Below are positions 1 through 64,000 of a stretch of DNA of 64,000 bases, in pieces; within the stretch, counting starts at the first letter, position 1, and each line of letters opens with the position of its first letter. The translations under genes were made by a program, and so were the position numbers. The notes under the pieces were generated by a model. The model did not search any database. It saw only the letters and a program-made list of their open reading frames with translations, and was not told where the DNA came from. Source of the DNA: Coleofasciculus sp. B1-GNL1-01 (GTDB lineage Bacteria > Cyanobacteriota > Cyanobacteriia > Cyanobacteriales > Coleofasciculaceae); assembly GCA_040220235.1 (NCBI GenBank), contig JAVJTO010000071.1; one strand, written 5' to 3'.

Positions 1-35
1 TTGATCTATGTCGTTTGTCTTTTTAAGAAGAGTGG

Positions 36-593
36 CTAATAATAGCTCTTGATTGTGGAAAAATCTGTTGTCCCCTCACCACAAGCTAATTCACCATTTT
101 GATAGGTGGGTAAAAGGGGTATGGTTGGACCCGATATATTAGCTTCACAGATAATCGCCAGCATGGTCATTTCATTCGATGAAGCATCAGACTCAACTTC
201 ATTTAGGGAAACGGAAAAAACACCACCTACATAACTAGGAACATCTTTATCGTGAGATATTACATAGTTAAATGCAGCCTTGTCAGTTATTCGAGTTGAT
301 AATAAATAGTGTTCGGTCTCAGGCTGAACACCCAAACCTAAGTCTTCAAAATCTTTGCTAAATTTTTTTTCTTCCAAATAGTAACCTTGCTGAGCGCGGT
401 TCATGGAACCTACCATTGTAGGTTCCTCAAAATTTCTACTGTAAGTAGCTTGGTCAGGGACGAAAACTTTGAACATAACCCAAATAAAAACCAATCCGGA
501 CAGTGGTAGTAATATGGGAAAGCATCCTAAACCAGTTGATTGATTTGTAGATTTCCTGTCCATAGCATTACTGGTTGAACTCAACATCTTCAT
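36..593 (-). CDS. Type IV pilin-like G/H family protein
   Basis: N-terminal hydrophobic helix; GSMNRAQQGYYLEEKKF and SYVGGVF...AIICE motifs typical of cyanobacterial Pilin_GH proteins. Confidence 0.75.
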   Translation of the reverse strand: MKMLSSTSNAMDRKSTNQSTGLGCFPILLPLSGLVFIWVMFKVFVPDQATYSRNFEEPTMVGSMNRAQQGYYLEEKKFSKDFEDLGLGVQPETEHYLLSTRITDKAAFNYVISHDKDVPSYVGGVFSVSLNEVESDASSNEMTMLAIICEANISGPTIPLLPTYQNGELACGEGTTDFSTIKSYY

Positions 594-685
594 TAAATCA
601 GATGAGTTCCCGAGATGTGGACTGATAACTGTCTGTGTAATTAAGCCATCACTAATAGGTTTTAATATCTATCTTACTTTCACAA

Positions 686-2524
686 CTACTGAACTAATTT
701 GCGAATTTTACCATAAGCAATATAGGAACCTCCCTGGGGATTTTCTTTCACCTCATCAACTACATATAACATGCCTTCCTCTCGAATAGTGCGCGGAAAA
801 CGGATATTGTAGTCAGGATTATAGCCATCAGAAACAACTCTGGCTCGCAGTTTTTTCCCGTCCTTGATACACTGAACTAGAACCCCATCTCCCACCGTAT
901 CTGTGGTTTCTAAATCAGCCGCCGTTCCTTGGGCTTTAGCGGTTTGTAATTGTTTAGCTTGGCGGGTTTTTTGAGTGGATGCTTTTTCTTCACCCGGTTT
1001 AACCAGGCGGCGAATGGTTCCTGAGGCGCGATAAAATGTGCCATTAGCAGAAGGAGTAATTTCATCCACGACATAGGTGACACCTTGTTCGCGGATACTG
1101 CGGGGAAACTGCACGTTGAAATCCGGATTATATCCCTCAGAAATAACCCGCACTCGTAGCTTACCTCCAACCCGTTCACATTTGACTAAAACACCACTGT
1201 CGGGATTCGTCGTTACCTCTAACCCACTAGCAGCACCTGCTGTGGTTCCCCGGAATTTTAAATCTTCGCGATCGCGGGTTTGGGTTTGATAGGATTGATC
1301 GCGCATTTCTTTGCGAATTGCCCGGTCAAATCGTCGATTTTCTAAACATTGGGCATAGTAGTCCAGTTGGGCTATTTCTTCGGCAATGTCAAAGAATTCG
1401 TCTAATGTCTTGCGTTTGAGTTCCTCAATCGTTTCCCGCAGCTTAACCACCGCTTGTTGAAAATCTCCTTTGTCCGCCAGGGAAACGGCTTCATCTTTTA
1501 ATTTGGCAATTCTTAACTGAGAGGTTTGTTCCAAGACTTGCGGATCAGGCTGGACGTCTTTGGCTTGTGCTTCTGAACCGACGGTTAAGGTAATGGAAAA
1601 CTGATTGCTAATGTCTTGGATACTGCCTTCGACAATGGTTTGATAGTCATACGTCACTGTAGCAATTGTCGTCGTTCCCGATTGCGATCGCGGGGACACG
1701 GTTAAGGGAATTGCTAAGGGCTTTTGTTCAACGCCATACACATCCCCCAAGACAACCTCTACCGTATTACCCACTTGGGAAAACCGATAATTATTGAGAA
1801 TCTCGCCAACCTCAACAAATTCTTCTGGTTGTAGCCTCACCCTGAGATTTTGCGCCACAACTGACACCAGACTTTCCATCTCAATGTCAAACACTTGGGA
1901 GGCATCATCGGGAGACTGAATGAAATAGAAATTCCCCCGGGCAGCCTTTGCCATGTTAATCAGTAAATCTTCGTTAAAATTATTACCAAATCCTAAGGTT
2001 GTGGTAACAATATCCGCTTCTGCTTTTTCTAAGGCTGTTTTCGTCAGCACTTGCGGATCTTTAATCCCATAATTTGCCAATCCATCAGTTAAGAGTAAGA
2101 CACGATTAATCCGTTCCGGGCTTTGGTTGGCTTGAACTTGAGTACATCCCAACAACCAGCCGCCACTTAAGTTAGTGCAACCCCCGGCGCGAATTTTGCC
2201 AATTTTAGTTTTCAGGGCGGCTTTATCGCTAACTAATGCTGGGGGAATAATCACCTCGGCGGTGTCATCGTAAATCACTACCGAAACAAAATCATCGGGG
2301 GTGAGATGATCAATAAGATTTTGGGCGGCTTGAATGGCATATCGTAGCGGCGTTCCTCCCATTGATCCCGACCGATCTAAGACTAAGCTGAGATTCAGGG
2401 GACGACGAGAGGAGTTCTGCTGATTCAACTCCGAGCCTTGAAAGCTAATCAGTAAGTCTACGGTTGAGGGACTGTCTGCGGCAATTAACGATTGACTGAG
2501 GGTGTAACTGGCTTTCATATCCAC
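686..2524 (-). CDS. VWA domain protein with duplicated C-terminal ~65-aa domain
   Basis: MIDAS motif VLDRSGSM, GGCTNLSGG, LLLTDGLAN; two copies of GVLVxC..GxKLRxRVxSxGYNPDxNxxFPRxIRExGxxYVVDE. Confidence 0.9.
   Translation of the reverse strand: MDMKASYTLSQSLIAADSPSTVDLLISFQGSELNQQNSSRRPLNLSLVLDRSGSMGGTPLRYAIQAAQNLIDHLTPDDFVSVVIYDDTAEVIIPPALVSDKAALKTKIGKIRAGGCTNLSGGWLLGCTQVQANQSPERINRVLLLTDGLANYGIKDPQVLTKTALEKAEADIVTTTLGFGNNFNEDLLINMAKAARGNFYFIQSPDDASQVFDIEMESLVSVVAQNLRVRLQPEEFVEVGEILNNYRFSQVGNTVEVVLGDVYGVEQKPLAIPLTVSPRSQSGTTTIATVTYDYQTIVEGSIQDISNQFSITLTVGSEAQAKDVQPDPQVLEQTSQLRIAKLKDEAVSLADKGDFQQAVVKLRETIEELKRKTLDEFFDIAEEIAQLDYYAQCLENRRFDRAIRKEMRDQSYQTQTRDREDLKFRGTTAGAASGLEVTTNPDSGVLVKCERVGGKLRVRVISEGYNPDFNVQFPRSIREQGVTYVVDEITPSANGTFYRASGTIRRLVKPGEEKASTQKTRQAKQLQTAKAQGTAADLETTDTVGDGVLVQCIKDGKKLRARVVSDGYNPDYNIRFPRTIREEGMLYVVDEVKENPQGGSYIAYGKIRKLVQ
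1268..1275. repeat. HIP1 octamer GCGATCGC (one example; dozens across the window)
   Basis: Recurs throughout, e.g. near 1684, 4298, 7090, 8033, 27772, 39549; established cyanobacterial signature. Confidence 0.95.
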
Positions 2525-2597
2525 CGATTGGCATTAAAGGTTTAGATGACATTATTTCATTTTAGTTTAACTAATTAAAAACAAGGGCTGGGATGTC

Positions 2598-2725
2598 ATA
2601 CCAAGTTGCAGTCTAATGTAGAACTTTCTTTTTCTCCCTATCTCCCTATCTCCCTATCTCCCCCTCACCCTCTCACCCTCTCACCCCATCTACTCTATCT
2701 GCTATCTTTGAACGCAACTTGGTAT
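2598..2725. repeat. MITE-like element with 12-bp terminal inverted repeats
   Basis: ATACCAAGTTGC (2598) ... GCAACTTGGTAT (ends 2725) enclosing TCTCCCTA/TCTCACCC tandem repeats. Confidence 0.6.
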
Positions 2726-2760
2726 CAGGGAGACGTTCCCAGGGAATGTCTCTACCGTTG

Positions 2761-5016
2761 TTAATCTTCGTCATCGTCATAAATGAAATCGGGCGGCGGT
2801 GGAATATCGGGAACGAGTTCAATTGTCATTCCTTGTTCAAACATGCAGGAATCTATATCCTCTTCGTCTAAGATTACCTCCCGATGCGCCCAAGCTAAAC
2901 CTTGATTGGGAAGTTTTATTTCTATCCAGCCGCCTTTGGTTTGTTTGCCTGTGATTGGGACTTGTTCTCTAGTTAAATAGGTAATCACATTATCGCGAAA
3001 TGATGCTGGGTCAGAACGAACATTTCCGGTAACAATCACTGAACAAGTGGCAGGTTCGGGCGATGGTTTAGGTTCAGGAGAGGGAGAAGGCGATGGGGAG
3101 GGACTGGAAGTAGCACCGTTGGGGGATTTTGTCGCTGTGGGAGAAGTAGTTGGTGATGATACAACGGTATCCGTTGCATCGGTTGACGGTTGTACGGCGG
3201 CACGATTAAATAAACTAATCAGTAGAGCTAATGTAGCTAAACCGCCACCAATTCCTGCCCAAAGGAGGAGTTTATTGGAGGATTTAGAAACGGCGGGTTC
3301 AGGATTTAAGAAATTGCTAAGATTTGATGATACTTGAACGCCAGAAGTCGGTTCGGTTTCCGGTTCGTCTGGCGTTTGCATATACCATTCGGGGATAGAA
3401 TTGGGTTTTAATGAGAGTCGATCAGGTTGATTGTTATTGGATGCCGTTGACTCTTGGGTTGGTTCAGGATTAATGGAGTCAAAGGTGGATGAGGGCGCGA
3501 TCGCACTCTCCTGTTGTGGCGATGGAACCTCTGGCGGTGTGGAGGCGTAGACGGGTGGTGCTGTGGGATCAAGGGGTTGGTTGGCTGGGACAGTATCTTC
3601 TAGTTGGGGTGATACTTCCATCGGTGTGGATGACGGGATAGGGGGTGCTGAGGAATCAAGGGGTTGGTTGGCTGAGACACTATCCTCGGCTTCAGGTGAC
3701 ACTTCCCCAGGTTTAGAGGCTGACACAGGGGGTGCTGTGGGTTCAACGGATTGAGTCGGTGGAACGTTATCCCCGGATTGGGGTAACATCTCTCTCGGTG
3801 TGGAGGCGTCGCTGGTTTCTTCTTGATCTCGTTGATCCCGAATGAGTGAAACAGAACGCCGACTGAGAGAGTCTCGAATGTCTGTTCCGCCGCGTCTTTC
3901 CATATCGGAATCACTGTCGAGATTCGGTTGGGACGCCAAGCGAGATTGCTTTTGGGATAGGATTATTTCTTCGGTGTCTTTAATATCTTGATCTCTCAAT
4001 CCTAAAGACTGTTGCAAATCTTTTAAGAGTTTACGAGACTTGGGATTAAGTGAATTATCGGCTCGGAAAACTTCCCGAAACGCTTGTTTATATCGCTGTA
4101 ATTTTTCCTGATACTCGCGATAGGGAGTTAACACTTGGGCTTCTATCGCCGCACAATCGGCTGGAGTGAGATGTAGACTTTGGGCTAATGTATCCAGAGC
4201 CGAACGACCCCCAACAGAAATTTCACCCCCTCTAATCCAGCGCTGTGCTTCTTTACGATACTTTAAGGTGAGACGATTTAGGGGGACTTGACTCAGGGCG
4301 ATCGCTTGATAGGGTTCGCTAGCATATAATCTAGGTTTTAAAGCGGGAGCAACGATTTTAAGCTGCTGAGAAACATAGTCATGAAGTTCCTTGACACAAA
4401 TCCAATCATCGTGATTGCGATCGGCGAGTCCTGTTGCGAGTCCTTCGATTAAGTAACGAGTGTAATCCGAGGGTTGAGAGGATTTGGATTGGTTAAAATA
4501 GGGAATGGAACTAAAACAGCTTAGAAACGCCCACTTTTCACCCGTCAGTTGTTGTTTTATCCCGCCTTCATTATAGTCGTTTGCGGTTATTTCCCAATCC
4601 AAAATATTGCTACAATAACCGTCGATAATCACAATATTCTGCGGACAGGGACTGTTGCTAAGTATATCCTGGATTAAACAAGCTGGAACAACGGTTGCCT
4701 TAACTAATTCTTTTTGCGAATGCTCATCGCTCATGCGAGTGGCAGTGATGCTAGTTCCTAAATATACAGTATCGTGATAATCTTGGATACATTGACCCGA
4801 AAAAAATAGCAACACTACATCTTCCTCGCCACGCTTACTCAACAGCGTTTCGAGAGTTTCCCGCATCACGGGAGGATTCGGATTGATCAGCGTTTCTATC
4901 TCGTCAAAAGAATACTGCAAAACACGTTGCATCGCTTCAACAGCGTTAACGGCTCCGGGTACGGGGTGAAAACCATAGCCGTACTCACTTACCCCAATCA
5001 GCAATGCTATTTTCAC
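2761..5016 (-). CDS. Degenerate caspase-like (peptidase C14) domain protein with Pro-rich linker, TM helix and C-terminal SH3-like domain
   Basis: KIALLIGVSEY start; FSGQC and IIDGYCS where SGHG and LDCC are expected; three ~29-aa Pro-rich repeats; TM LLLWAGIGGGLATLALLISLF; NVRSDP...GWIEI...AW SH3-like pattern. Confidence 0.75.
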   Translation of the reverse strand: MKIALLIGVSEYGYGFHPVPGAVNAVEAMQRVLQYSFDEIETLINPNPPVMRETLETLLSKRGEEDVVLLFFSGQCIQDYHDTVYLGTSITATRMSDEHSQKELVKATVVPACLIQDILSNSPCPQNIVIIDGYCSNILDWEITANDYNEGGIKQQLTGEKWAFLSCFSSIPYFNQSKSSQPSDYTRYLIEGLATGLADRNHDDWICVKELHDYVSQQLKIVAPALKPRLYASEPYQAIALSQVPLNRLTLKYRKEAQRWIRGGEISVGGRSALDTLAQSLHLTPADCAAIEAQVLTPYREYQEKLQRYKQAFREVFRADNSLNPKSRKLLKDLQQSLGLRDQDIKDTEEIILSQKQSRLASQPNLDSDSDMERRGGTDIRDSLSRRSVSLIRDQRDQEETSDASTPREMLPQSGDNVPPTQSVEPTAPPVSASKPGEVSPEAEDSVSANQPLDSSAPPIPSSTPMEVSPQLEDTVPANQPLDPTAPPVYASTPPEVPSPQQESAIAPSSTFDSINPEPTQESTASNNNQPDRLSLKPNSIPEWYMQTPDEPETEPTSGVQVSSNLSNFLNPEPAVSKSSNKLLLWAGIGGGLATLALLISLFNRAAVQPSTDATDTVVSSPTTSPTATKSPNGATSSPSPSPSPSPEPKPSPEPATCSVIVTGNVRSDPASFRDNVITYLTREQVPITGKQTKGGWIEIKLPNQGLAWAHREVILDEEDIDSCMFEQGMTIELVPDIPPPPDFIYDDDED

Positions 5017-5799
5017 AACTGGTGATTCCCTAGACTGCTACAACGTTTTGTGCTGCCTAAATTACTACCTTCAAGATTTTTTCAGGCAATTAGTGACCCT
5101 AAGTTGGAAGTCACTTGCCTGACTAAGCGGTTGTACATTTTATCTGCTATTGTTATGGGTTTTGTCCGTTATTGCGGAATCAACTGACCCTGTCCTTACC
5201 CTGCAAACAGCCAGGATGTCAAGGCAGACCTTGAAATGTGTGTTAGCTTAGACTCTTGATGGTTGTCGTTGAGTACACCCTCTTTAAACCTTTACTTCTG
5301 TTAAATCCGGATAGACAGGCAGATATCTACCGAAAGGCTAATTTTTTGGGTCTATTTACAAACCTATACATTGATCGTAAACTATATTTTTTTATGTGGC
5401 TACTCTGGCTTTTTTTCTTGTGGCTAGAGTTTGTGGCAATTTGATAGCCAAAATCAAATCCCCCAAGACCATTTATCCAGTTGTTAAATGGTTTCAGACA
5501 TTTACCAGGTATCCAGGTAGGGGGCATATTAGGTTAGAGTCATAAAAATCACCCGATTGGTAGACTCCGGAGATAAAAAAATGTCCCTATTAATTTTTGA
5601 TCAGAGTGTAATTAGGGGGTGCTGAATAAGTGTTGTGGTGAGGGGAAGCTGGGGGATCTGGGGGAGCAAGGGCACATTTTTCCTGAGCAAGGTGATGCCA
5701 TACTTATGAAGAATACTACCCGATTTGCTTGAATCAAACTCTCTGTCAATAAAGCTCAAAGTATTGATGGCTAATGGTTTTGGCTTTGTGCAGCAAGCC

Positions 5800-7950
5800 C
5801 TAAGTATCTTGCTTAAGTACAACTAACGTAATATCGTCAAAAACCTTTTGTTTGCCAATAAATTGCCGCACATCATCAATAATCGCATCTTTAATGGCTT
5901 CGGCGGATTTATCCCAGTTTTGACAAATCACATCACACAATCGATCTAACCCGTATTGTTCATTCTCCATATTTTCAGCTTCAGGAATACCATCGGTGTA
6001 AAGGACAATGCTGTCACCGGGATTTAATTCAATTAACGCCCGATCAATAAAATCAGCAATTTCATCATCTAAGGCGATCGGAAATCCCAAATCCATGGTA
6101 TCAATTCGTTCAATAATTCCCCCAGCACGCACCACGATAGATTCTTCATGTTGACCACTGATACTAACTTTGCCATCGGTATAGTTGAGAATGGCTAAGG
6201 TCAAGTTGCGATCCGAATTCATCCGTTGCACATTTTTGTAAAGCGTGCGGTTGAGGGTATCCAGAAACTTAACGGGATCACGTTCCCGAATTTCATCGAG
6301 GGTGCGAACAACGGTTTGGGTCATCATCATTAAAATACCACTTTCTAACCCATGTCCGGTTACATCGCCAATGCCAATGGTGACGACATTATCCGTGCAG
6401 AGGATGTCATAGTAATCGCCGCCAACTTCATCAGCCGGTTCCATAAACCCAGCCAGATCTAATCCTTCAATGGCTTCTAATTCCTCAGACGTGGGCAGGA
6501 TCATATATTGCAGTTGACGGGCGACATCAAGTTCGGCACTCATCCGCAGGTTTTCGGCTTTGAGTTTTTCGTTGAGTTGACTAATTTCCTCATTCGCTTG
6601 GGCGAGTTCAGCGGTGCGTTCTTTAACTTTATCTTCTAAGTTATGGGCATAATCTTCTAATTTCTGATAGGAAATCATCAGATTTTGCCACAAAACCTGA
6701 CCGACGCTCAAGGTAGCCGCAACAACTACGGCTAATAAAGGCGTAAACACAGGAACTAACCAACCGTAGAGAAAAGCAAAATAGGAACTGGCAACAATAA
6801 TTCCTACCGCGATCAATAACCCACCAAGCGTTAGCCAGCGTCGGTGGATATAGAATGAGCCAAGGGTGGCACTGTATCCTGACCAAACAACAATCAGTAG
6901 CCAGTGTATGGGTTTCGTGGTTGCCCGTAACATCGGACGCCCTGATAGAGCGGCGCTGAGAATCTGACTGGTGATATTCGCATGGATGACCACACCGGGC
7001 ATTAAATCCGTGGAGACAGCTAGATTGCTATTATAAGGGGTGAGATAGTTATCATTAAGACTAGGCGCTTTTGCCCCAATCAAAACGATGCGATCGCGGA
7101 AGAAGTTTGCTGGGATGCGGTTCTCCAAGACATCGGTCATGGAAATATTCGGAAAGCGATCCAGTCCGCCGCGATAGTTCATCAGGATTTGATACCAACC
7201 CAAATCCGATTCTTTGTAGAATCCATCATTTTTACTCAGGGGAATAAAGGTGGCTTTTCCTAAACCGAAGATTTGTTTGTCAGGATTGATCGCTTCCAAT
7301 TCAATCCCTTGGTCGGCTAAATAGTCTAAAGCCAGTTTTACACTAAAGCCTTGCATTAAACCACTTTCAGCTTCACCGAGGACAAGAGCGCGGCGATTTT
7401 TGCCATCGTTATCCAGGAACAGATCGTTAGCCCCCATTTGATCTTTATCGGCTAATGTGGGTGGCGGGTCGATGGTATCTCCGGCAATTTTGGTAATTCC
7501 AATGAGGTTTGGGGTGGTTTTAAACACCTCAACTAGGTCTTCATATCCCGGTTCTACGGGTAAATCTCGATAAATATCTAACCCGATCACGTTGGGGTTT
7601 TGGGCATTAATAGTCCGGAGCAGTTTTGCCATGACTTGATCGGACATGGGCCACTGCACCACATAATCAATATCTTCTTCATCAATCGTGACGATAGCAA
7701 TTCGCTCATCAACGGGTTCTTGGGGACGCAGGAGAAAGAATTGATCTAAAATCAACCATTCTAAAACCCGAAAAATCCCCAAATAACTGCCAGCAATAAT
7801 GAAACCTGCCACACAAGGCGTAATCAGCAAAACCCCTTGCCAGCGTTGCAATAATGCCTGTAGAGACGTGTCAGGGTTCATCTTAATTGTTGACCCCTCA
7901 CCTTGTTCAATGGCTTGATTTTCCGTCTTGGTTAATGAGTCATCACTCAT
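5800..7950 (-). CDS. CHASE2 sensor + SpoIIE/PP2C-type phosphatase
   Basis: CHASE2 motifs (IVTIDEED, WP, IGLDIYRDLP, PGVVIHA), 3 TM helices, coiled coil, VGGDYYD, IGDVTGHG, LYTDG, DDIT. Confidence 0.93.
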   Translation of the reverse strand: MSDDSLTKTENQAIEQGEGSTIKMNPDTSLQALLQRWQGVLLITPCVAGFIIAGSYLGIFRVLEWLILDQFFLLRPQEPVDERIAIVTIDEEDIDYVVQWPMSDQVMAKLLRTINAQNPNVIGLDIYRDLPVEPGYEDLVEVFKTTPNLIGITKIAGDTIDPPPTLADKDQMGANDLFLDNDGKNRRALVLGEAESGLMQGFSVKLALDYLADQGIELEAINPDKQIFGLGKATFIPLSKNDGFYKESDLGWYQILMNYRGGLDRFPNISMTDVLENRIPANFFRDRIVLIGAKAPSLNDNYLTPYNSNLAVSTDLMPGVVIHANITSQILSAALSGRPMLRATTKPIHWLLIVVWSGYSATLGSFYIHRRWLTLGGLLIAVGIIVASSYFAFLYGWLVPVFTPLLAVVVAATLSVGQVLWQNLMISYQKLEDYAHNLEDKVKERTAELAQANEEISQLNEKLKAENLRMSAELDVARQLQYMILPTSEELEAIEGLDLAGFMEPADEVGGDYYDILCTDNVVTIGIGDVTGHGLESGILMMMTQTVVRTLDEIRERDPVKFLDTLNRTLYKNVQRMNSDRNLTLAILNYTDGKVSISGQHEESIVVRAGGIIERIDTMDLGFPIALDDEIADFIDRALIELNPGDSIVLYTDGIPEAENMENEQYGLDRLCDVICQNWDKSAEAIKDAIIDDVRQFIGKQKVFDDITLVVLKQDT

Positions 7951-8007
7951 GATATGTTCCCCCTGCTCCCAGACGCGCCATGGCGCGTCTCTACATTTCT
8001 CTGTCTT

Positions 8008-9357
8008 CTACTCAAAGGCAAAGGGTTGAGACGCGATCGCTTCCAGGTCAACTTGTTCTAATAAATCGTGCCATTCGGTACTATAGGTTTCATTCATCGG
8101 TTCAGATTGTTGAGCCTCAACTAAAACCTGCAACGTATCATACCAGATCCCTGCCTCGGCATATTTAGTTGCCAGCTTCACAGGAGAGTCCGCAAACTCT
8201 TGCTCATTGACTGTATTTTCAACCCGCTTCACCCATCCCGTCACCGCATAATTATCGGGTCGTAAAATTCCACCCGGTTCAATGGGGGCAAAATACCACA
8301 AATAATTCTTATCGATTTCCAATCCCGGTGTGTCTGGGGGTAGGGTAATCGCCATGACTCCACCTTGGGGAGGGACATTCAATATGGTGTGGTAATGAGA
8401 ATTCCCCGCTTCATCTTGGATACTAAAAAAGACCTTCCGTGCGCCAATAGGAGGTAAATAAACATAGATTGTGGGACGAGGTGAAACCGTGCGTCCATGT
8501 TTCGTCGGCGGAACTAATGCGGTAAGTGCAGGAATGTCACTGACCGGATTTTCTTCTAATGTTTCTACATCCACTGGGGTTGGGGGAACTGAATCTTCAC
8601 TGGGGAGAAATAGTTCAACATCACCTCGGATACCCCCACCAGTGCTGGTATAGGGGTTTTTCCCATCAGCCGGTAAGCTAAACTCCACATCTCCTCTAGT
8701 TCCACCCGCCACACCACTACGGGGTGCGGAACCACCAGGTAAGCTAAATTCCACATCTCCTCTAGTTCCCCCAGCCACACCACTACGGGGTGCAGAACCA
8801 CCCGGTAAAGCAAACTGCACATCTCCCCTGACGCCTCCAGCTACACCACTCTGAGGTGCAGCACCACCCGGTAAAGCAAACTGCACATCTCCTCTAGTTC
8901 CTCCAGCTACGCCACTCCGAGGTGCAGCACCGCCAGGTAAAGCAAACTGTACATCCCCTCTGACGCCTCCAGCCACACCACTACGGGGTGCGGAACCGCC
9001 AGGTAAAGCAAATTGCACATCTCCTCTGACGCCCCCACCAATACCACTACGGGGTGCAGAATCTTGGGGAAGTCCAAACTGCACATCCCCTCTGACACCC
9101 CCACCAACACCCGAACGAGGCGCAGAATCTTGGGGAAGACCAAACTGTACCTGACCTCGTACCCCCCCACCAACAGGGCTTTTCGGAACATTATCGTCGG
9201 GAAGACTGAAGTCTATACTGATCAGGTTATCGTTGATGGGAGGTTCCGACTCTAAGGGGACAAAACGTGCTAAAGCAGCATTAGCTGTTAATACGAAGAC
9301 TGTCCCCGTTACTGTAGCGGATAAGAGAGTTTGGCAGATTGCTGGAGTCATGGTCAA
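8008..9357 (-). CDS. DUF928 protein with signal peptide and expanded N-terminal repeat array
   Basis: Signal peptide ending ANAALA; C-terminal LTALVP...GRTVSPRPTIYVYLP, YLWYF, GWVKRV, YAEAGIWYDTL. Confidence 0.88.
   Translation of the reverse strand: MTMTPAICQTLLSATVTGTVFVLTANAALARFVPLESEPPINDNLISIDFSLPDDNVPKSPVGGGVRGQVQFGLPQDSAPRSGVGGGVRGDVQFGLPQDSAPRSGIGGGVRGDVQFALPGGSAPRSGVAGGVRGDVQFALPGGAAPRSGVAGGTRGDVQFALPGGAAPQSGVAGGVRGDVQFALPGGSAPRSGVAGGTRGDVEFSLPGGSAPRSGVAGGTRGDVEFSLPADGKNPYTSTGGGIRGDVELFLPSEDSVPPTPVDVETLEENPVSDIPALTALVPPTKHGRTVSPRPTIYVYLPPIGARKVFFSIQDEAGNSHYHTILNVPPQGGVMAITLPPDTPGLEIDKNYLWYFAPIEPGGILRPDNYAVTGWVKRVENTVNEQEFADSPVKLATKYAEAGIWYDTLQVLVEAQQSEPMNETYSTEWHDLLEQVDLEAIASQPFAFE
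8600..9220 (-). repeat. Nine tandem ~66-bp (22-aa) coding repeats plus a partial tenth
   Basis: Consensus DVQFALPGGSAPRSGVAGG[VT]RG read directly from the translation. Confidence 0.95.
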
Positions 9358-9379
9358 CTTTCCTTGAATGCTTAATAGC

Positions 9380-12052
9380 CTATAGCCAATTACCGATCAG
9401 AACGAACGATGCCCAAAAATAGGGATGTTTGTATAAGGGTTCTTCGAGAAGACTAAGCTGTGCTTGTCGCAATGCTTCAGCTTTGCTCACCTTCAGATCC
9501 GTTAGTTGGTGATAGAATTCCTGCATCATTTTTGAAGTGGATTCATCACTCACTGACCAGAGACTGGCGATTGTACTTTTTGCACCCGATCGCAGGGCAA
9601 ATCCTGCTAAACCTAATGTAGCTCGATTATCTCCGGCTGCGGTTTGACAGGCACTCATGACTAATAGTTCAATCGGTTGTAGTAGCCCCAGCCGCCGTTT
9701 TTGAAAGATTAGATCGAAGTCTTCTATGGAAATGCGATCGCTCCAGGTGAGCAGAAAGGTTTCCTCCGGATTAGAACTGAATTGACCGTGAGTCGCCAGG
9801 TGAACGATGGGGAAGGATTGGTTGTTAATCAGTTCTTTAAATGTGCCGAAGGTAAAGGTTTCATTAAATAGCACTTTAGAGTTGACTTGTTGCGACACTT
9901 GCGCTATCTCTTCATCAACGCCGGGTAAGGGACTAAACCCTTGACGCGCTTCGGTTAACCCAGCGGCTAATAAACGCAGTTCCTCTTGGGAGAGTCCTTG
10001 GGGAAACAGTTGTAATCCGGGGCTGAAGACAACCCGATACTTTTGCAGGATATACTGTTCTCCATCATAGAGTGCCGCCATGGGTAAGTTGCGGAGAAAG
10101 CCATCGGGGACAAATACCAGCGTCTGGATATCTTGGCTAGTCATCGCCGCTTCAGCGGGTTGGATTAACCAGGTATACACCTGTTGAGAGAGTTTTAACC
10201 GTTCGCTACTCGGATAGCCAGGAGACAGGGCGGAATACAGTTGTGTCAGCGTGGATTCAACCTCAGCTTGGGTGAGTTGAGTGGCGTAGTGGGTGAGGGG
10301 TTGATTGGGAATCGAGAGGATTACTTCCAAGCGATCGGGTAATATAATTGGATAAATTACCGCTGCTTGGGTATCAATTTCTTCTAAAGCAACCGGATTA
10401 GTATCTAAACAAGCATCTTGGAAAAAGTTATCCAGTTCGGCTAATTGCAACGCTTCCATCACATCACGGGCTTGTTGCAAATTGGCTTGATTATCCCCTG
10501 CTGTTAACAGTAAGCTAACAAGCTGGCGATAGAGGGGTTCAATCCCTTCTTTAAAGTCGAACTGAACATCGGCACTAATCGCCACTAAATCACTGCGTAG
10601 GGATTGGATATTATCAAAGGCAATTTTATAAGCGGCGAGGGCTTCGTTGGTTTTGCCTTGTTTTTGCAGGATTTCACCCAATTGTCCCCCCGCCCGTGCC
10701 GCGATATCGTCGGCGTTAATTTCTTGAGCGAGTTTTAGTGACTGTTGGGATAGGGTTTGACTATCGTTTAGTTTCCCATTCGCCTGATACAGTTTACCCA
10801 ATTGATACAGGGCATAAGCTTCGGCTCTAGGATCGTTAATTTGTCGGGCTTGGTTAACGGCTTTCGCCAAGAGTTTTGATGTATCCACTGCCAAGGAGTC
10901 TGACATCCCGGCTTCATCGTATTTCATCAAACTATCTGCCAGATTAATTTGGGCATAAATTGCCGGACGCGAGGCAGACAGTTGGTTCACTTTGGGGGTG
11001 ATAATGGGGATAAATTCTTGGGCGACATCCCAGCGTTGTAACTCGATTAACATTCGCAATTGATTCAGTTGCGCTTCTAGTTGAGTTAGGGGATCAGGGG
11101 TTAATTCGGCGGCTTGTTGATAGTACGTCCAAGCGACGGCATATTCTTGTAAATCTCGCGCTACATTGCCAATGCTAAATAGTGCCTCACTGGTATCTTG
11201 GGGTGAGTTTAACTGTTGACTAATTTGCCAACTGGCTTCTAACACGGCTTTCGACTGGCGCAGTTGACCCAGGGTTTGTAATGCCACACCTAAACTTCTC
11301 AATCCCTTGGCTTTCAGCAGACTATTGGGTTCCGTTTGTAATTCACTCACCAATTGTTCCAAGAGAGACTTGGCTCGTCGATATTTTCCCAAGGTTTGTA
11401 AGGCTTGGGCTTGGTTAATTTGGCTGATTAATTGTCCGGTTTTGTCGTCTGCCTGTTCATAAATGGAGGCGGCTTTTTTCCAGGTATCTAACGCGGTTTG
11501 GCTTTGTCCTTGCAGCAGGTGAATCGTGCCTTGAGTATTCAAGGCTTGGGCAAGGAGTAAGCGGGTATTTTTGTCAGTATCCGGTTGAGATTTTAACAGG
11601 TTTAAACTTTGTGCGATCGCGCTTTGGGCAGATTCCGTATTTCCTAATTCTTTATACGCCAACGCCAGGTAATTCAACGCCTGGGCTTGCTTGAGAATGA
11701 ACCCCTCAGCGGCAAAAGTATCTGCTGCGTCTTGCCAGACTCTTGCAGCTTGGTCAAATTGTCCAGCTTGATAATAAAGTTTCCCCTGTTCAACTAAATC
11801 TGATGGTTCAACCGTTTGGCTGTAGAGAGGTTCTATTGGGGGTTCTACTATTTCCGCCCGGTTCTCGACGATTTCCTCCGTCTGATTCCCCATACCCAAC
11901 GGAGGATAAGCTGCCGTTGCTGGCAACTTGGGTGATTGTAAAGATAGGGTTAGGAAAAAAGCACCCAGAATCAAAGCAATAAAAGAACGGGGGCGTTTCA
12001 GCCAACCCTTAAGTGTTTTGTTTACTTGAGAATAGGTTTTACTCATAGTCAT
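9380..12052 (-). CDS. TPR + CHAT (caspase-family) protease with signal peptide
   Basis: TPR helices; intact IVHLATHGQF and LLVMSACQTA catalytic motifs; HPYFWASFVLIGNWL terminus. Confidence 0.95.
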   Translation of the reverse strand: MTMSKTYSQVNKTLKGWLKRPRSFIALILGAFFLTLSLQSPKLPATAAYPPLGMGNQTEEIVENRAEIVEPPIEPLYSQTVEPSDLVEQGKLYYQAGQFDQAARVWQDAADTFAAEGFILKQAQALNYLALAYKELGNTESAQSAIAQSLNLLKSQPDTDKNTRLLLAQALNTQGTIHLLQGQSQTALDTWKKAASIYEQADDKTGQLISQINQAQALQTLGKYRRAKSLLEQLVSELQTEPNSLLKAKGLRSLGVALQTLGQLRQSKAVLEASWQISQQLNSPQDTSEALFSIGNVARDLQEYAVAWTYYQQAAELTPDPLTQLEAQLNQLRMLIELQRWDVAQEFIPIITPKVNQLSASRPAIYAQINLADSLMKYDEAGMSDSLAVDTSKLLAKAVNQARQINDPRAEAYALYQLGKLYQANGKLNDSQTLSQQSLKLAQEINADDIAARAGGQLGEILQKQGKTNEALAAYKIAFDNIQSLRSDLVAISADVQFDFKEGIEPLYRQLVSLLLTAGDNQANLQQARDVMEALQLAELDNFFQDACLDTNPVALEEIDTQAAVIYPIILPDRLEVILSIPNQPLTHYATQLTQAEVESTLTQLYSALSPGYPSSERLKLSQQVYTWLIQPAEAAMTSQDIQTLVFVPDGFLRNLPMAALYDGEQYILQKYRVVFSPGLQLFPQGLSQEELRLLAAGLTEARQGFSPLPGVDEEIAQVSQQVNSKVLFNETFTFGTFKELINNQSFPIVHLATHGQFSSNPEETFLLTWSDRISIEDFDLIFQKRRLGLLQPIELLVMSACQTAAGDNRATLGLAGFALRSGAKSTIASLWSVSDESTSKMMQEFYHQLTDLKVSKAEALRQAQLSLLEEPLYKHPYFWASFVLIGNWL

Positions 12053-12461
12053 TCATTTATGCATCTCTTAAATAATTCGTAGGGGCGCACCGACGTGCGC
12101 CCTTTGCCCTTTCCCCACCGACGTGCGCCCTATTCACCGACATATACCCAGATATTGCTCAAAATTTAAACTTCTCTAAATCCCCTTAAAAAGAAAGACT
12201 TTGAGAAAACTATTGTTTTTTTGCCTCCCTTTTCTGAAAATTATTGCTTCTTCCCCAGGAATTTTTGCTTCTTGTTCCCCCCTTTTAAAGGAGGGTTAGG
12301 GGGGATCTCTTACCCACCTAAAGCTTCTGATGCTAAATCCACCTTTGTCACCCCCTTGATACCTTAAGTCCTGTTGCCTGTTGCTTGTTGCCTTGTCCCC
12401 ACTATAAAGGAGGTAGTTGACCCGGATTGAGTATGATGCAATACCTCGATAAGGGCGCACG

Positions 12462-15400
12462 TCAGTGCGCCCCTACACAATTGGCGTATTGATTCGGTAA
12501 TGTCTCTTGAGGCACAGCCGCCACTAATTCAATCTCTCCTTGTTCATTTTTTACCCAACCCGTCGCTTCCACAAGATACCGCCGTTCAGAAGTTGATTCT
12601 ACCGGATTCGGAACAGGCTGTTTAGCTTGAGGCTGATTTTCCGGTGCAGTTGCGGCAAAATCGCGCACATCCGATAACAAGGTTTGACCGCGAATCGGTG
12701 CCGTAGGATCACTGGGGACTCCTCCTCGCCCAGTAATTGTAAACACATTCCCCTCAGCCGCCGCACAGGTTTTCACCACTTGGTTACTGGTATCAGCAAG
12801 TTGATCCGGTAGTTTGATTAATCCTGATTCAGGATCAATCTCTGGACTCGTTAGCGAGAATGTACCATCAATACCCAACTCAGAACTAACAGTAATGTCA
12901 TTAGTCATGACTTCTCGTGGGTTATCTAAGTCCCGAAACTCAATAAAAAAGAGATCATTTGTTGAAATACCAATATTACCTCCATCACCCTCGAAGGCAT
13001 TAGCGGTAATATCGCTATTTTGTCCAGGAACGGCAACAACAAATGGGGTAGCGATTTGAATATTTCCTCCATTCCCGAACCCACTATCTATCCCGGCTGT
13101 CGCTGAAATTAAACTCCCTCCGCGCAAGATTATTATATTGTCTAAGGATAGGGCAATATTCCCCCCATCATCACTGGCGGCTTCTGCCGAAATCCGACCA
13201 TTATCTAGAATCAATTGACCGCCTTGAAGCTGAATACTTCCCCCTGTTCCTGTACCTTCGCTATCTACGGAAATTGCTCCACCATCGCGAATTTGAACCA
13301 AGTTTGGATCAATGAAGATACTGCCACTATTTCCTGTAGACTCTGGGGTTGTACTGGAAAAGATACCTGTATTTTCACCCATAATGGTAATCACGTTGTC
13401 CACATTGACAACTGTGTTCCCGGCATTACCACTTCCGGCGGTATCGGTGCTGATTTGCGCTCCATCTTTCAAGATGAGAGCGTTTCCAGTAATCTCAACT
13501 AAACCGCCATTTCCTGATGAACCTTCGGCAGCATTAGAAAACACACCTGTATCTTCACCAAAAAGTTGAATTGAGTTAGCGTTGACGAATATTTTGCCCG
13601 CATCTTGGCTACTTTCAGTCAACGCTTCTAACTGTGCGCCGTTCCTAACAGATAGGGATGCGGCATTAATCGTTAATGTGCCGCCACCTCCAGTTGCACC
13701 CGCCAAGGTTCCGACATACACACCACTAGGGTCAAAGTCCCCACCTTTATCGCCATCAAATATAGCTGCCCCAGTTACATCAATATTAATATTTCCGGCA
13801 TTACTCCCTGCTTCTGATTGACCACTGGTACTGGCACTAATAAATCCACTATCCGTTACCGAAAGCTGATTTGTATTAATGGTAATGTCGTTCCCTTGAC
13901 CCTTTGATGTGGGTGCAACCTCACTTAGAATACCACTAGGGATTGGGAAGTTTGGACCCAGTACAGCACCCTTAATCTCAATTTCATCAGCATTAACATC
14001 AATTTGACCCGCATTTCCTGATGCGACAGTCGTCGTTCTAATTTGTCCCCCATCTTCCAGCAAAAGTTTACCCGTCTCGACTGAAACCATCCCCGCATTG
14101 CCATTCCCTCGACGAATGCCCATTGGAAATAAGGCATCAGGCAAGGCAGGAAAATCGGATGCATCAGCAAAAAACGGACCGTTAGGAATATTCAAAAAAG
14201 GCAGTACCGCACTCACAATCCCACTAGGGTTGTCGCCTGATGTTCCAATTAATTTAATTGATTCCGTGGCAATAACACTAACATTTCCAGCGTTTCCTAC
14301 ACCTGCTGTGGAAGAAAAAATCTGGCTGCCATCTGTAGCCATCAGTGTGTTTGTGGTTACTACCACCTCTCCAGCATTGCCTCCCCTGACAAAAGAGGTT
14401 TCACTGGAAATTGTACTACTATTTTCTAGGACTATGGAATCAGCCTCGACGCTGACAGCACCAGCGTTTCCTGTACCTGATGTTGCTGTGTTGATTCTAC
14501 TCCCTTGGCGCAGGCTCAAGGAACTGGTGGAAATATTGATAGCACCACCTTGTTCGCTACCGACGTAAAGAGTTTCAACTTCATTGTTATTTGTTAATTG
14601 AATGGTAGGAGCTGTGAGACTGATATCACCGCCAAGCCCATTAGCTTGAGTAAAACTCACACTTTCAATCTTACTTGAGTCATTAAAAAGAATTGACGTA
14701 CCACTATTCATCGTTACATCACCGCCAACTAATCCCACGGATGCAATTTCACTGTTAGCCGCAATAGAAAGATCTCCACGAGCATCAATGGCAATGTCTC
14801 CCCCTAGCTCAAACATTGGTAATTGGGGTTCCAATTTATCTGCGGCTGTAATAAGACTTTCGACTTGAATACTGCCATTGGATAAAGCTAAGTTGGGTTG
14901 ATATTGATTCGTCAGTAGGACTAAACCACCAGATTGGGCAATTTCAATCTTACCCACGCTAATATTAGAACCACTGAGAGAAGGCGTTTCAAATGTAACC
15001 GAACCTGTAGGAATATCCGTTGGTGTTGGAATACCTGGAACTCCCGTAAATGGCGCTTGAGTCCAGTCAATTCCGGCTCTCACATCTAAGGTTGCTTGAC
15101 TATCTCCATTGACAGTAACCGAAGTGCCATCAGACAATGTAACATTACTCAGGGCGCTATAGGGTGTATTTGTTCCCGGAATCAGGGTGTCATTGTTACT
15201 GTTAATTGTGCTAGCCGTTGGTCCCGTATTATTAATGGTAACTGTGCCTAACTCAACACTTCCTCCTGCCAAGATATGTAGCGACGCACCCTCATAATTA
15301 CCGAGTTTCACATCACCTGCAGCTAGGACAATGGGATCATCGGCGGCAAAACTATTCCCTGGAGTCCCGTCGAGTTGCTCAACCGAAAATTGACCATTAG

Positions 15401-16265
15401 TGGCATAATGACCATCAAGTTGAATGTCATTAGCTGAACGCAGAGTCATGTTGCCGTTGGAACTCAAGCCACTATTTGCATGGTTTAAGATAGATAGGGT
15501 TAAGCCTTGATTTCCTTGGGCGACAAATTCACCCCCAGCCATGGCGATAAATGGATTAGTCGCCGTATCTTCTATGGTTAATAGTTCTGAGGCTTTGAGT
15601 TTCAGGTCGCTCCCAGCTGTTAATTGACCCCCTTCTAGGTCAATCGTTTGACCGATGAATGATAAATCTTGTCCGGCTGATAAATTTCCTGTACTGGTAA
15701 TGTCTCCAGTCGGGGGTAACCATTGAGAAATACCTAAAGGAGTCGTAACGGTGAGCAAGGGGGGCGAATCAGGATTCGTAGCGCTGAATGTATACCCATT
15801 GTCGAATACGACACCACCCGATGTGCTAGCCGCAAAAGAGCCAGCAACATCCAGACGAGCATTCGGACCAAAGATAATCCCATTGGGATTGAGTAAATAC
15901 AGATTGGCGTCACCCAAAACGCCTAATGTCCCAAAAATATCTGAGTGATTGTTTCCGGTGACTCGACTGAAAATATTGGCAATATCACTAGGATTGGCAA
16001 AGTAAACCTGTTGACCTTCATTGACATTAAACTGATCAAAGCTATGAAATAAGGTTGATCCTCGGCTTGCACCACCATTGATTAGATCGATAATCTGGTT
16101 ATTAAGCTCAACATTGGGCGTGACAATAGAACTCTCTGAACCCAATGTGTTATCTGGCACAATTGATTGTGAAAAACTAGGCAGAGGATCACCAAAAATA
16201 TAACCAAATGCGCCGCTGATTAGGGCAACTTTACAAATACTGAACCAATCACGCTTGTGAAGCAT
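12462..16265 (-). CDS. Filamentous haemagglutinin N-terminal (TPS) domain exoprotein
   Basis: LFHSFDQFNV, NIFSRVTG, LLNPNGIIFG motifs; GNAG beta-helix repeats; FTITGRGG and EATGW C-terminal motifs. Confidence 0.95.
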   Translation of the reverse strand: MLHKRDWFSICKVALISGAFGYIFGDPLPSFSQSIVPDNTLGSESSIVTPNVELNNQIIDLINGGASRGSTLFHSFDQFNVNEGQQVYFANPSDIANIFSRVTGNNHSDIFGTLGVLGDANLYLLNPNGIIFGPNARLDVAGSFAASTSGGVVFDNGYTFSATNPDSPPLLTVTTPLGISQWLPPTGDITSTGNLSAGQDLSFIGQTIDLEGGQLTAGSDLKLKASELLTIEDTATNPFIAMAGGEFVAQGNQGLTLSILNHANSGLSSNGNMTLRSANDIQLDGHYATNGQFSVEQLDGTPGNSFAADDPIVLAAGDVKLGNYEGASLHILAGGSVELGTVTINNTGPTASTINSNNDTLIPGTNTPYSALSNVTLSDGTSVTVNGDSQATLDVRAGIDWTQAPFTGVPGIPTPTDIPTGSVTFETPSLSGSNISVGKIEIAQSGGLVLLTNQYQPNLALSNGSIQVESLITAADKLEPQLPMFELGGDIAIDARGDLSIAANSEIASVGLVGGDVTMNSGTSILFNDSSKIESVSFTQANGLGGDISLTAPTIQLTNNNEVETLYVGSEQGGAINISTSSLSLRQGSRINTATSGTGNAGAVSVEADSIVLENSSTISSETSFVRGGNAGEVVVTTNTLMATDGSQIFSSTAGVGNAGNVSVIATESIKLIGTSGDNPSGIVSAVLPFLNIPNGPFFADASDFPALPDALFPMGIRRGNGNAGMVSVETGKLLLEDGGQIRTTTVASGNAGQIDVNADEIEIKGAVLGPNFPIPSGILSEVAPTSKGQGNDITINTNQLSVTDSGFISASTSGQSEAGSNAGNINIDVTGAAIFDGDKGGDFDPSGVYVGTLAGATGGGGTLTINAASLSVRNGAQLEALTESSQDAGKIFVNANSIQLFGEDTGVFSNAAEGSSGNGGLVEITGNALILKDGAQISTDTAGSGNAGNTVVNVDNVITIMGENTGIFSSTTPESTGNSGSIFIDPNLVQIRDGGAISVDSEGTGTGGSIQLQGGQLILDNGRISAEAASDDGGNIALSLDNIIILRGGSLISATAGIDSGFGNGGNIQIATPFVVAVPGQNSDITANAFEGDGGNIGISTNDLFFIEFRDLDNPREVMTNDITVSSELGIDGTFSLTSPEIDPESGLIKLPDQLADTSNQVVKTCAAAEGNVFTITGRGGVPSDPTAPIRGQTLLSDVRDFAATAPENQPQAKQPVPNPVESTSERRYLVEATGWVKNEQGEIELVAAVPQETLPNQYANCVGAH

Positions 16266-16825
16266 TGTCCTTCCTTCCTAGCAATCTCAATATGGCTATT
16301 TGTCAAAGCTCAGTAATGAGCTGATTTTAAGATATGACACAACTGTTTTGTTTGTTGATTGACTCACTCGAACTATCGGGGAAAACGTCACCGTTATAGT
16401 GCCGTGAGCCACCTAGTATGTAGTAAGCACTTTAGTGCTTTAATGCCCAGCTAGAGAGGGCTAAGGTCTCCTGACAACGAAGCAAGTCTGTTCCAGAATT
16501 TGAGCTGTGTCTATCCAGATAGTTGGGTTAAGCGATCGCGAAATCCAACCCAATTGAATCTTTTGTGCTGTCCCTGATATTCTCCCAATAATCCAATTCT
16601 ATATAAGTTAATCATTCTAGCATATAACTAGGGTAAATATAACATTTTTTTAGTTTATTTTATGAAGGTAGATTACGCTCAAAACCTGCACTGATAGTCT
16701 TGGCTTCAACGATATATTTTTCTAAATGAGTTGTGAAAATGTGTCTACAGCTATAATCAATTGGGTGAGTCTCAGGGGCATAGGTTTTTACAGATAGAGG
16801 GTGCGTTACGCTTTGCTAACGCACC

Positions 16826-19231
16826 CTACAGTTTATATAGCGTTTCATTTGAGTTGTGAACCCCACCGTTGCCACCTTCAATGATCTCTGACAACGAACT
16901 TCCCTTGATTGTATCTACCCCATTGCCACCTTTTAGTGTGACAGTGGCTTTAGCAGGAGCAATGACATTAAGTTGGGATAAGTCGATATCTCCCTGACCA
17001 TTTTGGGTATCAAAGGTCATCGTTGTCCCCAAAATCTCTAAGTCTGTCGCCAGATAGCCTTTGTTTTTTAAAGCATTAAGGTCTAATGTCGTCAGTCGGG
17101 TGGTAGTGACAGATGAGTCAATCACAATCTTTAAACTGCTTAAGGAATTAGTTGCTGGAGCAAGAGTATTGAGTGCGTCTTGCAAATCATTGTAGTTGAT
17201 AATCTCTGTTCCTGGCGTTAAATTTTCATTCGCCAAAGACACGTCATCTGATTGGGCTAAAATAATCACGTTATCAGCGAAATCTGGAGTGACTTGAGCC
17301 TCAGCAATTGCCATCCGTTCAGTTTTGTTGGTGTTAGGATTTATTAGCTCAAGATCGCCCGAATTGAAAATATCAGCACCTCCACGACTATCTTCACTTA
17401 ATGCACTCGAATAAACCATCTCCATTAATTGCTGATTAAAATCAGCAATTTGTTGTGCCGCCGTTGGATCAGTGAATGTATCCAGTGCCAGAAAAGCATT
17501 CCACTCATTGGGAATTAGACTGATCAGCCCTTTATTATCAAAGTCAAAATGAAGACCTGCTGCACCCTTTTGTCCGCTAGGAAGAAAATCGGATGTGTTA
17601 TAAGCCTGTCCACTGGCTATTAGTGAATCACAATTGTCATAAATGATCTGACCCGTTACAGTGCTGATACAGTAATCGAAATCTAGAATGGTTACGTATT
17701 CGGGATTGAGCGGATCATCTGTTTTGGGATCAAACAGGTCAGAATAAATACGTACTGGCTCTCCATTACTGAGCGTCCCGATGTACCGCATAAACGGAAT
17801 TGTGCCATAGTCAGCACTGGTGTTATTCGATGTGCTTGATTCAAAAACATTAGCACCGTTGGCTGCGACACTAACTTGACCCCCAACGATATTTTGCTTG
17901 ACGTTTACTATCGATGAACCCGCTACTTTGTCAATTTTATCGACAGGAAGCCAAAATTTTCCTTTAACTTGCGTGTTGTTGTATTCCGATAATTTAGCAT
18001 TTTCCCCTAATGAAGCGTAGATATTGTTGGTTTGAACATACTCATTACTGACAATTGTTTTTACTGTCAATTGTGCGGATTCACCAGAGGAGAGGGAAGG
18101 AATTACCACTTCCACAGAGTCTGGATTGCCATCACCCGTTAAGCTTTGACCATTGGCAGCAATATAGGGGTCAATCGTACCATCCTGATCCGGATCGTAT
18201 GTATCCAAATTAATTGCGCCAGCAGGAATAAATAATTCGGAGACGTTTAACTGTAAGTCAGCACTATCGGTAATCAAAACAGACTCAGCCAGCGCTGAAC
18301 CCTTGTTAGTGACGGTCAATGTATAGGAAAATTCTTCATCGGGAATTGCAATGTTTTGACCTTCTGATGTTGGGATGAATGTCTTGACAACTTCCAAGTC
18401 AATTTCTTGCCGATTGCCGAAGTCATTATCGATTCCAGGCATATCAGCAACAGTAAATTCCTCAAATCCAGCATCTGAACCATTTATTTTATCCGCACTG
18501 CCTAACTTGGCAAAGAGATAAACATAAGTGCTATCATCGGCTCCCGCAAAAGCACGTTCAGGAATATAAAATAAGGCGTCACCGGAACCACTTCCCGATG
18601 TCAACGCTGCATCAAACAGCACCGAGTTGCCTAAATCAAAAACAGCTTGTCCGCCATTTAAGGCTCCCGTTAGCGTCTGATTGCTGGGATTGTAACCACT
18701 CAGCGTAGGAGAATCGCCCAAAAAGAGTCTAAACTCTTCTAGCACGATCTCAGAAGCCCTATTCCTTTCATTCAAATCCAGGCGGATTTCGCGGAACGTT
18801 TCTCCCGCTTTCGTCACCTGTGGCAGTTCAGACAGTTGCAGCGATCGCGCTGATGTGACATCGGGTTGACTCACCGCTGCATCTGTGTTATAGCCTTCCT
18901 CTTCCGGAGTAGCTTTCAGTTTAAGAAATGAGTCATTAGTACCAGAACCCGACGCTAAATCAGCACGAACAATATAAGCACCATTGACAAATCCTGACTG
19001 ATTAGCGGTTAAATCCAGAACTGAGTCTGTGAAAATATGAGGTGTCGCCTCTGTCCCCGTTTGTAAATTCGTAGCCGTTAACAAAAATGTTGCACTCGCC
19101 GAATGATCAGGATGAGCAAGCCAAAAGGATAGAGTCAGAAAAAAAGCACCTAGAAGCGGCACAAGAGAAGAACGGGGGTGCTTTAGCCAACCTTTAAGAG
19201 TTTTGTTGATTTGAGAATATATTGTACTCAT
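16826..19231 (-). CDS. Chimeric DUF11-containing surface protein (CHAT-derived signal peptide + adhesin paralog body, truncated before RTX repeats)
   Basis: First 35 aa match the N-terminus of the CHAT protein; remainder is colinear with 19367..24163 minus the SdrD repeats; ends at the first GGNG. Confidence 0.75.
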   Translation of the reverse strand: MSTIYSQINKTLKGWLKHPRSSLVPLLGAFFLTLSFWLAHPDHSASATFLLTATNLQTGTEATPHIFTDSVLDLTANQSGFVNGAYIVRADLASGSGTNDSFLKLKATPEEEGYNTDAAVSQPDVTSARSLQLSELPQVTKAGETFREIRLDLNERNRASEIVLEEFRLFLGDSPTLSGYNPSNQTLTGALNGGQAVFDLGNSVLFDAALTSGSGSGDALFYIPERAFAGADDSTYVYLFAKLGSADKINGSDAGFEEFTVADMPGIDNDFGNRQEIDLEVVKTFIPTSEGQNIAIPDEEFSYTLTVTNKGSALAESVLITDSADLQLNVSELFIPAGAINLDTYDPDQDGTIDPYIAANGQSLTGDGNPDSVEVVIPSLSSGESAQLTVKTIVSNEYVQTNNIYASLGENAKLSEYNNTQVKGKFWLPVDKIDKVAGSSIVNVKQNIVGGQVSVAANGANVFESSTSNNTSADYGTIPFMRYIGTLSNGEPVRIYSDLFDPKTDDPLNPEYVTILDFDYCISTVTGQIIYDNCDSLIASGQAYNTSDFLPSGQKGAAGLHFDFDNKGLISLIPNEWNAFLALDTFTDPTAAQQIADFNQQLMEMVYSSALSEDSRGGADIFNSGDLELINPNTNKTERMAIAEAQVTPDFADNVIILAQSDDVSLANENLTPGTEIINYNDLQDALNTLAPATNSLSSLKIVIDSSVTTTRLTTLDLNALKNKGYLATDLEILGTTMTFDTQNGQGDIDLSQLNVIAPAKATVTLKGGNGVDTIKGSSLSEIIEGGNGGVHNSNETLYKL

Positions 19232-19263
19232 GTTAATCCGTTGACAAAACTATCGATAATCCA

Positions 19264-19357
19264 TAAGGGCGCACGTCGGTGCGCCCTACACTGATATTAA
19301 GATTCCTCCTCGACCCTCGAATGCATCAGCGGTAATATTGCTATTTTGCTCAGGAAC
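19264..19357 (-). pseudogene. Relic of an FHA gene 3' end
   Basis: Minus strand translates to VPEQNSNITADAFEGRGG (cf. VPGQNSDITANAFEGDGG in 12462..16265), followed by the same GGGCGCACxGACGTGCGCCC palindrome that ends that gene. Confidence 0.75.
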
Positions 19358-19366
19358 TTTTAGACA

Positions 19367-22300
19367 TTAAATATACGAGAAACTGGTCGTAAAAGCAAGG
19401 TCTGCGGTATTAACCCCTTCTACCTGCATGATGTCTTCTCCATTCAAACTGATGATACTATCAACACCTTGTTGAGTCAGAACCAGATCATTGAGCGCTA
19501 TACCTAAGAGTCCAATTTGATCAGAACCCACATCATAGCCGCGCACAATATCTAACCCGGCGTTTTCTTCAAGTACATAAATGTCACTAGCGCCGAAATC
19601 GGGAAGGACAAGTTGTATAAGTGGATTGTAGTATGACCCGACAAGAAGATCAGCACCCAAGCCACCACGCAGGGTATCTGCACCCAAGCCACCCGATAGA
19701 ATATCATCACCACCATCACCGCGTATTAAATCATTCCCCCAATTACCAAACAACTGATCATCCCCTAAACCACCGATTAATAGATCATCACCGCCTTTAC
19801 CTTTGATGATTTCTGAGAAAGAACTACCCTCTATCGTATCGGCTCCATTGCGACCTAGAAGTTCCACATTAGCATTCACAGGAGCCGTTACCGTAATCGA
19901 AGATAAGTCTAGATTTACCTGACTATTTTGGGAAGCAAAGCTCATGGTAGAACCCAAAATTTCTAGGTCTGTCACAAGATACCCTTTGTCCTGCAATGCA
20001 TTGAGATCTAATGTCTCCAGCCTGGTTGTGGTGACGGGTGAGTCAATCACAATCTTTAAACTGCTTAAGGAATTTGCTGCTGGAGATAGAGTATCAAGTG
20101 CCGCTTGCAAATCATTTTGAGCAATGATCTGTGTTCCTGGAGTTAAGTTTTCATCCGCAAAATATACGCCGTCCGTTTTGACTAAAATAATCACGTTATC
20201 GGCAAAATCTGGCGTGACTTGGGCATCAGTCACGGCAATCTGTTCAGTTTCGTTAGTGTTAGGATTTGTCAGCTGAAGCGCCCCATCCGTAAAAATATCC
20301 GCACCAGTATGACCGGTTGCCAGTAATTGATTATTAAAATCAATAATTTGCTGGGCAGCCGTCGGGTCAGTAGACGTATCTAGTGCTAAAAATGCATTCC
20401 ACTCATCGGGAATTTGGGCGATTAAAGCTTTATTATCCCATTCAAAATAAAAAGCCGCGCTACCCTCTGTTCCGTCAGGAAGGAAAGCCGAGTTGTTATA
20501 AGCCTGTCCACTGGCTATTAATGAGGCACAGTTTTCTGTAATGATTTGACCCGTCGTTGTGCTGATACAGTAATCCAAATTTAGAACAGTCGTGAAACCT
20601 GGATCGAGCGGATCATCAGTCTCTGGATCAAACAGCTCAGAATAAAGCCGGAATTGCTCCCCATTTCCTAGTGTTGCCGTATATTGAACATAGGGGATCG
20701 TGCCATAATCAACGCTGTTATTATTCGAGGTGTTAGTGTCAAACGCATTATAACTACTAAATGCGGCTACACTTACTTCACTCCCAACGACATTCTTTTG
20801 TACGGCTACCAAGGGTGAGCCAGCCGTTTTTTCAAGCTTATTAACTGGGAGCCAAATTGTACCTTTAACTTGACCATTATTGTATTCGGATAGTTCTGAA
20901 TTTTCTCCTAATGAACCATAAAAATTGTTAATTTGAACATAGTCGCTACTCACGGTTGTATTGACTATCAATTGTACGGATTCCCCCGACAAGAGTGTGG
21001 GAATGACCACTTCAACCGAGTCCGGATTGCCATCGCCACTCAAGCTTTGACCATTGGCGGCAATATAGGAGTCAATCATGCCGTCCTGATTAGGATCGTA
21101 TGTATCTAAATCAATCGCACTAACGGGAAGGATTAGTTCAGAGACGTTTAATTGCAAGTCTCCATTATCAGTGATCAAGACAGATTCAGCCGTCGCTGAA
21201 CCATTGTTGGTGACGGTCAATGTATAGGAAAATTCTTCATCGGGAATCGCAATATTTTCTCCTTCTAATGTAGAGATAAATGCCTTTTCGATTTCTAAAT
21301 CAATTTCTTGTCGATTGCCAAAATCAATGTCTGTTGCATTTGTCCCACTTTCAACGGTGATTGGTGCTGGATTTGTTGTTTTCTGCACCCAACCCGTTTT
21401 TTGCTCTTCCCGGATGGTATAGCTTCCTACAGTTAAATCCGTAAAGCTGTAATTACCACTTCCATCCGTAACGGTACTGGTTTCTCCCGCATCTAAACTG
21501 CCGTTATCATTGGCATCAATAAAGATAGTCCAGCCAGCTAATCCGGTTTCACCTGCATCTTTAACTCCATCGCCATCAATGTCTTCAAATTTCTGTCCAC
21601 TGATACTACCGAGTTGGAAGTTGCCAAAGTTAACTCCTGTAACTGTAGTACCACTACTGGTAATGTTAATCGCGCTGGGATTAGATGTAGTTTGTTCCCA
21701 ACCCGTTTTTTGCTCTTCCCGGATGGTATAGTCTCCAGCCGTTAAATCGGTAAAGCTGTAATTACCATTGGCATCTGTATTCGTACTGGTTTCACCAGTA
21801 TCTAAACTACCGTTATTATTGGCGTCAATAAAGATAGTCCAGCCATCTAATCCGGCTTCACCTGTATCTTTAACTCCATCACCATCAGTGTCTTCAAACT
21901 TCTGTCCACTGATGCTACCGAGTTGGAAGTTGCCAAAGTTAACTCCTGTAACTGTAGTACCACTACTGGTAATGTTAATCGCGCTGGGATTAGTTGTAGT
22001 TTGTTGCCAACCTGCTTGTTGAACTTCGCGAATGGTATAGGTTTCAACAGTTAAACCCGTAAAGCTGTAGTCACCATTGGAATCTGTGGTGGTACTGGTT
22101 TCACCTGCATCGAGAACACCGTCATTATCGCTATCAATAAAGATAGTCCAGCCAGCTAATCCGGCTTCACCTGCATCTTTAACTCCATCGCCATCAATGT
22201 CTTCAAATTTCTGTCCACTGATGCTACCAAGTTGGAAGTTACCGAAGTCAACCCCTGTGGTGTCTGTACCACTGGTAATGTTAATGTCGCTGGGATTCGA

Positions 22301-24163
22301 TGTAGTTTGTTGCCAACCTGCTTGTTGAACTTCGCGAATGGTGTAATTTCCTGCACTTAAATCAGTAAAGCTGTAGTTCCCATTGGCATCTGTGGTGGTA
22401 TTGGTTTCTCCTGCATCTAAACTACCGTTATCATTAGCATCAATAAAGATAGTCCAGCCAGCTAATCCCGCTTCACCTGCATCTTTAATCCCATCGCCAT
22501 CAATGTCTTCAAACTTCTGTCCACTGATGCTACCGAATTCTTCAACATTACCGAAATCAACGCCTGTAACTGTCGTATTACTACCAATTGTGATTAGACT
22601 TGGATCAGTCGTTGTTTGAATAAGGTCTGTTGGGGTTACCTGGCGAACAAAATAGTCACCCGCTAAAACATCACCAAAGGAGTATGAGCCATTAGCAGAA
22701 GTTGTGGTTGTTACTAACGAGTCTTTGGTTGGGTCAAATGCGCCTTCATTCGCCTCAAACACGCCATCACCATCATCTAAAAATAATTTAATCGTGACGC
22801 CATCTAAATTCGGATCAGCACCCGCTTCATCATCTCCATCTCCATTGACATCCTCAAACACGCGACCCGAAATCGTCCCCTCCGGATCGATTCCCGCCAC
22901 ATCAGCAATGGCAAATTCCTCAAACCCGCCGTCTGAACTAACAAGCTTAGAAAAAAGATACACATAAGTACTGCCTGTTGCTCCAGAAAAAGCCGTTTCA
23001 GGAACGTAAATCGAGGCATCAAACGAACTCGTTCCTGGTGTTAAACTGGCATCAAGCAGTACGGAACCGCCTAAATCAAAAACAGCTTGTCCATTATTTA
23101 AGGCACCAATCAGTGTCTGATTGCTTGGATCATAAGCACTCAATGTAGCCGAATTGCCCAGAAAGAGTCGGAACTCTTGTAGCGTAATCTCAGAGGCGCT
23201 ATTCTTTTCATTCAGATCCAGGCGGATTTCGCGGAAGGTTTCTCCAGCAATAGTAACCTGTTGCAGTTCAGATAGTTGGAGCGATCGCGCTGACTTCACA
23301 TCGGGTTGATGAACCGCCGCATCGGTGTTGAAGCCTTCTTCATCCGGTTTTGCTCTCAGTTTGAGAAACGAGTCATTGGTTCCAGAACCCGAGGCTAAAT
23401 CAGATCGAACAATATAAGAACCATTGACAAATCCGGCTGACTGAGTTCCCGTTAAATCTAGAACCGAATCCGTGAAAATATGGGGTTCAGCCGCTTCCGC
23501 CGTTTTCAAATCCGTAGCAGTTAACAGGAACGTTTCATTCGCCGAATCATCAGGATGAACATACCATTCGGTGACAATCGTCCCATTTTTTAGACCATCG
23601 CGATCGCGAGAACTTCCATCTTTAACCATCCAAGGTTCATGTCCTGATCCTGAATTGGACGACGCCAAAATCAAATCATCGGCTGTACCAAACTCCCCAT
23701 CAGCACCCGCTTCCAGATGTTGCACCTGTAATTTGACCACCGCACCTGGATCAAACCCTGTCGCGGTAATCGTCGCTGTTTCACCCGGTTGGTAATCTTG
23801 CTTATCAGTTTCGACTGTTGGTGTACTGGTTGTCTCTGCTTCAGCCGTGTCAATCTGGAATCGCTGAGACACATTCTTTATCAATGAGTCAGAAACAGCT
23901 AACGGTTCTTGAATGTCTGGAACAATCCCAGATAGATCGTCTAAGGGTGAGTTTGATGGCGTAAGTGGAGCAAATTTAACTGTGCCTAACTCACTATCAG
24001 TAACCGCTTCTAGTTCTAGATAGTGTCGCTCAAAAAACGGCTTGACCTGAGATAAGAGATAAAAAACTCGATTTAATCCAGGAGACAATAACCGAGGTTG
24101 AACTGTCTCGGTCAGCAATTCATATAGATAAGGGAAGTCTAAATACTTAGTAGCAGTCATCAT
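19367..24163 (-). CDS. Large Ca-binding adhesin: five SdrD B-like repeats, DUF11, C-terminal RTX repeats
   Basis: GSISGQKFEDxDGDG...FGN repeats; YTLTVTNNG DUF11-like motif; GGxGxDxL nonapeptides; no N-terminal signal (consistent with type I secretion). Confidence 0.9.
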   Translation of the reverse strand: MMTATKYLDFPYLYELLTETVQPRLLSPGLNRVFYLLSQVKPFFERHYLELEAVTDSELGTVKFAPLTPSNSPLDDLSGIVPDIQEPLAVSDSLIKNVSQRFQIDTAEAETTSTPTVETDKQDYQPGETATITATGFDPGAVVKLQVQHLEAGADGEFGTADDLILASSNSGSGHEPWMVKDGSSRDRDGLKNGTIVTEWYVHPDDSANETFLLTATDLKTAEAAEPHIFTDSVLDLTGTQSAGFVNGSYIVRSDLASGSGTNDSFLKLRAKPDEEGFNTDAAVHQPDVKSARSLQLSELQQVTIAGETFREIRLDLNEKNSASEITLQEFRLFLGNSATLSAYDPSNQTLIGALNNGQAVFDLGGSVLLDASLTPGTSSFDASIYVPETAFSGATGSTYVYLFSKLVSSDGGFEEFAIADVAGIDPEGTISGRVFEDVNGDGDDEAGADPNLDGVTIKLFLDDGDGVFEANEGAFDPTKDSLVTTTTSANGSYSFGDVLAGDYFVRQVTPTDLIQTTTDPSLITIGSNTTVTGVDFGNVEEFGSISGQKFEDIDGDGIKDAGEAGLAGWTIFIDANDNGSLDAGETNTTTDANGNYSFTDLSAGNYTIREVQQAGWQQTTSNPSDINITSGTDTTGVDFGNFQLGSISGQKFEDIDGDGVKDAGEAGLAGWTIFIDSDNDGVLDAGETSTTTDSNGDYSFTGLTVETYTIREVQQAGWQQTTTNPSAINITSSGTTVTGVNFGNFQLGSISGQKFEDTDGDGVKDTGEAGLDGWTIFIDANNNGSLDTGETSTNTDANGNYSFTDLTAGDYTIREEQKTGWEQTTSNPSAINITSSGTTVTGVNFGNFQLGSISGQKFEDIDGDGVKDAGETGLAGWTIFIDANDNGSLDAGETSTVTDGSGNYSFTDLTVGSYTIREEQKTGWVQKTTNPAPITVESGTNATDIDFGNRQEIDLEIEKAFISTLEGENIAIPDEEFSYTLTVTNNGSATAESVLITDNGDLQLNVSELILPVSAIDLDTYDPNQDGMIDSYIAANGQSLSGDGNPDSVEVVIPTLLSGESVQLIVNTTVSSDYVQINNFYGSLGENSELSEYNNGQVKGTIWLPVNKLEKTAGSPLVAVQKNVVGSEVSVAAFSSYNAFDTNTSNNNSVDYGTIPYVQYTATLGNGEQFRLYSELFDPETDDPLDPGFTTVLNLDYCISTTTGQIITENCASLIASGQAYNNSAFLPDGTEGSAAFYFEWDNKALIAQIPDEWNAFLALDTSTDPTAAQQIIDFNNQLLATGHTGADIFTDGALQLTNPNTNETEQIAVTDAQVTPDFADNVIILVKTDGVYFADENLTPGTQIIAQNDLQAALDTLSPAANSLSSLKIVIDSPVTTTRLETLDLNALQDKGYLVTDLEILGSTMSFASQNSQVNLDLSSITVTAPVNANVELLGRNGADTIEGSSFSEIIKGKGGDDLLIGGLGDDQLFGNWGNDLIRGDGGDDILSGGLGADTLRGGLGADLLVGSYYNPLIQLVLPDFGASDIYVLEENAGLDIVRGYDVGSDQIGLLGIALNDLVLTQQGVDSIISLNGEDIMQVEGVNTADLAFTTSFSYI
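21315..22880 (-). repeat. Tandem ~310-bp SdrD B-like coding repeats (4 near-identical + 1 divergent)
   Basis: Near-identical DNA units visible on the + strand (e.g. AATAAAGATAGTCCAGCC four times). Confidence 0.92.
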
Positions 24164-24591
24164 GTGAGGAACAATTAGCCCTGATCAACAACAGTGAAAA
24201 TAAGCTGTACCTGATGGAAAGTGTCTCAATCAGTTTTAACAAAGACACCACACCCATTGCTGGGCAATGGTTTAAACGTTCAATAATTCTTCAGGCTGAC
24301 TATGATTTTTATCGCCACAATAGCTAGACAAAACTATCACCCGCATAGCTTTCAGAACTCATTTCAACTCACTAAATTTATCTGTTCAACAGATATTGAA
24401 CGTATAATAACTAAACCTGACACCCGTTTATGTGAAGAATCTGTAAAGTTACTTCTAATTAACGTAAGAGATTGATGAAGCTTGCTTAAAACCCAACATG
24501 TAACCATCTTAAATTTGTAGTACATAATTTTTATATACTTTTTATCACTTCTGGTAATGAGTCAAACCTATTCCTCTGATAAAAACTAGAA

Positions 24592-24653
24592 AATGTTGGT
24601 GAATGTTGGCAAATATTAGTGAATGTTGGTAAATGTTGGTAAATGTTGGTAAA
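24592..24653 (+). repeat. 10-bp tandem repeat (AATGTTGGTA consensus) x6
   Basis: Direct read, ~95 bp upstream of the SDR gene. Confidence 0.85.
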
Positions 24654-24745
24654 AATGACGACCAACCCAAGCCGGGACTCAATTGCCCCAGTCTCTATAC
24701 AAAGATTGCAAAGATTGCGCTACTATCAATAAAAAATGAGAACGT

Positions 24746-26344
24746 ATGAATCAGTGTCAACCTCAGCAAGTCTGCATTGTCACAGGTGGTAACTCAGGTG
24801 TAGGTTTGATGACTGCTGTTGGTCTCGCCCAATTCGGTCATCATGTATTTATCGCCTGTCGCTGTGCAAACAAAGCTGAGAAATCTGTCAATTATATTCG
24901 CTCCTCCACCGGAAATCCCAAGGTTGAGTTTTTGCCACTCGATTTAGCCTCCCTTGATTCAGTTCGTACATTTGTGAAACTGTTTCAGGACAGACAGCTT
25001 CCGCTGCATTTATTAGTGAATAATGCGGGAGTTTTCAATGCCAGAGGCACAACTCAAGAAGGATTTGAACTCATTTGGGGAATTAACTATCTGGGTCACT
25101 TTCTACTGACAAATTTGCTACTGGAAACGCTTCAACATTCAGCCCCCAGCCGAATCATCATGGTTGCCTCTGACTTAGCCTTGCGCCCCACTTCTATCAA
25201 ATGGGAATGTTTTGTCAAGAAGACACCCTTAAATTTTATAGAACTGTATGCCGTATCAAAACTTTGCTTAGTGATCCTGACTCAAGAACTGGCACAGCGC
25301 TTAAAGACTACCAACATAACTGTTAACGCAATTCATCCTGGATTTGTGCAATCTAATATAACCTTAGGGCATCGCTTAAGCAAGTATTTGGGCATTGGCA
25401 TTTCGCCCCAAGAAAGTGCTTCTGGGTTGCTGACTTGTGCAACATCTGCTGATTTTGCAGCGGTAACGGGTAAGTTTTTTGATTATCAACAGAACGAAAT
25501 AGAACTTCCTGATCTAGCAAAAGATACTGAACTCGGTCAACAGTTGTGGGAACAGAGTGGCTTGTGGACAGGCTGTAATCAATACAATCCGAAAACACCC
25601 GCCAAACCTGAGACGACTGTTGGACTTTTAGAACCCTATTCGCTGGCATTAAGTCCCTCTGAACTCGGTTCCCTTACCCAAGCTATTGTTGAAACTGTCT
25701 TGCCTAACCCCCCGCTTAAAAACCAATTTTATCATTTTATCCACCTTTTATTTAATTTCAAGATTGGAGCAATTATTCTACTTGTCAATCAACTCCGCAA
25801 GAAAGAGTTTTATATGGAAAGACATCTTGATTCAGAGGCTGTTTGGGCGATCTGTCAGGATAAAAAGTTACGACAGAAATTGAACGAGTATTTGGGTGAA
25901 ACATTAGTCTTGTGGCGTTCGGAAATTTGGGTAAATTATCCCTCGCAACAACTGATTCCATTTTGGCATCAAGACTCCTATCCCAATCTGCTTCAAGGCG
26001 AAGGGAAAACGATCAATGTCTACATTGCACTAACCGAGGTTAATGAACGGAATGGGTTTGAGTACATCCCTAATTTTCAACTCACTCCGGATGTCTCAGT
26101 TAAAATGAAAGACCCATTTAGTGGCAATCACTTGTTTAATTTGACAGAAGACTTAGAACAGCAAGCCATTCCTGTGGTTTTGCGTCCTGGAGAATTTGTT
26201 TTATTTACCGACCAACTCATGCATCGTTCGATTCGCAATACCAGTGGTCAAGTTCGGCTAGCCCTCACCCTGCGGCTGACTCAACCCTCTGTTCATATCG
26301 TGTCAAGCTATAGTCCTATTTACAGTAAGCCTGTCTTGTTGTAA
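24746..26344 (+). CDS. SDR oxidoreductase (retinol dehydrogenase/POR-like) fused to PhyH-type Fe/2OG dioxygenase
   Basis: TGGNSGVG, NNAG, YAVSK, HPGFV; C-terminal WHQD...LRPGEFVLF...HRS...R. Confidence 0.85.
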   Translation: MNQCQPQQVCIVTGGNSGVGLMTAVGLAQFGHHVFIACRCANKAEKSVNYIRSSTGNPKVEFLPLDLASLDSVRTFVKLFQDRQLPLHLLVNNAGVFNARGTTQEGFELIWGINYLGHFLLTNLLLETLQHSAPSRIIMVASDLALRPTSIKWECFVKKTPLNFIELYAVSKLCLVILTQELAQRLKTTNITVNAIHPGFVQSNITLGHRLSKYLGIGISPQESASGLLTCATSADFAAVTGKFFDYQQNEIELPDLAKDTELGQQLWEQSGLWTGCNQYNPKTPAKPETTVGLLEPYSLALSPSELGSLTQAIVETVLPNPPLKNQFYHFIHLLFNFKIGAIILLVNQLRKKEFYMERHLDSEAVWAICQDKKLRQKLNEYLGETLVLWRSEIWVNYPSQQLIPFWHQDSYPNLLQGEGKTINVYIALTEVNERNGFEYIPNFQLTPDVSVKMKDPFSGNHLFNLTEDLEQQAIPVVLRPGEFVLFTDQLMHRSIRNTSGQVRLALTLRLTQPSVHIVSSYSPIYSKPVLL

Positions 26345-26367
26345 GTTCTGCTAACATGAAATATAAG

Positions 26368-26495
26368 TAAGCTGTCATGCATTTAAATTGGGTATTAGTA
26401 GCGAGCAAGATGCAAAGCCTGCGGCATGGCTTCGCTTAACGCACTACAAGGCTTTCGCCGTTATTGATATTAAGGTTTAAATGCCGAACAGCTTA
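26368..26495. mobile_element. MITE with ~20-bp imperfect TIRs, nested in a second MITE end
   Basis: TAAGCTGTCATGCATTTAAA ... TTTAAATGCCGAACAGCTTA; a partial copy occurs at ~32067. Confidence 0.7.
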
Positions 26496-26618
26496 GTTGG
26501 ACAAAATTAAATCAGGGAACAGGGAACAGTAAGTAGTCGGACATTCTAGTATTTAGGGTGATAAATAAGGAAACGCGGATTTATTGAAAACATTTATTCA
26601 AGTTAGGAGACATTTAAA

Positions 26619-28268
26619 ATGTCCTTTAAAAAGTTTCTGGTAATTGGCACAACTCTAGTCTTGGTAGGGGGTGGCGCGGCTTATCTCTACGCTAAAGGTT
26701 TTTGGGGAGTCGCCGACACCCCAGCCGCCAGTGCTAAAGTTATCCCCGATGAAGCGGTGATGGCGGGCTTTATTTCCACTGACTCTCAATCCTGGATGAA
26801 GTTGCAGAAGTTTGGTACGCCCGAACTGCAAACGTTAGTGAATCAAAGTCTGGAAGATTTAAAAACAGAAACCTTTAAGGATTCCCAAATTAGTTACGAG
26901 GAAGATTTAAAACCGTGGTTGGGGAATGTAATGGTCGCGGTTTTACCAACTACCTCTGCTGAAGCGGTAGACGACTCCAATCTGTTGACAGTTGTTACGA
27001 TTAAAAATAAGTTCAGTCTGTTAAAGTTTGCCAACCAGTTGAAAACTGACGAAAAACTGGGAAAAACTGATGAGATTGACTATAACGGGTTGACAATTTT
27101 AGAAACAATCGACGAGGGACAAACCTTCTATTCAGCGGTATTGAGACAGCATTTGGTCATATCCGAAGACTTGAAACCTGTGCAATTAGCGATTGATAGC
27201 TATAAGGGAGAACCGTCTCTGGCTAGCGAAGGGAATATTGCCACACTCTTCTCCCAGGATATGGATCTGCTCAACCCCGTTGCCAAGTTTTATATCCCTG
27301 ACTATACTGCTTTTGTGCAAGAAATGGTTGCTAATAATCCAGGAGTTGCTCCCTTACCACCTGCTACATTAGAACAATTGCAAGCGTTTAAGTCAGTTAA
27401 AATGGGGGTAGGAATTGATGACGTAGGAATCCGGCTGAAAACCGTTGCTAATGTTGAACCATCGGATATTCAAGTCGAATTTCAGCCCAATCCCGGTCAA
27501 ATTATCAGTCAATTCCCCGCTTCAACGATGATGCTGTTAACCGGAAATGGAATTAGTCAGGGATGGGAAATAATGAGCCAATCCGCCCAATCCGATCCCC
27601 AATTGCAGCAAGGACTCAACAGCCTCAGAAGTGCCGCCAATAGCATCAATTTAGACGTAGATCAGGATATCTTTGGCTGGATGGATGGGGAATTTGCCAT
27701 CGGCGTGATTCCTTCCACAGAAGGGATACTCGCCCCCATCGGCTTTGGCGGAGTGATCGTCTTTCAAACCAGCGATCGCGCCACCGCCCAAGCCACGTTA
27801 ACTCAACTTGATACCCTCGCCCAACAGAATACTATTCAAGTTTCACCCACAACAGTTCAAGGACAATCGGTTACCAAATGGGCAATTCCGGGACAAGGAA
27901 CCTGGTTAGGACATGGTTGGCTAAACCAGAATTCCCTGTTTATCGCTATTGGCGAACCAATAGTAGAAAAAATGCTGGCGAATCCTGAACCGTCTCTGGA
28001 TCAAAGTGAGTCGTTTATTACGGTAACTAAAGCTTTACCGGAATCTAACAGCGGTTACTTTTATTTAGATATGGATAAAACCATGACAGTGGTGAATGAT
28101 TTTATCGAAAATACCACCCCAGATACACCAGAACCTGACTCTGATACCCAAACCGCTTTAGCTATTTTAAATTCCGTGCAAGGGATCGGTGGAACCGTGA
28201 CTCAAGACAACCCTTCTACTCATATTTTTGAAATGATTGTTACGCTTAAGCCTAAAACAGAAAACTAA
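26619..28268 (+). CDS. DUF3352 domain protein
   Basis: N-terminal anchor, YEEDLKPWLG, DIFGWMDGEFA, GYFYLD; AGGAGA RBS. Confidence 0.85.
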   Translation: MSFKKFLVIGTTLVLVGGGAAYLYAKGFWGVADTPAASAKVIPDEAVMAGFISTDSQSWMKLQKFGTPELQTLVNQSLEDLKTETFKDSQISYEEDLKPWLGNVMVAVLPTTSAEAVDDSNLLTVVTIKNKFSLLKFANQLKTDEKLGKTDEIDYNGLTILETIDEGQTFYSAVLRQHLVISEDLKPVQLAIDSYKGEPSLASEGNIATLFSQDMDLLNPVAKFYIPDYTAFVQEMVANNPGVAPLPPATLEQLQAFKSVKMGVGIDDVGIRLKTVANVEPSDIQVEFQPNPGQIISQFPASTMMLLTGNGISQGWEIMSQSAQSDPQLQQGLNSLRSAANSINLDVDQDIFGWMDGEFAIGVIPSTEGILAPIGFGGVIVFQTSDRATAQATLTQLDTLAQQNTIQVSPTTVQGQSVTKWAIPGQGTWLGHGWLNQNSLFIAIGEPIVEKMLANPEPSLDQSESFITVTKALPESNSGYFYLDMDKTMTVVNDFIENTTPDTPEPDSDTQTALAILNSVQGIGGTVTQDNPSTHIFEMIVTLKPKTEN

Positions 28269-28761
28269 GCAAAAAAAAGGTAGAGGGTAAAAGACCATTA
28301 CTCACCTTTCGCTCAAGCCACTATCCAATTCAGATCCCCCAAACCTGTTTCATGGTTAAATAGCTATTAAGTGATAAAAGGCTTGTATCGACCGACGCTA
28401 GGACTTGCACTACGTCCGCGATCGCGTCGCTCACGAATCCTGACACGGACAGCCGTGGCTTTTATGAAGTTTTCGTGAAGTTGACCTCTGTGTCAGTTTC
28501 AGGACAATTCATAAATTTTGATTATAGTTAGAACGAATTTTCGTGACTTGAGGGGTCTGGCTTTTTTAAGTTTTGTAACTAAACTGAGAATAGGACTGAA
28601 GAGGTTTGGTGAGCTGCCGCTGTTTTTTTATATTAGATGGGAATTTGCGTTTTTTGTCAAGATAATTTGACATTTTAATAATTGATGTTTATTGATAATT
28701 AGTTTAACTATTTAATTTAATAAAGATTGTGTAAAGGAAAGGATTTTTTGCGATTTGTAAC

Positions 28762-28789
28762 TTGACAGAGATTCCCAAGACTGTAAACT
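28762..28789 (+). promoter_or_regulatory. Candidate sigma70 promoter of the lasso operon
   Basis: TTGACA-N16-TAAACT in an AT-rich region ~110 bp upstream of the RRE gene. Confidence 0.45.
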
Positions 28790-28899
28790 GACGGGCAGTT
28801 GTCTTTTTATACGGATAGAAGAATTAAGGAGAGAATCGTGCGATCGCCTGAACGTTGCCCTGGGTTACTGGATGGCTGTAAAGATAGCGTTTCTGGGAG

Positions 28900-29217
28900 T
28901 TGGCAGAAGTTATGAGTTCTGAAAATACGGTGTCAATGTCTTCGATTATCGTCGCCAGTCAGGAACAGCGCTCATCAGATTTGACGGGAGAGACGGTGAT
29001 CCTGAATCTCAAGTCGGGAATGTACTACGGCTTGAGTGCTGTGGGTGTGAGTATCTGGAATCTGATTCAGGAACCGAAAGCGGTAAGCGAGGTGCGGGAT
29101 GGGATTCTAGCAAAATATGACGTTGAGCCTGAACAGTGCGATCGCGATGTCTTGGCGTTGCTGGAAGAGTTGGCAACAGAAGGATTGATTGAGGTGCGGG
29201 ATGCAGCAGTTGCATAA
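28900..29217 (+). CDS. Lasso peptide RRE (B1, PqqD family)
   Basis: GETVILNLKSGMYYGL...IWNLI...YDV...L..EGLI; adjacent to B2 and cyclase; exact start uncertain. Confidence 0.93.
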   Translation: MAEVMSSENTVSMSSIIVASQEQRSSDLTGETVILNLKSGMYYGLSAVGVSIWNLIQEPKAVSEVRDGILAKYDVEPEQCDRDVLALLEELATEGLIEVRDAAVA

Positions 29218-29650
29218 GTTTCTCAGTTTAACAGCTTGCGATCGCGTTTTGTTATGCCGTGCCGTTTTCTTGCTGGGCGCTGTTCGCTTGGGGCTGGGGG
29301 TGCTACCGTTTCAGCGGTTTCGCCACCTGTTAGCGGGTGTGAAGGGGACAAGATGGTTGTATCCTAGACCTGATTGTCGGATAACCCTCGATCAGATTGT
29401 TTGGGCAGTTGAGGTGGCGAGTTATTATATGCCCGGTCAGGTTAAGTGTTTGGCACGGGCGCTGACAACACAAATTCTCATGAGTTGGTACGGTTACACC
29501 TCGGAACTGAGAATTGGTGTGGCAAAGGGGGAAGCCGGACAGTTTGAGGCTCATGCTTGGGTGGAAATTCAGGGACGGGTGGTAATGGGTCATCTCCGGG
29601 ACTTGTCCCGATATACGCCAATGCCCTCATTTGAAGGGGGTGGGTTATGA
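29201..29650 (+). CDS. Lasso peptide leader peptidase (B2)
   Basis: KCLARAL catalytic Cys; LRIGV...AHAWVE; ATG overlaps the end of the RRE gene. Confidence 0.93.
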   Translation: MQQLHKFLSLTACDRVLLCRAVFLLGAVRLGLGVLPFQRFRHLLAGVKGTRWLYPRPDCRITLDQIVWAVEVASYYMPGQVKCLARALTTQILMSWYGYTSELRIGVAKGEAGQFEAHAWVEIQGRVVMGHLRDLSRYTPMPSFEGGGL

Positions 29651-31701
29651 GTGGGATAGTGGGGATTTACTATCTCGATGGGCGTCCCGTGGAACGGGAA
29701 ATCCTGGGGCGGATGGTAGATAGATTGGCACATAGAGGTGCTGATGGTGCGGGGATTTGGTGTGAAGCGTCGGTGGGTTTGGCACATCGGATGCTGTGGA
29801 CGACACCGGAATCGTTTTTGGAAAAGTTGCCTTTGGTGAGTTCTCAAGGACATTGGGTACTCACGGCGGATGCGCGGATTGATAATCGTGAGGAACTGAT
29901 TGCGGCGTTGGGGTTAAATCAGTGTCCGGTTGAGAAGATTACCGATAGTCAGCTTATTTTGGCGGCTTATGAACGATGGGGGAATGGTTGTCCGCAACGG
30001 TTGTTAGGTGACTTTGCGTTTGCGATATGGGATCAGCGTCAGCAGGTGCTGTTTTGCGCCAGAGACCATAGTGGGGTGAAGCCGTTTTACTATTATTATT
30101 CACCGGGTAAGTTTTTTGCCTTTGCCTCGGAGATTAAGGGGGTATTGGGTTTACCGGAAGTCTCGCGTCGGGTGAATCAGGCGAAGGTGGGGATTTATTT
30201 GTGTCAGTTAACGGGGTTTGCTTCGTTAAAGTCGGATACGTTTTACCAGGATATTCGGCGTTTACCCCCGGCGCAGTGGCTGGAAGTGAGTGAGAGGGGG
30301 TTGAATTTTCAGTCCTATTGGGATTTGGATGCGGCGGCGCAAACGATACAGTTCCAGTCTGATGGGGAGTATGTGGAGGCGTTTCGAGAACGGTTTACCC
30401 AGGCTGTGGCTTGTCGCTTGCGGAGTGCTTATCCGGTGGTATCTACTCTGAGTGGTGGGTTGGATTCGTCGTCGGTTAGCTGTGTGGCGAGGAATCTGTT
30501 ACGGGGGCAAAACCTCTCCCCCAACCCCTCTCCTGCAAGGAAAGCTGGGGGGGTTAGGTTTCCCTTATTGACGGTTTATGGGGATTGTGGTGTACCGTCT
30601 ACGGATGAGAAAGGGTATGTGAATGCGGTATTGGCGCAGGGGGGGTTTCAGCATTCGATCGCTACGGTGAGGAATCCCATTGGTTCAGCGCAAACGGTGA
30701 CGCCTTGCATAGATAGACCCGTGCAAATGCCTACACCTGCCATGTTACTGGCTTCTTTGCAGTCCGTGCAGCAGCAGGGGGCGCGGGTGGTGTTGACGGG
30801 ACATGATGGGGATACGATTGTGTCTCATGGTCAAGATTATCCGGCTGAGTTAATTGAGTTGGGTAAGTGGGACTGTTTAAAGGATATTGTTATATCGCGT
30901 TTGGATAAAGGGAAAGAATCAGCGGACAAGAAAAGGGTAGAGTATGAACTTTATCAGTATGTTCTGCCTTATTTTAACCAGTTGGTCAAAGATTTTAAGA
31001 TAAAGGGCTATTGGCAGGGACTCTCTAAGGTTTCTCGGAATTGGTCGTTCTCCCTTCGTGGTATCGTCAGTTTGCCCGTTCGGAGTATTTATTACAATTT
31101 ACGTCAGGTTAAGTGGCAGGCTTATAATTCAAAGATTAATCGTGATTTTGCTCGTCAGGTTGGTTTAAATGGGCTACTTCAGGATGAGTTGGACTATCAA
31201 TTGGCTTATTTGCCGTCGGAATATTTGAATCATCATCGCGGGATAACCTCGGATAATATGCAGGATATCAATGAGCAAGTTGATGGGATGAGTGCGGCGT
31301 TGGGGATAGAACCGCGTCATCCGTTTCTGGATAAGCGAGTTGTGGAGTTGTGTTTGGCGGTTCCGGCTCATTTGAAATTTTGCAATGGGTTTGGGCGGGG
31401 GGTAATGCGACGGGCGATGAAGGATATTTTGCCGGAGGAGGTGCGGCGGCGGGGGAGTAAGGTGGATTTTTATGGGTTTATTATTCCAGAGATGGAGAGG
31501 GATGAGCGGGAGTTGATTGAGGAGGTGTTGGGGGGAGAGTCGGAGTTATCGCGTTATATAGATAGTCATGCTTTATATCAAGAGTACCGGGAGTTTTCAA
31601 AGTCTGCGACTCCTTGGAAGCAGAGGAGGCGTGGGGCAAGAATGATTGCTTGTGCAATGTTCTTGGCAATGTGGTTGAGGCAATCTAAGGATTGTGGTTG
31701 A
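29647..31701 (+). CDS. Lasso peptide cyclase (asparagine synthetase homolog)
   Basis: MSGIVG (no N-terminal Cys), LSGGLDSSS, LTGHDGD, RHPFLDKR; ATGA overlap with B2. Confidence 0.93.
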   Translation: MSGIVGIYYLDGRPVEREILGRMVDRLAHRGADGAGIWCEASVGLAHRMLWTTPESFLEKLPLVSSQGHWVLTADARIDNREELIAALGLNQCPVEKITDSQLILAAYERWGNGCPQRLLGDFAFAIWDQRQQVLFCARDHSGVKPFYYYYSPGKFFAFASEIKGVLGLPEVSRRVNQAKVGIYLCQLTGFASLKSDTFYQDIRRLPPAQWLEVSERGLNFQSYWDLDAAAQTIQFQSDGEYVEAFRERFTQAVACRLRSAYPVVSTLSGGLDSSSVSCVARNLLRGQNLSPNPSPARKAGGVRFPLLTVYGDCGVPSTDEKGYVNAVLAQGGFQHSIATVRNPIGSAQTVTPCIDRPVQMPTPAMLLASLQSVQQQGARVVLTGHDGDTIVSHGQDYPAELIELGKWDCLKDIVISRLDKGKESADKKRVEYELYQYVLPYFNQLVKDFKIKGYWQGLSKVSRNWSFSLRGIVSLPVRSIYYNLRQVKWQAYNSKINRDFARQVGLNGLLQDELDYQLAYLPSEYLNHHRGITSDNMQDINEQVDGMSAALGIEPRHPFLDKRVVELCLAVPAHLKFCNGFGRGVMRRAMKDILPEEVRRRGSKVDFYGFIIPEMERDERELIEEVLGGESELSRYIDSHALYQEYREFSKSATPWKQRRRGARMIACAMFLAMWLRQSKDCG

Positions 31702-31733
31702 ATGGTTTTTGATTTGTTTAGTTAAGGAGATAG

Positions 31734-32036
31734 ATGATGAGTATTGAGAGAGAAATGATAGATAACCACGGAGTAAATCTTCCCTATGAACAACCGAGTA
31801 TTAAGAAGTATGGAACGATGAAAGAATTTACACTAGGTTCAAGTGGAAGTGGAGGTGATGGGATGGGAAGCGACGCAAAGACAGAGCAAAACACTAGAAT
31901 AAATGATGTTAATCAAAATGCAAGTGCAGGTAACGACGATCCTCGTTCATTTGATGATAATGTTTTCTTTGGAGATAACAAAAACTCTGCCGCCGATTTT
32001 TTAATACAAGACGTAACTATCGGAAATGACGATTAG
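31734..32036 (+). CDS. Lasso precursor 1 (34-aa leader, 66-aa core)
   Basis: YEQPSIKKYGTMKEFTL|GSSGSGGDGMGSD: YxxPxL-type box, Thr at -2, G1/D8; AAGGAG RBS. Confidence 0.88.
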   Translation: MMSIEREMIDNHGVNLPYEQPSIKKYGTMKEFTLGSSGSGGDGMGSDAKTEQNTRINDVNQNASAGNDDPRSFDDNVFFGDNKNSAADFLIQDVTIGNDD

Positions 32037-32118
32037 TGTGATCGCTCACTATGACTAGCTTGGCATAAGCTGTCATGCATTTAATTTATTAACGAGAGCG
32101 AATGCGAATAAGGGTTAA

Positions 32119-33060
32119 ATGTTTTTCTACCAAGCCTATGGTTTAAATATTCATTCTGACTTTCCTCTTCCTGAATTACTACCAGGAGGAGATAAAGCAG
32201 ATATTTACATCCAAAAAGGAAAACTCAAACCCCCACCCTTAGAACCCACCTCTATCAACCGTCAAGGAATAGAAGCCCTATTTGGTGGCACCACTCAAGA
32301 AGCCTACCTGCACTGGCAAGGAATCGCCACCCTACTCGCAAAAGATGGCAAAACCCTAATTGTTGACACCTACTCCAACAACATCAAACCCCAACTCTTA
32401 AACCTGTACATCTTGAGCGAAGCATTAGGCATAATCCTCTATCAAAGAGGCTTATTTTTACTCCATGCCAGTGCTATAAAAATAGGGGAACAAGTCGTTA
32501 TCTTTGCAGGGACTCCAGGTGCAGGGAAATCTACCACGGCTGCTGCTTTTGCCAAATGCGGCTATACCGTACTCGCTGATGATATGGTCGCTATATCCCT
32601 CGATAATCCAAGGAAACCAATGGTTTACCCCGCGTTTCCCCAGATAAAAATCTGGCAATCAGCCGTCAAGGGATTGGGTTATAATCCATCGTTATTACCC
32701 CCACTTTTTCCCGGTTCCCGCAAACGGGTTATCCGGCAAAAAGAAAACTTTCCCGTTGACCCATATCCCCTGACTCATATCTTTATATTAGAGGAGGGAG
32801 CAGACCTTAAGATTACCAAAATGGATGGAACCAATGCTTTTTTTAGCCTAGCACGTTTCTTTCCCTTACCCAGTGATCTTCTGCAAGGAACTGCCCTTGA
32901 GCGTCATTTCCAGCAGTGCGTTCAATTGACAGGGGATGTAGATATTTGGAAGGTGGAGAATCCGAAGAATTTTGGGGCGCTGAAGCAGTTGGTGCGTTGG
33001 GTTGAAGGAGAGTTAGGAGAAGATAGACCCAAAAATCAAGTTTTTTGTTCGATTAGTTAA
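32119..33060 (+). CDS. HPr-kinase-like lasso peptide kinase
   Basis: YQAYGL, LLHASA, GTPGAGKSTTA P-loop, LADD. Confidence 0.88.
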   Translation: MFFYQAYGLNIHSDFPLPELLPGGDKADIYIQKGKLKPPPLEPTSINRQGIEALFGGTTQEAYLHWQGIATLLAKDGKTLIVDTYSNNIKPQLLNLYILSEALGIILYQRGLFLLHASAIKIGEQVVIFAGTPGAGKSTTAAAFAKCGYTVLADDMVAISLDNPRKPMVYPAFPQIKIWQSAVKGLGYNPSLLPPLFPGSRKRVIRQKENFPVDPYPLTHIFILEEGADLKITKMDGTNAFFSLARFFPLPSDLLQGTALERHFQQCVQLTGDVDIWKVENPKNFGALKQLVRWVEGELGEDRPKNQVFCSIS

Positions 33061-33076
33061 ATTAAGGAGAAAGAAG

Positions 33077-33277
33077 ATGAATAGCGATGTAGGAAATATG
33101 GAGAAACAGGAAATGAACCTGCCTTATAAGCAACCCAATCTAAAGAAATACGGCTCGATGAAAGAGTTTACACTTGGTTCAGGTGGAAGTGGCGGCGATG
33201 GCATGGGGAGTGATAATGACGCAATAGCAAATGATGCAAAAGCTATTGATGATGGTGATTTTCAGGTGGGGGATTGA
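33077..33277 (+). CDS. Lasso precursor 2 (33-aa leader, 33-aa core)
   Basis: YKQPNLKKYGSMKEFTL|GSGGSGGDGMGSD; AAGGAG RBS. Confidence 0.88.
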   Translation: MNSDVGNMEKQEMNLPYKQPNLKKYGSMKEFTLGSGGSGGDGMGSDNDAIANDAKAIDDGDFQVGD

Positions 33278-33428
33278 TTGTAGAAAATAACGCATATACT
33301 ATATCTGGTTTTGGAGAGGCGAACAAAAAAATTAAAGCTATTTGTTAAAAAAATGTTCTAATATTATCTTCTTTGAACAAAAATTGTCTGAAGATTCTTG
33401 TTAAGTGGTTCAATAAAGGAGGACTAAG

Positions 33429-33683
33429 ATGAAGATTGATGAAACCAGAGGAAATAAAATGGAACCTCTTTTCTATGAGCAACCAAGTCTCAAGAAATAC
33501 GGAACGATGAAAGAGTTTACTCTTGGTTCAGGTGGAAGCGGCGGTGATGGCATGGGAAGCGACACCAATAATTACGCACATACAGATGGAGATCCAGAAG
33601 TTCCAGTTGTTGATTTACCATCAGATCATGAAGGACAAGTAGATCCCAATAGGGTTGCAATTGACGAAACTAAAGTAGATTGA
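33429..33683 (+). CDS. Lasso precursor 3 (32-aa leader, 52-aa core)
   Basis: YEQPSLKKYGTMKEFTL|GSGGSGGDGMGSD; AGGAGG RBS. Confidence 0.88.
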   Translation: MKIDETRGNKMEPLFYEQPSLKKYGTMKEFTLGSGGSGGDGMGSDTNNYAHTDGDPEVPVVDLPSDHEGQVDPNRVAIDETKVD

Positions 33684-33949
33684 TTTGGATCACCCCGTTT
33701 TGGATAATGCATTACCAAAAGTAACGAATTGGCAAGGATTTCAGCCCCTTTACAAGAGTCAACGTGCCAAATTGGGATGCTCCAGATTGATTAGGAGATA
33801 GTTGATAATTATTAACTAACTTAGTTGTCAAGTAAAAGTTACTGTAGGATGGGCAATGTAAAGCAACAATATCAAGTTTTTGAGAAGTTTAAATATTGCC
33901 CACCCTACATAAAAATAAGCTTGCTTAAAATTCATGATAGCTGCCGAGT

Positions 33950-35137
33950 ATGTATTCTAAATTCGCAAATCTCATCTCCCCTTTCAACATAGAAGACTTT
34001 TTCCACCATTACTACGAAAAAAACTACCTCCACCTCTCCCGCAATACCCCAACCTACTACGACGCCATCCTCAACACTGACGACATCGACTTATTTTTCC
34101 AAAACAAAACCTTACCCAGTTCCCATCTGCGAGTCGTCAACAACGGCGAAGAATTACCCGCCTGGAAATGGTCGCACCGCAACTCATCAACCGCTGATAA
34201 CGATAGACTCTTCGTCCTCTTCAACGAAGGAAATACCCTAATTATCAACTCCGGCAATAGCTCAATTCTCAAACTAATCAACTATTGTGCCGACCTCGAA
34301 CGCGAACTGCAAATCCGCTTACAATTCAACATCTACATCACCCCCGTCAACGCCCAAGGATTTGCCCCCCACTACGATGACCACGATGTCTTCATCTTAC
34401 AAACTACAGGCACCAAACGCTGGCGTTTATACCATTCTCCCATAGAACTTCCCTCCCAAAAACAACCCCACTGTAAACAAAAGGGTAAATACGAACTCGG
34501 AGAACCCACATTTGAAGTCGAACTCCAACCCGGTGACTTACTCTATATTCCCAGAGGACTCATCCACGACGCCATCACCACCGACACCGCCTCCGTTCAC
34601 ATTACCTTGGGATTACATCCCAACTACTGGTTTGAACTCCTCCGAGAAGTCGCCGACATCGCCGAAGACAAAGCCGAATTCCGACGCGCCGTTCCCAATG
34701 CTTTAATGAATGAACAGCATCACCAAGACTTTAAAGCCGAATTTCGCCAACGCCTGCAAGCATTAATCGATACCCTAGACGTAGACGAACTCCTCACCCG
34801 GAAATCTGAACAGTATATTAGTAACAAACGTTCCGAAGACCAAAACCGCTTCAAAGATTCCATTCAACTCAATAAGCTAAATCTCAACACCGTCCTATCC
34901 CGCCGGGAAAATATCCTATTTAAACTGGACAAAGACGACGAAAAAATCTATGTCAAATTCTACAAAAAGACCCTCGATTTCCCCCGCTTTGTCGAACTCT
35001 CCCTGAATACCCTACTCCAGGATAGAAGCTTCGCCGTCAAAGATATCGGCGGACTAATTACCGACGAAGGCAAAATTGACCTCGCCACTAAATTTGTCCA
35101 GGAAGGCTTTTTGAGAATTGAAAGCATCAATGGTTAG
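33950..35137 (+). CDS. JmjC/cupin-4 (YcfD/ROX-like) Fe/2OG oxygenase
   Basis: NIYITP..QGFAPHYDDHDVFILQ..GTKRW, LQPGDLLYIPRGLIH, SVHIT. Confidence 0.9.
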   Translation: MYSKFANLISPFNIEDFFHHYYEKNYLHLSRNTPTYYDAILNTDDIDLFFQNKTLPSSHLRVVNNGEELPAWKWSHRNSSTADNDRLFVLFNEGNTLIINSGNSSILKLINYCADLERELQIRLQFNIYITPVNAQGFAPHYDDHDVFILQTTGTKRWRLYHSPIELPSQKQPHCKQKGKYELGEPTFEVELQPGDLLYIPRGLIHDAITTDTASVHITLGLHPNYWFELLREVADIAEDKAEFRRAVPNALMNEQHHQDFKAEFRQRLQALIDTLDVDELLTRKSEQYISNKRSEDQNRFKDSIQLNKLNLNTVLSRRENILFKLDKDDEKIYVKFYKKTLDFPRFVELSLNTLLQDRSFAVKDIGGLITDEGKIDLATKFVQEGFLRIESING

Positions 35138-35397
35138 TCAGGAGTCAGGAGGGAAGGAGTCAGGAGAAAAATAGCGTTGCTGGAATTTACAGCAATATGA
35201 ATCTAGGAGTTCCCAATACGGCTCCCATCCAGGGTGTGATTGTGCCATTTGGGTTGTGGATGATGGACAGATGCGATCGCGCCATTGTTATGTTTCATTG
35301 ACTTTGGCGATCGGGTGGCGGGTATTCCTGGCTGTGGGCTGGTAAACTGGAGTGCAATTATCTTACTCAAAACTATTACGCTATCGTTATAGTTACT

Positions 35398-35694
35398 TTC
35401 ACCAACCTTGCCCTAAAAGGGACAAGGATTGACCAAGCCAGTTTGGACAACGTAAGCGGTGAATAGCTCGGTTTGAGCCTAGTTCTGGCACAGACTTCCG
35501 AATACTTCCCTAGTTCGGACTATATCTAAGCCTAATTGGTTAGGCGTTGGGTAATGCCAAGACATCTTGGACTGGGTGGGCGAAGGGACTTATTACAGGG
35601 TTTGCTGGTTCCTGGGATTATCTCCATTTAAAAACCAGCATTTAATTGTAAAGCTGTCTTATAAAGACAGGGTTTCAGACCCAAAGGAGTTACT
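35398..35694 (+). mobile_element. Non-autonomous IS200/IS605 element carrying an IscB/IsrB-type omegaRNA (HEARO-like) and no nuclease ORF
   Basis: Colinear motifs shared with the RNA region upstream of isrB (TTCAxCAACC, GATTGAC, CAGAC..ATACTTCCCTAGTTC, GCCAAGACATCTTG, GAAGGGACT); end hairpin CTGTCTTATAAAGACAGGGTTTCAGACCCA; followed by ATGA. Confidence 0.78.
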
Positions 35695-36183
35695 ATGATT
35701 GTTGGTACAACCCAAGCGGCTGAAATTTTAAATATCTCCACGGCTCGACTGCGAGTCCTGCTCATTGCCGGCAGAGTCGAAGGCGCTTACAAGACGGGGA
35801 AGATGTGGTTAGTGCCTCTATTTAATGGCAAACCTTTGATTAAGCCAGGTAAAAGAGGTCCGGCTCCGCGTTGGCTCAATCCCAGAAAACCAGCGAAAAC
35901 GATCATTCACGTTAATTCGCACAGAATTCGACACAATCAAAAATACCAGGAACACCAGCCGGTGATTACGGTGAAGAAGTGGTGCGACAGAGCGCCGCAG
36001 AATGGCGCAAAGGAACAAGCACCCCAAACCAGCAATACGAATGTCTATGGACATGAGGTGGAAATACCCGGAGGATGCCGGGTTGTGTATCGTCCTGATA
36101 GTCCCAGATGTGGTGCTAAGGTTTGGATCGAAACCTTATACAACGTCAGGGTGATTTCTTGGCAGGAGGACGGCTCGTCTTAA
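35695..36183 (+). CDS. Excisionase-like HTH DNA-binding protein
   Basis: TTQAAEILNISTARLRVLLIAGRVEGAYKTGKMW; C-terminal IHVN...YGHEVEI...GAKVWIET. Confidence 0.75.
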   Translation: MIVGTTQAAEILNISTARLRVLLIAGRVEGAYKTGKMWLVPLFNGKPLIKPGKRGPAPRWLNPRKPAKTIIHVNSHRIRHNQKYQEHQPVITVKKWCDRAPQNGAKEQAPQTSNTNVYGHEVEIPGGCRVVYRPDSPRCGAKVWIETLYNVRVISWQEDGSS

Positions 36184-36368
36184 TTAGCGAAGTTAGTCCA
36201 TAGATTTCTGAGGAAGGAAAATTGCAACTAAAACGATCAACCAACAAAACGAATTGATGGGCTTTTTGCCAAACTATCAAATCAGTAAAGCGTTTAGCGG
36301 GTTGGTTTACCTTTAATTTCTCCTAACTTCTAACTCCTTCCCTCCTGTCTCCTGACTCCTTTATTCAA

Positions 36369-37259
36369 ATGCCCAAACTTAAACGCGCCATCCTCCTAGT
36401 CTGGCAAAGTGCGCCCAGATTAACCGGGATTAAAGTCGCCCTAATTATCCTCCAGGGAATCCTCCCCCTAGCCTCCCTCTACCTGACGAAAGTAGTGGTT
36501 GATACCCTTTCTGCTAGTCTCACCACTCCTAACCAGGAAGCTGCATTCAGTCAAATCATGGTATTGCTGGCGATCGCAGGTATTGTTATCCTGACAACGA
36601 CTCTGTGCGAATCATCCGCCAATTTAGTCAGCACCCTACAAGCCCAGCGCGTCACTGACTTTATGGAAGGTATTCTCCATGCCAAGTCCATTGAAGTAGA
36701 CTTAGAGCACTACGAGGATGCCGAATACTACGATAAACTGCAACGGGCGCAACGAGAAGCCCCATCACGACCCACTCAAATTGTAGACCGCCTTACTCAA
36801 ATCGGTAAAAATAGCATTTCCTTACTGGCAATTGTCGGTTTATTACTCTCCTTTCACTGGGGAATGGCTGGGGTTCTCTTTGTCGTTGCCATTCCCTCGG
36901 TGCTAGTCCGTTTAAAATTCGCCAAAATCATGTATCGTTGGCAGCGAGAGAAAACTTCAATCCGACGCCGTGCGGGGTACTACAGCGCCTTACTTACCAG
37001 AGATAGAGTTGCTAAAGAAATTCGCCTATTTAATTTAGGTTCTCTATTTAGCGAACGATTTCGCCAATTACGTTGGCAACTCTACCACGAAAGCTTTACC
37101 ATTGCCACTCGCCGTTCTGCGGCTAATTTAGGCGCTCAAGCCTTGGCTGGATTGATTATGTTTGCCGCCTATGGGTTTGTTATCCATCGAACTCTCCAAG
37201 GTATTCTTACTCTAGGCGATTTAGCCCTTTATCATCAAGCCTTTAAGCAAGGACAAGGT
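36369..37259 (+). pseudogene. ABC exporter, TM domain only (ATPase domain deleted)
   Basis: AKEIRLFNLG and TLGDLALYHQAF typical of fused ABC exporters; no Walker A; frame runs into the antisense of a nucleotidyltransferase and stops at 37325. Confidence 0.85.
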
Positions 37260-37582
37260 TTGATTAATTTTTCGCTCAGAAATAAAGTATATAGAGCGTT
37301 CGTCTGGAACCGCAGCCGTAGTTGATTCAGAAGAGTCTGAGGAACAGCTTCGGGACAGGTACTGTTAAGACTTTGATACAGGAGGGGTAAAACCCCCTGT
37401 CTATCAGCCATTTGGATTAAATGCGCCCAGTTGATGTTTGACTCAACTAATGTTTTGATAGATTTAGCTGTTGTCGTATTTATTTGAGTGCGGCTACAGC
37501 ACAGGAGTAGATCAAGTTCTGGATGAGTCGCCACTTCTATAGATTTGGTGCTAACTGTATTAGTTATAAGTTTTTGAGCCAT
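37258..37582 (-). pseudogene. N-terminal fragment of a nucleotidyltransferase-family protein
   Basis: PELDLLLCCSR...INWAHLIQMADRQGVLPLLYQSL...NALYTLFLSEKLIK resembles the N-terminus of lasso-cluster nucleotidyltransferases; catalytic region absent. Confidence 0.72.
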
Positions 37583-37603
37583 ATCAATAATGACTATTGA
37601 CGA

Positions 37604-38578
37604 ATGACAAACCAATCATTATCTGTTATCTATACCGATATCGAAGCCGCCGCCAAACGCCTGAGAACCCACGCTCATCTTACACCTGTTCTCACCTCTA
37701 CCACTGTCAACCAACGTACCCAAGCTCAGGTTTTCTTCAAATGCGAGAACTTCCAACGCACAGGTTCCTTTAAATTTCGTGGTGCATTTAACGCCCTATC
37801 TCAACTCTCAACTGCCCAGAAACAACAGGGTGTGATCACTTATTCTTCCGGCAACCACGCCCAAGCGATCGCCCTATCCGGTCAATTGCTCAACATTCCG
37901 ACAACCATTGTCATGCCAGAAAATGCCCCAGATGTCAAGCTAGCGGCAACTCGTGGTTATGGCGCTGAAGTGATTCTCTATGAACCAGCAGAAACTATCC
38001 GAGAGGAACTCGCCAAAAAACTAGCCGCCGAACGACATCTGACGATTATCCCACCCTACGACCACCCTGATATTATCGCCGGACAAGGTACCGTTGCCAA
38101 AGAACTGATTGAACAAATCGGTCAACTGGATATCTTACTCGTCTGTTGTGGTGGCGGTGGTTTACTCTCCGGCTGTGCGATTACCGCCAAAACCTTATTC
38201 CCTAATTGCCGAGTGATTGGCGTCGAACCCGAACGCGCTGACGATGCTACCCGTTCGTTTTACAGCAAAACCCTCCATAAATGCCATAACCCGGATACCA
38301 TTGCCGATGGCGCTCGTACCCCATCCTTGGGTCAGTTTACCTTTCCCTTAGTCCTCAATTACGTCGATGACATGATCACTGTCTCCGAAGATGCCATTCG
38401 TCGCACCCTCACCTTCTTATGGGAACGCCTAAAAATTGTCGTTGAACCCACAGGCACACTCGCCGCCGCTGCTTTACTCGAAGGACAAATCACCGCACCC
38501 GGAAAGCGAATCGGCGTGATTATTAGCGGTGGCAATGTAGACCTGACAAAATTACCTCAACTGTTGGGTACTAGGTAA
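37604..38578 (+). CDS. PLP-dependent Ser/Thr dehydratase family (threo-3-hydroxyaspartate ammonia-lyase-like)
   Basis: GSFKFRGA, SSGNHAQ, CGGGGL, ISGGNVD; no regulatory ACT domain. Confidence 0.88.
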   Translation: MTNQSLSVIYTDIEAAAKRLRTHAHLTPVLTSTTVNQRTQAQVFFKCENFQRTGSFKFRGAFNALSQLSTAQKQQGVITYSSGNHAQAIALSGQLLNIPTTIVMPENAPDVKLAATRGYGAEVILYEPAETIREELAKKLAAERHLTIIPPYDHPDIIAGQGTVAKELIEQIGQLDILLVCCGGGGLLSGCAITAKTLFPNCRVIGVEPERADDATRSFYSKTLHKCHNPDTIADGARTPSLGQFTFPLVLNYVDDMITVSEDAIRRTLTFLWERLKIVVEPTGTLAAAALLEGQITAPGKRIGVIISGGNVDLTKLPQLLGTR

Positions 38579-38645
38579 CACTTTTATACCAATAAGGTGG
38601 ACATGATAGAAGCAGGAATTAAGATCAAAAGCTAGGGGTTTGTCC

Positions 38646-39566
38646 TTAACGGTGGTGAAATTCGACAACATTTTCTCGAATCACGACATCATAATGACTA
38701 TAGAAGTTTTGACCCAATAATCCTACCTCTAAATCTGCACTCCCAATCGCTACTTTAATATTCTGTTGAACCGCTTCTCCCACCGCGATAGAGTCCACTT
38801 GACCAATGGCAAATTTAACACCCTTAGCACTGGCTGTATCGGCAGTAATTTCACCCTCTGGAACCACACCCAGACGCTGCGCCATGACTTGAGTAATGAC
38901 TGTACCACTTGCCCCTGTATCAACGACCATATTAAAGGTCTGTTCGCCATTAAAGGTTACTTCAATCACGGGCGTTTGACCAATTCGCTGCTTGATTGGC
39001 GCTTTAACGATTTTGGCAGTTTCTCTATTTCCCGGTAACGGGTTCTCGGATGTCGCCGGATTTGCCTCATCTGTGTCTGAGGAATCCGGGGATTTCGTTA
39101 CAGTTTTGGTGGCGACACTTAGGGGTTCAGGATCAGGGAGACGAGGGCTAGTGGCTTGTTGTTGGGCAATGTTAAGATTGCGTTTATATTCACCGATTTT
39201 CGATTGCGCGATCGCATAGTTGGGACTAGACGATGACACTGATTCTAAAAGTGCGATCGCCTCTTGCCAACGACTGATCACTAACTGCCAATCATCCGCC
39301 GATTGAGCCGATTGACTAATCGTTGCCGCACTATAGGCAGCATCTAGCGCTTGTTTATAAAGTTCTGTGGTAGTTGGCTGTGTCTCGGTTTCCGCCGATT
39401 CCGGAGGTGTCGAGGGTTGAGGGGAAACCCTGGGCGTTGTCGAGGTAACAATGGGTTGAGAGGAATCCTCCAGACGCCCTGAGGACTCCCAACGGCTACA
39501 AGCCCCTGTGGTTAAGGCTAAGGTGCCAAAAATAAACAGAATGACGACGCGATCGCAAGATAACAT
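38646..39566 (-). CDS. Retropepsin-like aspartic protease, probable lipoprotein
   Basis: VVDTGAS, GLLGQNF; LTTGAC lipobox-like motif. Confidence 0.85.
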   Translation of the reverse strand: MLSCDRVVILFIFGTLALTTGACSRWESSGRLEDSSQPIVTSTTPRVSPQPSTPPESAETETQPTTTELYKQALDAAYSAATISQSAQSADDWQLVISRWQEAIALLESVSSSSPNYAIAQSKIGEYKRNLNIAQQQATSPRLPDPEPLSVATKTVTKSPDSSDTDEANPATSENPLPGNRETAKIVKAPIKQRIGQTPVIEVTFNGEQTFNMVVDTGASGTVITQVMAQRLGVVPEGEITADTASAKGVKFAIGQVDSIAVGEAVQQNIKVAIGSADLEVGLLGQNFYSHYDVVIRENVVEFHHR

Positions 39567-39683
39567 AGGCTCAAAAAGCTCTTGAGCGATTTATTTTTAT
39601 TATGACGAATGATTTAGCCTTTACCACTTATCTTATGGGGGCTAAAAAATCAAGATCAATTTTGCTGATCCGAAGGCAGACAA

Positions 39684-39889
39684 CAACTGATCTTGCTCAG
39701 GCGGTAGGCAATCCACGATTATAAAAGTCACACTCTAATAACCTCCATCCATTCATTACCGTTTGGTGTAGGTGGCATTACGGTGAAGGCGGTCAGCATT
39801 TCAACCATCTAGGTGAAATTGATGCCCCTGTAATGCTTATTTCCCTTCAAATTTCCTCATAGCTTCCTTCCCCCAGACTGATTCAGTCG
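39684..39889 (-). ncRNA. ssrS: Probable 6S RNA
   Basis: ~200-nt rod: 5' CGACTGAATC pairs with 3' GATCAGTTG, CTATGA with TCGTGG, inner GCATTAC/GTAATGC stem with apical hairpin, unpaired central bubble containing ACACCAAACGG; resembles cyanobacterial 6S from memory; ends approximate. Confidence 0.65.
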
Positions 39890-40025
39890 GGGGAATTTTC
39901 ACGATCGCTGCCACAAATCCTCGCCAGTTTTTCCATTGCCATGGGATAATAGCGCCTCAGTTGAGTGTTCGAGTTATTGTACTCTTAGAAATAAAAATCA
40001 ACCAACCATTAACAACACACTGCTT

Positions 40026-41174
40026 ATGCCTATTTCAGCAGCTACACCAGCGCTTCTGGTACTGGCGGATGGAACATCCTACCCGGGTTGGTCTTTTGGC
40101 GCTTCAGGTACGGCGATTGGAGAAGTTGTCTTTAACACCGCCATGACGGGGTATCAAGAAGTGGCAACCGATCCCAGCTACTGTGGTCAGATTGTCACGT
40201 TTACCTATCCCGAACTGGGAAACACAGGAGTTAATCCAGAGGATGAAGAATCAACCCATCCTCAGATCAGGGGTGCGATCGCCCGGAACATTTGTTGGCG
40301 TCCCAGTAATTGGCGCTCAACCCAATCTTTACCCGACTACCTCAAGGAACACAAGATTCCCGGAATTTACGGGATTGATACCAGGGCGCTGACTCGCAAA
40401 CTGCGCTCAACCGGGGCGATGAATGGTGGTATTTCCACAGAAATTCTTGATCCCGGCAAATTGCTACAAAAAGTGCAAGCCGCGCCGAATATGGCAGGGT
40501 TAAATCTGGTGCAGGAAGTGACCACCAAAGCGGTTTACGAGTGGTCTGAAACCACCGATAATCATTGGGAGTTTCGTCCCTCGGCAGAATCGACAGCGGG
40601 TGAACCCTTAACCGTGGTGGCGATCGATTTTGGCATCAAACGCAATATTCTGCGGCGTTTAGCCAGCTATGGTTGTCGCGTGATCGTGGTACCAGCGGAT
40701 ACGTCCCCGGAAGACATTCTCAAGTACAACCCCGATGGTATTTTCCTCTCCAACGGACCTGGTGATCCAGCAGCCGTTAGGGACGGGATTGAAACGACCA
40801 AAGCCTTGTTAGCACAGGAAAAACCCCTGTTTGGCATCTGCATGGGACACCAGATATTGGGTCTTTCTATGGGTGCTGAAACCTTTAAGCTAAAATTTGG
40901 ACATCGTGGGTTAAATCACCCGGCTGGGTTAAAGCAACGGGTAGAAATTACTAGCCAAAATCATGGATTTGCCATCAATTCTGAGTCCTTAGGGGCGGAT
41001 GTGGAAATTACGCACCTCAACCTGAATGACCGAACTGTGGCAGGATTGCGTCATAAGACGCTACCATTTTTCTCGGTGCAATACCATCCAGAAGCGAGTC
41101 CGGGTCCTCATGATGCCGACTACTTGTTTGATCGGTTTGTCGAATCCATGCGATCGCACAAAACCCCTACTTGA
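40026..41174 (+). CDS. carA: Carbamoyl-phosphate synthase small subunit
   Basis: [42 protein letters not shown]. Confidence 0.98.
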
Positions 41175-41348
41175 AGCCCCTACTTGCAGAAGGTAGAAGG
41201 CAAGGGGTAGAAGGTGGGTTATTTCCATGCCCACCACGCTCTATGTGGATGATCCGTAAACTTCTCGCTATACTATCGAATAGCTTAATCGCTGGTAAAT
41301 CACCAACCCATGTTGAATCGTTTAGTTAAATACAGCTAGGAGGGTGTT

Positions 41349-41714
41349 ATTCCTGAGCAACTCAACCTAACAGTCAGCTTAAGAGGGACTCGTGAGGTCA
41401 AAAGCAATTATCAACTTTTCCGTCTAACTGGATTGTTAGATGCCTTCTCAGAACCAACGTTTGGGAAGGTGATTGGTAAATGTGTCGATGAGGGACCGAA
41501 AAATATTATTTTGGATCTCTCCAAGATCGATTTTGTAGATAGTTCGGGCTTAGGCGCTTTAGTGCGTATCGCTAAAAAGGCTCAAACCGCTGAGGGAAAA
41601 TTGCAAATTGTCACCAATGCCCGTGTGACTCAAACGGTGAAGCTAGTGCGTCTAGAAAAATTTCTCTCACTTCAACCATCGGTTGACGAAGCCTTGGAGA
41701 ACGTCAAAAAATAA
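41349..41714 (+). CDS. STAS anti-sigma-factor antagonist (probable ATT start)
   Basis: LDLSKIDFVDSSGLGALV; frame is open from ATT 41349 just behind a GGAGG RBS. Confidence 0.85.
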   Translation: MPEQLNLTVSLRGTREVKSNYQLFRLTGLLDAFSEPTFGKVIGKCVDEGPKNIILDLSKIDFVDSSGLGALVRIAKKAQTAEGKLQIVTNARVTQTVKLVRLEKFLSLQPSVDEALENVKK

Positions 41715-41841
41715 TTGACCAAGAAAACTGTGGCACTTATCCCCTGACAGTCTGGCAGGGGATTTCCCGTTATTTGGTCTATGCCTTTTACGATAAAATA
41801 GGGGCGGGCATTTAAACTGCCCTTCATTTCGTCCGAGTTTT

Positions 41842-42330
41842 ATGGAGCAGCAGGAAGAGACGGCAAACAGCGTAGATAATAACTCAACCCTTTCTGGGAC
41901 AGAAGCCCGATTTCGGCAATTGAATGCTGCTACCGATCCCCAATGCCAAATCCAACAGATCTCACCAGCGGCGTTGGCTTATCTGGGAGATGCTGTGTAT
42001 GAACTCTATATCCGCAGTCACTATTTACTCCCCCCTAAACGTTTATGTGATTATCATGATCAAGTCGTGGCTCAAGTCCGCGCCGAAAGTCAAGCGAATA
42101 GCCTGCGATCGCTCGAACCTTATCTAACTGAACCTGAATTGGCACTATTGCGACGTGGACGGAATGCGGCGACTGGAACGTCACGACGCCTTAATCGCAA
42201 AATCTATCAACAAGCCACCAGCTTAGAAACATTACTGGGATATCTTTATCTGACTGATCCCCAACGCCTGACTCAGTTATTGGCGTATTTGGAACTCGAT
42301 TCCCCTGATTCAACAACCCCACGCTACTAA
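41842..42330 (+). CDS. mrnC: Mini-ribonuclease III
   Basis: [35 protein letters not shown]; linked to rlmB. Confidence 0.92.
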
Positions 42331-42520
42331 CGTAGAGCGTGGAGATTGACGGGCAAACGTCATTAAACGTTGAATACTGCACAGAGTCTCGGTCTGGTAC
42401 AGACACCTGGATACTTCCCTAGTTCAGGGCATCTCTAAAACCTTTTGTTGGGTTGTTGTTAAGCCAAGACATCTTGACCGAGATGGCAGGAAGGGACTAC
42501 GCACTTTTACTCGGAGGTTT
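42290..42520 (+). ncRNA. omegaRNA (HEARO-like) of IsrB, with 5' guide from flanking DNA
   Basis: ~215-nt structured non-coding region directly upstream of a PLMP ORF; homologous to 35398..35630. Confidence 0.75.
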
Positions 42521-43746
42521 ATCACCATGTTACGAGTACCAGTTTTATCCAAATCAGGTAAACCGTTAATGCCTACAAAACCCAGCCGCGCTAGGCGTTG
42601 GCTGAGAGATGGTAAAGCCAAAATTGCACACAACGACTTAGAATGTTTTGCCATTCAGTTGACCTTTGAAACGGAAGAAAATACCCAACCTATAGCCGTT
42701 GGTATAGATCCAGGTAAACACTATTCAGGGATTGGGGTTCAATCAAACCTCTTTACTCTTTGGATGGGACACCTGGTTCTACCATTTAAGACGGTTAAAG
42801 AACGGATGGAGCTACGGCGAGTCATGCGTCGAGCCAGACGGAGAAGGCGGATTAACCGGAGGCTACCTTATGACCAACGTTGTCACCGTCAAGTTCGGTT
42901 TGACAATCGCAGACAAGGCAAACTACCGCCGTCAATTCGAGCCAACAGACAGCTAGAGCTACGGGTAGTTAACGAGTTGTTTCAACTGTTCCCGATTAGC
43001 GCCATTTACTATGAGTTAGTCATGGCGGATGTCGATAGAACCAGTGGGCGCAAGTCGGCAAAGTCTGGTGTTGGGTTTTCTCCAGTCATGGTGGGTCAAA
43101 AACAAATGCTTAACTGGCTGCGTGAATTAGCCCCAGTAACAACTCACCAAGGGTGGCAACGGGATGGCAATGGAACCAGTCAGCTTAGGCAGTGGTTAGG
43201 GTTAGCCAAGGACAAGAAAAACAAGGCTAAGGTTACACCAGCCACACACGCCGTTGATGGTGTAACCTTAGCCGCGTTTGAGTTTACCCGATGGCAGGAA
43301 TGGCACTCTGATAATGCCAAGCATGGTGACTGGCAAGGCAGTGTCGAAGTTACCCCAGCACCATTTGCCATAATCCGTAGACCACCAATCAACCGTAGAC
43401 AATTACATTTGTGTGTTCCATCCAAAGGGGGTAAACGGCGCAAGTATGGCGGCACAGTTACCCGCCATGGGTTTAGGAAAGGCGACAAAGTTATAGCCGA
43501 AAAAGCTGGAAAAACTTACGTCGGCTGGTGTTCTGGAGACACCGAGAAACAAGTTTCAGTTAGCGATATTAACTGGAAACGACTTGGGCAATTTAGTGCC
43601 AAAAAAGTCCAGTTGTTGCAGCGAAGCACGGGATTAATCGTCGTGCCTTCACCTGGACTGTCAAATCTCCCCTTATTGAAAGGGTCGATTTGACCGCTAT
43701 TCCTCTCCACCCTGCTTCGCTGAGGGTGGAGTCTCACGCGAATACG
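42309..43746 (+). mobile_element. IS200/IS605-family IsrB element (omegaRNA + isrB)
   Basis: Begins TTCAACAACCCC with hairpin; ends after CTCCACCCT...AGGGTGGAG hairpin; followed by ATGA; boundaries +/- a few nt. Confidence 0.8.
42527..43693 (+). CDS. isrB: IsrB RNA-guided nickase (PLMP/RRXRR, split RuvC, no HNH)
   Basis: GKPLMPT, GIDPG (RuvC-I), Arg-rich bridge helix, YYELV (RuvC-II), THAVDG (RuvC-III); no CxxC/HNH. Confidence 0.85.
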   Translation: MLRVPVLSKSGKPLMPTKPSRARRWLRDGKAKIAHNDLECFAIQLTFETEENTQPIAVGIDPGKHYSGIGVQSNLFTLWMGHLVLPFKTVKERMELRRVMRRARRRRRINRRLPYDQRCHRQVRFDNRRQGKLPPSIRANRQLELRVVNELFQLFPISAIYYELVMADVDRTSGRKSAKSGVGFSPVMVGQKQMLNWLRELAPVTTHQGWQRDGNGTSQLRQWLGLAKDKKNKAKVTPATHAVDGVTLAAFEFTRWQEWHSDNAKHGDWQGSVEVTPAPFAIIRRPPINRRQLHLCVPSKGGKRRKYGGTVTRHGFRKGDKVIAEKAGKTYVGWCSGDTEKQVSVSDINWKRLGQFSAKKVQLLQRSTGLIVVPSPGLSNLPLLKGSI

Positions 43747-43765
43747 ATGAACAGGGAACAGTTAA

Positions 43766-43849
43766 CAGGGAACACCTCGACTTACCTCGATGGTCAGTGA
43801 GCTTGATCGAACTGCGCTCGGTAACACGCTCGGTGTGTCACAGGGAACA
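43766..43849 (+). repeat. ~84-bp dispersed repeat (inverted copy at 48064..48146)
   Basis: Near-identical reverse complement; flanked by CAGGGAA heptamers. Confidence 0.9.
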
Positions 43850-43969
43850 GGAAGAAACTCTAAAAAGGCTGACTGGAGCTTGCATCTTTTCGGGAAGCGA
43901 GTATGACAAATGACATAAGACAAATGACGATCCCCACCGCAAACTTTAAATTTTCCTAAATATTATATT

Positions 43970-44962
43970 ATGGCTAATCAAGATCGCCGCTCTCACACCT
44001 CTAGCAAGCCAAAGCGAGGGAAGTTTCAACGTGACCAACGCCGTCCCTCCTCTAAAGGTAAAGGTAAATTCTCCAGGGATCAACGCTCCCCGGATAAACC
44101 TGTTCTAAAACGTCGTTCCGATCCCCAACCGTCGCCGCCAGAACCAACGGAATCTGAGTCCACTTTGTCAGAAGATGTTGACTTACTCTATGGACGTCAC
44201 CCTGTCCTAGCCGCACTGGAAAATCAACGTCAGCTTAATCGGGTGTGGATTCTACCGCAGTTACGCTACGATCACCGCTTTCACTCGTTACTACTGCAAG
44301 CTAAAGCCAATGGTACAGTGATTGATGAAGTCGATTCGCGACGCCTCAACCAAGTTACTCAAGGAGCTAATCATCAAGGTGTGGCGGCTCAAGTAGCACC
44401 TTACTCTTACCAAGAATTAGGGGATTTAATTGAAGCTGCCAAATCCACTAGCCAATACCCTGTGATCGTCGTTTGTGATGGGATTACTGATCCCCACAAT
44501 TTAGGTGCTATTATTCGTACTGCGGAAGCCTTGGGCGCTCAAGGTTTAGTGATTCCCCAACGACGAGCCGTAGGCGTTACTTCCACCGTCATGAAAGTAG
44601 CAGCCGGCGCATTAGAAACCCTGCCCATTGCCAGAGTGGTCAATCTAAGTCGTGCCTTAGAGGAACTGAAAACCGCTGGGTTTTGGATTTATGGGACTTG
44701 TGCTGACGCTGGTAAACTACTACACACCGTTGACTTAAGCGGTTCGATAGTATTAGTTATTGGTTCAGAAGGTAGTGGTCTAAGCCTCTTGACTCAACGC
44801 TGCTGTGATGTGTTGGTTTCGATTCCCTTGTATGGCAAGACTCCTAGCCTCAACGCTTCTGTTGCCGCCGCCATGACGTTGTATGAAACTTATCGTCAGC
44901 GTTGGGTCAATCCCCTGTATCTTGATGATCTCAGCAAAAATTCTTGGAAAAAGGAAACGTAA
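43970..44962 (+). CDS. rlmB: 23S rRNA (Gm2251) methyltransferase
   Basis: [41 protein letters not shown] motifs. Confidence 0.95.
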
Positions 44963-45029
44963 AGTAGTATAACAAAATGTAAACAACTGGAAATTAACAA
45001 GACCACATAGCATCTCATCGACGTAGGTA

Positions 45030-45323
45030 ATGAACATGAAAGAAGTTTTGATCAACAGTCTCCAATTTTTAGGCTTGGCATTTTGGGTAGAAATCGTCAC
45101 AGATGATCCCCAATGCACTTACTATTTCGGTCCATTCTCCAGCAAACAGGAAGCCGAATCCGCTCAAGGGGGATATATTGAAGATCTAGAAAATGAAGGC
45201 GCTCAAGGGATTTCTGTAACTATCATGCGCTGCAAACCGACTAACCTGACAATTTTTGATGAAGAATCAGAAGAATTCAAGGTTAGCGCGAAAATACCCG
45301 TGTTCAGTGGCAACCTTTCCTAG
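45030..45323 (+). CDS. DUF1816 family protein
   Basis: WVEIVT..P.CTYYFGPF...GYIEDL..EGAQGI. Confidence 0.88.
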   Translation: MNMKEVLINSLQFLGLAFWVEIVTDDPQCTYYFGPFSSKQEAESAQGGYIEDLENEGAQGISVTIMRCKPTNLTIFDEESEEFKVSAKIPVFSGNLS

Positions 45324-45383
45324 TGCAGCGGGCGTAAAAATACTTGAGCAGCTTCGTAGATACGATGAAGCAGGGGGAGCAAT

Positions 45384-45413
45384 GTAGAGACGTGCCATGG
45401 CACGTCTGGGAGC
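45384..45413. repeat. REP-like palindrome GTAGAGACG..CATG..CGTCT
   Basis: Related copies at ~7966, ~46622, ~53833, ~62360. Confidence 0.85.
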
Positions 45414-45439
45414 TGGGGGAGAAAAAATTAACGTTCTTT

Positions 45440-46369
45440 TCACCCCTTGAGATCAACAACTTGAGGGTGGCGTTGAATCCAATCATCAATATCACGGAGT
45501 ACCTGATTGGGAATTTCCCACGGAAACAGGTGAGCCGTATGAGGATAACAACGCCACTCAGATTCTTGTAGGTGTTGAGCCGTTTCTTGACTCGATTGAG
45601 CGGTAATGTGGCGATCCGCTTCTCCCGCTAATACCAGACAGGGACATTGAATTTGTTCTAGGTCAGCCAGTCTATTGTATCTCGCTTTCAATGCTTGGTT
45701 AAGGGCATCAGTCGCCGCCTTAGAGGTTTGCAGATAGGCGACTAAGGCTTTCTCTGCCAAATACTGATAAGCTGTGGCACTATGGTTTTGGATGAGATAG
45801 CGGTAGAGCGATCGCTTGCCAAAGGTTTCAATGTTCCACCGCCATCCTGGAGAGACACGATTCAAGATAGAGGCGATCCCAGTATAGAGATTATCCTGCC
45901 ATGCGATCGCAGGATGATTTCCTCTAGGTCGTGCGGCTGTGGCGATTAAAATTAAACCCCTCACTCTCTCAGGTAGCCTTAGTGCTAATTCCATGGCGAG
46001 AATCCCACCTAAAGACCAGCCGAGAACTAAACAACGATTGATCTGGAAACGGTTAAGTAAATTCTCCAAATCTATTAGGTGGTCGCTCATCTGAAACGCT
46101 TCTAAGGTACGACTGCGACCATATCCTCGCAAGTCAGGAGACAAGGTTTGGAATCGTTGAGATAGGTGGTCAGTAAAAACCGACATACAACGCCCCGATC
46201 CCGGATGACCGTGCAGGCAGAGAATTGGAAAGCCTTGACCTTGGCAATAAACATGAAGTTGAACCGATTCCGAGATTTTACCTATCGACAACGTGTTAAA
46301 CTCCTGCCTAAAAGTTATTGACAAATCCGTGAAATTGCTGTTTACGATCAGCATTGTAGCGGATGACAA
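45440..46369 (-). CDS. Alpha/beta hydrolase (true start probably downstream)
   Basis: LHGHPG, DLRGYG, GWSLGG, GEAD, AHLFP. Confidence 0.92.
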   Translation of the reverse strand: MSSATMLIVNSNFTDLSITFRQEFNTLSIGKISESVQLHVYCQGQGFPILCLHGHPGSGRCMSVFTDHLSQRFQTLSPDLRGYGRSRTLEAFQMSDHLIDLENLLNRFQINRCLVLGWSLGGILAMELALRLPERVRGLILIATAARPRGNHPAIAWQDNLYTGIASILNRVSPGWRWNIETFGKRSLYRYLIQNHSATAYQYLAEKALVAYLQTSKAATDALNQALKARYNRLADLEQIQCPCLVLAGEADRHITAQSSQETAQHLQESEWRCYPHTAHLFPWEIPNQVLRDIDDWIQRHPQVVDLKG

Positions 46370-46403
46370 TTGACATAACGGTTGATTAAGTTCGATTCAA
46401 GTT

Positions 46404-46598
46404 ATGTCTTCACAATTGCATCAATTCCAATCCTCCAAATTGACCCAAAATCAAAAAGCCTTGCTTAAATTACAATACCAGACTGTACACTTAGCTACAG
46501 ATGATAAGTTCGAGGCATGGCTAATGACTTTAGAAGAACAGTGGACACCGGAAATCGCCGCTTGTCTTCAGGGTAAATTCCCAGATTGGCGCAGCTAG
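46404..46598 (+). CDS. Small hypothetical protein
   Basis: ATG ORF filling the intergenic gap; no motif recognised. Confidence 0.4.
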   Translation: MSSQLHQFQSSKLTQNQKALLKLQYQTVHLATDDKFEAWLMTLEEQWTPEIAACLQGKFPDWRS

Positions 46599-46722
46599 TG
46601 CAGTGCGGCAGAGCTGGGGAAGTAGAGACGTAGCATGCTACGTCTGGGAGCAGAGGAGATCAGCAAAACTATGTCCTCGAAGGTCGTGAAGGGTCAACAC
46701 TCAACACTTCTCCCGTTAAGTA

Positions 46723-47799
46723 TCAAGTTTTGCGGAAGGAACGAATCGCCAGAATAAGCAGTGTTATGAGAGTCAACGGCATCACAAATAGGAGCATGAT
46801 CGCGCTAAATTCTTCTAACGCATCATGTTCAGTGGCGTTGAGAAACAAATACATCGTATAAGCAACATAGTATGCCAGAAACAGAATTCCTTCCCAGCGA
46901 GCAATACGATAGCCCGTAAAGAAAATTGGCAGGCAAGCGACAGCGACAGCAATCATGACCGGAATGTCAAAATTTGTAGCAGGCATGGATACAGCGATGC
47001 CATCAGGGGCAACAACACTACACACTCCCAACACCAATAGGAGATTAAAAATATTACTGCCAACGGCATTCCCAACGGCAATATCCCGTTCACCTCGAAT
47101 ACCCGCTGCAATGGACGTGGCAATTTCGGGTAGCGAAGTTCCGGCTGCAACAATGGTTAAGCCGATAATTAATTCACTGACCCCAAGGGCTTGGGCGATA
47201 TCGACAGAACCTTGAATCAGGTTGTTTGATCCCAGTACCAACAAGCCTATACCACCAATAATTAGTCCGAGGTTGAGTAAGATTGGATAGATTCCTCGGC
47301 GAGAGCGGTGATTACTGCTTTCTGAAGAACTTTCCTGGGCTTGGCTTTCTCGACGTCCTTGGTAAAGGGTAAATAGAGTGTAAGCGATCGCTCCCATAAC
47401 CAAGAAAATCCCATCTCCCCGACTCAGTTTACCATCCCACCCCATTAACCACACCAGGAAGGATACTCCAGTCATGACAGGCGCATCAAGTCGCACCAAC
47501 TGTCGCGAGACAATCAGCGGGGCAACGGCGGCGGAACTGCCTAGAATCAGCAAAATATTGGCAATGTTGCTGCCAACAACGTTACCAATGGCAATATCTG
47601 CTTGTCCGGCGTAGCTAGACTGTACAGATACGGCTAATTCCGGAGCGCTGGTGCCATAGGCAACAACCGTTAATCCCACAACTAGGGGTGAAAGTCCAGC
47701 CGCTACAGCTAATTGGGATGCTCCCCGTACCAGAATTTCGGCTCCGGCGATCAACAAAACAAAGCCGCTAATCAATAATACTATAGTGATGGCATCCAT
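46723..47799 (-). CDS. Calcium/sodium antiporter (YrbG family)
   Basis: Duplicated GTSxPE and GNxVGSNI alpha repeats. Confidence 0.95.
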   Translation of the reverse strand: MDAITIVLLISGFVLLIAGAEILVRGASQLAVAAGLSPLVVGLTVVAYGTSAPELAVSVQSSYAGQADIAIGNVVGSNIANILLILGSSAAVAPLIVSRQLVRLDAPVMTGVSFLVWLMGWDGKLSRGDGIFLVMGAIAYTLFTLYQGRRESQAQESSSESSNHRSRRGIYPILLNLGLIIGGIGLLVLGSNNLIQGSVDIAQALGVSELIIGLTIVAAGTSLPEIATSIAAGIRGERDIAVGNAVGSNIFNLLLVLGVCSVVAPDGIAVSMPATNFDIPVMIAVAVACLPIFFTGYRIARWEGILFLAYYVAYTMYLFLNATEHDALEEFSAIMLLFVMPLTLITLLILAIRSFRKT

Positions 47800-48063
47800 C
47801 AGAGTTTATCCGGTGTGGGAACAGATCACAGGGTATGGGTTGATGACATTAATGTCAAAGTTAGGCTCTGGTAGCGATGCCTCTACCAACCAGGATAACC
47901 TACCATCAAACTCTATTTTGGAAAACCTATTCAAGACTTCAATTAGGATAAGCTAAACTTTTGTGATCAAGGAATTGGTTGGAAATTTCCTTTAATTAAG
48001 ATTTCGGTTTATTGGTGCAAGTTTTTACTCAAAATCTTGATTGTAACAGTAAACGCATTTTTT

Positions 48064-48146
48064 TGTTCCCTGTGACACACCGAGCGTGTTACCGAGCGCA
48101 GTTCGACCAGGCTCACTGACCATCGAGGTAAATCGAGGTGTTCCCT
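48064..48146 (-). repeat. Second copy of the ~84-bp dispersed repeat
   Basis: Reverse complement of 43766..43849. Confidence 0.9.
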
Positions 48147-48165
48147 ATTCCCTGTTCCTCATTCC

Positions 48166-48942
48166 CTATTCCCTCAATAACTTCTGCGTCGTCCGCAGAA
48201 TTTGACCTGCTAGAATTGCCGCCCCAAAACCATTATCAATATTCACCACACCCACTCCCGGCGCACATGAATTAAGCATAGTTAAAAGAGGAGCAAGTCC
48301 ACCAAAACTGGCACCATAGCCGATACTTGTAGGAACTGCAATAACTGGAGAATCAGCTAAACCTGCTACAACACTAGGTAACGCTCCTTCCATCCCGGCT
48401 ACGACAATCAGCACATTGGCTTCAGCAATGACCTGTTGATGACTCAGCAAGCGGTGGAGTCCCGCTACACCCACATCCCAAAGACGCTGTACCTGAAACC
48501 CACACAGTTGAGCCGTAACTGCTGCTTCTTCAGCAACCCATAAGTCAGAGGTTCCCGCACAAATAATTCCTATCGTTCCTGGAAAATTGGATGGAATAGT
48601 TTCGGGCGCGATCGCACAAATCCGGGCAGTGGGATAATAGTGGATATCGGGGACTGTAACTTGGAGTTGGGCAAACACATCAGGATCAATGCGAGTTGCC
48701 ATCACCACTGAATTACGTTGTCGCATTGCTGCCATAATTTGAGCAATTTGGTCAGGTGTTTTACCTAAACCCCATATTACCTCTGGAAAACCTGTTCTCA
48801 AGGTGCGATGATGGTCAACTTTAGCAAAGTTACTAACGGACTCAAAGGGAAAATGTTTCAGTTTATCTAAAGCAACTGCCGGACTTGTTTCGCCAGCAGC
48901 CACTGATTCGAGCAAAATTTTTATGGCTTGAGGTTGAGTCAT
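48166..48942 (-). CDS. larB: LarB / CpmA (PurE-like) protein
   Basis: RTGFPEVI, AGTSD, DVGVAGLHRL, AGMEGALPSV, VPTSIGYG, NIDNGFGA. Confidence 0.92.
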   Translation of the reverse strand: MTQPQAIKILLESVAAGETSPAVALDKLKHFPFESVSNFAKVDHHRTLRTGFPEVIWGLGKTPDQIAQIMAAMRQRNSVVMATRIDPDVFAQLQVTVPDIHYYPTARICAIAPETIPSNFPGTIGIICAGTSDLWVAEEAAVTAQLCGFQVQRLWDVGVAGLHRLLSHQQVIAEANVLIVVAGMEGALPSVVAGLADSPVIAVPTSIGYGASFGGLAPLLTMLNSCAPGVGVVNIDNGFGAAILAGQILRTTQKLLRE

Positions 48943-49061
48943 GATTTATTCAACTATTAAAGTGTTATTATTTTTTTAAACAACCATAAAGCTGGAGTTA
49001 GGGATGATTTGAGGCTGGATTTACATAGATGATTTTAACCTATAGCGATTTTTTATTAGCG

Positions 49062-50075
49062 TCAAATTACGCGGAGTGCCCCGATGATAACAAACCGACC
49101 GTAAAGTTTAGTTCGGTTTCCGTAAACTTCCACATTAATCAAACTCCTATCTTTACGCTGTCCTTTGAATCGACAGTACAGATTTTTACTTTGACCCTGA
49201 ATGCAGCTATAGATTTGTTGTTCAACAAACTTACGATTGTCTAGGCATACGAGTTCAAGAACAGATTCTAAGGAGATCAGTTCTCCAAAAGTATAGCCAA
49301 AAGTTTCGGCTAATCTAGGATTGACGTATAGAAAATTCCCTTCTCCAAACAGGATATACATGCCAATTCGGGAAAATTCTTTCTCGCTGAAGGGTTGAGT
49401 TACACTTTGACGAGATTGAGCAGTTGTTTTCTGTTGAGCCTGCTTTAATTCTAAGTCTAATTCTTGCTGCTGACGTTCATGATAGAGTCGAGCATTGTCA
49501 AGCACCAATGCCATAGATTCTGCTGTGATTTGCATTAGATGAGCCGCTTCCGGACTAAAATGTCCGGCTTTTGAGTGGGTTAATGTGAGAATTCCTAAGA
49601 CTTCTTTACCCATTAAAATCGGAACGCCAAGGGCGGAGCGAACGGTGTAAGGTTGATTGGGTAAGGTCAACCAACGCTCGTCCTCGATCGTATCAGTAAT
49701 GAGTCCCAGTTTGCGGTGACGATAGACCCAACCCGCTAGACCTTTATCCAACACTTGACCAATCAGCCGTTGCTTTTGTCCTCGTAGCGTCGCACCACGA
49801 GCTAGAATACTTTCGGTGACAACGCCATTGGTATCAAGTAAGAACAAACTACTGGATTCCGCCCGAGTTAGCTTAGTGCCAATTGTCACAATTTGTTGCA
49901 ACATGGCTCTAACCATCAGTGTCCCCTTCGCCGCTTGCAAGGTTGTGGCAAAGGTTCTCATGAGCTGATGTTGGGCATCAAACGCCATTTTAGTCATTTT
50001 CAGTTTAATCACTTGTCGGCGTAGGGATGCCACTTCCGCCATGAGTTGTTCGTAGGACTTGTTGCGATCGCTCAT
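49062..50075 (-). CDS. GAF + PAS domain protein with no output domain
   Basis: GLAGWV...DERW...SALGVP...DNARLY; YVNPRLAETFGY...RKDRS. Confidence 0.85.
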   Translation of the reverse strand: MSDRNKSYEQLMAEVASLRRQVIKLKMTKMAFDAQHQLMRTFATTLQAAKGTLMVRAMLQQIVTIGTKLTRAESSSLFLLDTNGVVTESILARGATLRGQKQRLIGQVLDKGLAGWVYRHRKLGLITDTIEDERWLTLPNQPYTVRSALGVPILMGKEVLGILTLTHSKAGHFSPEAAHLMQITAESMALVLDNARLYHERQQQELDLELKQAQQKTTAQSRQSVTQPFSEKEFSRIGMYILFGEGNFLYVNPRLAETFGYTFGELISLESVLELVCLDNRKFVEQQIYSCIQGQSKNLYCRFKGQRKDRSLINVEVYGNRTKLYGRFVIIGALRVI

Positions 50076-50490
50076 TTATACCTCTATCCATTCAATGCAC
50101 CTGCACTCAAATTCCTGTACGATTTCCCCCTCTGCTAGAGAGAAAGCCATAAGACAGACTCACTCCCTTGGTTTGGGGTAGAATTGAGGGTGTTCTCTAA
50201 CCTCTACCAGAATTTGCTTAATCTCCCCAATAATGAGTTTAGGCGAGTTGTTGCTTACTCTGGTCAAGTTTGTCATTTTTTTGTTCAGCTTTCCATGGAT
50301 TGCAGATGAAGTCCCTATCCCATGAACAAATGTAAAGCAAAGCGATCTTGATACAACCTTATGTCCTGAAACTTGTGGGTTGAGGCATGGAACCTGCTAA
50401 GGAAAGCGCATAAACTAAGTTTTAATCTGAAATCTTGTAGTTCTTACCCCCCCTGATCTTCATTCAGCGATCATCCTTTTAAAGGTGATG

Positions 50491-50620
50491 TAAGTGGGGG
50501 ACACAATTAAAGTTAACGGTTGAGATTAGGGAACAGGGAACTCTTAACAGGGAACAGTAAGGGTTTGAGGGCGATTTACAGAACTTAATACAGTACTGTT
50601 TTCTTTTGTCCGACTACTTA
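50491..50620. mobile_element. MITE with internal CAGGGAA heptamers
   Basis: TAAGTGGGGGACACAA ... TTTTGTCCGACTACTTA imperfect TIRs; related ends at ~26364-26545. Confidence 0.6.
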
Positions 50621-50623
50621 GTG

Positions 50624-50660
50624 AGGAATCGCCACACTTATAGGGCGGTGAGGATGTCAA
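50624..50660 (+). mobile_element. Solo IS605-type right-end remnant
   Basis: GAATCGCCACACTTATAGGGCGGTGAGGATGTCAA resembles the tnpB element end GAATCCCCGCACTTGTAGGGCGGGGAGTGTCAA. Confidence 0.6.
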
Positions 50661-50746
50661 TTTTAATCCGATAGAACAATGGAAAATCTTAGCAGAAACT
50701 GCTGTAAAAGATTTTAGTGGTTTTCTGGACTCATGTCGCTGCTACC

Positions 50747-51016
50747 CTAAAATGCCTGAATCCATTCTTTCACGTCGTACTCTGTCCAAATCCCATTTTG
50801 CCAATAGGGATCAGCCTCAATCAATTGGCGCACGGTGGCTTCATCTTCAGCGTCATAAATACCAAACACTTTGGTTAAATCTTTGGTTGGACCAATCGTA
50901 ACTAACACTCCGGATTCTTTTTGTTGAGTTAAACCATCCAGATGCGCTTGACGATGAGGAGCGCGTTTTTCTAATACGTCCTCACAATAGCTTCCCCACA
51001 TTACGTATTTGGGCAT
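50747..51016 (-). CDS. YciI family protein
   Basis: RAPHRQAHL, IGPT, ADPYWQNG. Confidence 0.9.
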   Translation of the reverse strand: MPKYVMWGSYCEDVLEKRAPHRQAHLDGLTQQKESGVLVTIGPTKDLTKVFGIYDAEDEATVRQLIEADPYWQNGIWTEYDVKEWIQAF

Positions 51017-51064
51017 AACAAGTCAACTGTTAACAAATGACAAAGGACAAATGACATAAGACAC

Positions 51065-53515
51065 TTAACTTCTCAGGCTAACGCCAAATTTTTCTAATAA
51101 GGCGTCTCGAACCTTCTGGTGGGCAGATTCCACTTCTTTGTCCTTCAGCGTGCGATCGCCTGCGCGATAAATTAACCTGAAAGCCAGACTGCGCTGTCCT
51201 TCTGGCACTCGTTCCCCGCGATATTCATCGAATAATTGCACCGATTCCAATAAGGTTCCGGCGGCTTGTTGGGTGGTGCGTTGAATGTCGGCGACGGAAA
51301 CCGTATCGGCGACAAAAAAGGCAATATCTCTGTCTGCGGCTGGGAATGTGGAATAAACCGAAAATCTTGGTGTCAATTTTTCATCTTGGGCAAGGGCATT
51401 TAACATGACATCCAAGTCTAATTCAAACCCATAAACTTGATCCGGTAAACTCAATTCGGCGCGAAGCTGGGGATGCAGTTGCCCGAATCTGCCCAAGCGA
51501 TCGCCTTGTATCCATAAGGAAGCGGTACGCCCTGGATGCAGGCGCGAATCCTGGTGATCGGGTTGATATTCCACAGTTAACCCTAAGCGTTCAAAGACGC
51601 TTTCGATGATTCCCTTTGCCTCATACCAACTCATCGGTGCATCTTGTCCGCCTCTAGTCCATTTCCCCTGACTGGGATCACCGCCCAAAATTCCCGCCAC
51701 GCGATCGCCCTCAGCAAATCCGTCTTCGTCGCGCCAGAAAATTCGCCCGATTTCAAACCCATTCAATACCCCATTCCCTTGTTCGAGGTTGTACTGGGCG
51801 ACTTCGATTAATCCTGAGAGTAAGTCAGTCCGCAGGGCGGAATATTCCACAAATAGGGGATTTGACAGGCTAATTTGTTCTCCTTTTTCTTCCGGTTTCA
51901 CTAGGGAATATTGCAGCAATTCCGTTAATCCCGCCGCCCGGAACGCTTCCCGAATCTTGCGGATTAAAACCTGGTCAATCGATAGATAACCGGGTTCAGT
52001 TTTCGGGGGTAAATCTTCACAAAACTTATCATAGCCGTAGAGACGGGCAACTTCTTCAATCAGATCGATTTCCCGTTCTAAGTCTCGGTAGCGGTAGGGG
52101 GGAACGGTAACGATCCATTTCACCGCCTCGTCGGATTCTACGGACTGAAGTTGACATCCCAACGCCGTGAGAATGCGTTCAACATCCTCAGGCTGAATGT
52201 CACCAATCTCATCACCCAAATCCACTGGACCGAGTACCTGATTCACCCGTTCTAGGCGTAATTCAATCGAGCGCACCCAACTGTCTGGATCAGGGCGGGT
52301 ATCGGCTACTTCTTGGACAATCGGCTTACCCTGGGCGAGTTCTTGAATTAACGCGATCGCTCGTTTCGCCGCAATCCCTAATTCCGCTTGATTGACGCCC
52401 CGTTCGTAACGGGTGGATGCCTCCGTGCGTAAGCCTTGAGAGCGGGCGGAACGACGAATGGCAACGGGTTCAAACAGGGCGGCTTCGAGAACTAGATTCT
52501 CTGTTCCCTCATGGACTTCGGTTTCCTCTCCCCCCATCACACCTCCCAGCGCCACGGGGCGATCATTGGCAGTAATTAACAGAGTTTGGGAATGAAGGGT
52601 GCGGGATTGACCATCTAAAGTGGTTAATGATTCCTCGCCCTTAGCAAAGCGAACCCCGATGGTTAAGGATTTGTCACCTGCTACTTGTTGTAAGCGATCG
52701 CGATCAAAGGCGTGGAGAGGCTGACCCCATTCCAACAGGATATAGTTGGTAATATCTACAACATTATTAATCGGTCGTACACCAGCGGCTTGTAAACGCT
52801 GTTTTAACCAGGTTGGCGATGGTTGAATTTTCACGCCTTCAATAACTGTACCGATATAAGCAGGACAAGCTTTCGGGTCGGAAATTTTCAACGTCAACCC
52901 ACCAGTGCCTTGAGGAATCGTCAACTCCGGCGTTTTCGGCAAGCTCAAGGATGCACCCGTCAAAGCAGCCACTTCGCGAGCCACCCCAACCATACTCAAC
53001 GCATCCGCCCGATTCGCTGTTGCCGTCAAATCCAGGATCACATCCGTAAGTCCCAGGAGAGGACGAGCATCACTCCCCACTTGTAGCGTCTGTGCCTCAA
53101 AAATGTGAATCCCATCCGACTCTTTTTCCAAGCCAACTTCTGCCAAGGAACAAATCATCCCCTCAGAACGTACCCCCCGCAGTTTGGAGGAGCGAATTTT
53201 CAAATCAACCGTTGGCAGGTAAGTGCCTACCGTTGCTACAGGGACATAAGCCTCTGCCCGGACATTAGCTGCGCCACAGACAATGGTGACTGGATCATTG
53301 GCGTCTCCAATATCCACTTTAGTGACTCTCAGCTTATCGGCATTAGGGTGGGGTTGCACATCCAGAACCTTCCCCACAACTACGCCATCGGCTAACTGCC
53401 GCTGATCCTCAATATCCTCGACCTCAAATCCAGCATTGGTGAGAATTTCCGCAATTTCTTGGGGAGCTAGGGTCACATCCACCAGTTCCCGCAGCCAATT
53501 TAAAGAGATACGCAT
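51065..53515 (-). CDS. pheT: Phenylalanine--tRNA ligase beta subunit
   Basis: [40 protein letters not shown]-terminus. Confidence 0.98.
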
Positions 53516-53592
53516 TAATTTCTTGCTTTTACCGACCTCAGCTTAGATGCAGTTCCGCGACTGTTGATCTCACTATACCCGATTTGTTATTC

Positions 53593-53665
53593 GTCATTGG
53601 TCATTGGTCATTGGTCATTGGTCATTGGTCATTGGTCATTGGTCATTGGTCATTTGTCATTCGTC
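53593..53665 (+). repeat. Heptamer tandem repeat (GTCATTG)n
   Basis: Direct read; cyanobacterial STRR type. Confidence 0.95.
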
Positions 53666-53667
53666 CT

Positions 53668-53838
53668 CAGCTTCCCCATCTCCCCCATCTTCCCCATCTT
53701 CCCCATCTCCCCCATCTTCCCCATCTCCCTCATCTCCCTCATCTTCCCCAGCTCCCCCAGCTCCCCCAGCTCCCCCATCTCCCTCATCTCCCTCATCTCC
53801 CTCAGCTTCCCCAGCTCCCCCAGCTCCCTCAGCTCCCA
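53668..53838 (+). repeat. 9-bp tandem repeat (CTCCCCCAT/CTCCCCCAG variants), ~19 units
   Basis: Direct read; ends at a REP-like palindrome. Confidence 0.95.
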
Positions 53839-54168
53839 GACGTAGCATGCTACGTCTCTACATGCTCCCCCGGCTTGCCACACTTTACCAATTCTTCACA
53901 AACAGAGGACAATCTTTATCAAGACTTTATCCAAAAAAGACTCAAATCAATGCGTTATTTGGGCATCTGTGCCTAAACGACAGGGTAAATTAAGATATCC
54001 TGTAGATAGATAAGATTGCTTACCAAGGCTTACCAAAGCGAGGGTGCATTCGGCGGTGCGTTTCCCACTAAAGTCAACTATAGATCTTAATAGATAAGCC
54101 GGGTGCTTCGATCACAATTGAGAAAGCTTTCGTCCTAGCCCGGACAAACGCCCCATTGGTGATGCTGA

Positions 54169-55809
54169 ATGAGCTACTGCCTAAATCCTGACTGTCCTCA
54201 GCCCAAAAATCCGCTGCACGTCACTAGCTGTCAGGCGTGTGGTCATCCTATTATGTTGCGAAATCGCTATCGTGTGCTAAAAACCCTAGGTCAAGGCGGA
54301 TTTGGCGCTACGTTTTTAGCCAGAGATGAGTCTCTTCCTGGCAATCCCAGTTGCGTCATTAAACAACTTCGTCCCGCAACAACCACATCACAGGTTCTGG
54401 AAATGGCTCAAAAGCTATTTGAGCGAGAAGCCAGAACCCTCGGCAAGATTGGCAATCATCCTCAAGTGCCCCGACTGTTGGATTTTTTTCAAGACAATCA
54501 GCAGTTTTATTTGGTACAGGAGTATATTAGTGGACTCACGTTACAGCAAGAAATTAAACAATGTGGTCCCCTCTCAGAAGCCGGGGTCAAGCAATTTCTG
54601 AGTGAAGTTCTCCCCCTGATTAAATATATCCATAGCCAAGAGGTGATCCACCGGGATATCAAACCGGCTAATTTAATTCGACGAGAGCAAGACCGAAAAC
54701 TGGTCTTGATTGACTTTGGTGCGGTTAAAGATGAAGTCAACCAAGCCGCCGTTGCCAATACCTCTGATCAAACCGCCTTGACAAATTTTGCCATTGGGAC
54801 TCCCGGTTTTGCTCCGCCGGAACAAATGGCATTGCGACCCGTTTATGCCAGTGACATTTATGCTCTCGGCGTAACTAGCGTATATTTACTCACCGGAAAA
54901 TCGCCAAAAGATTTAGATTACAATCCCTCAACTGGTGAAATGGTCTGGCGTAAATCTGTGCAAGTCAGCGATCATTTTGCGAATGTGTTGAAAAAAATGC
55001 TGGAGGCTTCTGTTCGTCATCGCTATCAAACGGCAGAAGAGATTCTCAGAGCGCTAGACTTAGAACCTTATTTTGATAGTTTGGTTCAAGGAATGGCAAT
55101 GCCGACCTCTGGGCTATCGAATACAAATACAAATGGCAATTCCACCGAAGTTCAAGAGGTAGACTCGCCCAGTTCTCCTTCCTCTCCTTCATCGGCGACC
55201 CAGAAGTTAGCGGCGGCGATTCGTAGGCGTCGTGAACGACGAGAACGTAGTCGTCCGGGTTCTCCCAACACCATGGGTAATGGTAATCCCCGCAGTCAAT
55301 TTATATCGAGGTCAGTGACAGAAGTTAATATGGGGAATGTACCATCGAGCCAAAGTTTTGCTACCAGTAGACCCAAAAAACTTGATGCTAATGGTGTGTT
55401 AACAGCATATATGAAAGGTCGGAGAGATTTTGCGTCCCATGATTTAAGTGGGTTGGATTTACAAAAATCGGATTTATCTGGCGGGATTTTTTACCAGTCC
55501 AAGTTAACTCGCATTAATTTACAAGGTGCTGATTTATCCAGTGCTGATTTTGGTCAGGCAAGCTTAACTCGGGCAAATTTGCGAGATGCCAATTTAGGAC
55601 GGGCTTATTTGAGCAATTCGGATTTAGAGGGGGCAGATTTACGCGGGGCAGATTTAAGTTTTGCTTATCTGAATCATGCCAATCTTAAGGGGGCAAATCT
55701 CTGTGGCGCGAATCTTGCCAATGCCAAAATTACGGAGGAACAGTTAGCTTTAGCTAAAACGAATTGGGCAACAATTATGCCGAATGGCAAGCGGGGTCTT
55801 TGGTCATAG
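54169..55809 (+). CDS. Ser/Thr kinase with pentapeptide repeats (SpkB-like)
   Basis: N-terminal YCLNPDC...CQACG, LGQGGFG, HRDIKPAN, IDFG; AxLxx repeats. Confidence 0.95.
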   Translation: MSYCLNPDCPQPKNPLHVTSCQACGHPIMLRNRYRVLKTLGQGGFGATFLARDESLPGNPSCVIKQLRPATTTSQVLEMAQKLFEREARTLGKIGNHPQVPRLLDFFQDNQQFYLVQEYISGLTLQQEIKQCGPLSEAGVKQFLSEVLPLIKYIHSQEVIHRDIKPANLIRREQDRKLVLIDFGAVKDEVNQAAVANTSDQTALTNFAIGTPGFAPPEQMALRPVYASDIYALGVTSVYLLTGKSPKDLDYNPSTGEMVWRKSVQVSDHFANVLKKMLEASVRHRYQTAEEILRALDLEPYFDSLVQGMAMPTSGLSNTNTNGNSTEVQEVDSPSSPSSPSSATQKLAAAIRRRRERRERSRPGSPNTMGNGNPRSQFISRSVTEVNMGNVPSSQSFATSRPKKLDANGVLTAYMKGRRDFASHDLSGLDLQKSDLSGGIFYQSKLTRINLQGADLSSADFGQASLTRANLRDANLGRAYLSNSDLEGADLRGADLSFAYLNHANLKGANLCGANLANAKITEEQLALAKTNWATIMPNGKRGLWS

Positions 55810-56357
55810 CATGAGAAGGCAGAGGACAGAAGGCAGAAGGCAGAAGGCTTCCAGGAGTCGATGGAAAAAGTCCCAAAGTTTAAAAGGGGGTTCTTTAAGC
55901 GGGTTTGGTATCTATTTGTTTTCTGTCCTTTGTCCTTTGTGATTCGTCTTATGTCATTGAACTAATATCAGTACCTTAACATTGATATTGGTTGGCTCAA
56001 TGGCACTCTATGGAACTTGATGATCTTGTGCGACTCAATCGCGTCATTCGCGTCATTGGCTTTGACGACGCACCGTTTTCTCGTCATGCAAGCGCCAAAG
56101 TGTCCATTGCGGGAGTGGTTTGTGCGGGAACGCGCTTTGAGGGGATGGTTTGGGGAGAAGTGGAACGAGATGGCTGGGATGCGACGGATAGGATTGTTCA
56201 GTTATTAGTGGGGCGGAAGTTCTTACCCCAACTCCATGTTTTGCTGCTGGATGGTATTGGTTTTGGTGGCTTTAATTTGATAGACTTGCCCCAGCTTTGC
56301 GATCGCCTGAGTCTTCCCTGTGTGTCTCTGATGCGGCGTATGCCTAATGTAGAAGCA

Positions 56358-57666
56358 TTGACACTCCCCGCCCTACAAGTGCGGGGATTCTTTGCTCATC
56401 AACTCAGCTTGCCTTGACAGGATTTCTCCAATCAAGGTAGAGGCTAAATCTCCCAAAGCGTTTGGATCTAAGATCCGAGTTCCGACATGCCCTGCCGTAC
56501 TCAATGCTAATTTCAGAATATTAATAGCAGCGTTCCAGTCCCGATCTAAAATACATCCACACCGACAAACATGAGTTCTAGTGGATAGAGACTTCTTGAC
56601 CACTGCGCTACAGCTAGAGCATTTTTGAGAAGTGTAAGCCGGATTAACTGCAATAGTTATTTTGCCAAACTTAACTCCGAAATACTCTAACCACTTTCTG
56701 AACTGATACCAACCTGCATCATTAATCGACTTAGCTAAACAGTGATTCTTGACTAGATTTTTTATACTCAAATCTTCATAGGCAACCCAATCGTTAGATT
56801 GGATTACGCAACGTGCCACTCTCTTGGCATGTTCTTCACGCTGCCTACTTATTTTGAGGTGAAATCGCCCTAGCTTATTAATGGCTTTTTTTCGGTTGGT
56901 TGAGCCTTTCTCCTTGCGTGAAACTCTTCTCTGAAAGAAGCTTAGACGTTTTTCTCCTTTTCGATAAAACTGGGGAACTGGCTCTTTATAGCCATTACTA
57001 TCGGTATAGAACTCTTTAAGTCCTACATCTAACCCAATGGCTTTCCCTGTTGGCTGAATTTCTACTCTGTTCTCAGCATTGACCAAGAATTGAACGTAGT
57101 AACCATCAGCACGGCGGACTAATCTTACCCGCTTGATTGACCCAAGTTGATAGAAGTTTAAGTCATAAGTTCCTTTGAGCTTAAGCTTGCCGATTCCTTT
57201 CTTGTCCGTGAAGGTTATTTGCTTGCGAGTTTCAGAAAGCTTCCAGCCGCTAGTCTTGTATTCAACTGAGCGGCAGTTTTTCTTAAACTTCGGATAACCT
57301 TTTTTCCCTGGAATAGCTTTCTGGCAATTGCTGTAGAAACGAGCGATTGATGAATACGCCCTCTCTACAGCGGTTTGACAAGCATGGGAATTCAAGTCCT
57401 TAACAAAGGAAAAATCAGCTCTTAGCGTTGTATTATGGCGATACAACTCCTTTTGCCCCACACCTCGGTTATCCATCCAGTAACGGATACATTTGTTGCG
57501 GACAAATTGAGCGGTCTGAATCGCTTCATCAATCGCTGAATATTGAGTTGTTTTCCCCTTAGCCTTAAACTCAAAAACCAACATTTGACGTGGAACAACT
57601 CGGCATCAACATCATAGTACAGAAAAAGCCGTCCTAGAAGGACGAGGCTTGAGACCCACTATTCCG
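56358..57666 (-). mobile_element. IS200/IS605 (IS1341-like) tnpB-only element
   Basis: Minus strand: TTGAC target | left-end hairpin ... right-end hairpin ending TCAA; no target duplication; no tnpA. Confidence 0.92.
56373..57584 (-). CDS. tnpB: RNA-guided endonuclease TnpB
   Basis: GLDVGL, AYEDL, TSQKCSSC...CRCG, DRDWNAA; RuvC D-E-D triad intact. Confidence 0.95.
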   Translation of the reverse strand: MLVFEFKAKGKTTQYSAIDEAIQTAQFVRNKCIRYWMDNRGVGQKELYRHNTTLRADFSFVKDLNSHACQTAVERAYSSIARFYSNCQKAIPGKKGYPKFKKNCRSVEYKTSGWKLSETRKQITFTDKKGIGKLKLKGTYDLNFYQLGSIKRVRLVRRADGYYVQFLVNAENRVEIQPTGKAIGLDVGLKEFYTDSNGYKEPVPQFYRKGEKRLSFFQRRVSRKEKGSTNRKKAINKLGRFHLKISRQREEHAKRVARCVIQSNDWVAYEDLSIKNLVKNHCLAKSINDAGWYQFRKWLEYFGVKFGKITIAVNPAYTSQKCSSCSAVVKKSLSTRTHVCRCGCILDRDWNAAINILKLALSTAGHVGTRILDPNALGDLASTLIGEILSRQAELMSKESPHL

Positions 57667-58199
57667 GTCAAACAGGCAATTCATCGTTTACCTCAACCTG
57701 AACAGCGTCTCCATCTCCTCCAACGCGCTGGAACCATTCATTCTTATCCCCCTTTCTTTTTTCAGGTTTGTGGTGCGAATCCCCAAGTTATCGCATCGGT
57801 TCTAGAGCGCGTAACGGATTGTGGCAAAGTTCCTGAAGCGTTGCGTTTAGCTCATCTGATCGGTGCGGCTGTGGTTAAGGGCGAAAGTAGCAGTTCGGCT
57901 TAGGATTAATTGGGTAATACCAAATCCGCCTTTGTCACCCCCTTTATCCATTGGTGGCTATTCCCGACACCCGATACCCGACACCCGACACCCCTTCTCT
58001 AGAAAAAAATAGTGACAATCTTCTGGGGATCTGATAACTAATACTGATGGTGGTTATAGGTTCAATGGGGCGATGTTCACAATTGCTCCCATGACAACCT
58101 TCCCCCCGGTCTCTGATATCCCCAACCGATAATCTGTCTGATTAGGGTGGGGAGTTAGAACTGTTCATCTCAAGTGTTGCTGGCTTAACAGGTAGTATC

Positions 58200-58598
58200 T
58201 TGTTGGATAATCGTTATTTTATTTATGAAGTCGTCGGTTTGCGTCAGAGTGCAGCTACCGACACCCTCAACTACCCCATTCGTCGGAGTAGTTCTGTCTT
58301 TATCAGAGTTCCGTACAGCCGCATGAACCAAACGATGCGGCGAATTTCTCAATTAGGTGGCAAGATTGTCAGCATACGAAGCTTAACTCTTAACACAGAG
58401 GCTCAGAGTTCCTTCGCTTGGTGGGTAGAAATTGTCACTGCTGAACCTGCGGTCACTTACTACTTTGGACCCTTTGATAGTCCAGAAGAAGCCGCGTCTT
58501 ATGAAGCAGGTTACATTGAGGATTTAGAACAAGAGGGCGCTCAAGGGATCGCCGTGACGGTTAAATGGTGCAAACCCGACAATTTAACAATTTTTTAA
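58200..58598 (+). CDS. CpcD-like phycobilisome linker domain fused to DUF1816 (start may be CTG 58161)
   Basis: RYFIYEVVGL...IRRS...VPYSRMNQTMRRISQLGGKIVSI; then WWVEIVT.EP..TYYFGPF. Confidence 0.82.
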   Translation: MLDNRYFIYEVVGLRQSAATDTLNYPIRRSSSVFIRVPYSRMNQTMRRISQLGGKIVSIRSLTLNTEAQSSFAWWVEIVTAEPAVTYYFGPFDSPEEAASYEAGYIEDLEQEGAQGIAVTVKWCKPDNLTIF

Positions 58599-58608
58599 GC
58601 TCTCTGGG

Positions 58609-59337
58609 TCAGATCGCGTCAATTTTGACTAGAATCACGGTGATATTGTCCCGTCCGCCTTTTTCTTTGGCGGCGGCAATTAGGTTAGCCGAGATCTCTT
58701 CGCCATCCCCATTGGACTGGAGATGGGACGCGATCGCGGTGTCTGAGAGTTCCTCAGTCAGTCCGTCGGTACAAAGGAGCAGGAAATCTCCTGACTGAAT
58801 CTCCATGGACTCGACATCAACGGACTGTAAGTCCTTGCGACCTAGACATTGGGACAACACATGACGCCAGGGATGCGTTCGCGCCTGTTCTGGAGTCAGA
58901 TCCCCAGCTTTCATGGCGCGTGCTACCCAGGTATGGTCATCCGTCATTTGTTCGAGTTTTAATTGTCGCCATCGATAGAGGCGAGAATCACCCACATGAG
59001 CCAGCCAAGGCTGACCTTTACGGAAGATGACCACAACAGCCGTCGTGCCCATATCTGCCCGTTCGGGATGATTTTTTTGATCCTCTAAGATCGCCTGATT
59101 AGCATCGTAGAGGGCTTGTTCCAGTAACGTTTCCGAAGGGACTGACTCTAGCCATTGCCGCTCTAAACGTGCCTGAATGACCTCTGTAGCCAGTTGGCTG
59201 GCTTCCTGTCCCCCAGCATGACCGCCCATGCCGTCGGCGACAATGAAAAAGCGTCCCTTCGGATCGATGTAGTAATAGTCCTGGTTTACGGTACGAATTA
59301 AGCCCGGGTCAGTGAGACCCGTAAAGCGACATTTCAT
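58609..59337 (-). CDS. PP2C-family Ser/Thr phosphatase (PphA-like)
   Basis: TDPGLIR..NQD, VADGMGGH, MGTT, HVGDSR, CTDGL, GGRDNIT. Confidence 0.95.
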   Translation of the reverse strand: MKCRFTGLTDPGLIRTVNQDYYYIDPKGRFFIVADGMGGHAGGQEASQLATEVIQARLERQWLESVPSETLLEQALYDANQAILEDQKNHPERADMGTTAVVVIFRKGQPWLAHVGDSRLYRWRQLKLEQMTDDHTWVARAMKAGDLTPEQARTHPWRHVLSQCLGRKDLQSVDVESMEIQSGDFLLLCTDGLTEELSDTAIASHLQSNGDGEEISANLIAAAKEKGGRDNITVILVKIDAI

Positions 59338-59371
59338 AAAGTTTGTGCTGGCGTCAATAACCTTATGGGAG

Positions 59372-61129
59372 TTATAACATGCGATCGTATCGGTCGAGCC
59401 TTCGGAGTAAACGAATTAGGGCAAAAGCGATCGCGGCGGCGACTAACGCCACAACTAATGCCAGCCCGACTTGACCATTAACAAATAAGATCGTAGCTGA
59501 CAATGTGAATGCACTGAGTAGTAACGCATAATTTGTTCCAATTTGAATGCTACTCATTCGGCGCAAGATGCGATCCGACTCGATAGAACGAACCCGTAGA
59601 CGTATATCTCCCCGTTCTAATTTTTCAATCGTATCCTCAATCCGCCGAGGTAATCCCAACGCCGTACTACTCACTTGAGCCGCTTGGCGTCCCAATTCAT
59701 TCAAGAATGTATTACCCTCAGGGCTATTACCGTTAGTCATGATTTGCAGAGCAAAAGGTTTTGCCACTTCCATAAAGTTAAATTCTGGGTCTAAGCCCTT
59801 GCCCACTCCTTCCAATGTGGAGAAGGCTCGCATCACAAACGTGAAGGTTGCCGGAAAGCGAAAGGGTTGACCATAAGCGATTTCATATAAATCGTCGCTA
59901 ATTTCACTCACCGACTGTTCTTCAAAGGGCTTATCCATAAAGTGATCCAGCATATACTGGATCGAACGCCGCACCGGACCCATATCATCAACCGGAGACA
60001 GGGCACCTAATGCGACCAAAGACTCAACAACTCGACTGGCATCTTTTTGGGCAACGCCAAAGAGCGTCTGCATCAACCCTTCCCTGACATTTGCCTTAAT
60101 CCGCCCCATCATGCCGAAATCATAGAAGATCAATGAGCCTTCCGGACTAACCGCAATATTGCCGGGATGGGGATCGGCATGAAAGAAACCGTCATTGAGC
60201 AACTGCTGTAGGTAAGCTCTTGCCCCTAGTTGAGCCAGCAGTTTCCGATCCAATCCAGCGGCTTCTAATGCCTCGTAGTGACTAATCTTAATTCCTGGAG
60301 CATACTCTAGGGTTAAGACTCGATTTGAGGTATAGCGCCAATAGACACGCGGAACTTTTACCCAATCGTAGGTGCGGAAATTACGGCGGAAGGTATCGGC
60401 ATTGCGACCTTCACTAAGATAATCAATCTCTTCCCAAAGAATGCGACAGCATTCTTCATAAATGCCCATCCAGTCTCGACCTCGACCCCAATCGGGGTGA
60501 TTTTGGAAGTAACGGGCAATCCCCTTGAGAATTTGTAGGTCTATCGTAAACAGTTTCCGCAAGCCCGGTCGTTGTACCTTGACCACAACCTCTTCTCCAC
60601 TCTGGAGTTGAGCTTTGTGGACTTGTCCTAAACTGGCTGCTGCTAGAGGAATCGGATCAAAATTGTCAAAGAGTTCACTTACAGATTTCCCTAAATCTTT
60701 CTTGACAATTGCCTCGACTTGATCATAGTTAAAAGCCGGGACGCGATCCTGTAGTTTAGACAGTTCCTCTACATATTCACCAGGGAATAAGTCAGACCGA
60801 GTTGAAAATAGCTGTCCCACCTTGATAAAGGTTGGACCTAACTCTAAGAACGTATCTCGAATCCAGATTGCCTGTGTCTTACGACGAGCCGCCTGTTTTG
60901 CATCGGTCATGCCCCCTGGATAGCTCCAAGGTTTGCCGTTGAGCCACAACTGGAAGAGGAGGGTTAAAACAAATGTCCAAATATCGACAAATCGTCGATG
61001 TCGGGAATAGTTTTCCCGATTCCAACGATATGCCTTGTCTTGGTTTATCCCTCTTAGGGAACGTTGGCTAGACACCTGGCGTTCCTTATATTGCTTGAGG
61101 TTAACATAGTTATCAGAAACAGCAGACAC
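59372..61129 (-). CDS. ABC1/UbiB family atypical kinase
   Basis: LGPTFIKVGQ, AAASLGQVH, VKVQRP, FHADPHPGN, YDFGM. Confidence 0.95.
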   Translation of the reverse strand: MSAVSDNYVNLKQYKERQVSSQRSLRGINQDKAYRWNRENYSRHRRFVDIWTFVLTLLFQLWLNGKPWSYPGGMTDAKQAARRKTQAIWIRDTFLELGPTFIKVGQLFSTRSDLFPGEYVEELSKLQDRVPAFNYDQVEAIVKKDLGKSVSELFDNFDPIPLAAASLGQVHKAQLQSGEEVVVKVQRPGLRKLFTIDLQILKGIARYFQNHPDWGRGRDWMGIYEECCRILWEEIDYLSEGRNADTFRRNFRTYDWVKVPRVYWRYTSNRVLTLEYAPGIKISHYEALEAAGLDRKLLAQLGARAYLQQLLNDGFFHADPHPGNIAVSPEGSLIFYDFGMMGRIKANVREGLMQTLFGVAQKDASRVVESLVALGALSPVDDMGPVRRSIQYMLDHFMDKPFEEQSVSEISDDLYEIAYGQPFRFPATFTFVMRAFSTLEGVGKGLDPEFNFMEVAKPFALQIMTNGNSPEGNTFLNELGRQAAQVSSTALGLPRRIEDTIEKLERGDIRLRVRSIESDRILRRMSSIQIGTNYALLLSAFTLSATILFVNGQVGLALVVALVAAAIAFALIRLLRRLDRYDRML

Positions 61130-61589
61130 CTAGATTCCTGAATGATGGTCTCCTCTTAATCTTAATAAAAATTCAAAATCTTTGAAAGCTAAGAACACCC
61201 CAAGCGAGTATCTGTAATATCAAATCTGGGTTGACTACCCCCTTTTTGGTAAAGACAAGGCAGATGGCTCTAAGGCAGATAGCTCCAAGGCTTCAAGGAA
61301 AAAGTACCCTAGGGATAGAGGAGATTCCAGAAGCGGATTGGTAAAAGCTGTAACGGGTGAAGGGAAAAGGGAACAGGTCACAGCCAACAGAAGATATTAC
61401 AAATTGCTATGGGATTAATAAACTGATGCTAAGCGTGGCGCATGGCTCCAAATACTGACCAGCTAAAATCTCCTCTGCTCCTCTGCTCCCTGACTCCCTG
61501 GCTTGCATAGAGAAAGGTGGTCAACAACTTTTGCCGTCATGCCCACTTGCTGTTACCTCAACCTGGAAACACCGCCAGTATCACTCAAA

Positions 61590-61919
61590 TCAACTCACTG
61601 ATTGATTGCGATAGAGCTGTAGCTCAGTCCGTAAGCGAGCAATTTCAGCTCGTAACTCGTCAATAGTAGCTTGTAGGTCAACGGATTGAGAACCAGTCGA
61701 AACAGTCGTACTAGAAGAGCGATCGCCCATGGCGATTTCCATTTCCTGTTGCGCCCTTTCCATGACTTGCTCAGTAAACTGTTGCAAATGCTCTCGCTGC
61801 TCAGCATCAAATTTGCCAAGTTCGCTAAGAGCATTCGTTAAGGAGTCTTCTACGCGATCGCCCAGAGTTTGAGCTAGCGATCGTCCGACAAAAAAGGCAT
61901 GAATGACTGGATTGCTCAT
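61590..61919 (-). CDS. Conserved cyanobacterial coiled-coil protein (DUF6825-like)
   Basis: AFFVGR...LSELGKFDAEQRE...DLQATIDELRAEIA; upstream of the ABC1 kinase. Confidence 0.75.
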   Translation of the reverse strand: MSNPVIHAFFVGRSLAQTLGDRVEDSLTNALSELGKFDAEQREHLQQFTEQVMERAQQEMEIAMGDRSSSTTVSTGSQSVDLQATIDELRAEIARLRTELQLYRNQSVS

Positions 61920-62109
61920 TGGGAAAATATGGTGGGTATCTGTAACGAATTATAACGTGCTTAAAAGATTGGCGGAGAGCGGGGGAAGCTGGGGGAGACA
62001 AGGGAGAGGAAGCAGATGGGGCGGGTTTAGTCGCATCCGGATGAGCTGAAAAACGAGAATACTGAAACCCATCCCTACAAACCCGATTCCCAACTAGCGC
62101 AGCAAAGGG

Positions 62110-63456
62110 TCAAAACATTCCCTGTTCCCTGTTCTCTGTGCCCTTTTCTCTGACAAATTTTGGAGGTTCGGAAACGGGCCAATCGCTACGGGGAGGAAAG
62201 GTTTGTTGGGTATGCAAAATCGTTGCTCCAGGTTCACTAGGTTGATTTAGTCGTACAGCACAACCGAATCCAATCCCGGCTGACGCCGCGATCGCTCCGG
62301 TCATGAACAACGCTTGTAACGGTATTGAGGCTTTGGTTTTAGCCGTTTTGAGGGTTGAATGTAGAGACGTGCCATGGCGCGTCTTTGACCCAACGCTAGG
62401 CTCATCGGGAAACGGGTTTGTAGAGGCGGGTTGAGGAAATTTTGTTTCGCTATTGATGGTAACGTTTGTACAAAACCCGCCCTGACTCAAGGTTGAGTGT
62501 TGACTCTTTGCTCCCCTTGATGGCACAGGGTTAACCTTGAACTTGCCAGGTAGGGAACCTACTTTTGACGTTGGCTGGTTTTCCACTGGCAGAGTGGTTA
62601 TCGGTTCAAGGACAGCAACAGACTCCTGAAGGGGAAGCTGCTTGAGCCAAGTGTCTATGGTTTGGGGACGGTTGTTGGGGATGAGTTCTAAACCGTACTG
62701 TAATGCTTGTTGAATGATAGGTCTTAATTTAGACGGGGCTGGCTGAGAGAGCGAGGAAAATAGACAATTGTCTCCCTTGGCTGATAACCTCTGTCGCACA
62801 GGTGCGGGTAAGGGAGGATATCCGGTGAGTAAGCAGTAGAATGTGGCGGTTAAGGCATAGATATCAGTTTGCCGCGTCGCTGTGTTTGCCAAGGTGTTGT
62901 CTTCTGGAGGAGCATAGCCAGCAGAGAGTAAGCTAGCGTAGGTTTGTTTGATGCCTGGGGTGAACTCATAGAGCATCCCAACTTCACATAACACAACGCG
63001 ATCGCTATCCTGACGCCGAATAATGTTTTTGGGTTGGATATCTCGGTGTAGTAACTCGACTTGGTGTAGAACCTTTACCGCATCACTGATTTGACGGATA
63101 TAGTTGATCGCCTCAGCCTCTGGCAAGGAACCCGCTTGCAGAACGTCTGTCAATGTCTGTCCGGGGATATATTCCATAACCAGGTAGGGATATCCCTTGT
63201 CCTCAAAATAGTCGAGGACGCGAACTAGATGAGGATGTTGGCAGTAGTTCAAGCGTTTGGCAATGTCTAAAAATTGCTGCTTGAATTGATTAACGTTTGC
63301 ATGCTGGCGCAGCGCTGCACCTAGGGTTTTGATCACAACCGATTGACCTAACTCTGTATCGGTTGCTTTATAGGTGAGACTGAAAACACCCGCACCCAGT
63401 TGGGTACTGAGAACATATTTCCCTTTGTTTAAAGCCCGTCCTGCCTTCAAGTTCAT
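62110..63456 (-). CDS. Ser/Thr kinase-like protein, degenerate, with C-terminal TM helix
   Basis: LGAGVF, VVIK, HRDIQPKN, LCEVG in place of DFG, GYAPPE. Confidence 0.85.
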   Translation of the reverse strand: MNLKAGRALNKGKYVLSTQLGAGVFSLTYKATDTELGQSVVIKTLGAALRQHANVNQFKQQFLDIAKRLNYCQHPHLVRVLDYFEDKGYPYLVMEYIPGQTLTDVLQAGSLPEAEAINYIRQISDAVKVLHQVELLHRDIQPKNIIRRQDSDRVVLCEVGMLYEFTPGIKQTYASLLSAGYAPPEDNTLANTATRQTDIYALTATFYCLLTGYPPLPAPVRQRLSAKGDNCLFSSLSQPAPSKLRPIIQQALQYGLELIPNNRPQTIDTWLKQLPLQESVAVLEPITTLPVENQPTSKVGSLPGKFKVNPVPSRGAKSQHSTLSQGGFCTNVTINSETKFPQPASTNPFPDEPSVGSKTRHGTSLHSTLKTAKTKASIPLQALFMTGAIAASAGIGFGCAVRLNQPSEPGATILHTQQTFPPRSDWPVSEPPKFVREKGTENREQGMF

Positions 63457-64000
63457 AAAAATTCACTCCCCACAAGCACAAATAATGCTATAGCCTAGAT
63501 GGAGTATTGTAAAGTTCCAATAACAATATAGTCGGATATAGTCATGTTTGGTAATATATAGACATAAAACGCTCAGACTATTTGCTCGCGGATGTACGGA
63601 TTAAGAAGGTCGAAACGGAAAACCGAAAAGATTAGGCCCTAGTTAAAATCTCACGGACAATAATGCTACTAACCCAAAGACATATAATCAAAAAATTAAG
63701 CTAATTAAAAGAAGAGGTTATGGGTTAAATAATTTTGATAATTTTAGAAGAAGGGTTCTGCTTAATTGGTATTTTGGCTAGTAATTTATCATAGTTAGTC
63801 TGAAAGAGCCGTCGTTATTTAGTCAATCTCTTAGTTGACCAAGATATCACCACTTTAGTAATTGGGAAAAATGACGGTTGGAAACAAGAAGTGAACTTAG
63901 GAAAAGTCAACAATCAAAAATTTGTGACCGTTCCTCATGCTCGATTAATTGACATGATTATTTACAAATGTCAATTACTAGGAATATCGGTGATTCTTCA

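Follow-up and report, generated by a model that had tools for sequence, protein, structure and literature searches.

A four-gene locus in Coleofasciculus

Within the window, a 64,000-nucleotide stretch of the Coleofasciculus sp. B1-GNL1-01 genome, positions 5800–16265 hold four same-direction genes on the minus strand. ORF calls and Pfam domains confirmed this co-oriented set, which had been proposed in a first-pass annotation of the DNA. The first gene (12462–16265) encodes a 1,267-residue TpsA, a filamentous-haemagglutinin-like exoprotein with the TPS domain of two-partner secretion (Pfam TPS, E = 1e-40; TIGR01901); 'FHA' at this locus means filamentous haemagglutinin, not forkhead-associated. 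It is followed by a predicted exported TPR-CHAT protease of clan CD (9380–12052; 890 residues, CHAT at residues 620–888, Pfam E = 5e-63), a DUF928 precursor (8008–9351; 447 residues from the ATG at 9351, or 449 residues at 8008–9357 with an alternative TTG start) and a 716-residue CHASE2 membrane receptor (5800–7950) with CHASE2 at residues 49–359, a coiled coil and a SpoIIE/PP2C phosphatase at residues 521–713. The gene order FHA-CHAT-DUF928 was kept in 21 of 21 loci, and CHASE2 was also there in 20 of them. The phosphatase output noted in the first-pass annotation is one of several, the output domain behind CHASE2 differing between loci (phosphatase, hybrid kinase or cyclase). The genome contains 30 DUF928 and 26 CHASE2 matches. 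In a comparison of match tables, 44 of 89 DUF928 matches on contigs of at least 4 kb paired by identical contig size with a CHAT or CHASE2 match (control mean 0.5, over all 120), which agrees with linkage but is indirect. Eight RNA runs contained just 0.12–0.15 of the words, and in three of them, examined as contigs, depth was flat across genes and spacers, a pattern that library DNA would produce as well.

A tandemly amplified motif in DUF928

The DUF928 precursor carries nine units of the form F-x-L-P..P..GG[VTI]R (8626–9222, minus strand; TRF period 66), whose GG[VTI]RG ends fall at residues 65, 87, 109, 131, 153, 175, 197, 219 and 242. Seven intervals are 22 residues and one is 23, giving eight R-to-R peptides. 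The nine units and roughly eight peptides of the first-pass annotation therefore stand, but the uniform 22-residue length does not, and its single fixed sequence, GDVQFALPGGSAPRSGVAGGxR, is exact in two of the eight peptides and varied in the rest; the functional core is instead F-x-x-P..P..GGxR. Among stop-to-stop frames of at least 200 residues across the whole genome, the DUF928 frame has nine GG[VTI]RG motifs and seven other frames have one each, so the array is not a chance occurrence. A search of 85,916 frames of the genome with a unit profile found no convincing stand-alone peptide precursor outside DUF928 genes. As the first-pass annotation had stated, DUF928 has a predicted signal peptide, judged by hydropathy (residues 5–21, mean 1.65) and an AxA-like site.

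The array is predicted to be disordered (pLDDT 37–57 for the modelled part), and copy number ranges from 7 to 13 units within the genus. Both features would be expected of a flexible linker that had expanded by neutral slippage and had no role of its own. We consider this explanation very improbable, however, given that the units are under purifying selection (pN/pS 0.31 between units 2–8), that the motif's Phe, Pro, two Gly and Arg are retained across families and through 12–14 state changes on the tree, and that a repeat piece could be modelled in complex with CHASE2 (see below).

The precursor matched the DUF928 family (PF06051, residues 275–446) at 159.2 bits against a cut-off of 26. Comparison of homologues showed that F-x-x-P..P..GGxR occurs once in most DUF928 proteins; the array repeats in tandem a motif that the family at large has in one copy, and is no speciality of the present protein. 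The first-pass annotation had named non-conservation of the motif as grounds for rejecting its proposal; copy counts found GGxR conserved across DUF928 homologues, so this objection failed. In the common form, the single motif is followed by a Cys pair, present in 72 of 80 single-copy proteins. The present protein does not match this form, having nine units and no Cys beyond the signal peptide. Multi-copy DUF928 proteins, as classified from their sequences, are a widespread, mostly Cys-less subfamily; by raw counts, Cys loss affects 40 of 47 multi-copy and 8 of 80 single-copy proteins, and by independent pairs the association had no significance (five pairs on supported branches of a quick tree).

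The DUF928 core (8020–8535, minus strand) is Cys-free and was modelled, mostly with pLDDT above 90, as an Ig/FN3-like sandwich with a helical part. The model shows the Ig-like and TPR-like C-terminal fold of MtxA, a CHASE2-associated protein: it aligned to MtxA (4z29) with a VIA Z of 11.2 and an rmsd of 3.7 over 147 residues (next-best Z 7.9), and in Foldseek MtxA ranked fifth, with the top TM-score among the matches listed. Identity in the structural alignments was 10–13%, and a DUF928 profile gave no noteworthy sequence match in the PDB. An Atlas search returned DUF928 clusters only.

The CHAT protease is a candidate convertase

The CHAT domain scored 213.6 bits against a Pfam cut-off of 24. 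Sequence inspection located the intact dyad reported in the first-pass annotation, His755 (HLATHG; codon 9788–9790, minus strand) and Cys802 (MSACQ; codon 9647–9649, minus strand), and all 94 relatives in the alignment have both residues. The predicted signal peptide was likewise found (residues 21–41, mean hydropathy 1.99, AxA-like site), again judged by hydropathy. A profile of CHAT paralogs matched Csx29-type CHATs and separase in the PDB; a single-sequence search of the PDB found nothing, and a profile of near relatives gave no CHAT among the best 60 matches listed. Type III-E Csx29 (TPR-CHAT) identity was rejected, as the model scored 24.6 bits, below the NCBIfam cut-off of 300, and the neighbours are TpsA, DUF928 and CHASE2, not CRISPR genes. 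Two acidic residues, E715 (invariant in 21 of 21) and D836 (94 of 94), are candidates for an S1 pocket that would take a P1 Arg, and both are absent from the Csx29-type alignment. By our own mapping, E715 opens helix 1, a position like that of gingipain Asp163 (PMC4626109); by our own reading, D836 maps close to, but not clearly onto, the Arg-binding Asp2070 of separase.

The first-pass annotation took Arg to be the P1 residue, and a cyanobacterial precedent agrees: HetF-CHAT of Anabaena PCC 7120 cuts PatU3 at R117|S118, and R117A, R117D and R117H abolish cutting, according to the accessible text of that report (PMC9457339). In multi-copy DUF928, the Arg of the repeat is followed by a small residue and in no case by Pro (G in 439 of 461 internal units; G, T or S after 109 of 119 last units). 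Of 30 multi-copy loci, which were picked by the repeat alone and include the present locus, 27 had a CHAT at a distance of 1.5 kb or less, compared with 13 of 29 other DUF928 loci of the present genome and, in relatives, 8 of 14 single-copy loci; these counts overstate independence, the loci being related and the sets partly shared. From the HetF precedent and this proximity, we infer that CHAT cleaves after the Arg of GGxR. Counted against release at Arg are the 11 of 30 DUF928 loci with no CHAT inside 5 kb and an R|P sequence in one single-copy paralog. A second Arg is present in 232 of 461 units (PR|S at the present locus), and a loose Arg protease would cut there too.

The repeat unit as a putative CHASE2 ligand

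CHASE2 sensors are widespread in bacteria, and the accessible text of one report calls their ligand unknown (PMC10581220). In the present receptor, the CHASE2 domain is flanked by N-terminal and C-terminal membrane helices, and the PP2C fold and metal-binding Asp motifs of the phosphatase are intact (Z of 26.2 against SiaA-PP2C, 6k4e; the SiaA equivalog model scored 71.6 bits, below the NCBIfam cut-off of 700). Two fold searches with the receptor returned matches taken up by the PP2C domain. We modelled CHASE2 (residues 62–345) with a 35-residue repeat piece (8626–8730), which gave a score of 0.74 compared with 0.01 for the best of three controls. By our calibration, which is approximate here because it used our own alignments, the score mark was met by 116 of 157 solved pairs and 2 of 215 mismatched pairs. 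Model runs shared at least 80% of contacts, with a partner pLDDT of at least 57. The interface comprised residues 13, 15–20 and 23–35 of the piece, that is, one whole unit, and none from the half unit at residues 1–12. A profile search found no CHASE2 chain in the PDB, which makes it less likely that the model reproduces a known structure.

The modelled pocket is formed by D125, R128, D176, D300 and H323. Among 22 of the 25 other CHASE2 paralogs (three were too short to compare), R128 and D300 were kept in 22, D125 in 21 and D176, as D or N, in 22. In eight hand-picked non-cyanobacterial CHASE2 domains, D125 and D300 were present in all and R128 in one. R128 was also retained in six paralogs with no DUF928 inside 10 kb, so it may track phylum rather than ligand. 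Mean conservation was no higher at the modelled interface (0.51) than in the remainder of the domain (0.55). The fit of one copy to a conserved pocket in this model suggests a testable, hormone-like peptide signal, and we consider it quite likely that the repeat unit is a CHASE2 ligand, whether cut or uncut. This is the part of the first-pass proposal that the model favours; it does not distinguish a cut from a tethered ligand, because the modelled peptide was ended at Arg by design. Arg35 had no partners in the listed contact pairs.

The complex is equally compatible with an uncut unit that stays tethered, the array forming a multivalent arm by which receptors are held or clustered. CHAT would then destroy the ligand, as an off-switch or de-repression, or would cut another protein such as TpsA, in the way that LapG cuts CdrA. 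Several loci pair DUF928 with CHASE2 and lack an exported CHAT; the Cys pair of single-copy proteins would anchor the motif to the core; five of the eight non-cyanobacterial CHASE2 neighbours carry xVRGT within a folded domain; and GRGG is usually present in the TpsA tail. A tethered arm is harder to reconcile with units that run head to tail with no linker, the core often following directly after the last one, or with the enrichment of CHAT next to multi-copy genes, and R128 together with two Asp residues would be a good match for a peptide ending in a free Arg. On balance we regard it as rather unlikely.

Alternatively, the motif could be only a substrate or pseudo-substrate of CHAT, the repeats serving as a timer or protease sink, and cutting would unmask the MtxA-like core as the real CHASE2 partner. 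The core is retained in almost all repeat-bearing proteins, and the gene for MtxA, with which it shares its fold, lies upstream of a CHASE2 cyclase gene according to the accessible text (PMC4439547). Yet the peptide by itself scored on CHASE2, and in one genome (G023) a repeat-only ORF that lacks the core sits immediately ahead of a CHASE2-SpoIIE gene. No like-sized counterpart of this ORF was found in 61 genomes, the matches there being gapped or falling in the repeats of DUF928 genes, and the ORF may represent gene decay. Unmasking of the core seems improbable.

TpsA and the proposed signalling mechanism

The four genes include no TpsB. The genome has eight ShlB-family matches, none of them on the present contig (C71), and we infer that TpsA is exported in trans by a TpsB encoded on another contig. 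Near its C terminus, TpsA carries a tail motif, C..F.ITGRGG.P (12657–12875, minus strand; residues 1131–1203), a candidate docking or activation element for TPR-CHAT. In the present genome, the motif was found in 19 of 22 stand-alone TpsA proteins, 12 of these 19 being the training set, and in 0 of 19 TpsA-CHAT fusions. This distribution ties FHA to the protease, as the first-pass annotation supposed, and fits a role for TpsA as trigger of CHAT. At locus L069 the tail is fused onto the N terminus of TPR-CHAT. The tail itself was set aside as an Arg cleavage site, as its Arg is substituted in 4 of the 19 copies.

We propose that the cassette is an envelope peptide-signalling system in which exported DUF928 would bear the receptor ligand, a unit of about 22 residues, at its N terminus. 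Co-exported TPR-CHAT may cut behind the GGxR Arg to give peptides with a free C-terminal Arg; docking of the TpsA tail on TPR-CHAT, suggested by gene fusion patterns, would gate this step by whether the surface filament has been exported or has made contact. In the complex model, the unit Phe enters a variable CHASE2 side pocket and the GGxR end enters the conserved one, and occupancy would make the cytoplasmic PP2C phosphatase more or less active. An ordinary DUF928 would yield one peptide, whereas a multi-copy protein would yield the first unit and as many as eight R-to-R copies; signal gain may therefore be tuned by copy number. We judge the chances to be about even that a CHAT-released DUF928 peptide signals through CHASE2 in this way. 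If so, a caspase-like convertase would process a precursor of repeated peptides within a Gram-negative envelope, multicellular cyanobacteria would have many such systems each, and the signalling would be prohormone-like, resembling that of eukaryotes with unrelated parts. The locus offers a synthesisable 22-residue candidate ligand, a pocket (D125/R128/D300) and a candidate converting enzyme, which makes the CHASE2 ligand question directly testable.

More tentatively, and with somewhat less than even confidence, CHASE2 may be a receptor for Arg-ending peptides in general. Filamentous cyanobacteria would then run dozens of parallel TpsA/convertase/DUF928 propeptide/CHASE2 channels, with GGxR fitting a pocket common to all and the Phe end, which varies, serving as the channel address; tandem amplification would have produced bacterial polyprotein prohormones with copy number as gain. 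In proteobacteria, the VRG end left by self-cleavage of FecR-domain partners may be the analogous signal that CHASE2 reads.

Comparison with known systems

In the yeast alpha-factor/Kex2, plant PROPEP1/metacaspase and cyanobactin PatE systems, a dedicated protease cuts at basic sites to liberate multi-copy peptides, and the alpha-factor and PROPEP1 products are read by a receptor. The present precursor shares with prohormones a repeated peptide within a predicted secreted protein (export by hydropathy). The likeness is one of working only, as the cassette differs in its Gram-negative envelope setting, its folded core kept C-terminally and its CHASE2 receptor. We found no description of the cassette in the openly accessible article texts searched, and on prediction and comparative evidence it appears to fit no described family among the systems compared.

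MtxA of magnetotactic bacteria (PDB 4Z29) is, like DUF928, exported, has an Ig-like and helical fold and is encoded beside a CHASE2 adenylate cyclase gene, but the two share about 10% identity, and the accessible text mentions no CHAT, TpsA or repeat array and shows no ligand role for MtxA (PMC4439547). HetF, as described in the accessible text, is likewise a cyanobacterial CHAT with TPRs, strict for P1 Arg with a small P1'; in contrast to the present TPR-CHAT, which appears to be wholly exported and whose product is the proposed ligand, it has a membrane segment between CHAT and the periplasmic TPRs and removes an inhibitor (PMC9457339). The CHASE2 receptors CyaD1, CyaD2 and CyaK of S. meliloti, with NsrA, also respond to a signal of protein type by way of a component of the envelope; there, a plant protein signals via an outer-membrane barrel with cAMP as output, and the accessible text describes no direct CHASE2 ligand (PMC13001267). 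In proteobacterial LysM-FecR/CHASE2 kinase operons, the gene for an exported partner again lies immediately upstream of CHASE2 (see also PMC5192318). These partners carry xVRGT, a resemblance only to GGVRG, and their CHASE2 domains retain D125 and D300, but the partner is a FecR domain and R128 is mostly missing. FecR and FoxR self-cleave at Gly-Thr, as described in the accessible text of a separate report (PMC9249621).

A conserved four-gene cassette

The first-pass annotation had described co-oriented FHA, CHAT, DUF928 and CHASE2-SpoIIE genes, and ORF and domain matches confirmed all four on the minus strand of the window: a TpsA-like (filamentous haemagglutinin, FHA) gene (12462-16265), a TPR-CHAT gene (9380-12052) with its His/Cys dyad present (His755/Cys802), a DUF928 gene (8008-9351/9357) and a CHASE2-SpoIIE gene (5800-7950), spaced by 409, 22-28 and 57 bases. 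The closest named relatives are Coleofasciculus records (87-95% identity). The spacers at 7951-8007 and 12053-12461 hold short dispersed repeats with approximately 300 and 110 BLAST matches across the genome.

The FHA-CHAT-DUF928 order was kept in 21 of 21 loci retrieved by protein, 20 of which also have CHASE2. Of the 30 DUF928 matches in this genome, 19 lie within 5 kb of CHAT, 17 of CHASE2 and 14 of TPS genes, and 18 of its 26 CHASE2 matches have DUF928 within 10 kb. Among the 30 best loci by repeat profile alone, one being the cassette, 27 had CHAT and 22 had CHASE2 within 1.5 kb, compared with 13 and 12 of the other 29 DUF928 loci in the genome and 8 and 11 of 14 single-copy loci of relatives; these sets overlap and are kin, so the counts are not independent. 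The cassette, with its genes, motifs and linkage, is real and conserved. Because the CHASE2 output domain differs between loci (phosphatase, hybrid kinase or cyclase), the shared part is the envelope module.

One Nostoc assembly contains the cassette three times, each copy on a contig of its own and all with ORFs of matching length, which represents duplication or assembly redundancy. Elsewhere in the Coleofasciculus genome, four tandem DUF928 genes (contig C50, 21935-25708) have no CHASE2 on their contig and the closest CHAT approximately 24 kb away; they are possibly ligands acting in trans.

Haemagglutinin-CHAT operons in Nostoc may have been studied before, in work that we did not find in the literature searched. 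That literature, with few subscription papers in reach, yielded no description of the cassette or its motif, which apparently makes the cassette undescribed in print. It mentioned DUF928 by name only in PMC5587647, the accessible part of which reports that CHASE2 and DUF928 genes are neighbours in one Nostoc and that sll1891 responds to acid stress. The part of PMC8195603 available to us describes cytoplasmic EACC2-caspase-CHASE2 fusions, an arrangement unlike the cassette.

Origin of the repeat array

Nine GG[VTI]RG ends had been noted in the DUF928 protein, and we recovered all nine, spaced by 22 residues with a final spacing of 23; Tandem Repeats Finder detected the corresponding 66-base period. 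Elsewhere in the genome, long frames contain at most one such motif each. Most DUF928 proteins of this genome carry a single F-x-P-P..P..GG[ST]R followed by a Cys within a few residues, and the cassette gene alone is multi-copy. The array is an amplification of a motif general to the family. Conservation of the motif in homologues held up: among 141 representatives clustered at 50% identity (the best 150 from 3528 matches, minus 9 truncated ones), 80 had a single unit, 47 had several and 14 had none by a strict pattern, several of the last proving on inspection to contain variants of the unit. In all, 72 of 80 single-copy representatives have a Cys pair, against 7 of 47 multi-copy ones, an association that reached no significance in independent pairs on a quick tree. 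Since the multi-copy state requires 12-14 changes on that tree, at least 5 of them forced by supported branches, a single origin is unlikely.

Of 120 near homologues among the matches listed, a set biased by its multi-copy query, 119 have at least two units spaced by 22-23. Orthologues occur in 6 of 8 same-genus genomes, with 7-13 units in the five without assembly gaps, and within the class a three-unit profile has matches in 39 of 251 genomes. Units 2-8 of the cassette gene have a pN/pS of 0.31, and we regard a neutral array as very improbable. A 184-aa ORF in another genome (L113:9252-9806) pairs a signal-like segment with one intact unit; its four further units are degenerate and lack Arg, and it has no DUF928 core. 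It lies immediately upstream of a CHASE2-SpoIIE gene with no CHAT nearby, and no conserved counterpart was found among 61 genomes.

A modelled unit-CHASE2 complex

In the predicted DUF928 structure the core is confident and the repeats that were modelled are disordered (pLDDT 37-57). Among 48,161 chains, the modelled core best matched MtxA (Z 11.2, rmsd 3.7, 147 residues aligned; runner-up 7.9), an exported protein whose gene lies upstream of a CHASE2 cyclase gene, according to the part of PMC4439547 in reach. That the core itself is the CHASE2 ligand is improbable in our estimation. A complex model pairing CHASE2 residues 62-345 with the 35 C-terminal residues of the array, the final one being Arg, scored 0.74 against 0.01 for the best control; at least 80% of contacts agreed between runs and partner pLDDT was at least 57. 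Of 157 solved pairs, 116 reach the mark for such models, as do 2 of 215 mismatched pairs; these counts apply here roughly, since our own alignments were used. A profile search found no CHASE2 chain in the PDB. The model supports, and does not show, binding of the unit to CHASE2. Its interface names just one whole unit, with the Phe among CHASE2 residues 190-204, 218-235 and 253. The interface also covers 125-128, 175-179, 298-302 and 319-323, which we read as the likely site of the GGGIR end, those pairs being unlisted.

Among the 22 of 25 other CHASE2 paralogues in the genome that were long enough to compare, R128 and D300 are invariant, D125 is present in 21 and position 176 is D or N in all; the Phe site varies, and conservation of the whole interface is not higher than that of the remaining domain (0.51 versus 0.55). 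A pocket with two Asp and an Arg would be apt to hold both the guanidinium and the carboxylate of a peptide ending in Arg. In 8 non-cyanobacterial CHASE2 proteins, hand-picked from 54 plasmid records, D125 and D300 occur in 8 and R128 in 1; R128 could be a mere marker of the cyanobacterial clade. Five of these eight (L144, L146, L147, L148 and L151, proteobacterial receptors) have an upstream gene with xVRGT, which resembles the GGVRG junction; the three tested encode proteins with a FecR domain, members of a family for which the accessible part of PMC9249621 describes self-cleavage at Gly-Thr.

Cleavage, filament and proposed mechanism

HetF, a cyanobacterial CHAT protease, cleaves PatU3 after Arg117 and before Ser and requires the Arg (PMC9457339, seen in part); the portion of bioRxiv 2023.06.23.546230 in reach gives no cleavage site. 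A profile of CHAT paralogues picks up separase and CHATs of the Csx29 type. The cassette-type CHATs conserve E715 and D836, which are absent from the Csx29-type alignment and do not map cleanly onto the S1 Asp of separase. At P1', Gly occupies 439 of 461 internal junctions and Pro never occurs; a second Arg is present in half of all units. Cleavage after the GGxR Arg is thus plausible.

A C-terminal tail, C..F.ITGRGG.P, occurs in 19 of 22 stand-alone TpsA proteins versus 0 of 19 TpsA-CHAT fusions, by a profile trained on 12 of the 19 positives with 6 short fragments set aside; all 17 stand-alone TpsA proteins with TPR-CHAT within 7 kb have it. At one locus (L069) the TPR-CHAT (12929-15514) carries the tail as an N-terminal fusion; the gene order there is DUF928-CHASE2 kinase-CHAT, and the 20 kb examined showed no TpsA gene. 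These patterns are consistent with a role of the tail in docking or activation. The cassette's contig yielded no TpsB. Single-ORF TpsA-CHAT fusions (1054-2954 aa) make up 19 of the genome's 47 TPS matches, mostly without DUF928 nearby.

The annotation had proposed that CHAT cuts at GGxR, freeing repeat peptides as the CHASE2 ligand, with FHA as trigger. This proposal is supported in part: the ligand step gained most, from the complex model, and cleavage and FHA triggering gained least. Such a peptide-ligand cassette is our best explanation, with roughly an even chance of being correct: the proteins would be exported, the TpsA tail would gate CHAT, CHAT would cut after Arg, unit copy number would set the gain and output would pass through the phosphatase. 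The unit might instead be a tethered CHASE2 ligand, for which the same model could speak; we hold this to be possible, with clearly lower probability than release.

Neighbouring genes in the window

Upstream of the cassette lies a 1598-aa surface protein (19367-24163, minus strand) with SdrD-B repeat, DUF11 and RTX-repeat matches, a relative of which is also upstream of the cassette in two other loci (L064 and L071). The ORF at 16826-19231 (minus strand) is a chimera: the initial 49 aa share 61% identity with the N-terminus of the cassette CHAT, DNA at 19125-19287 matches 11940-12103 and the main part of the ORF is a shortened version of the 19367-24163 adhesin. It looks like a rearranged duplicate. 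A caspase-domain protein of EACC1-associated type (2761-5016, minus strand; score below cut-off) appears on reading to have degenerate His/Cys positions, and its ORF contains Pro-rich 87-base repeats at 3557-3737.
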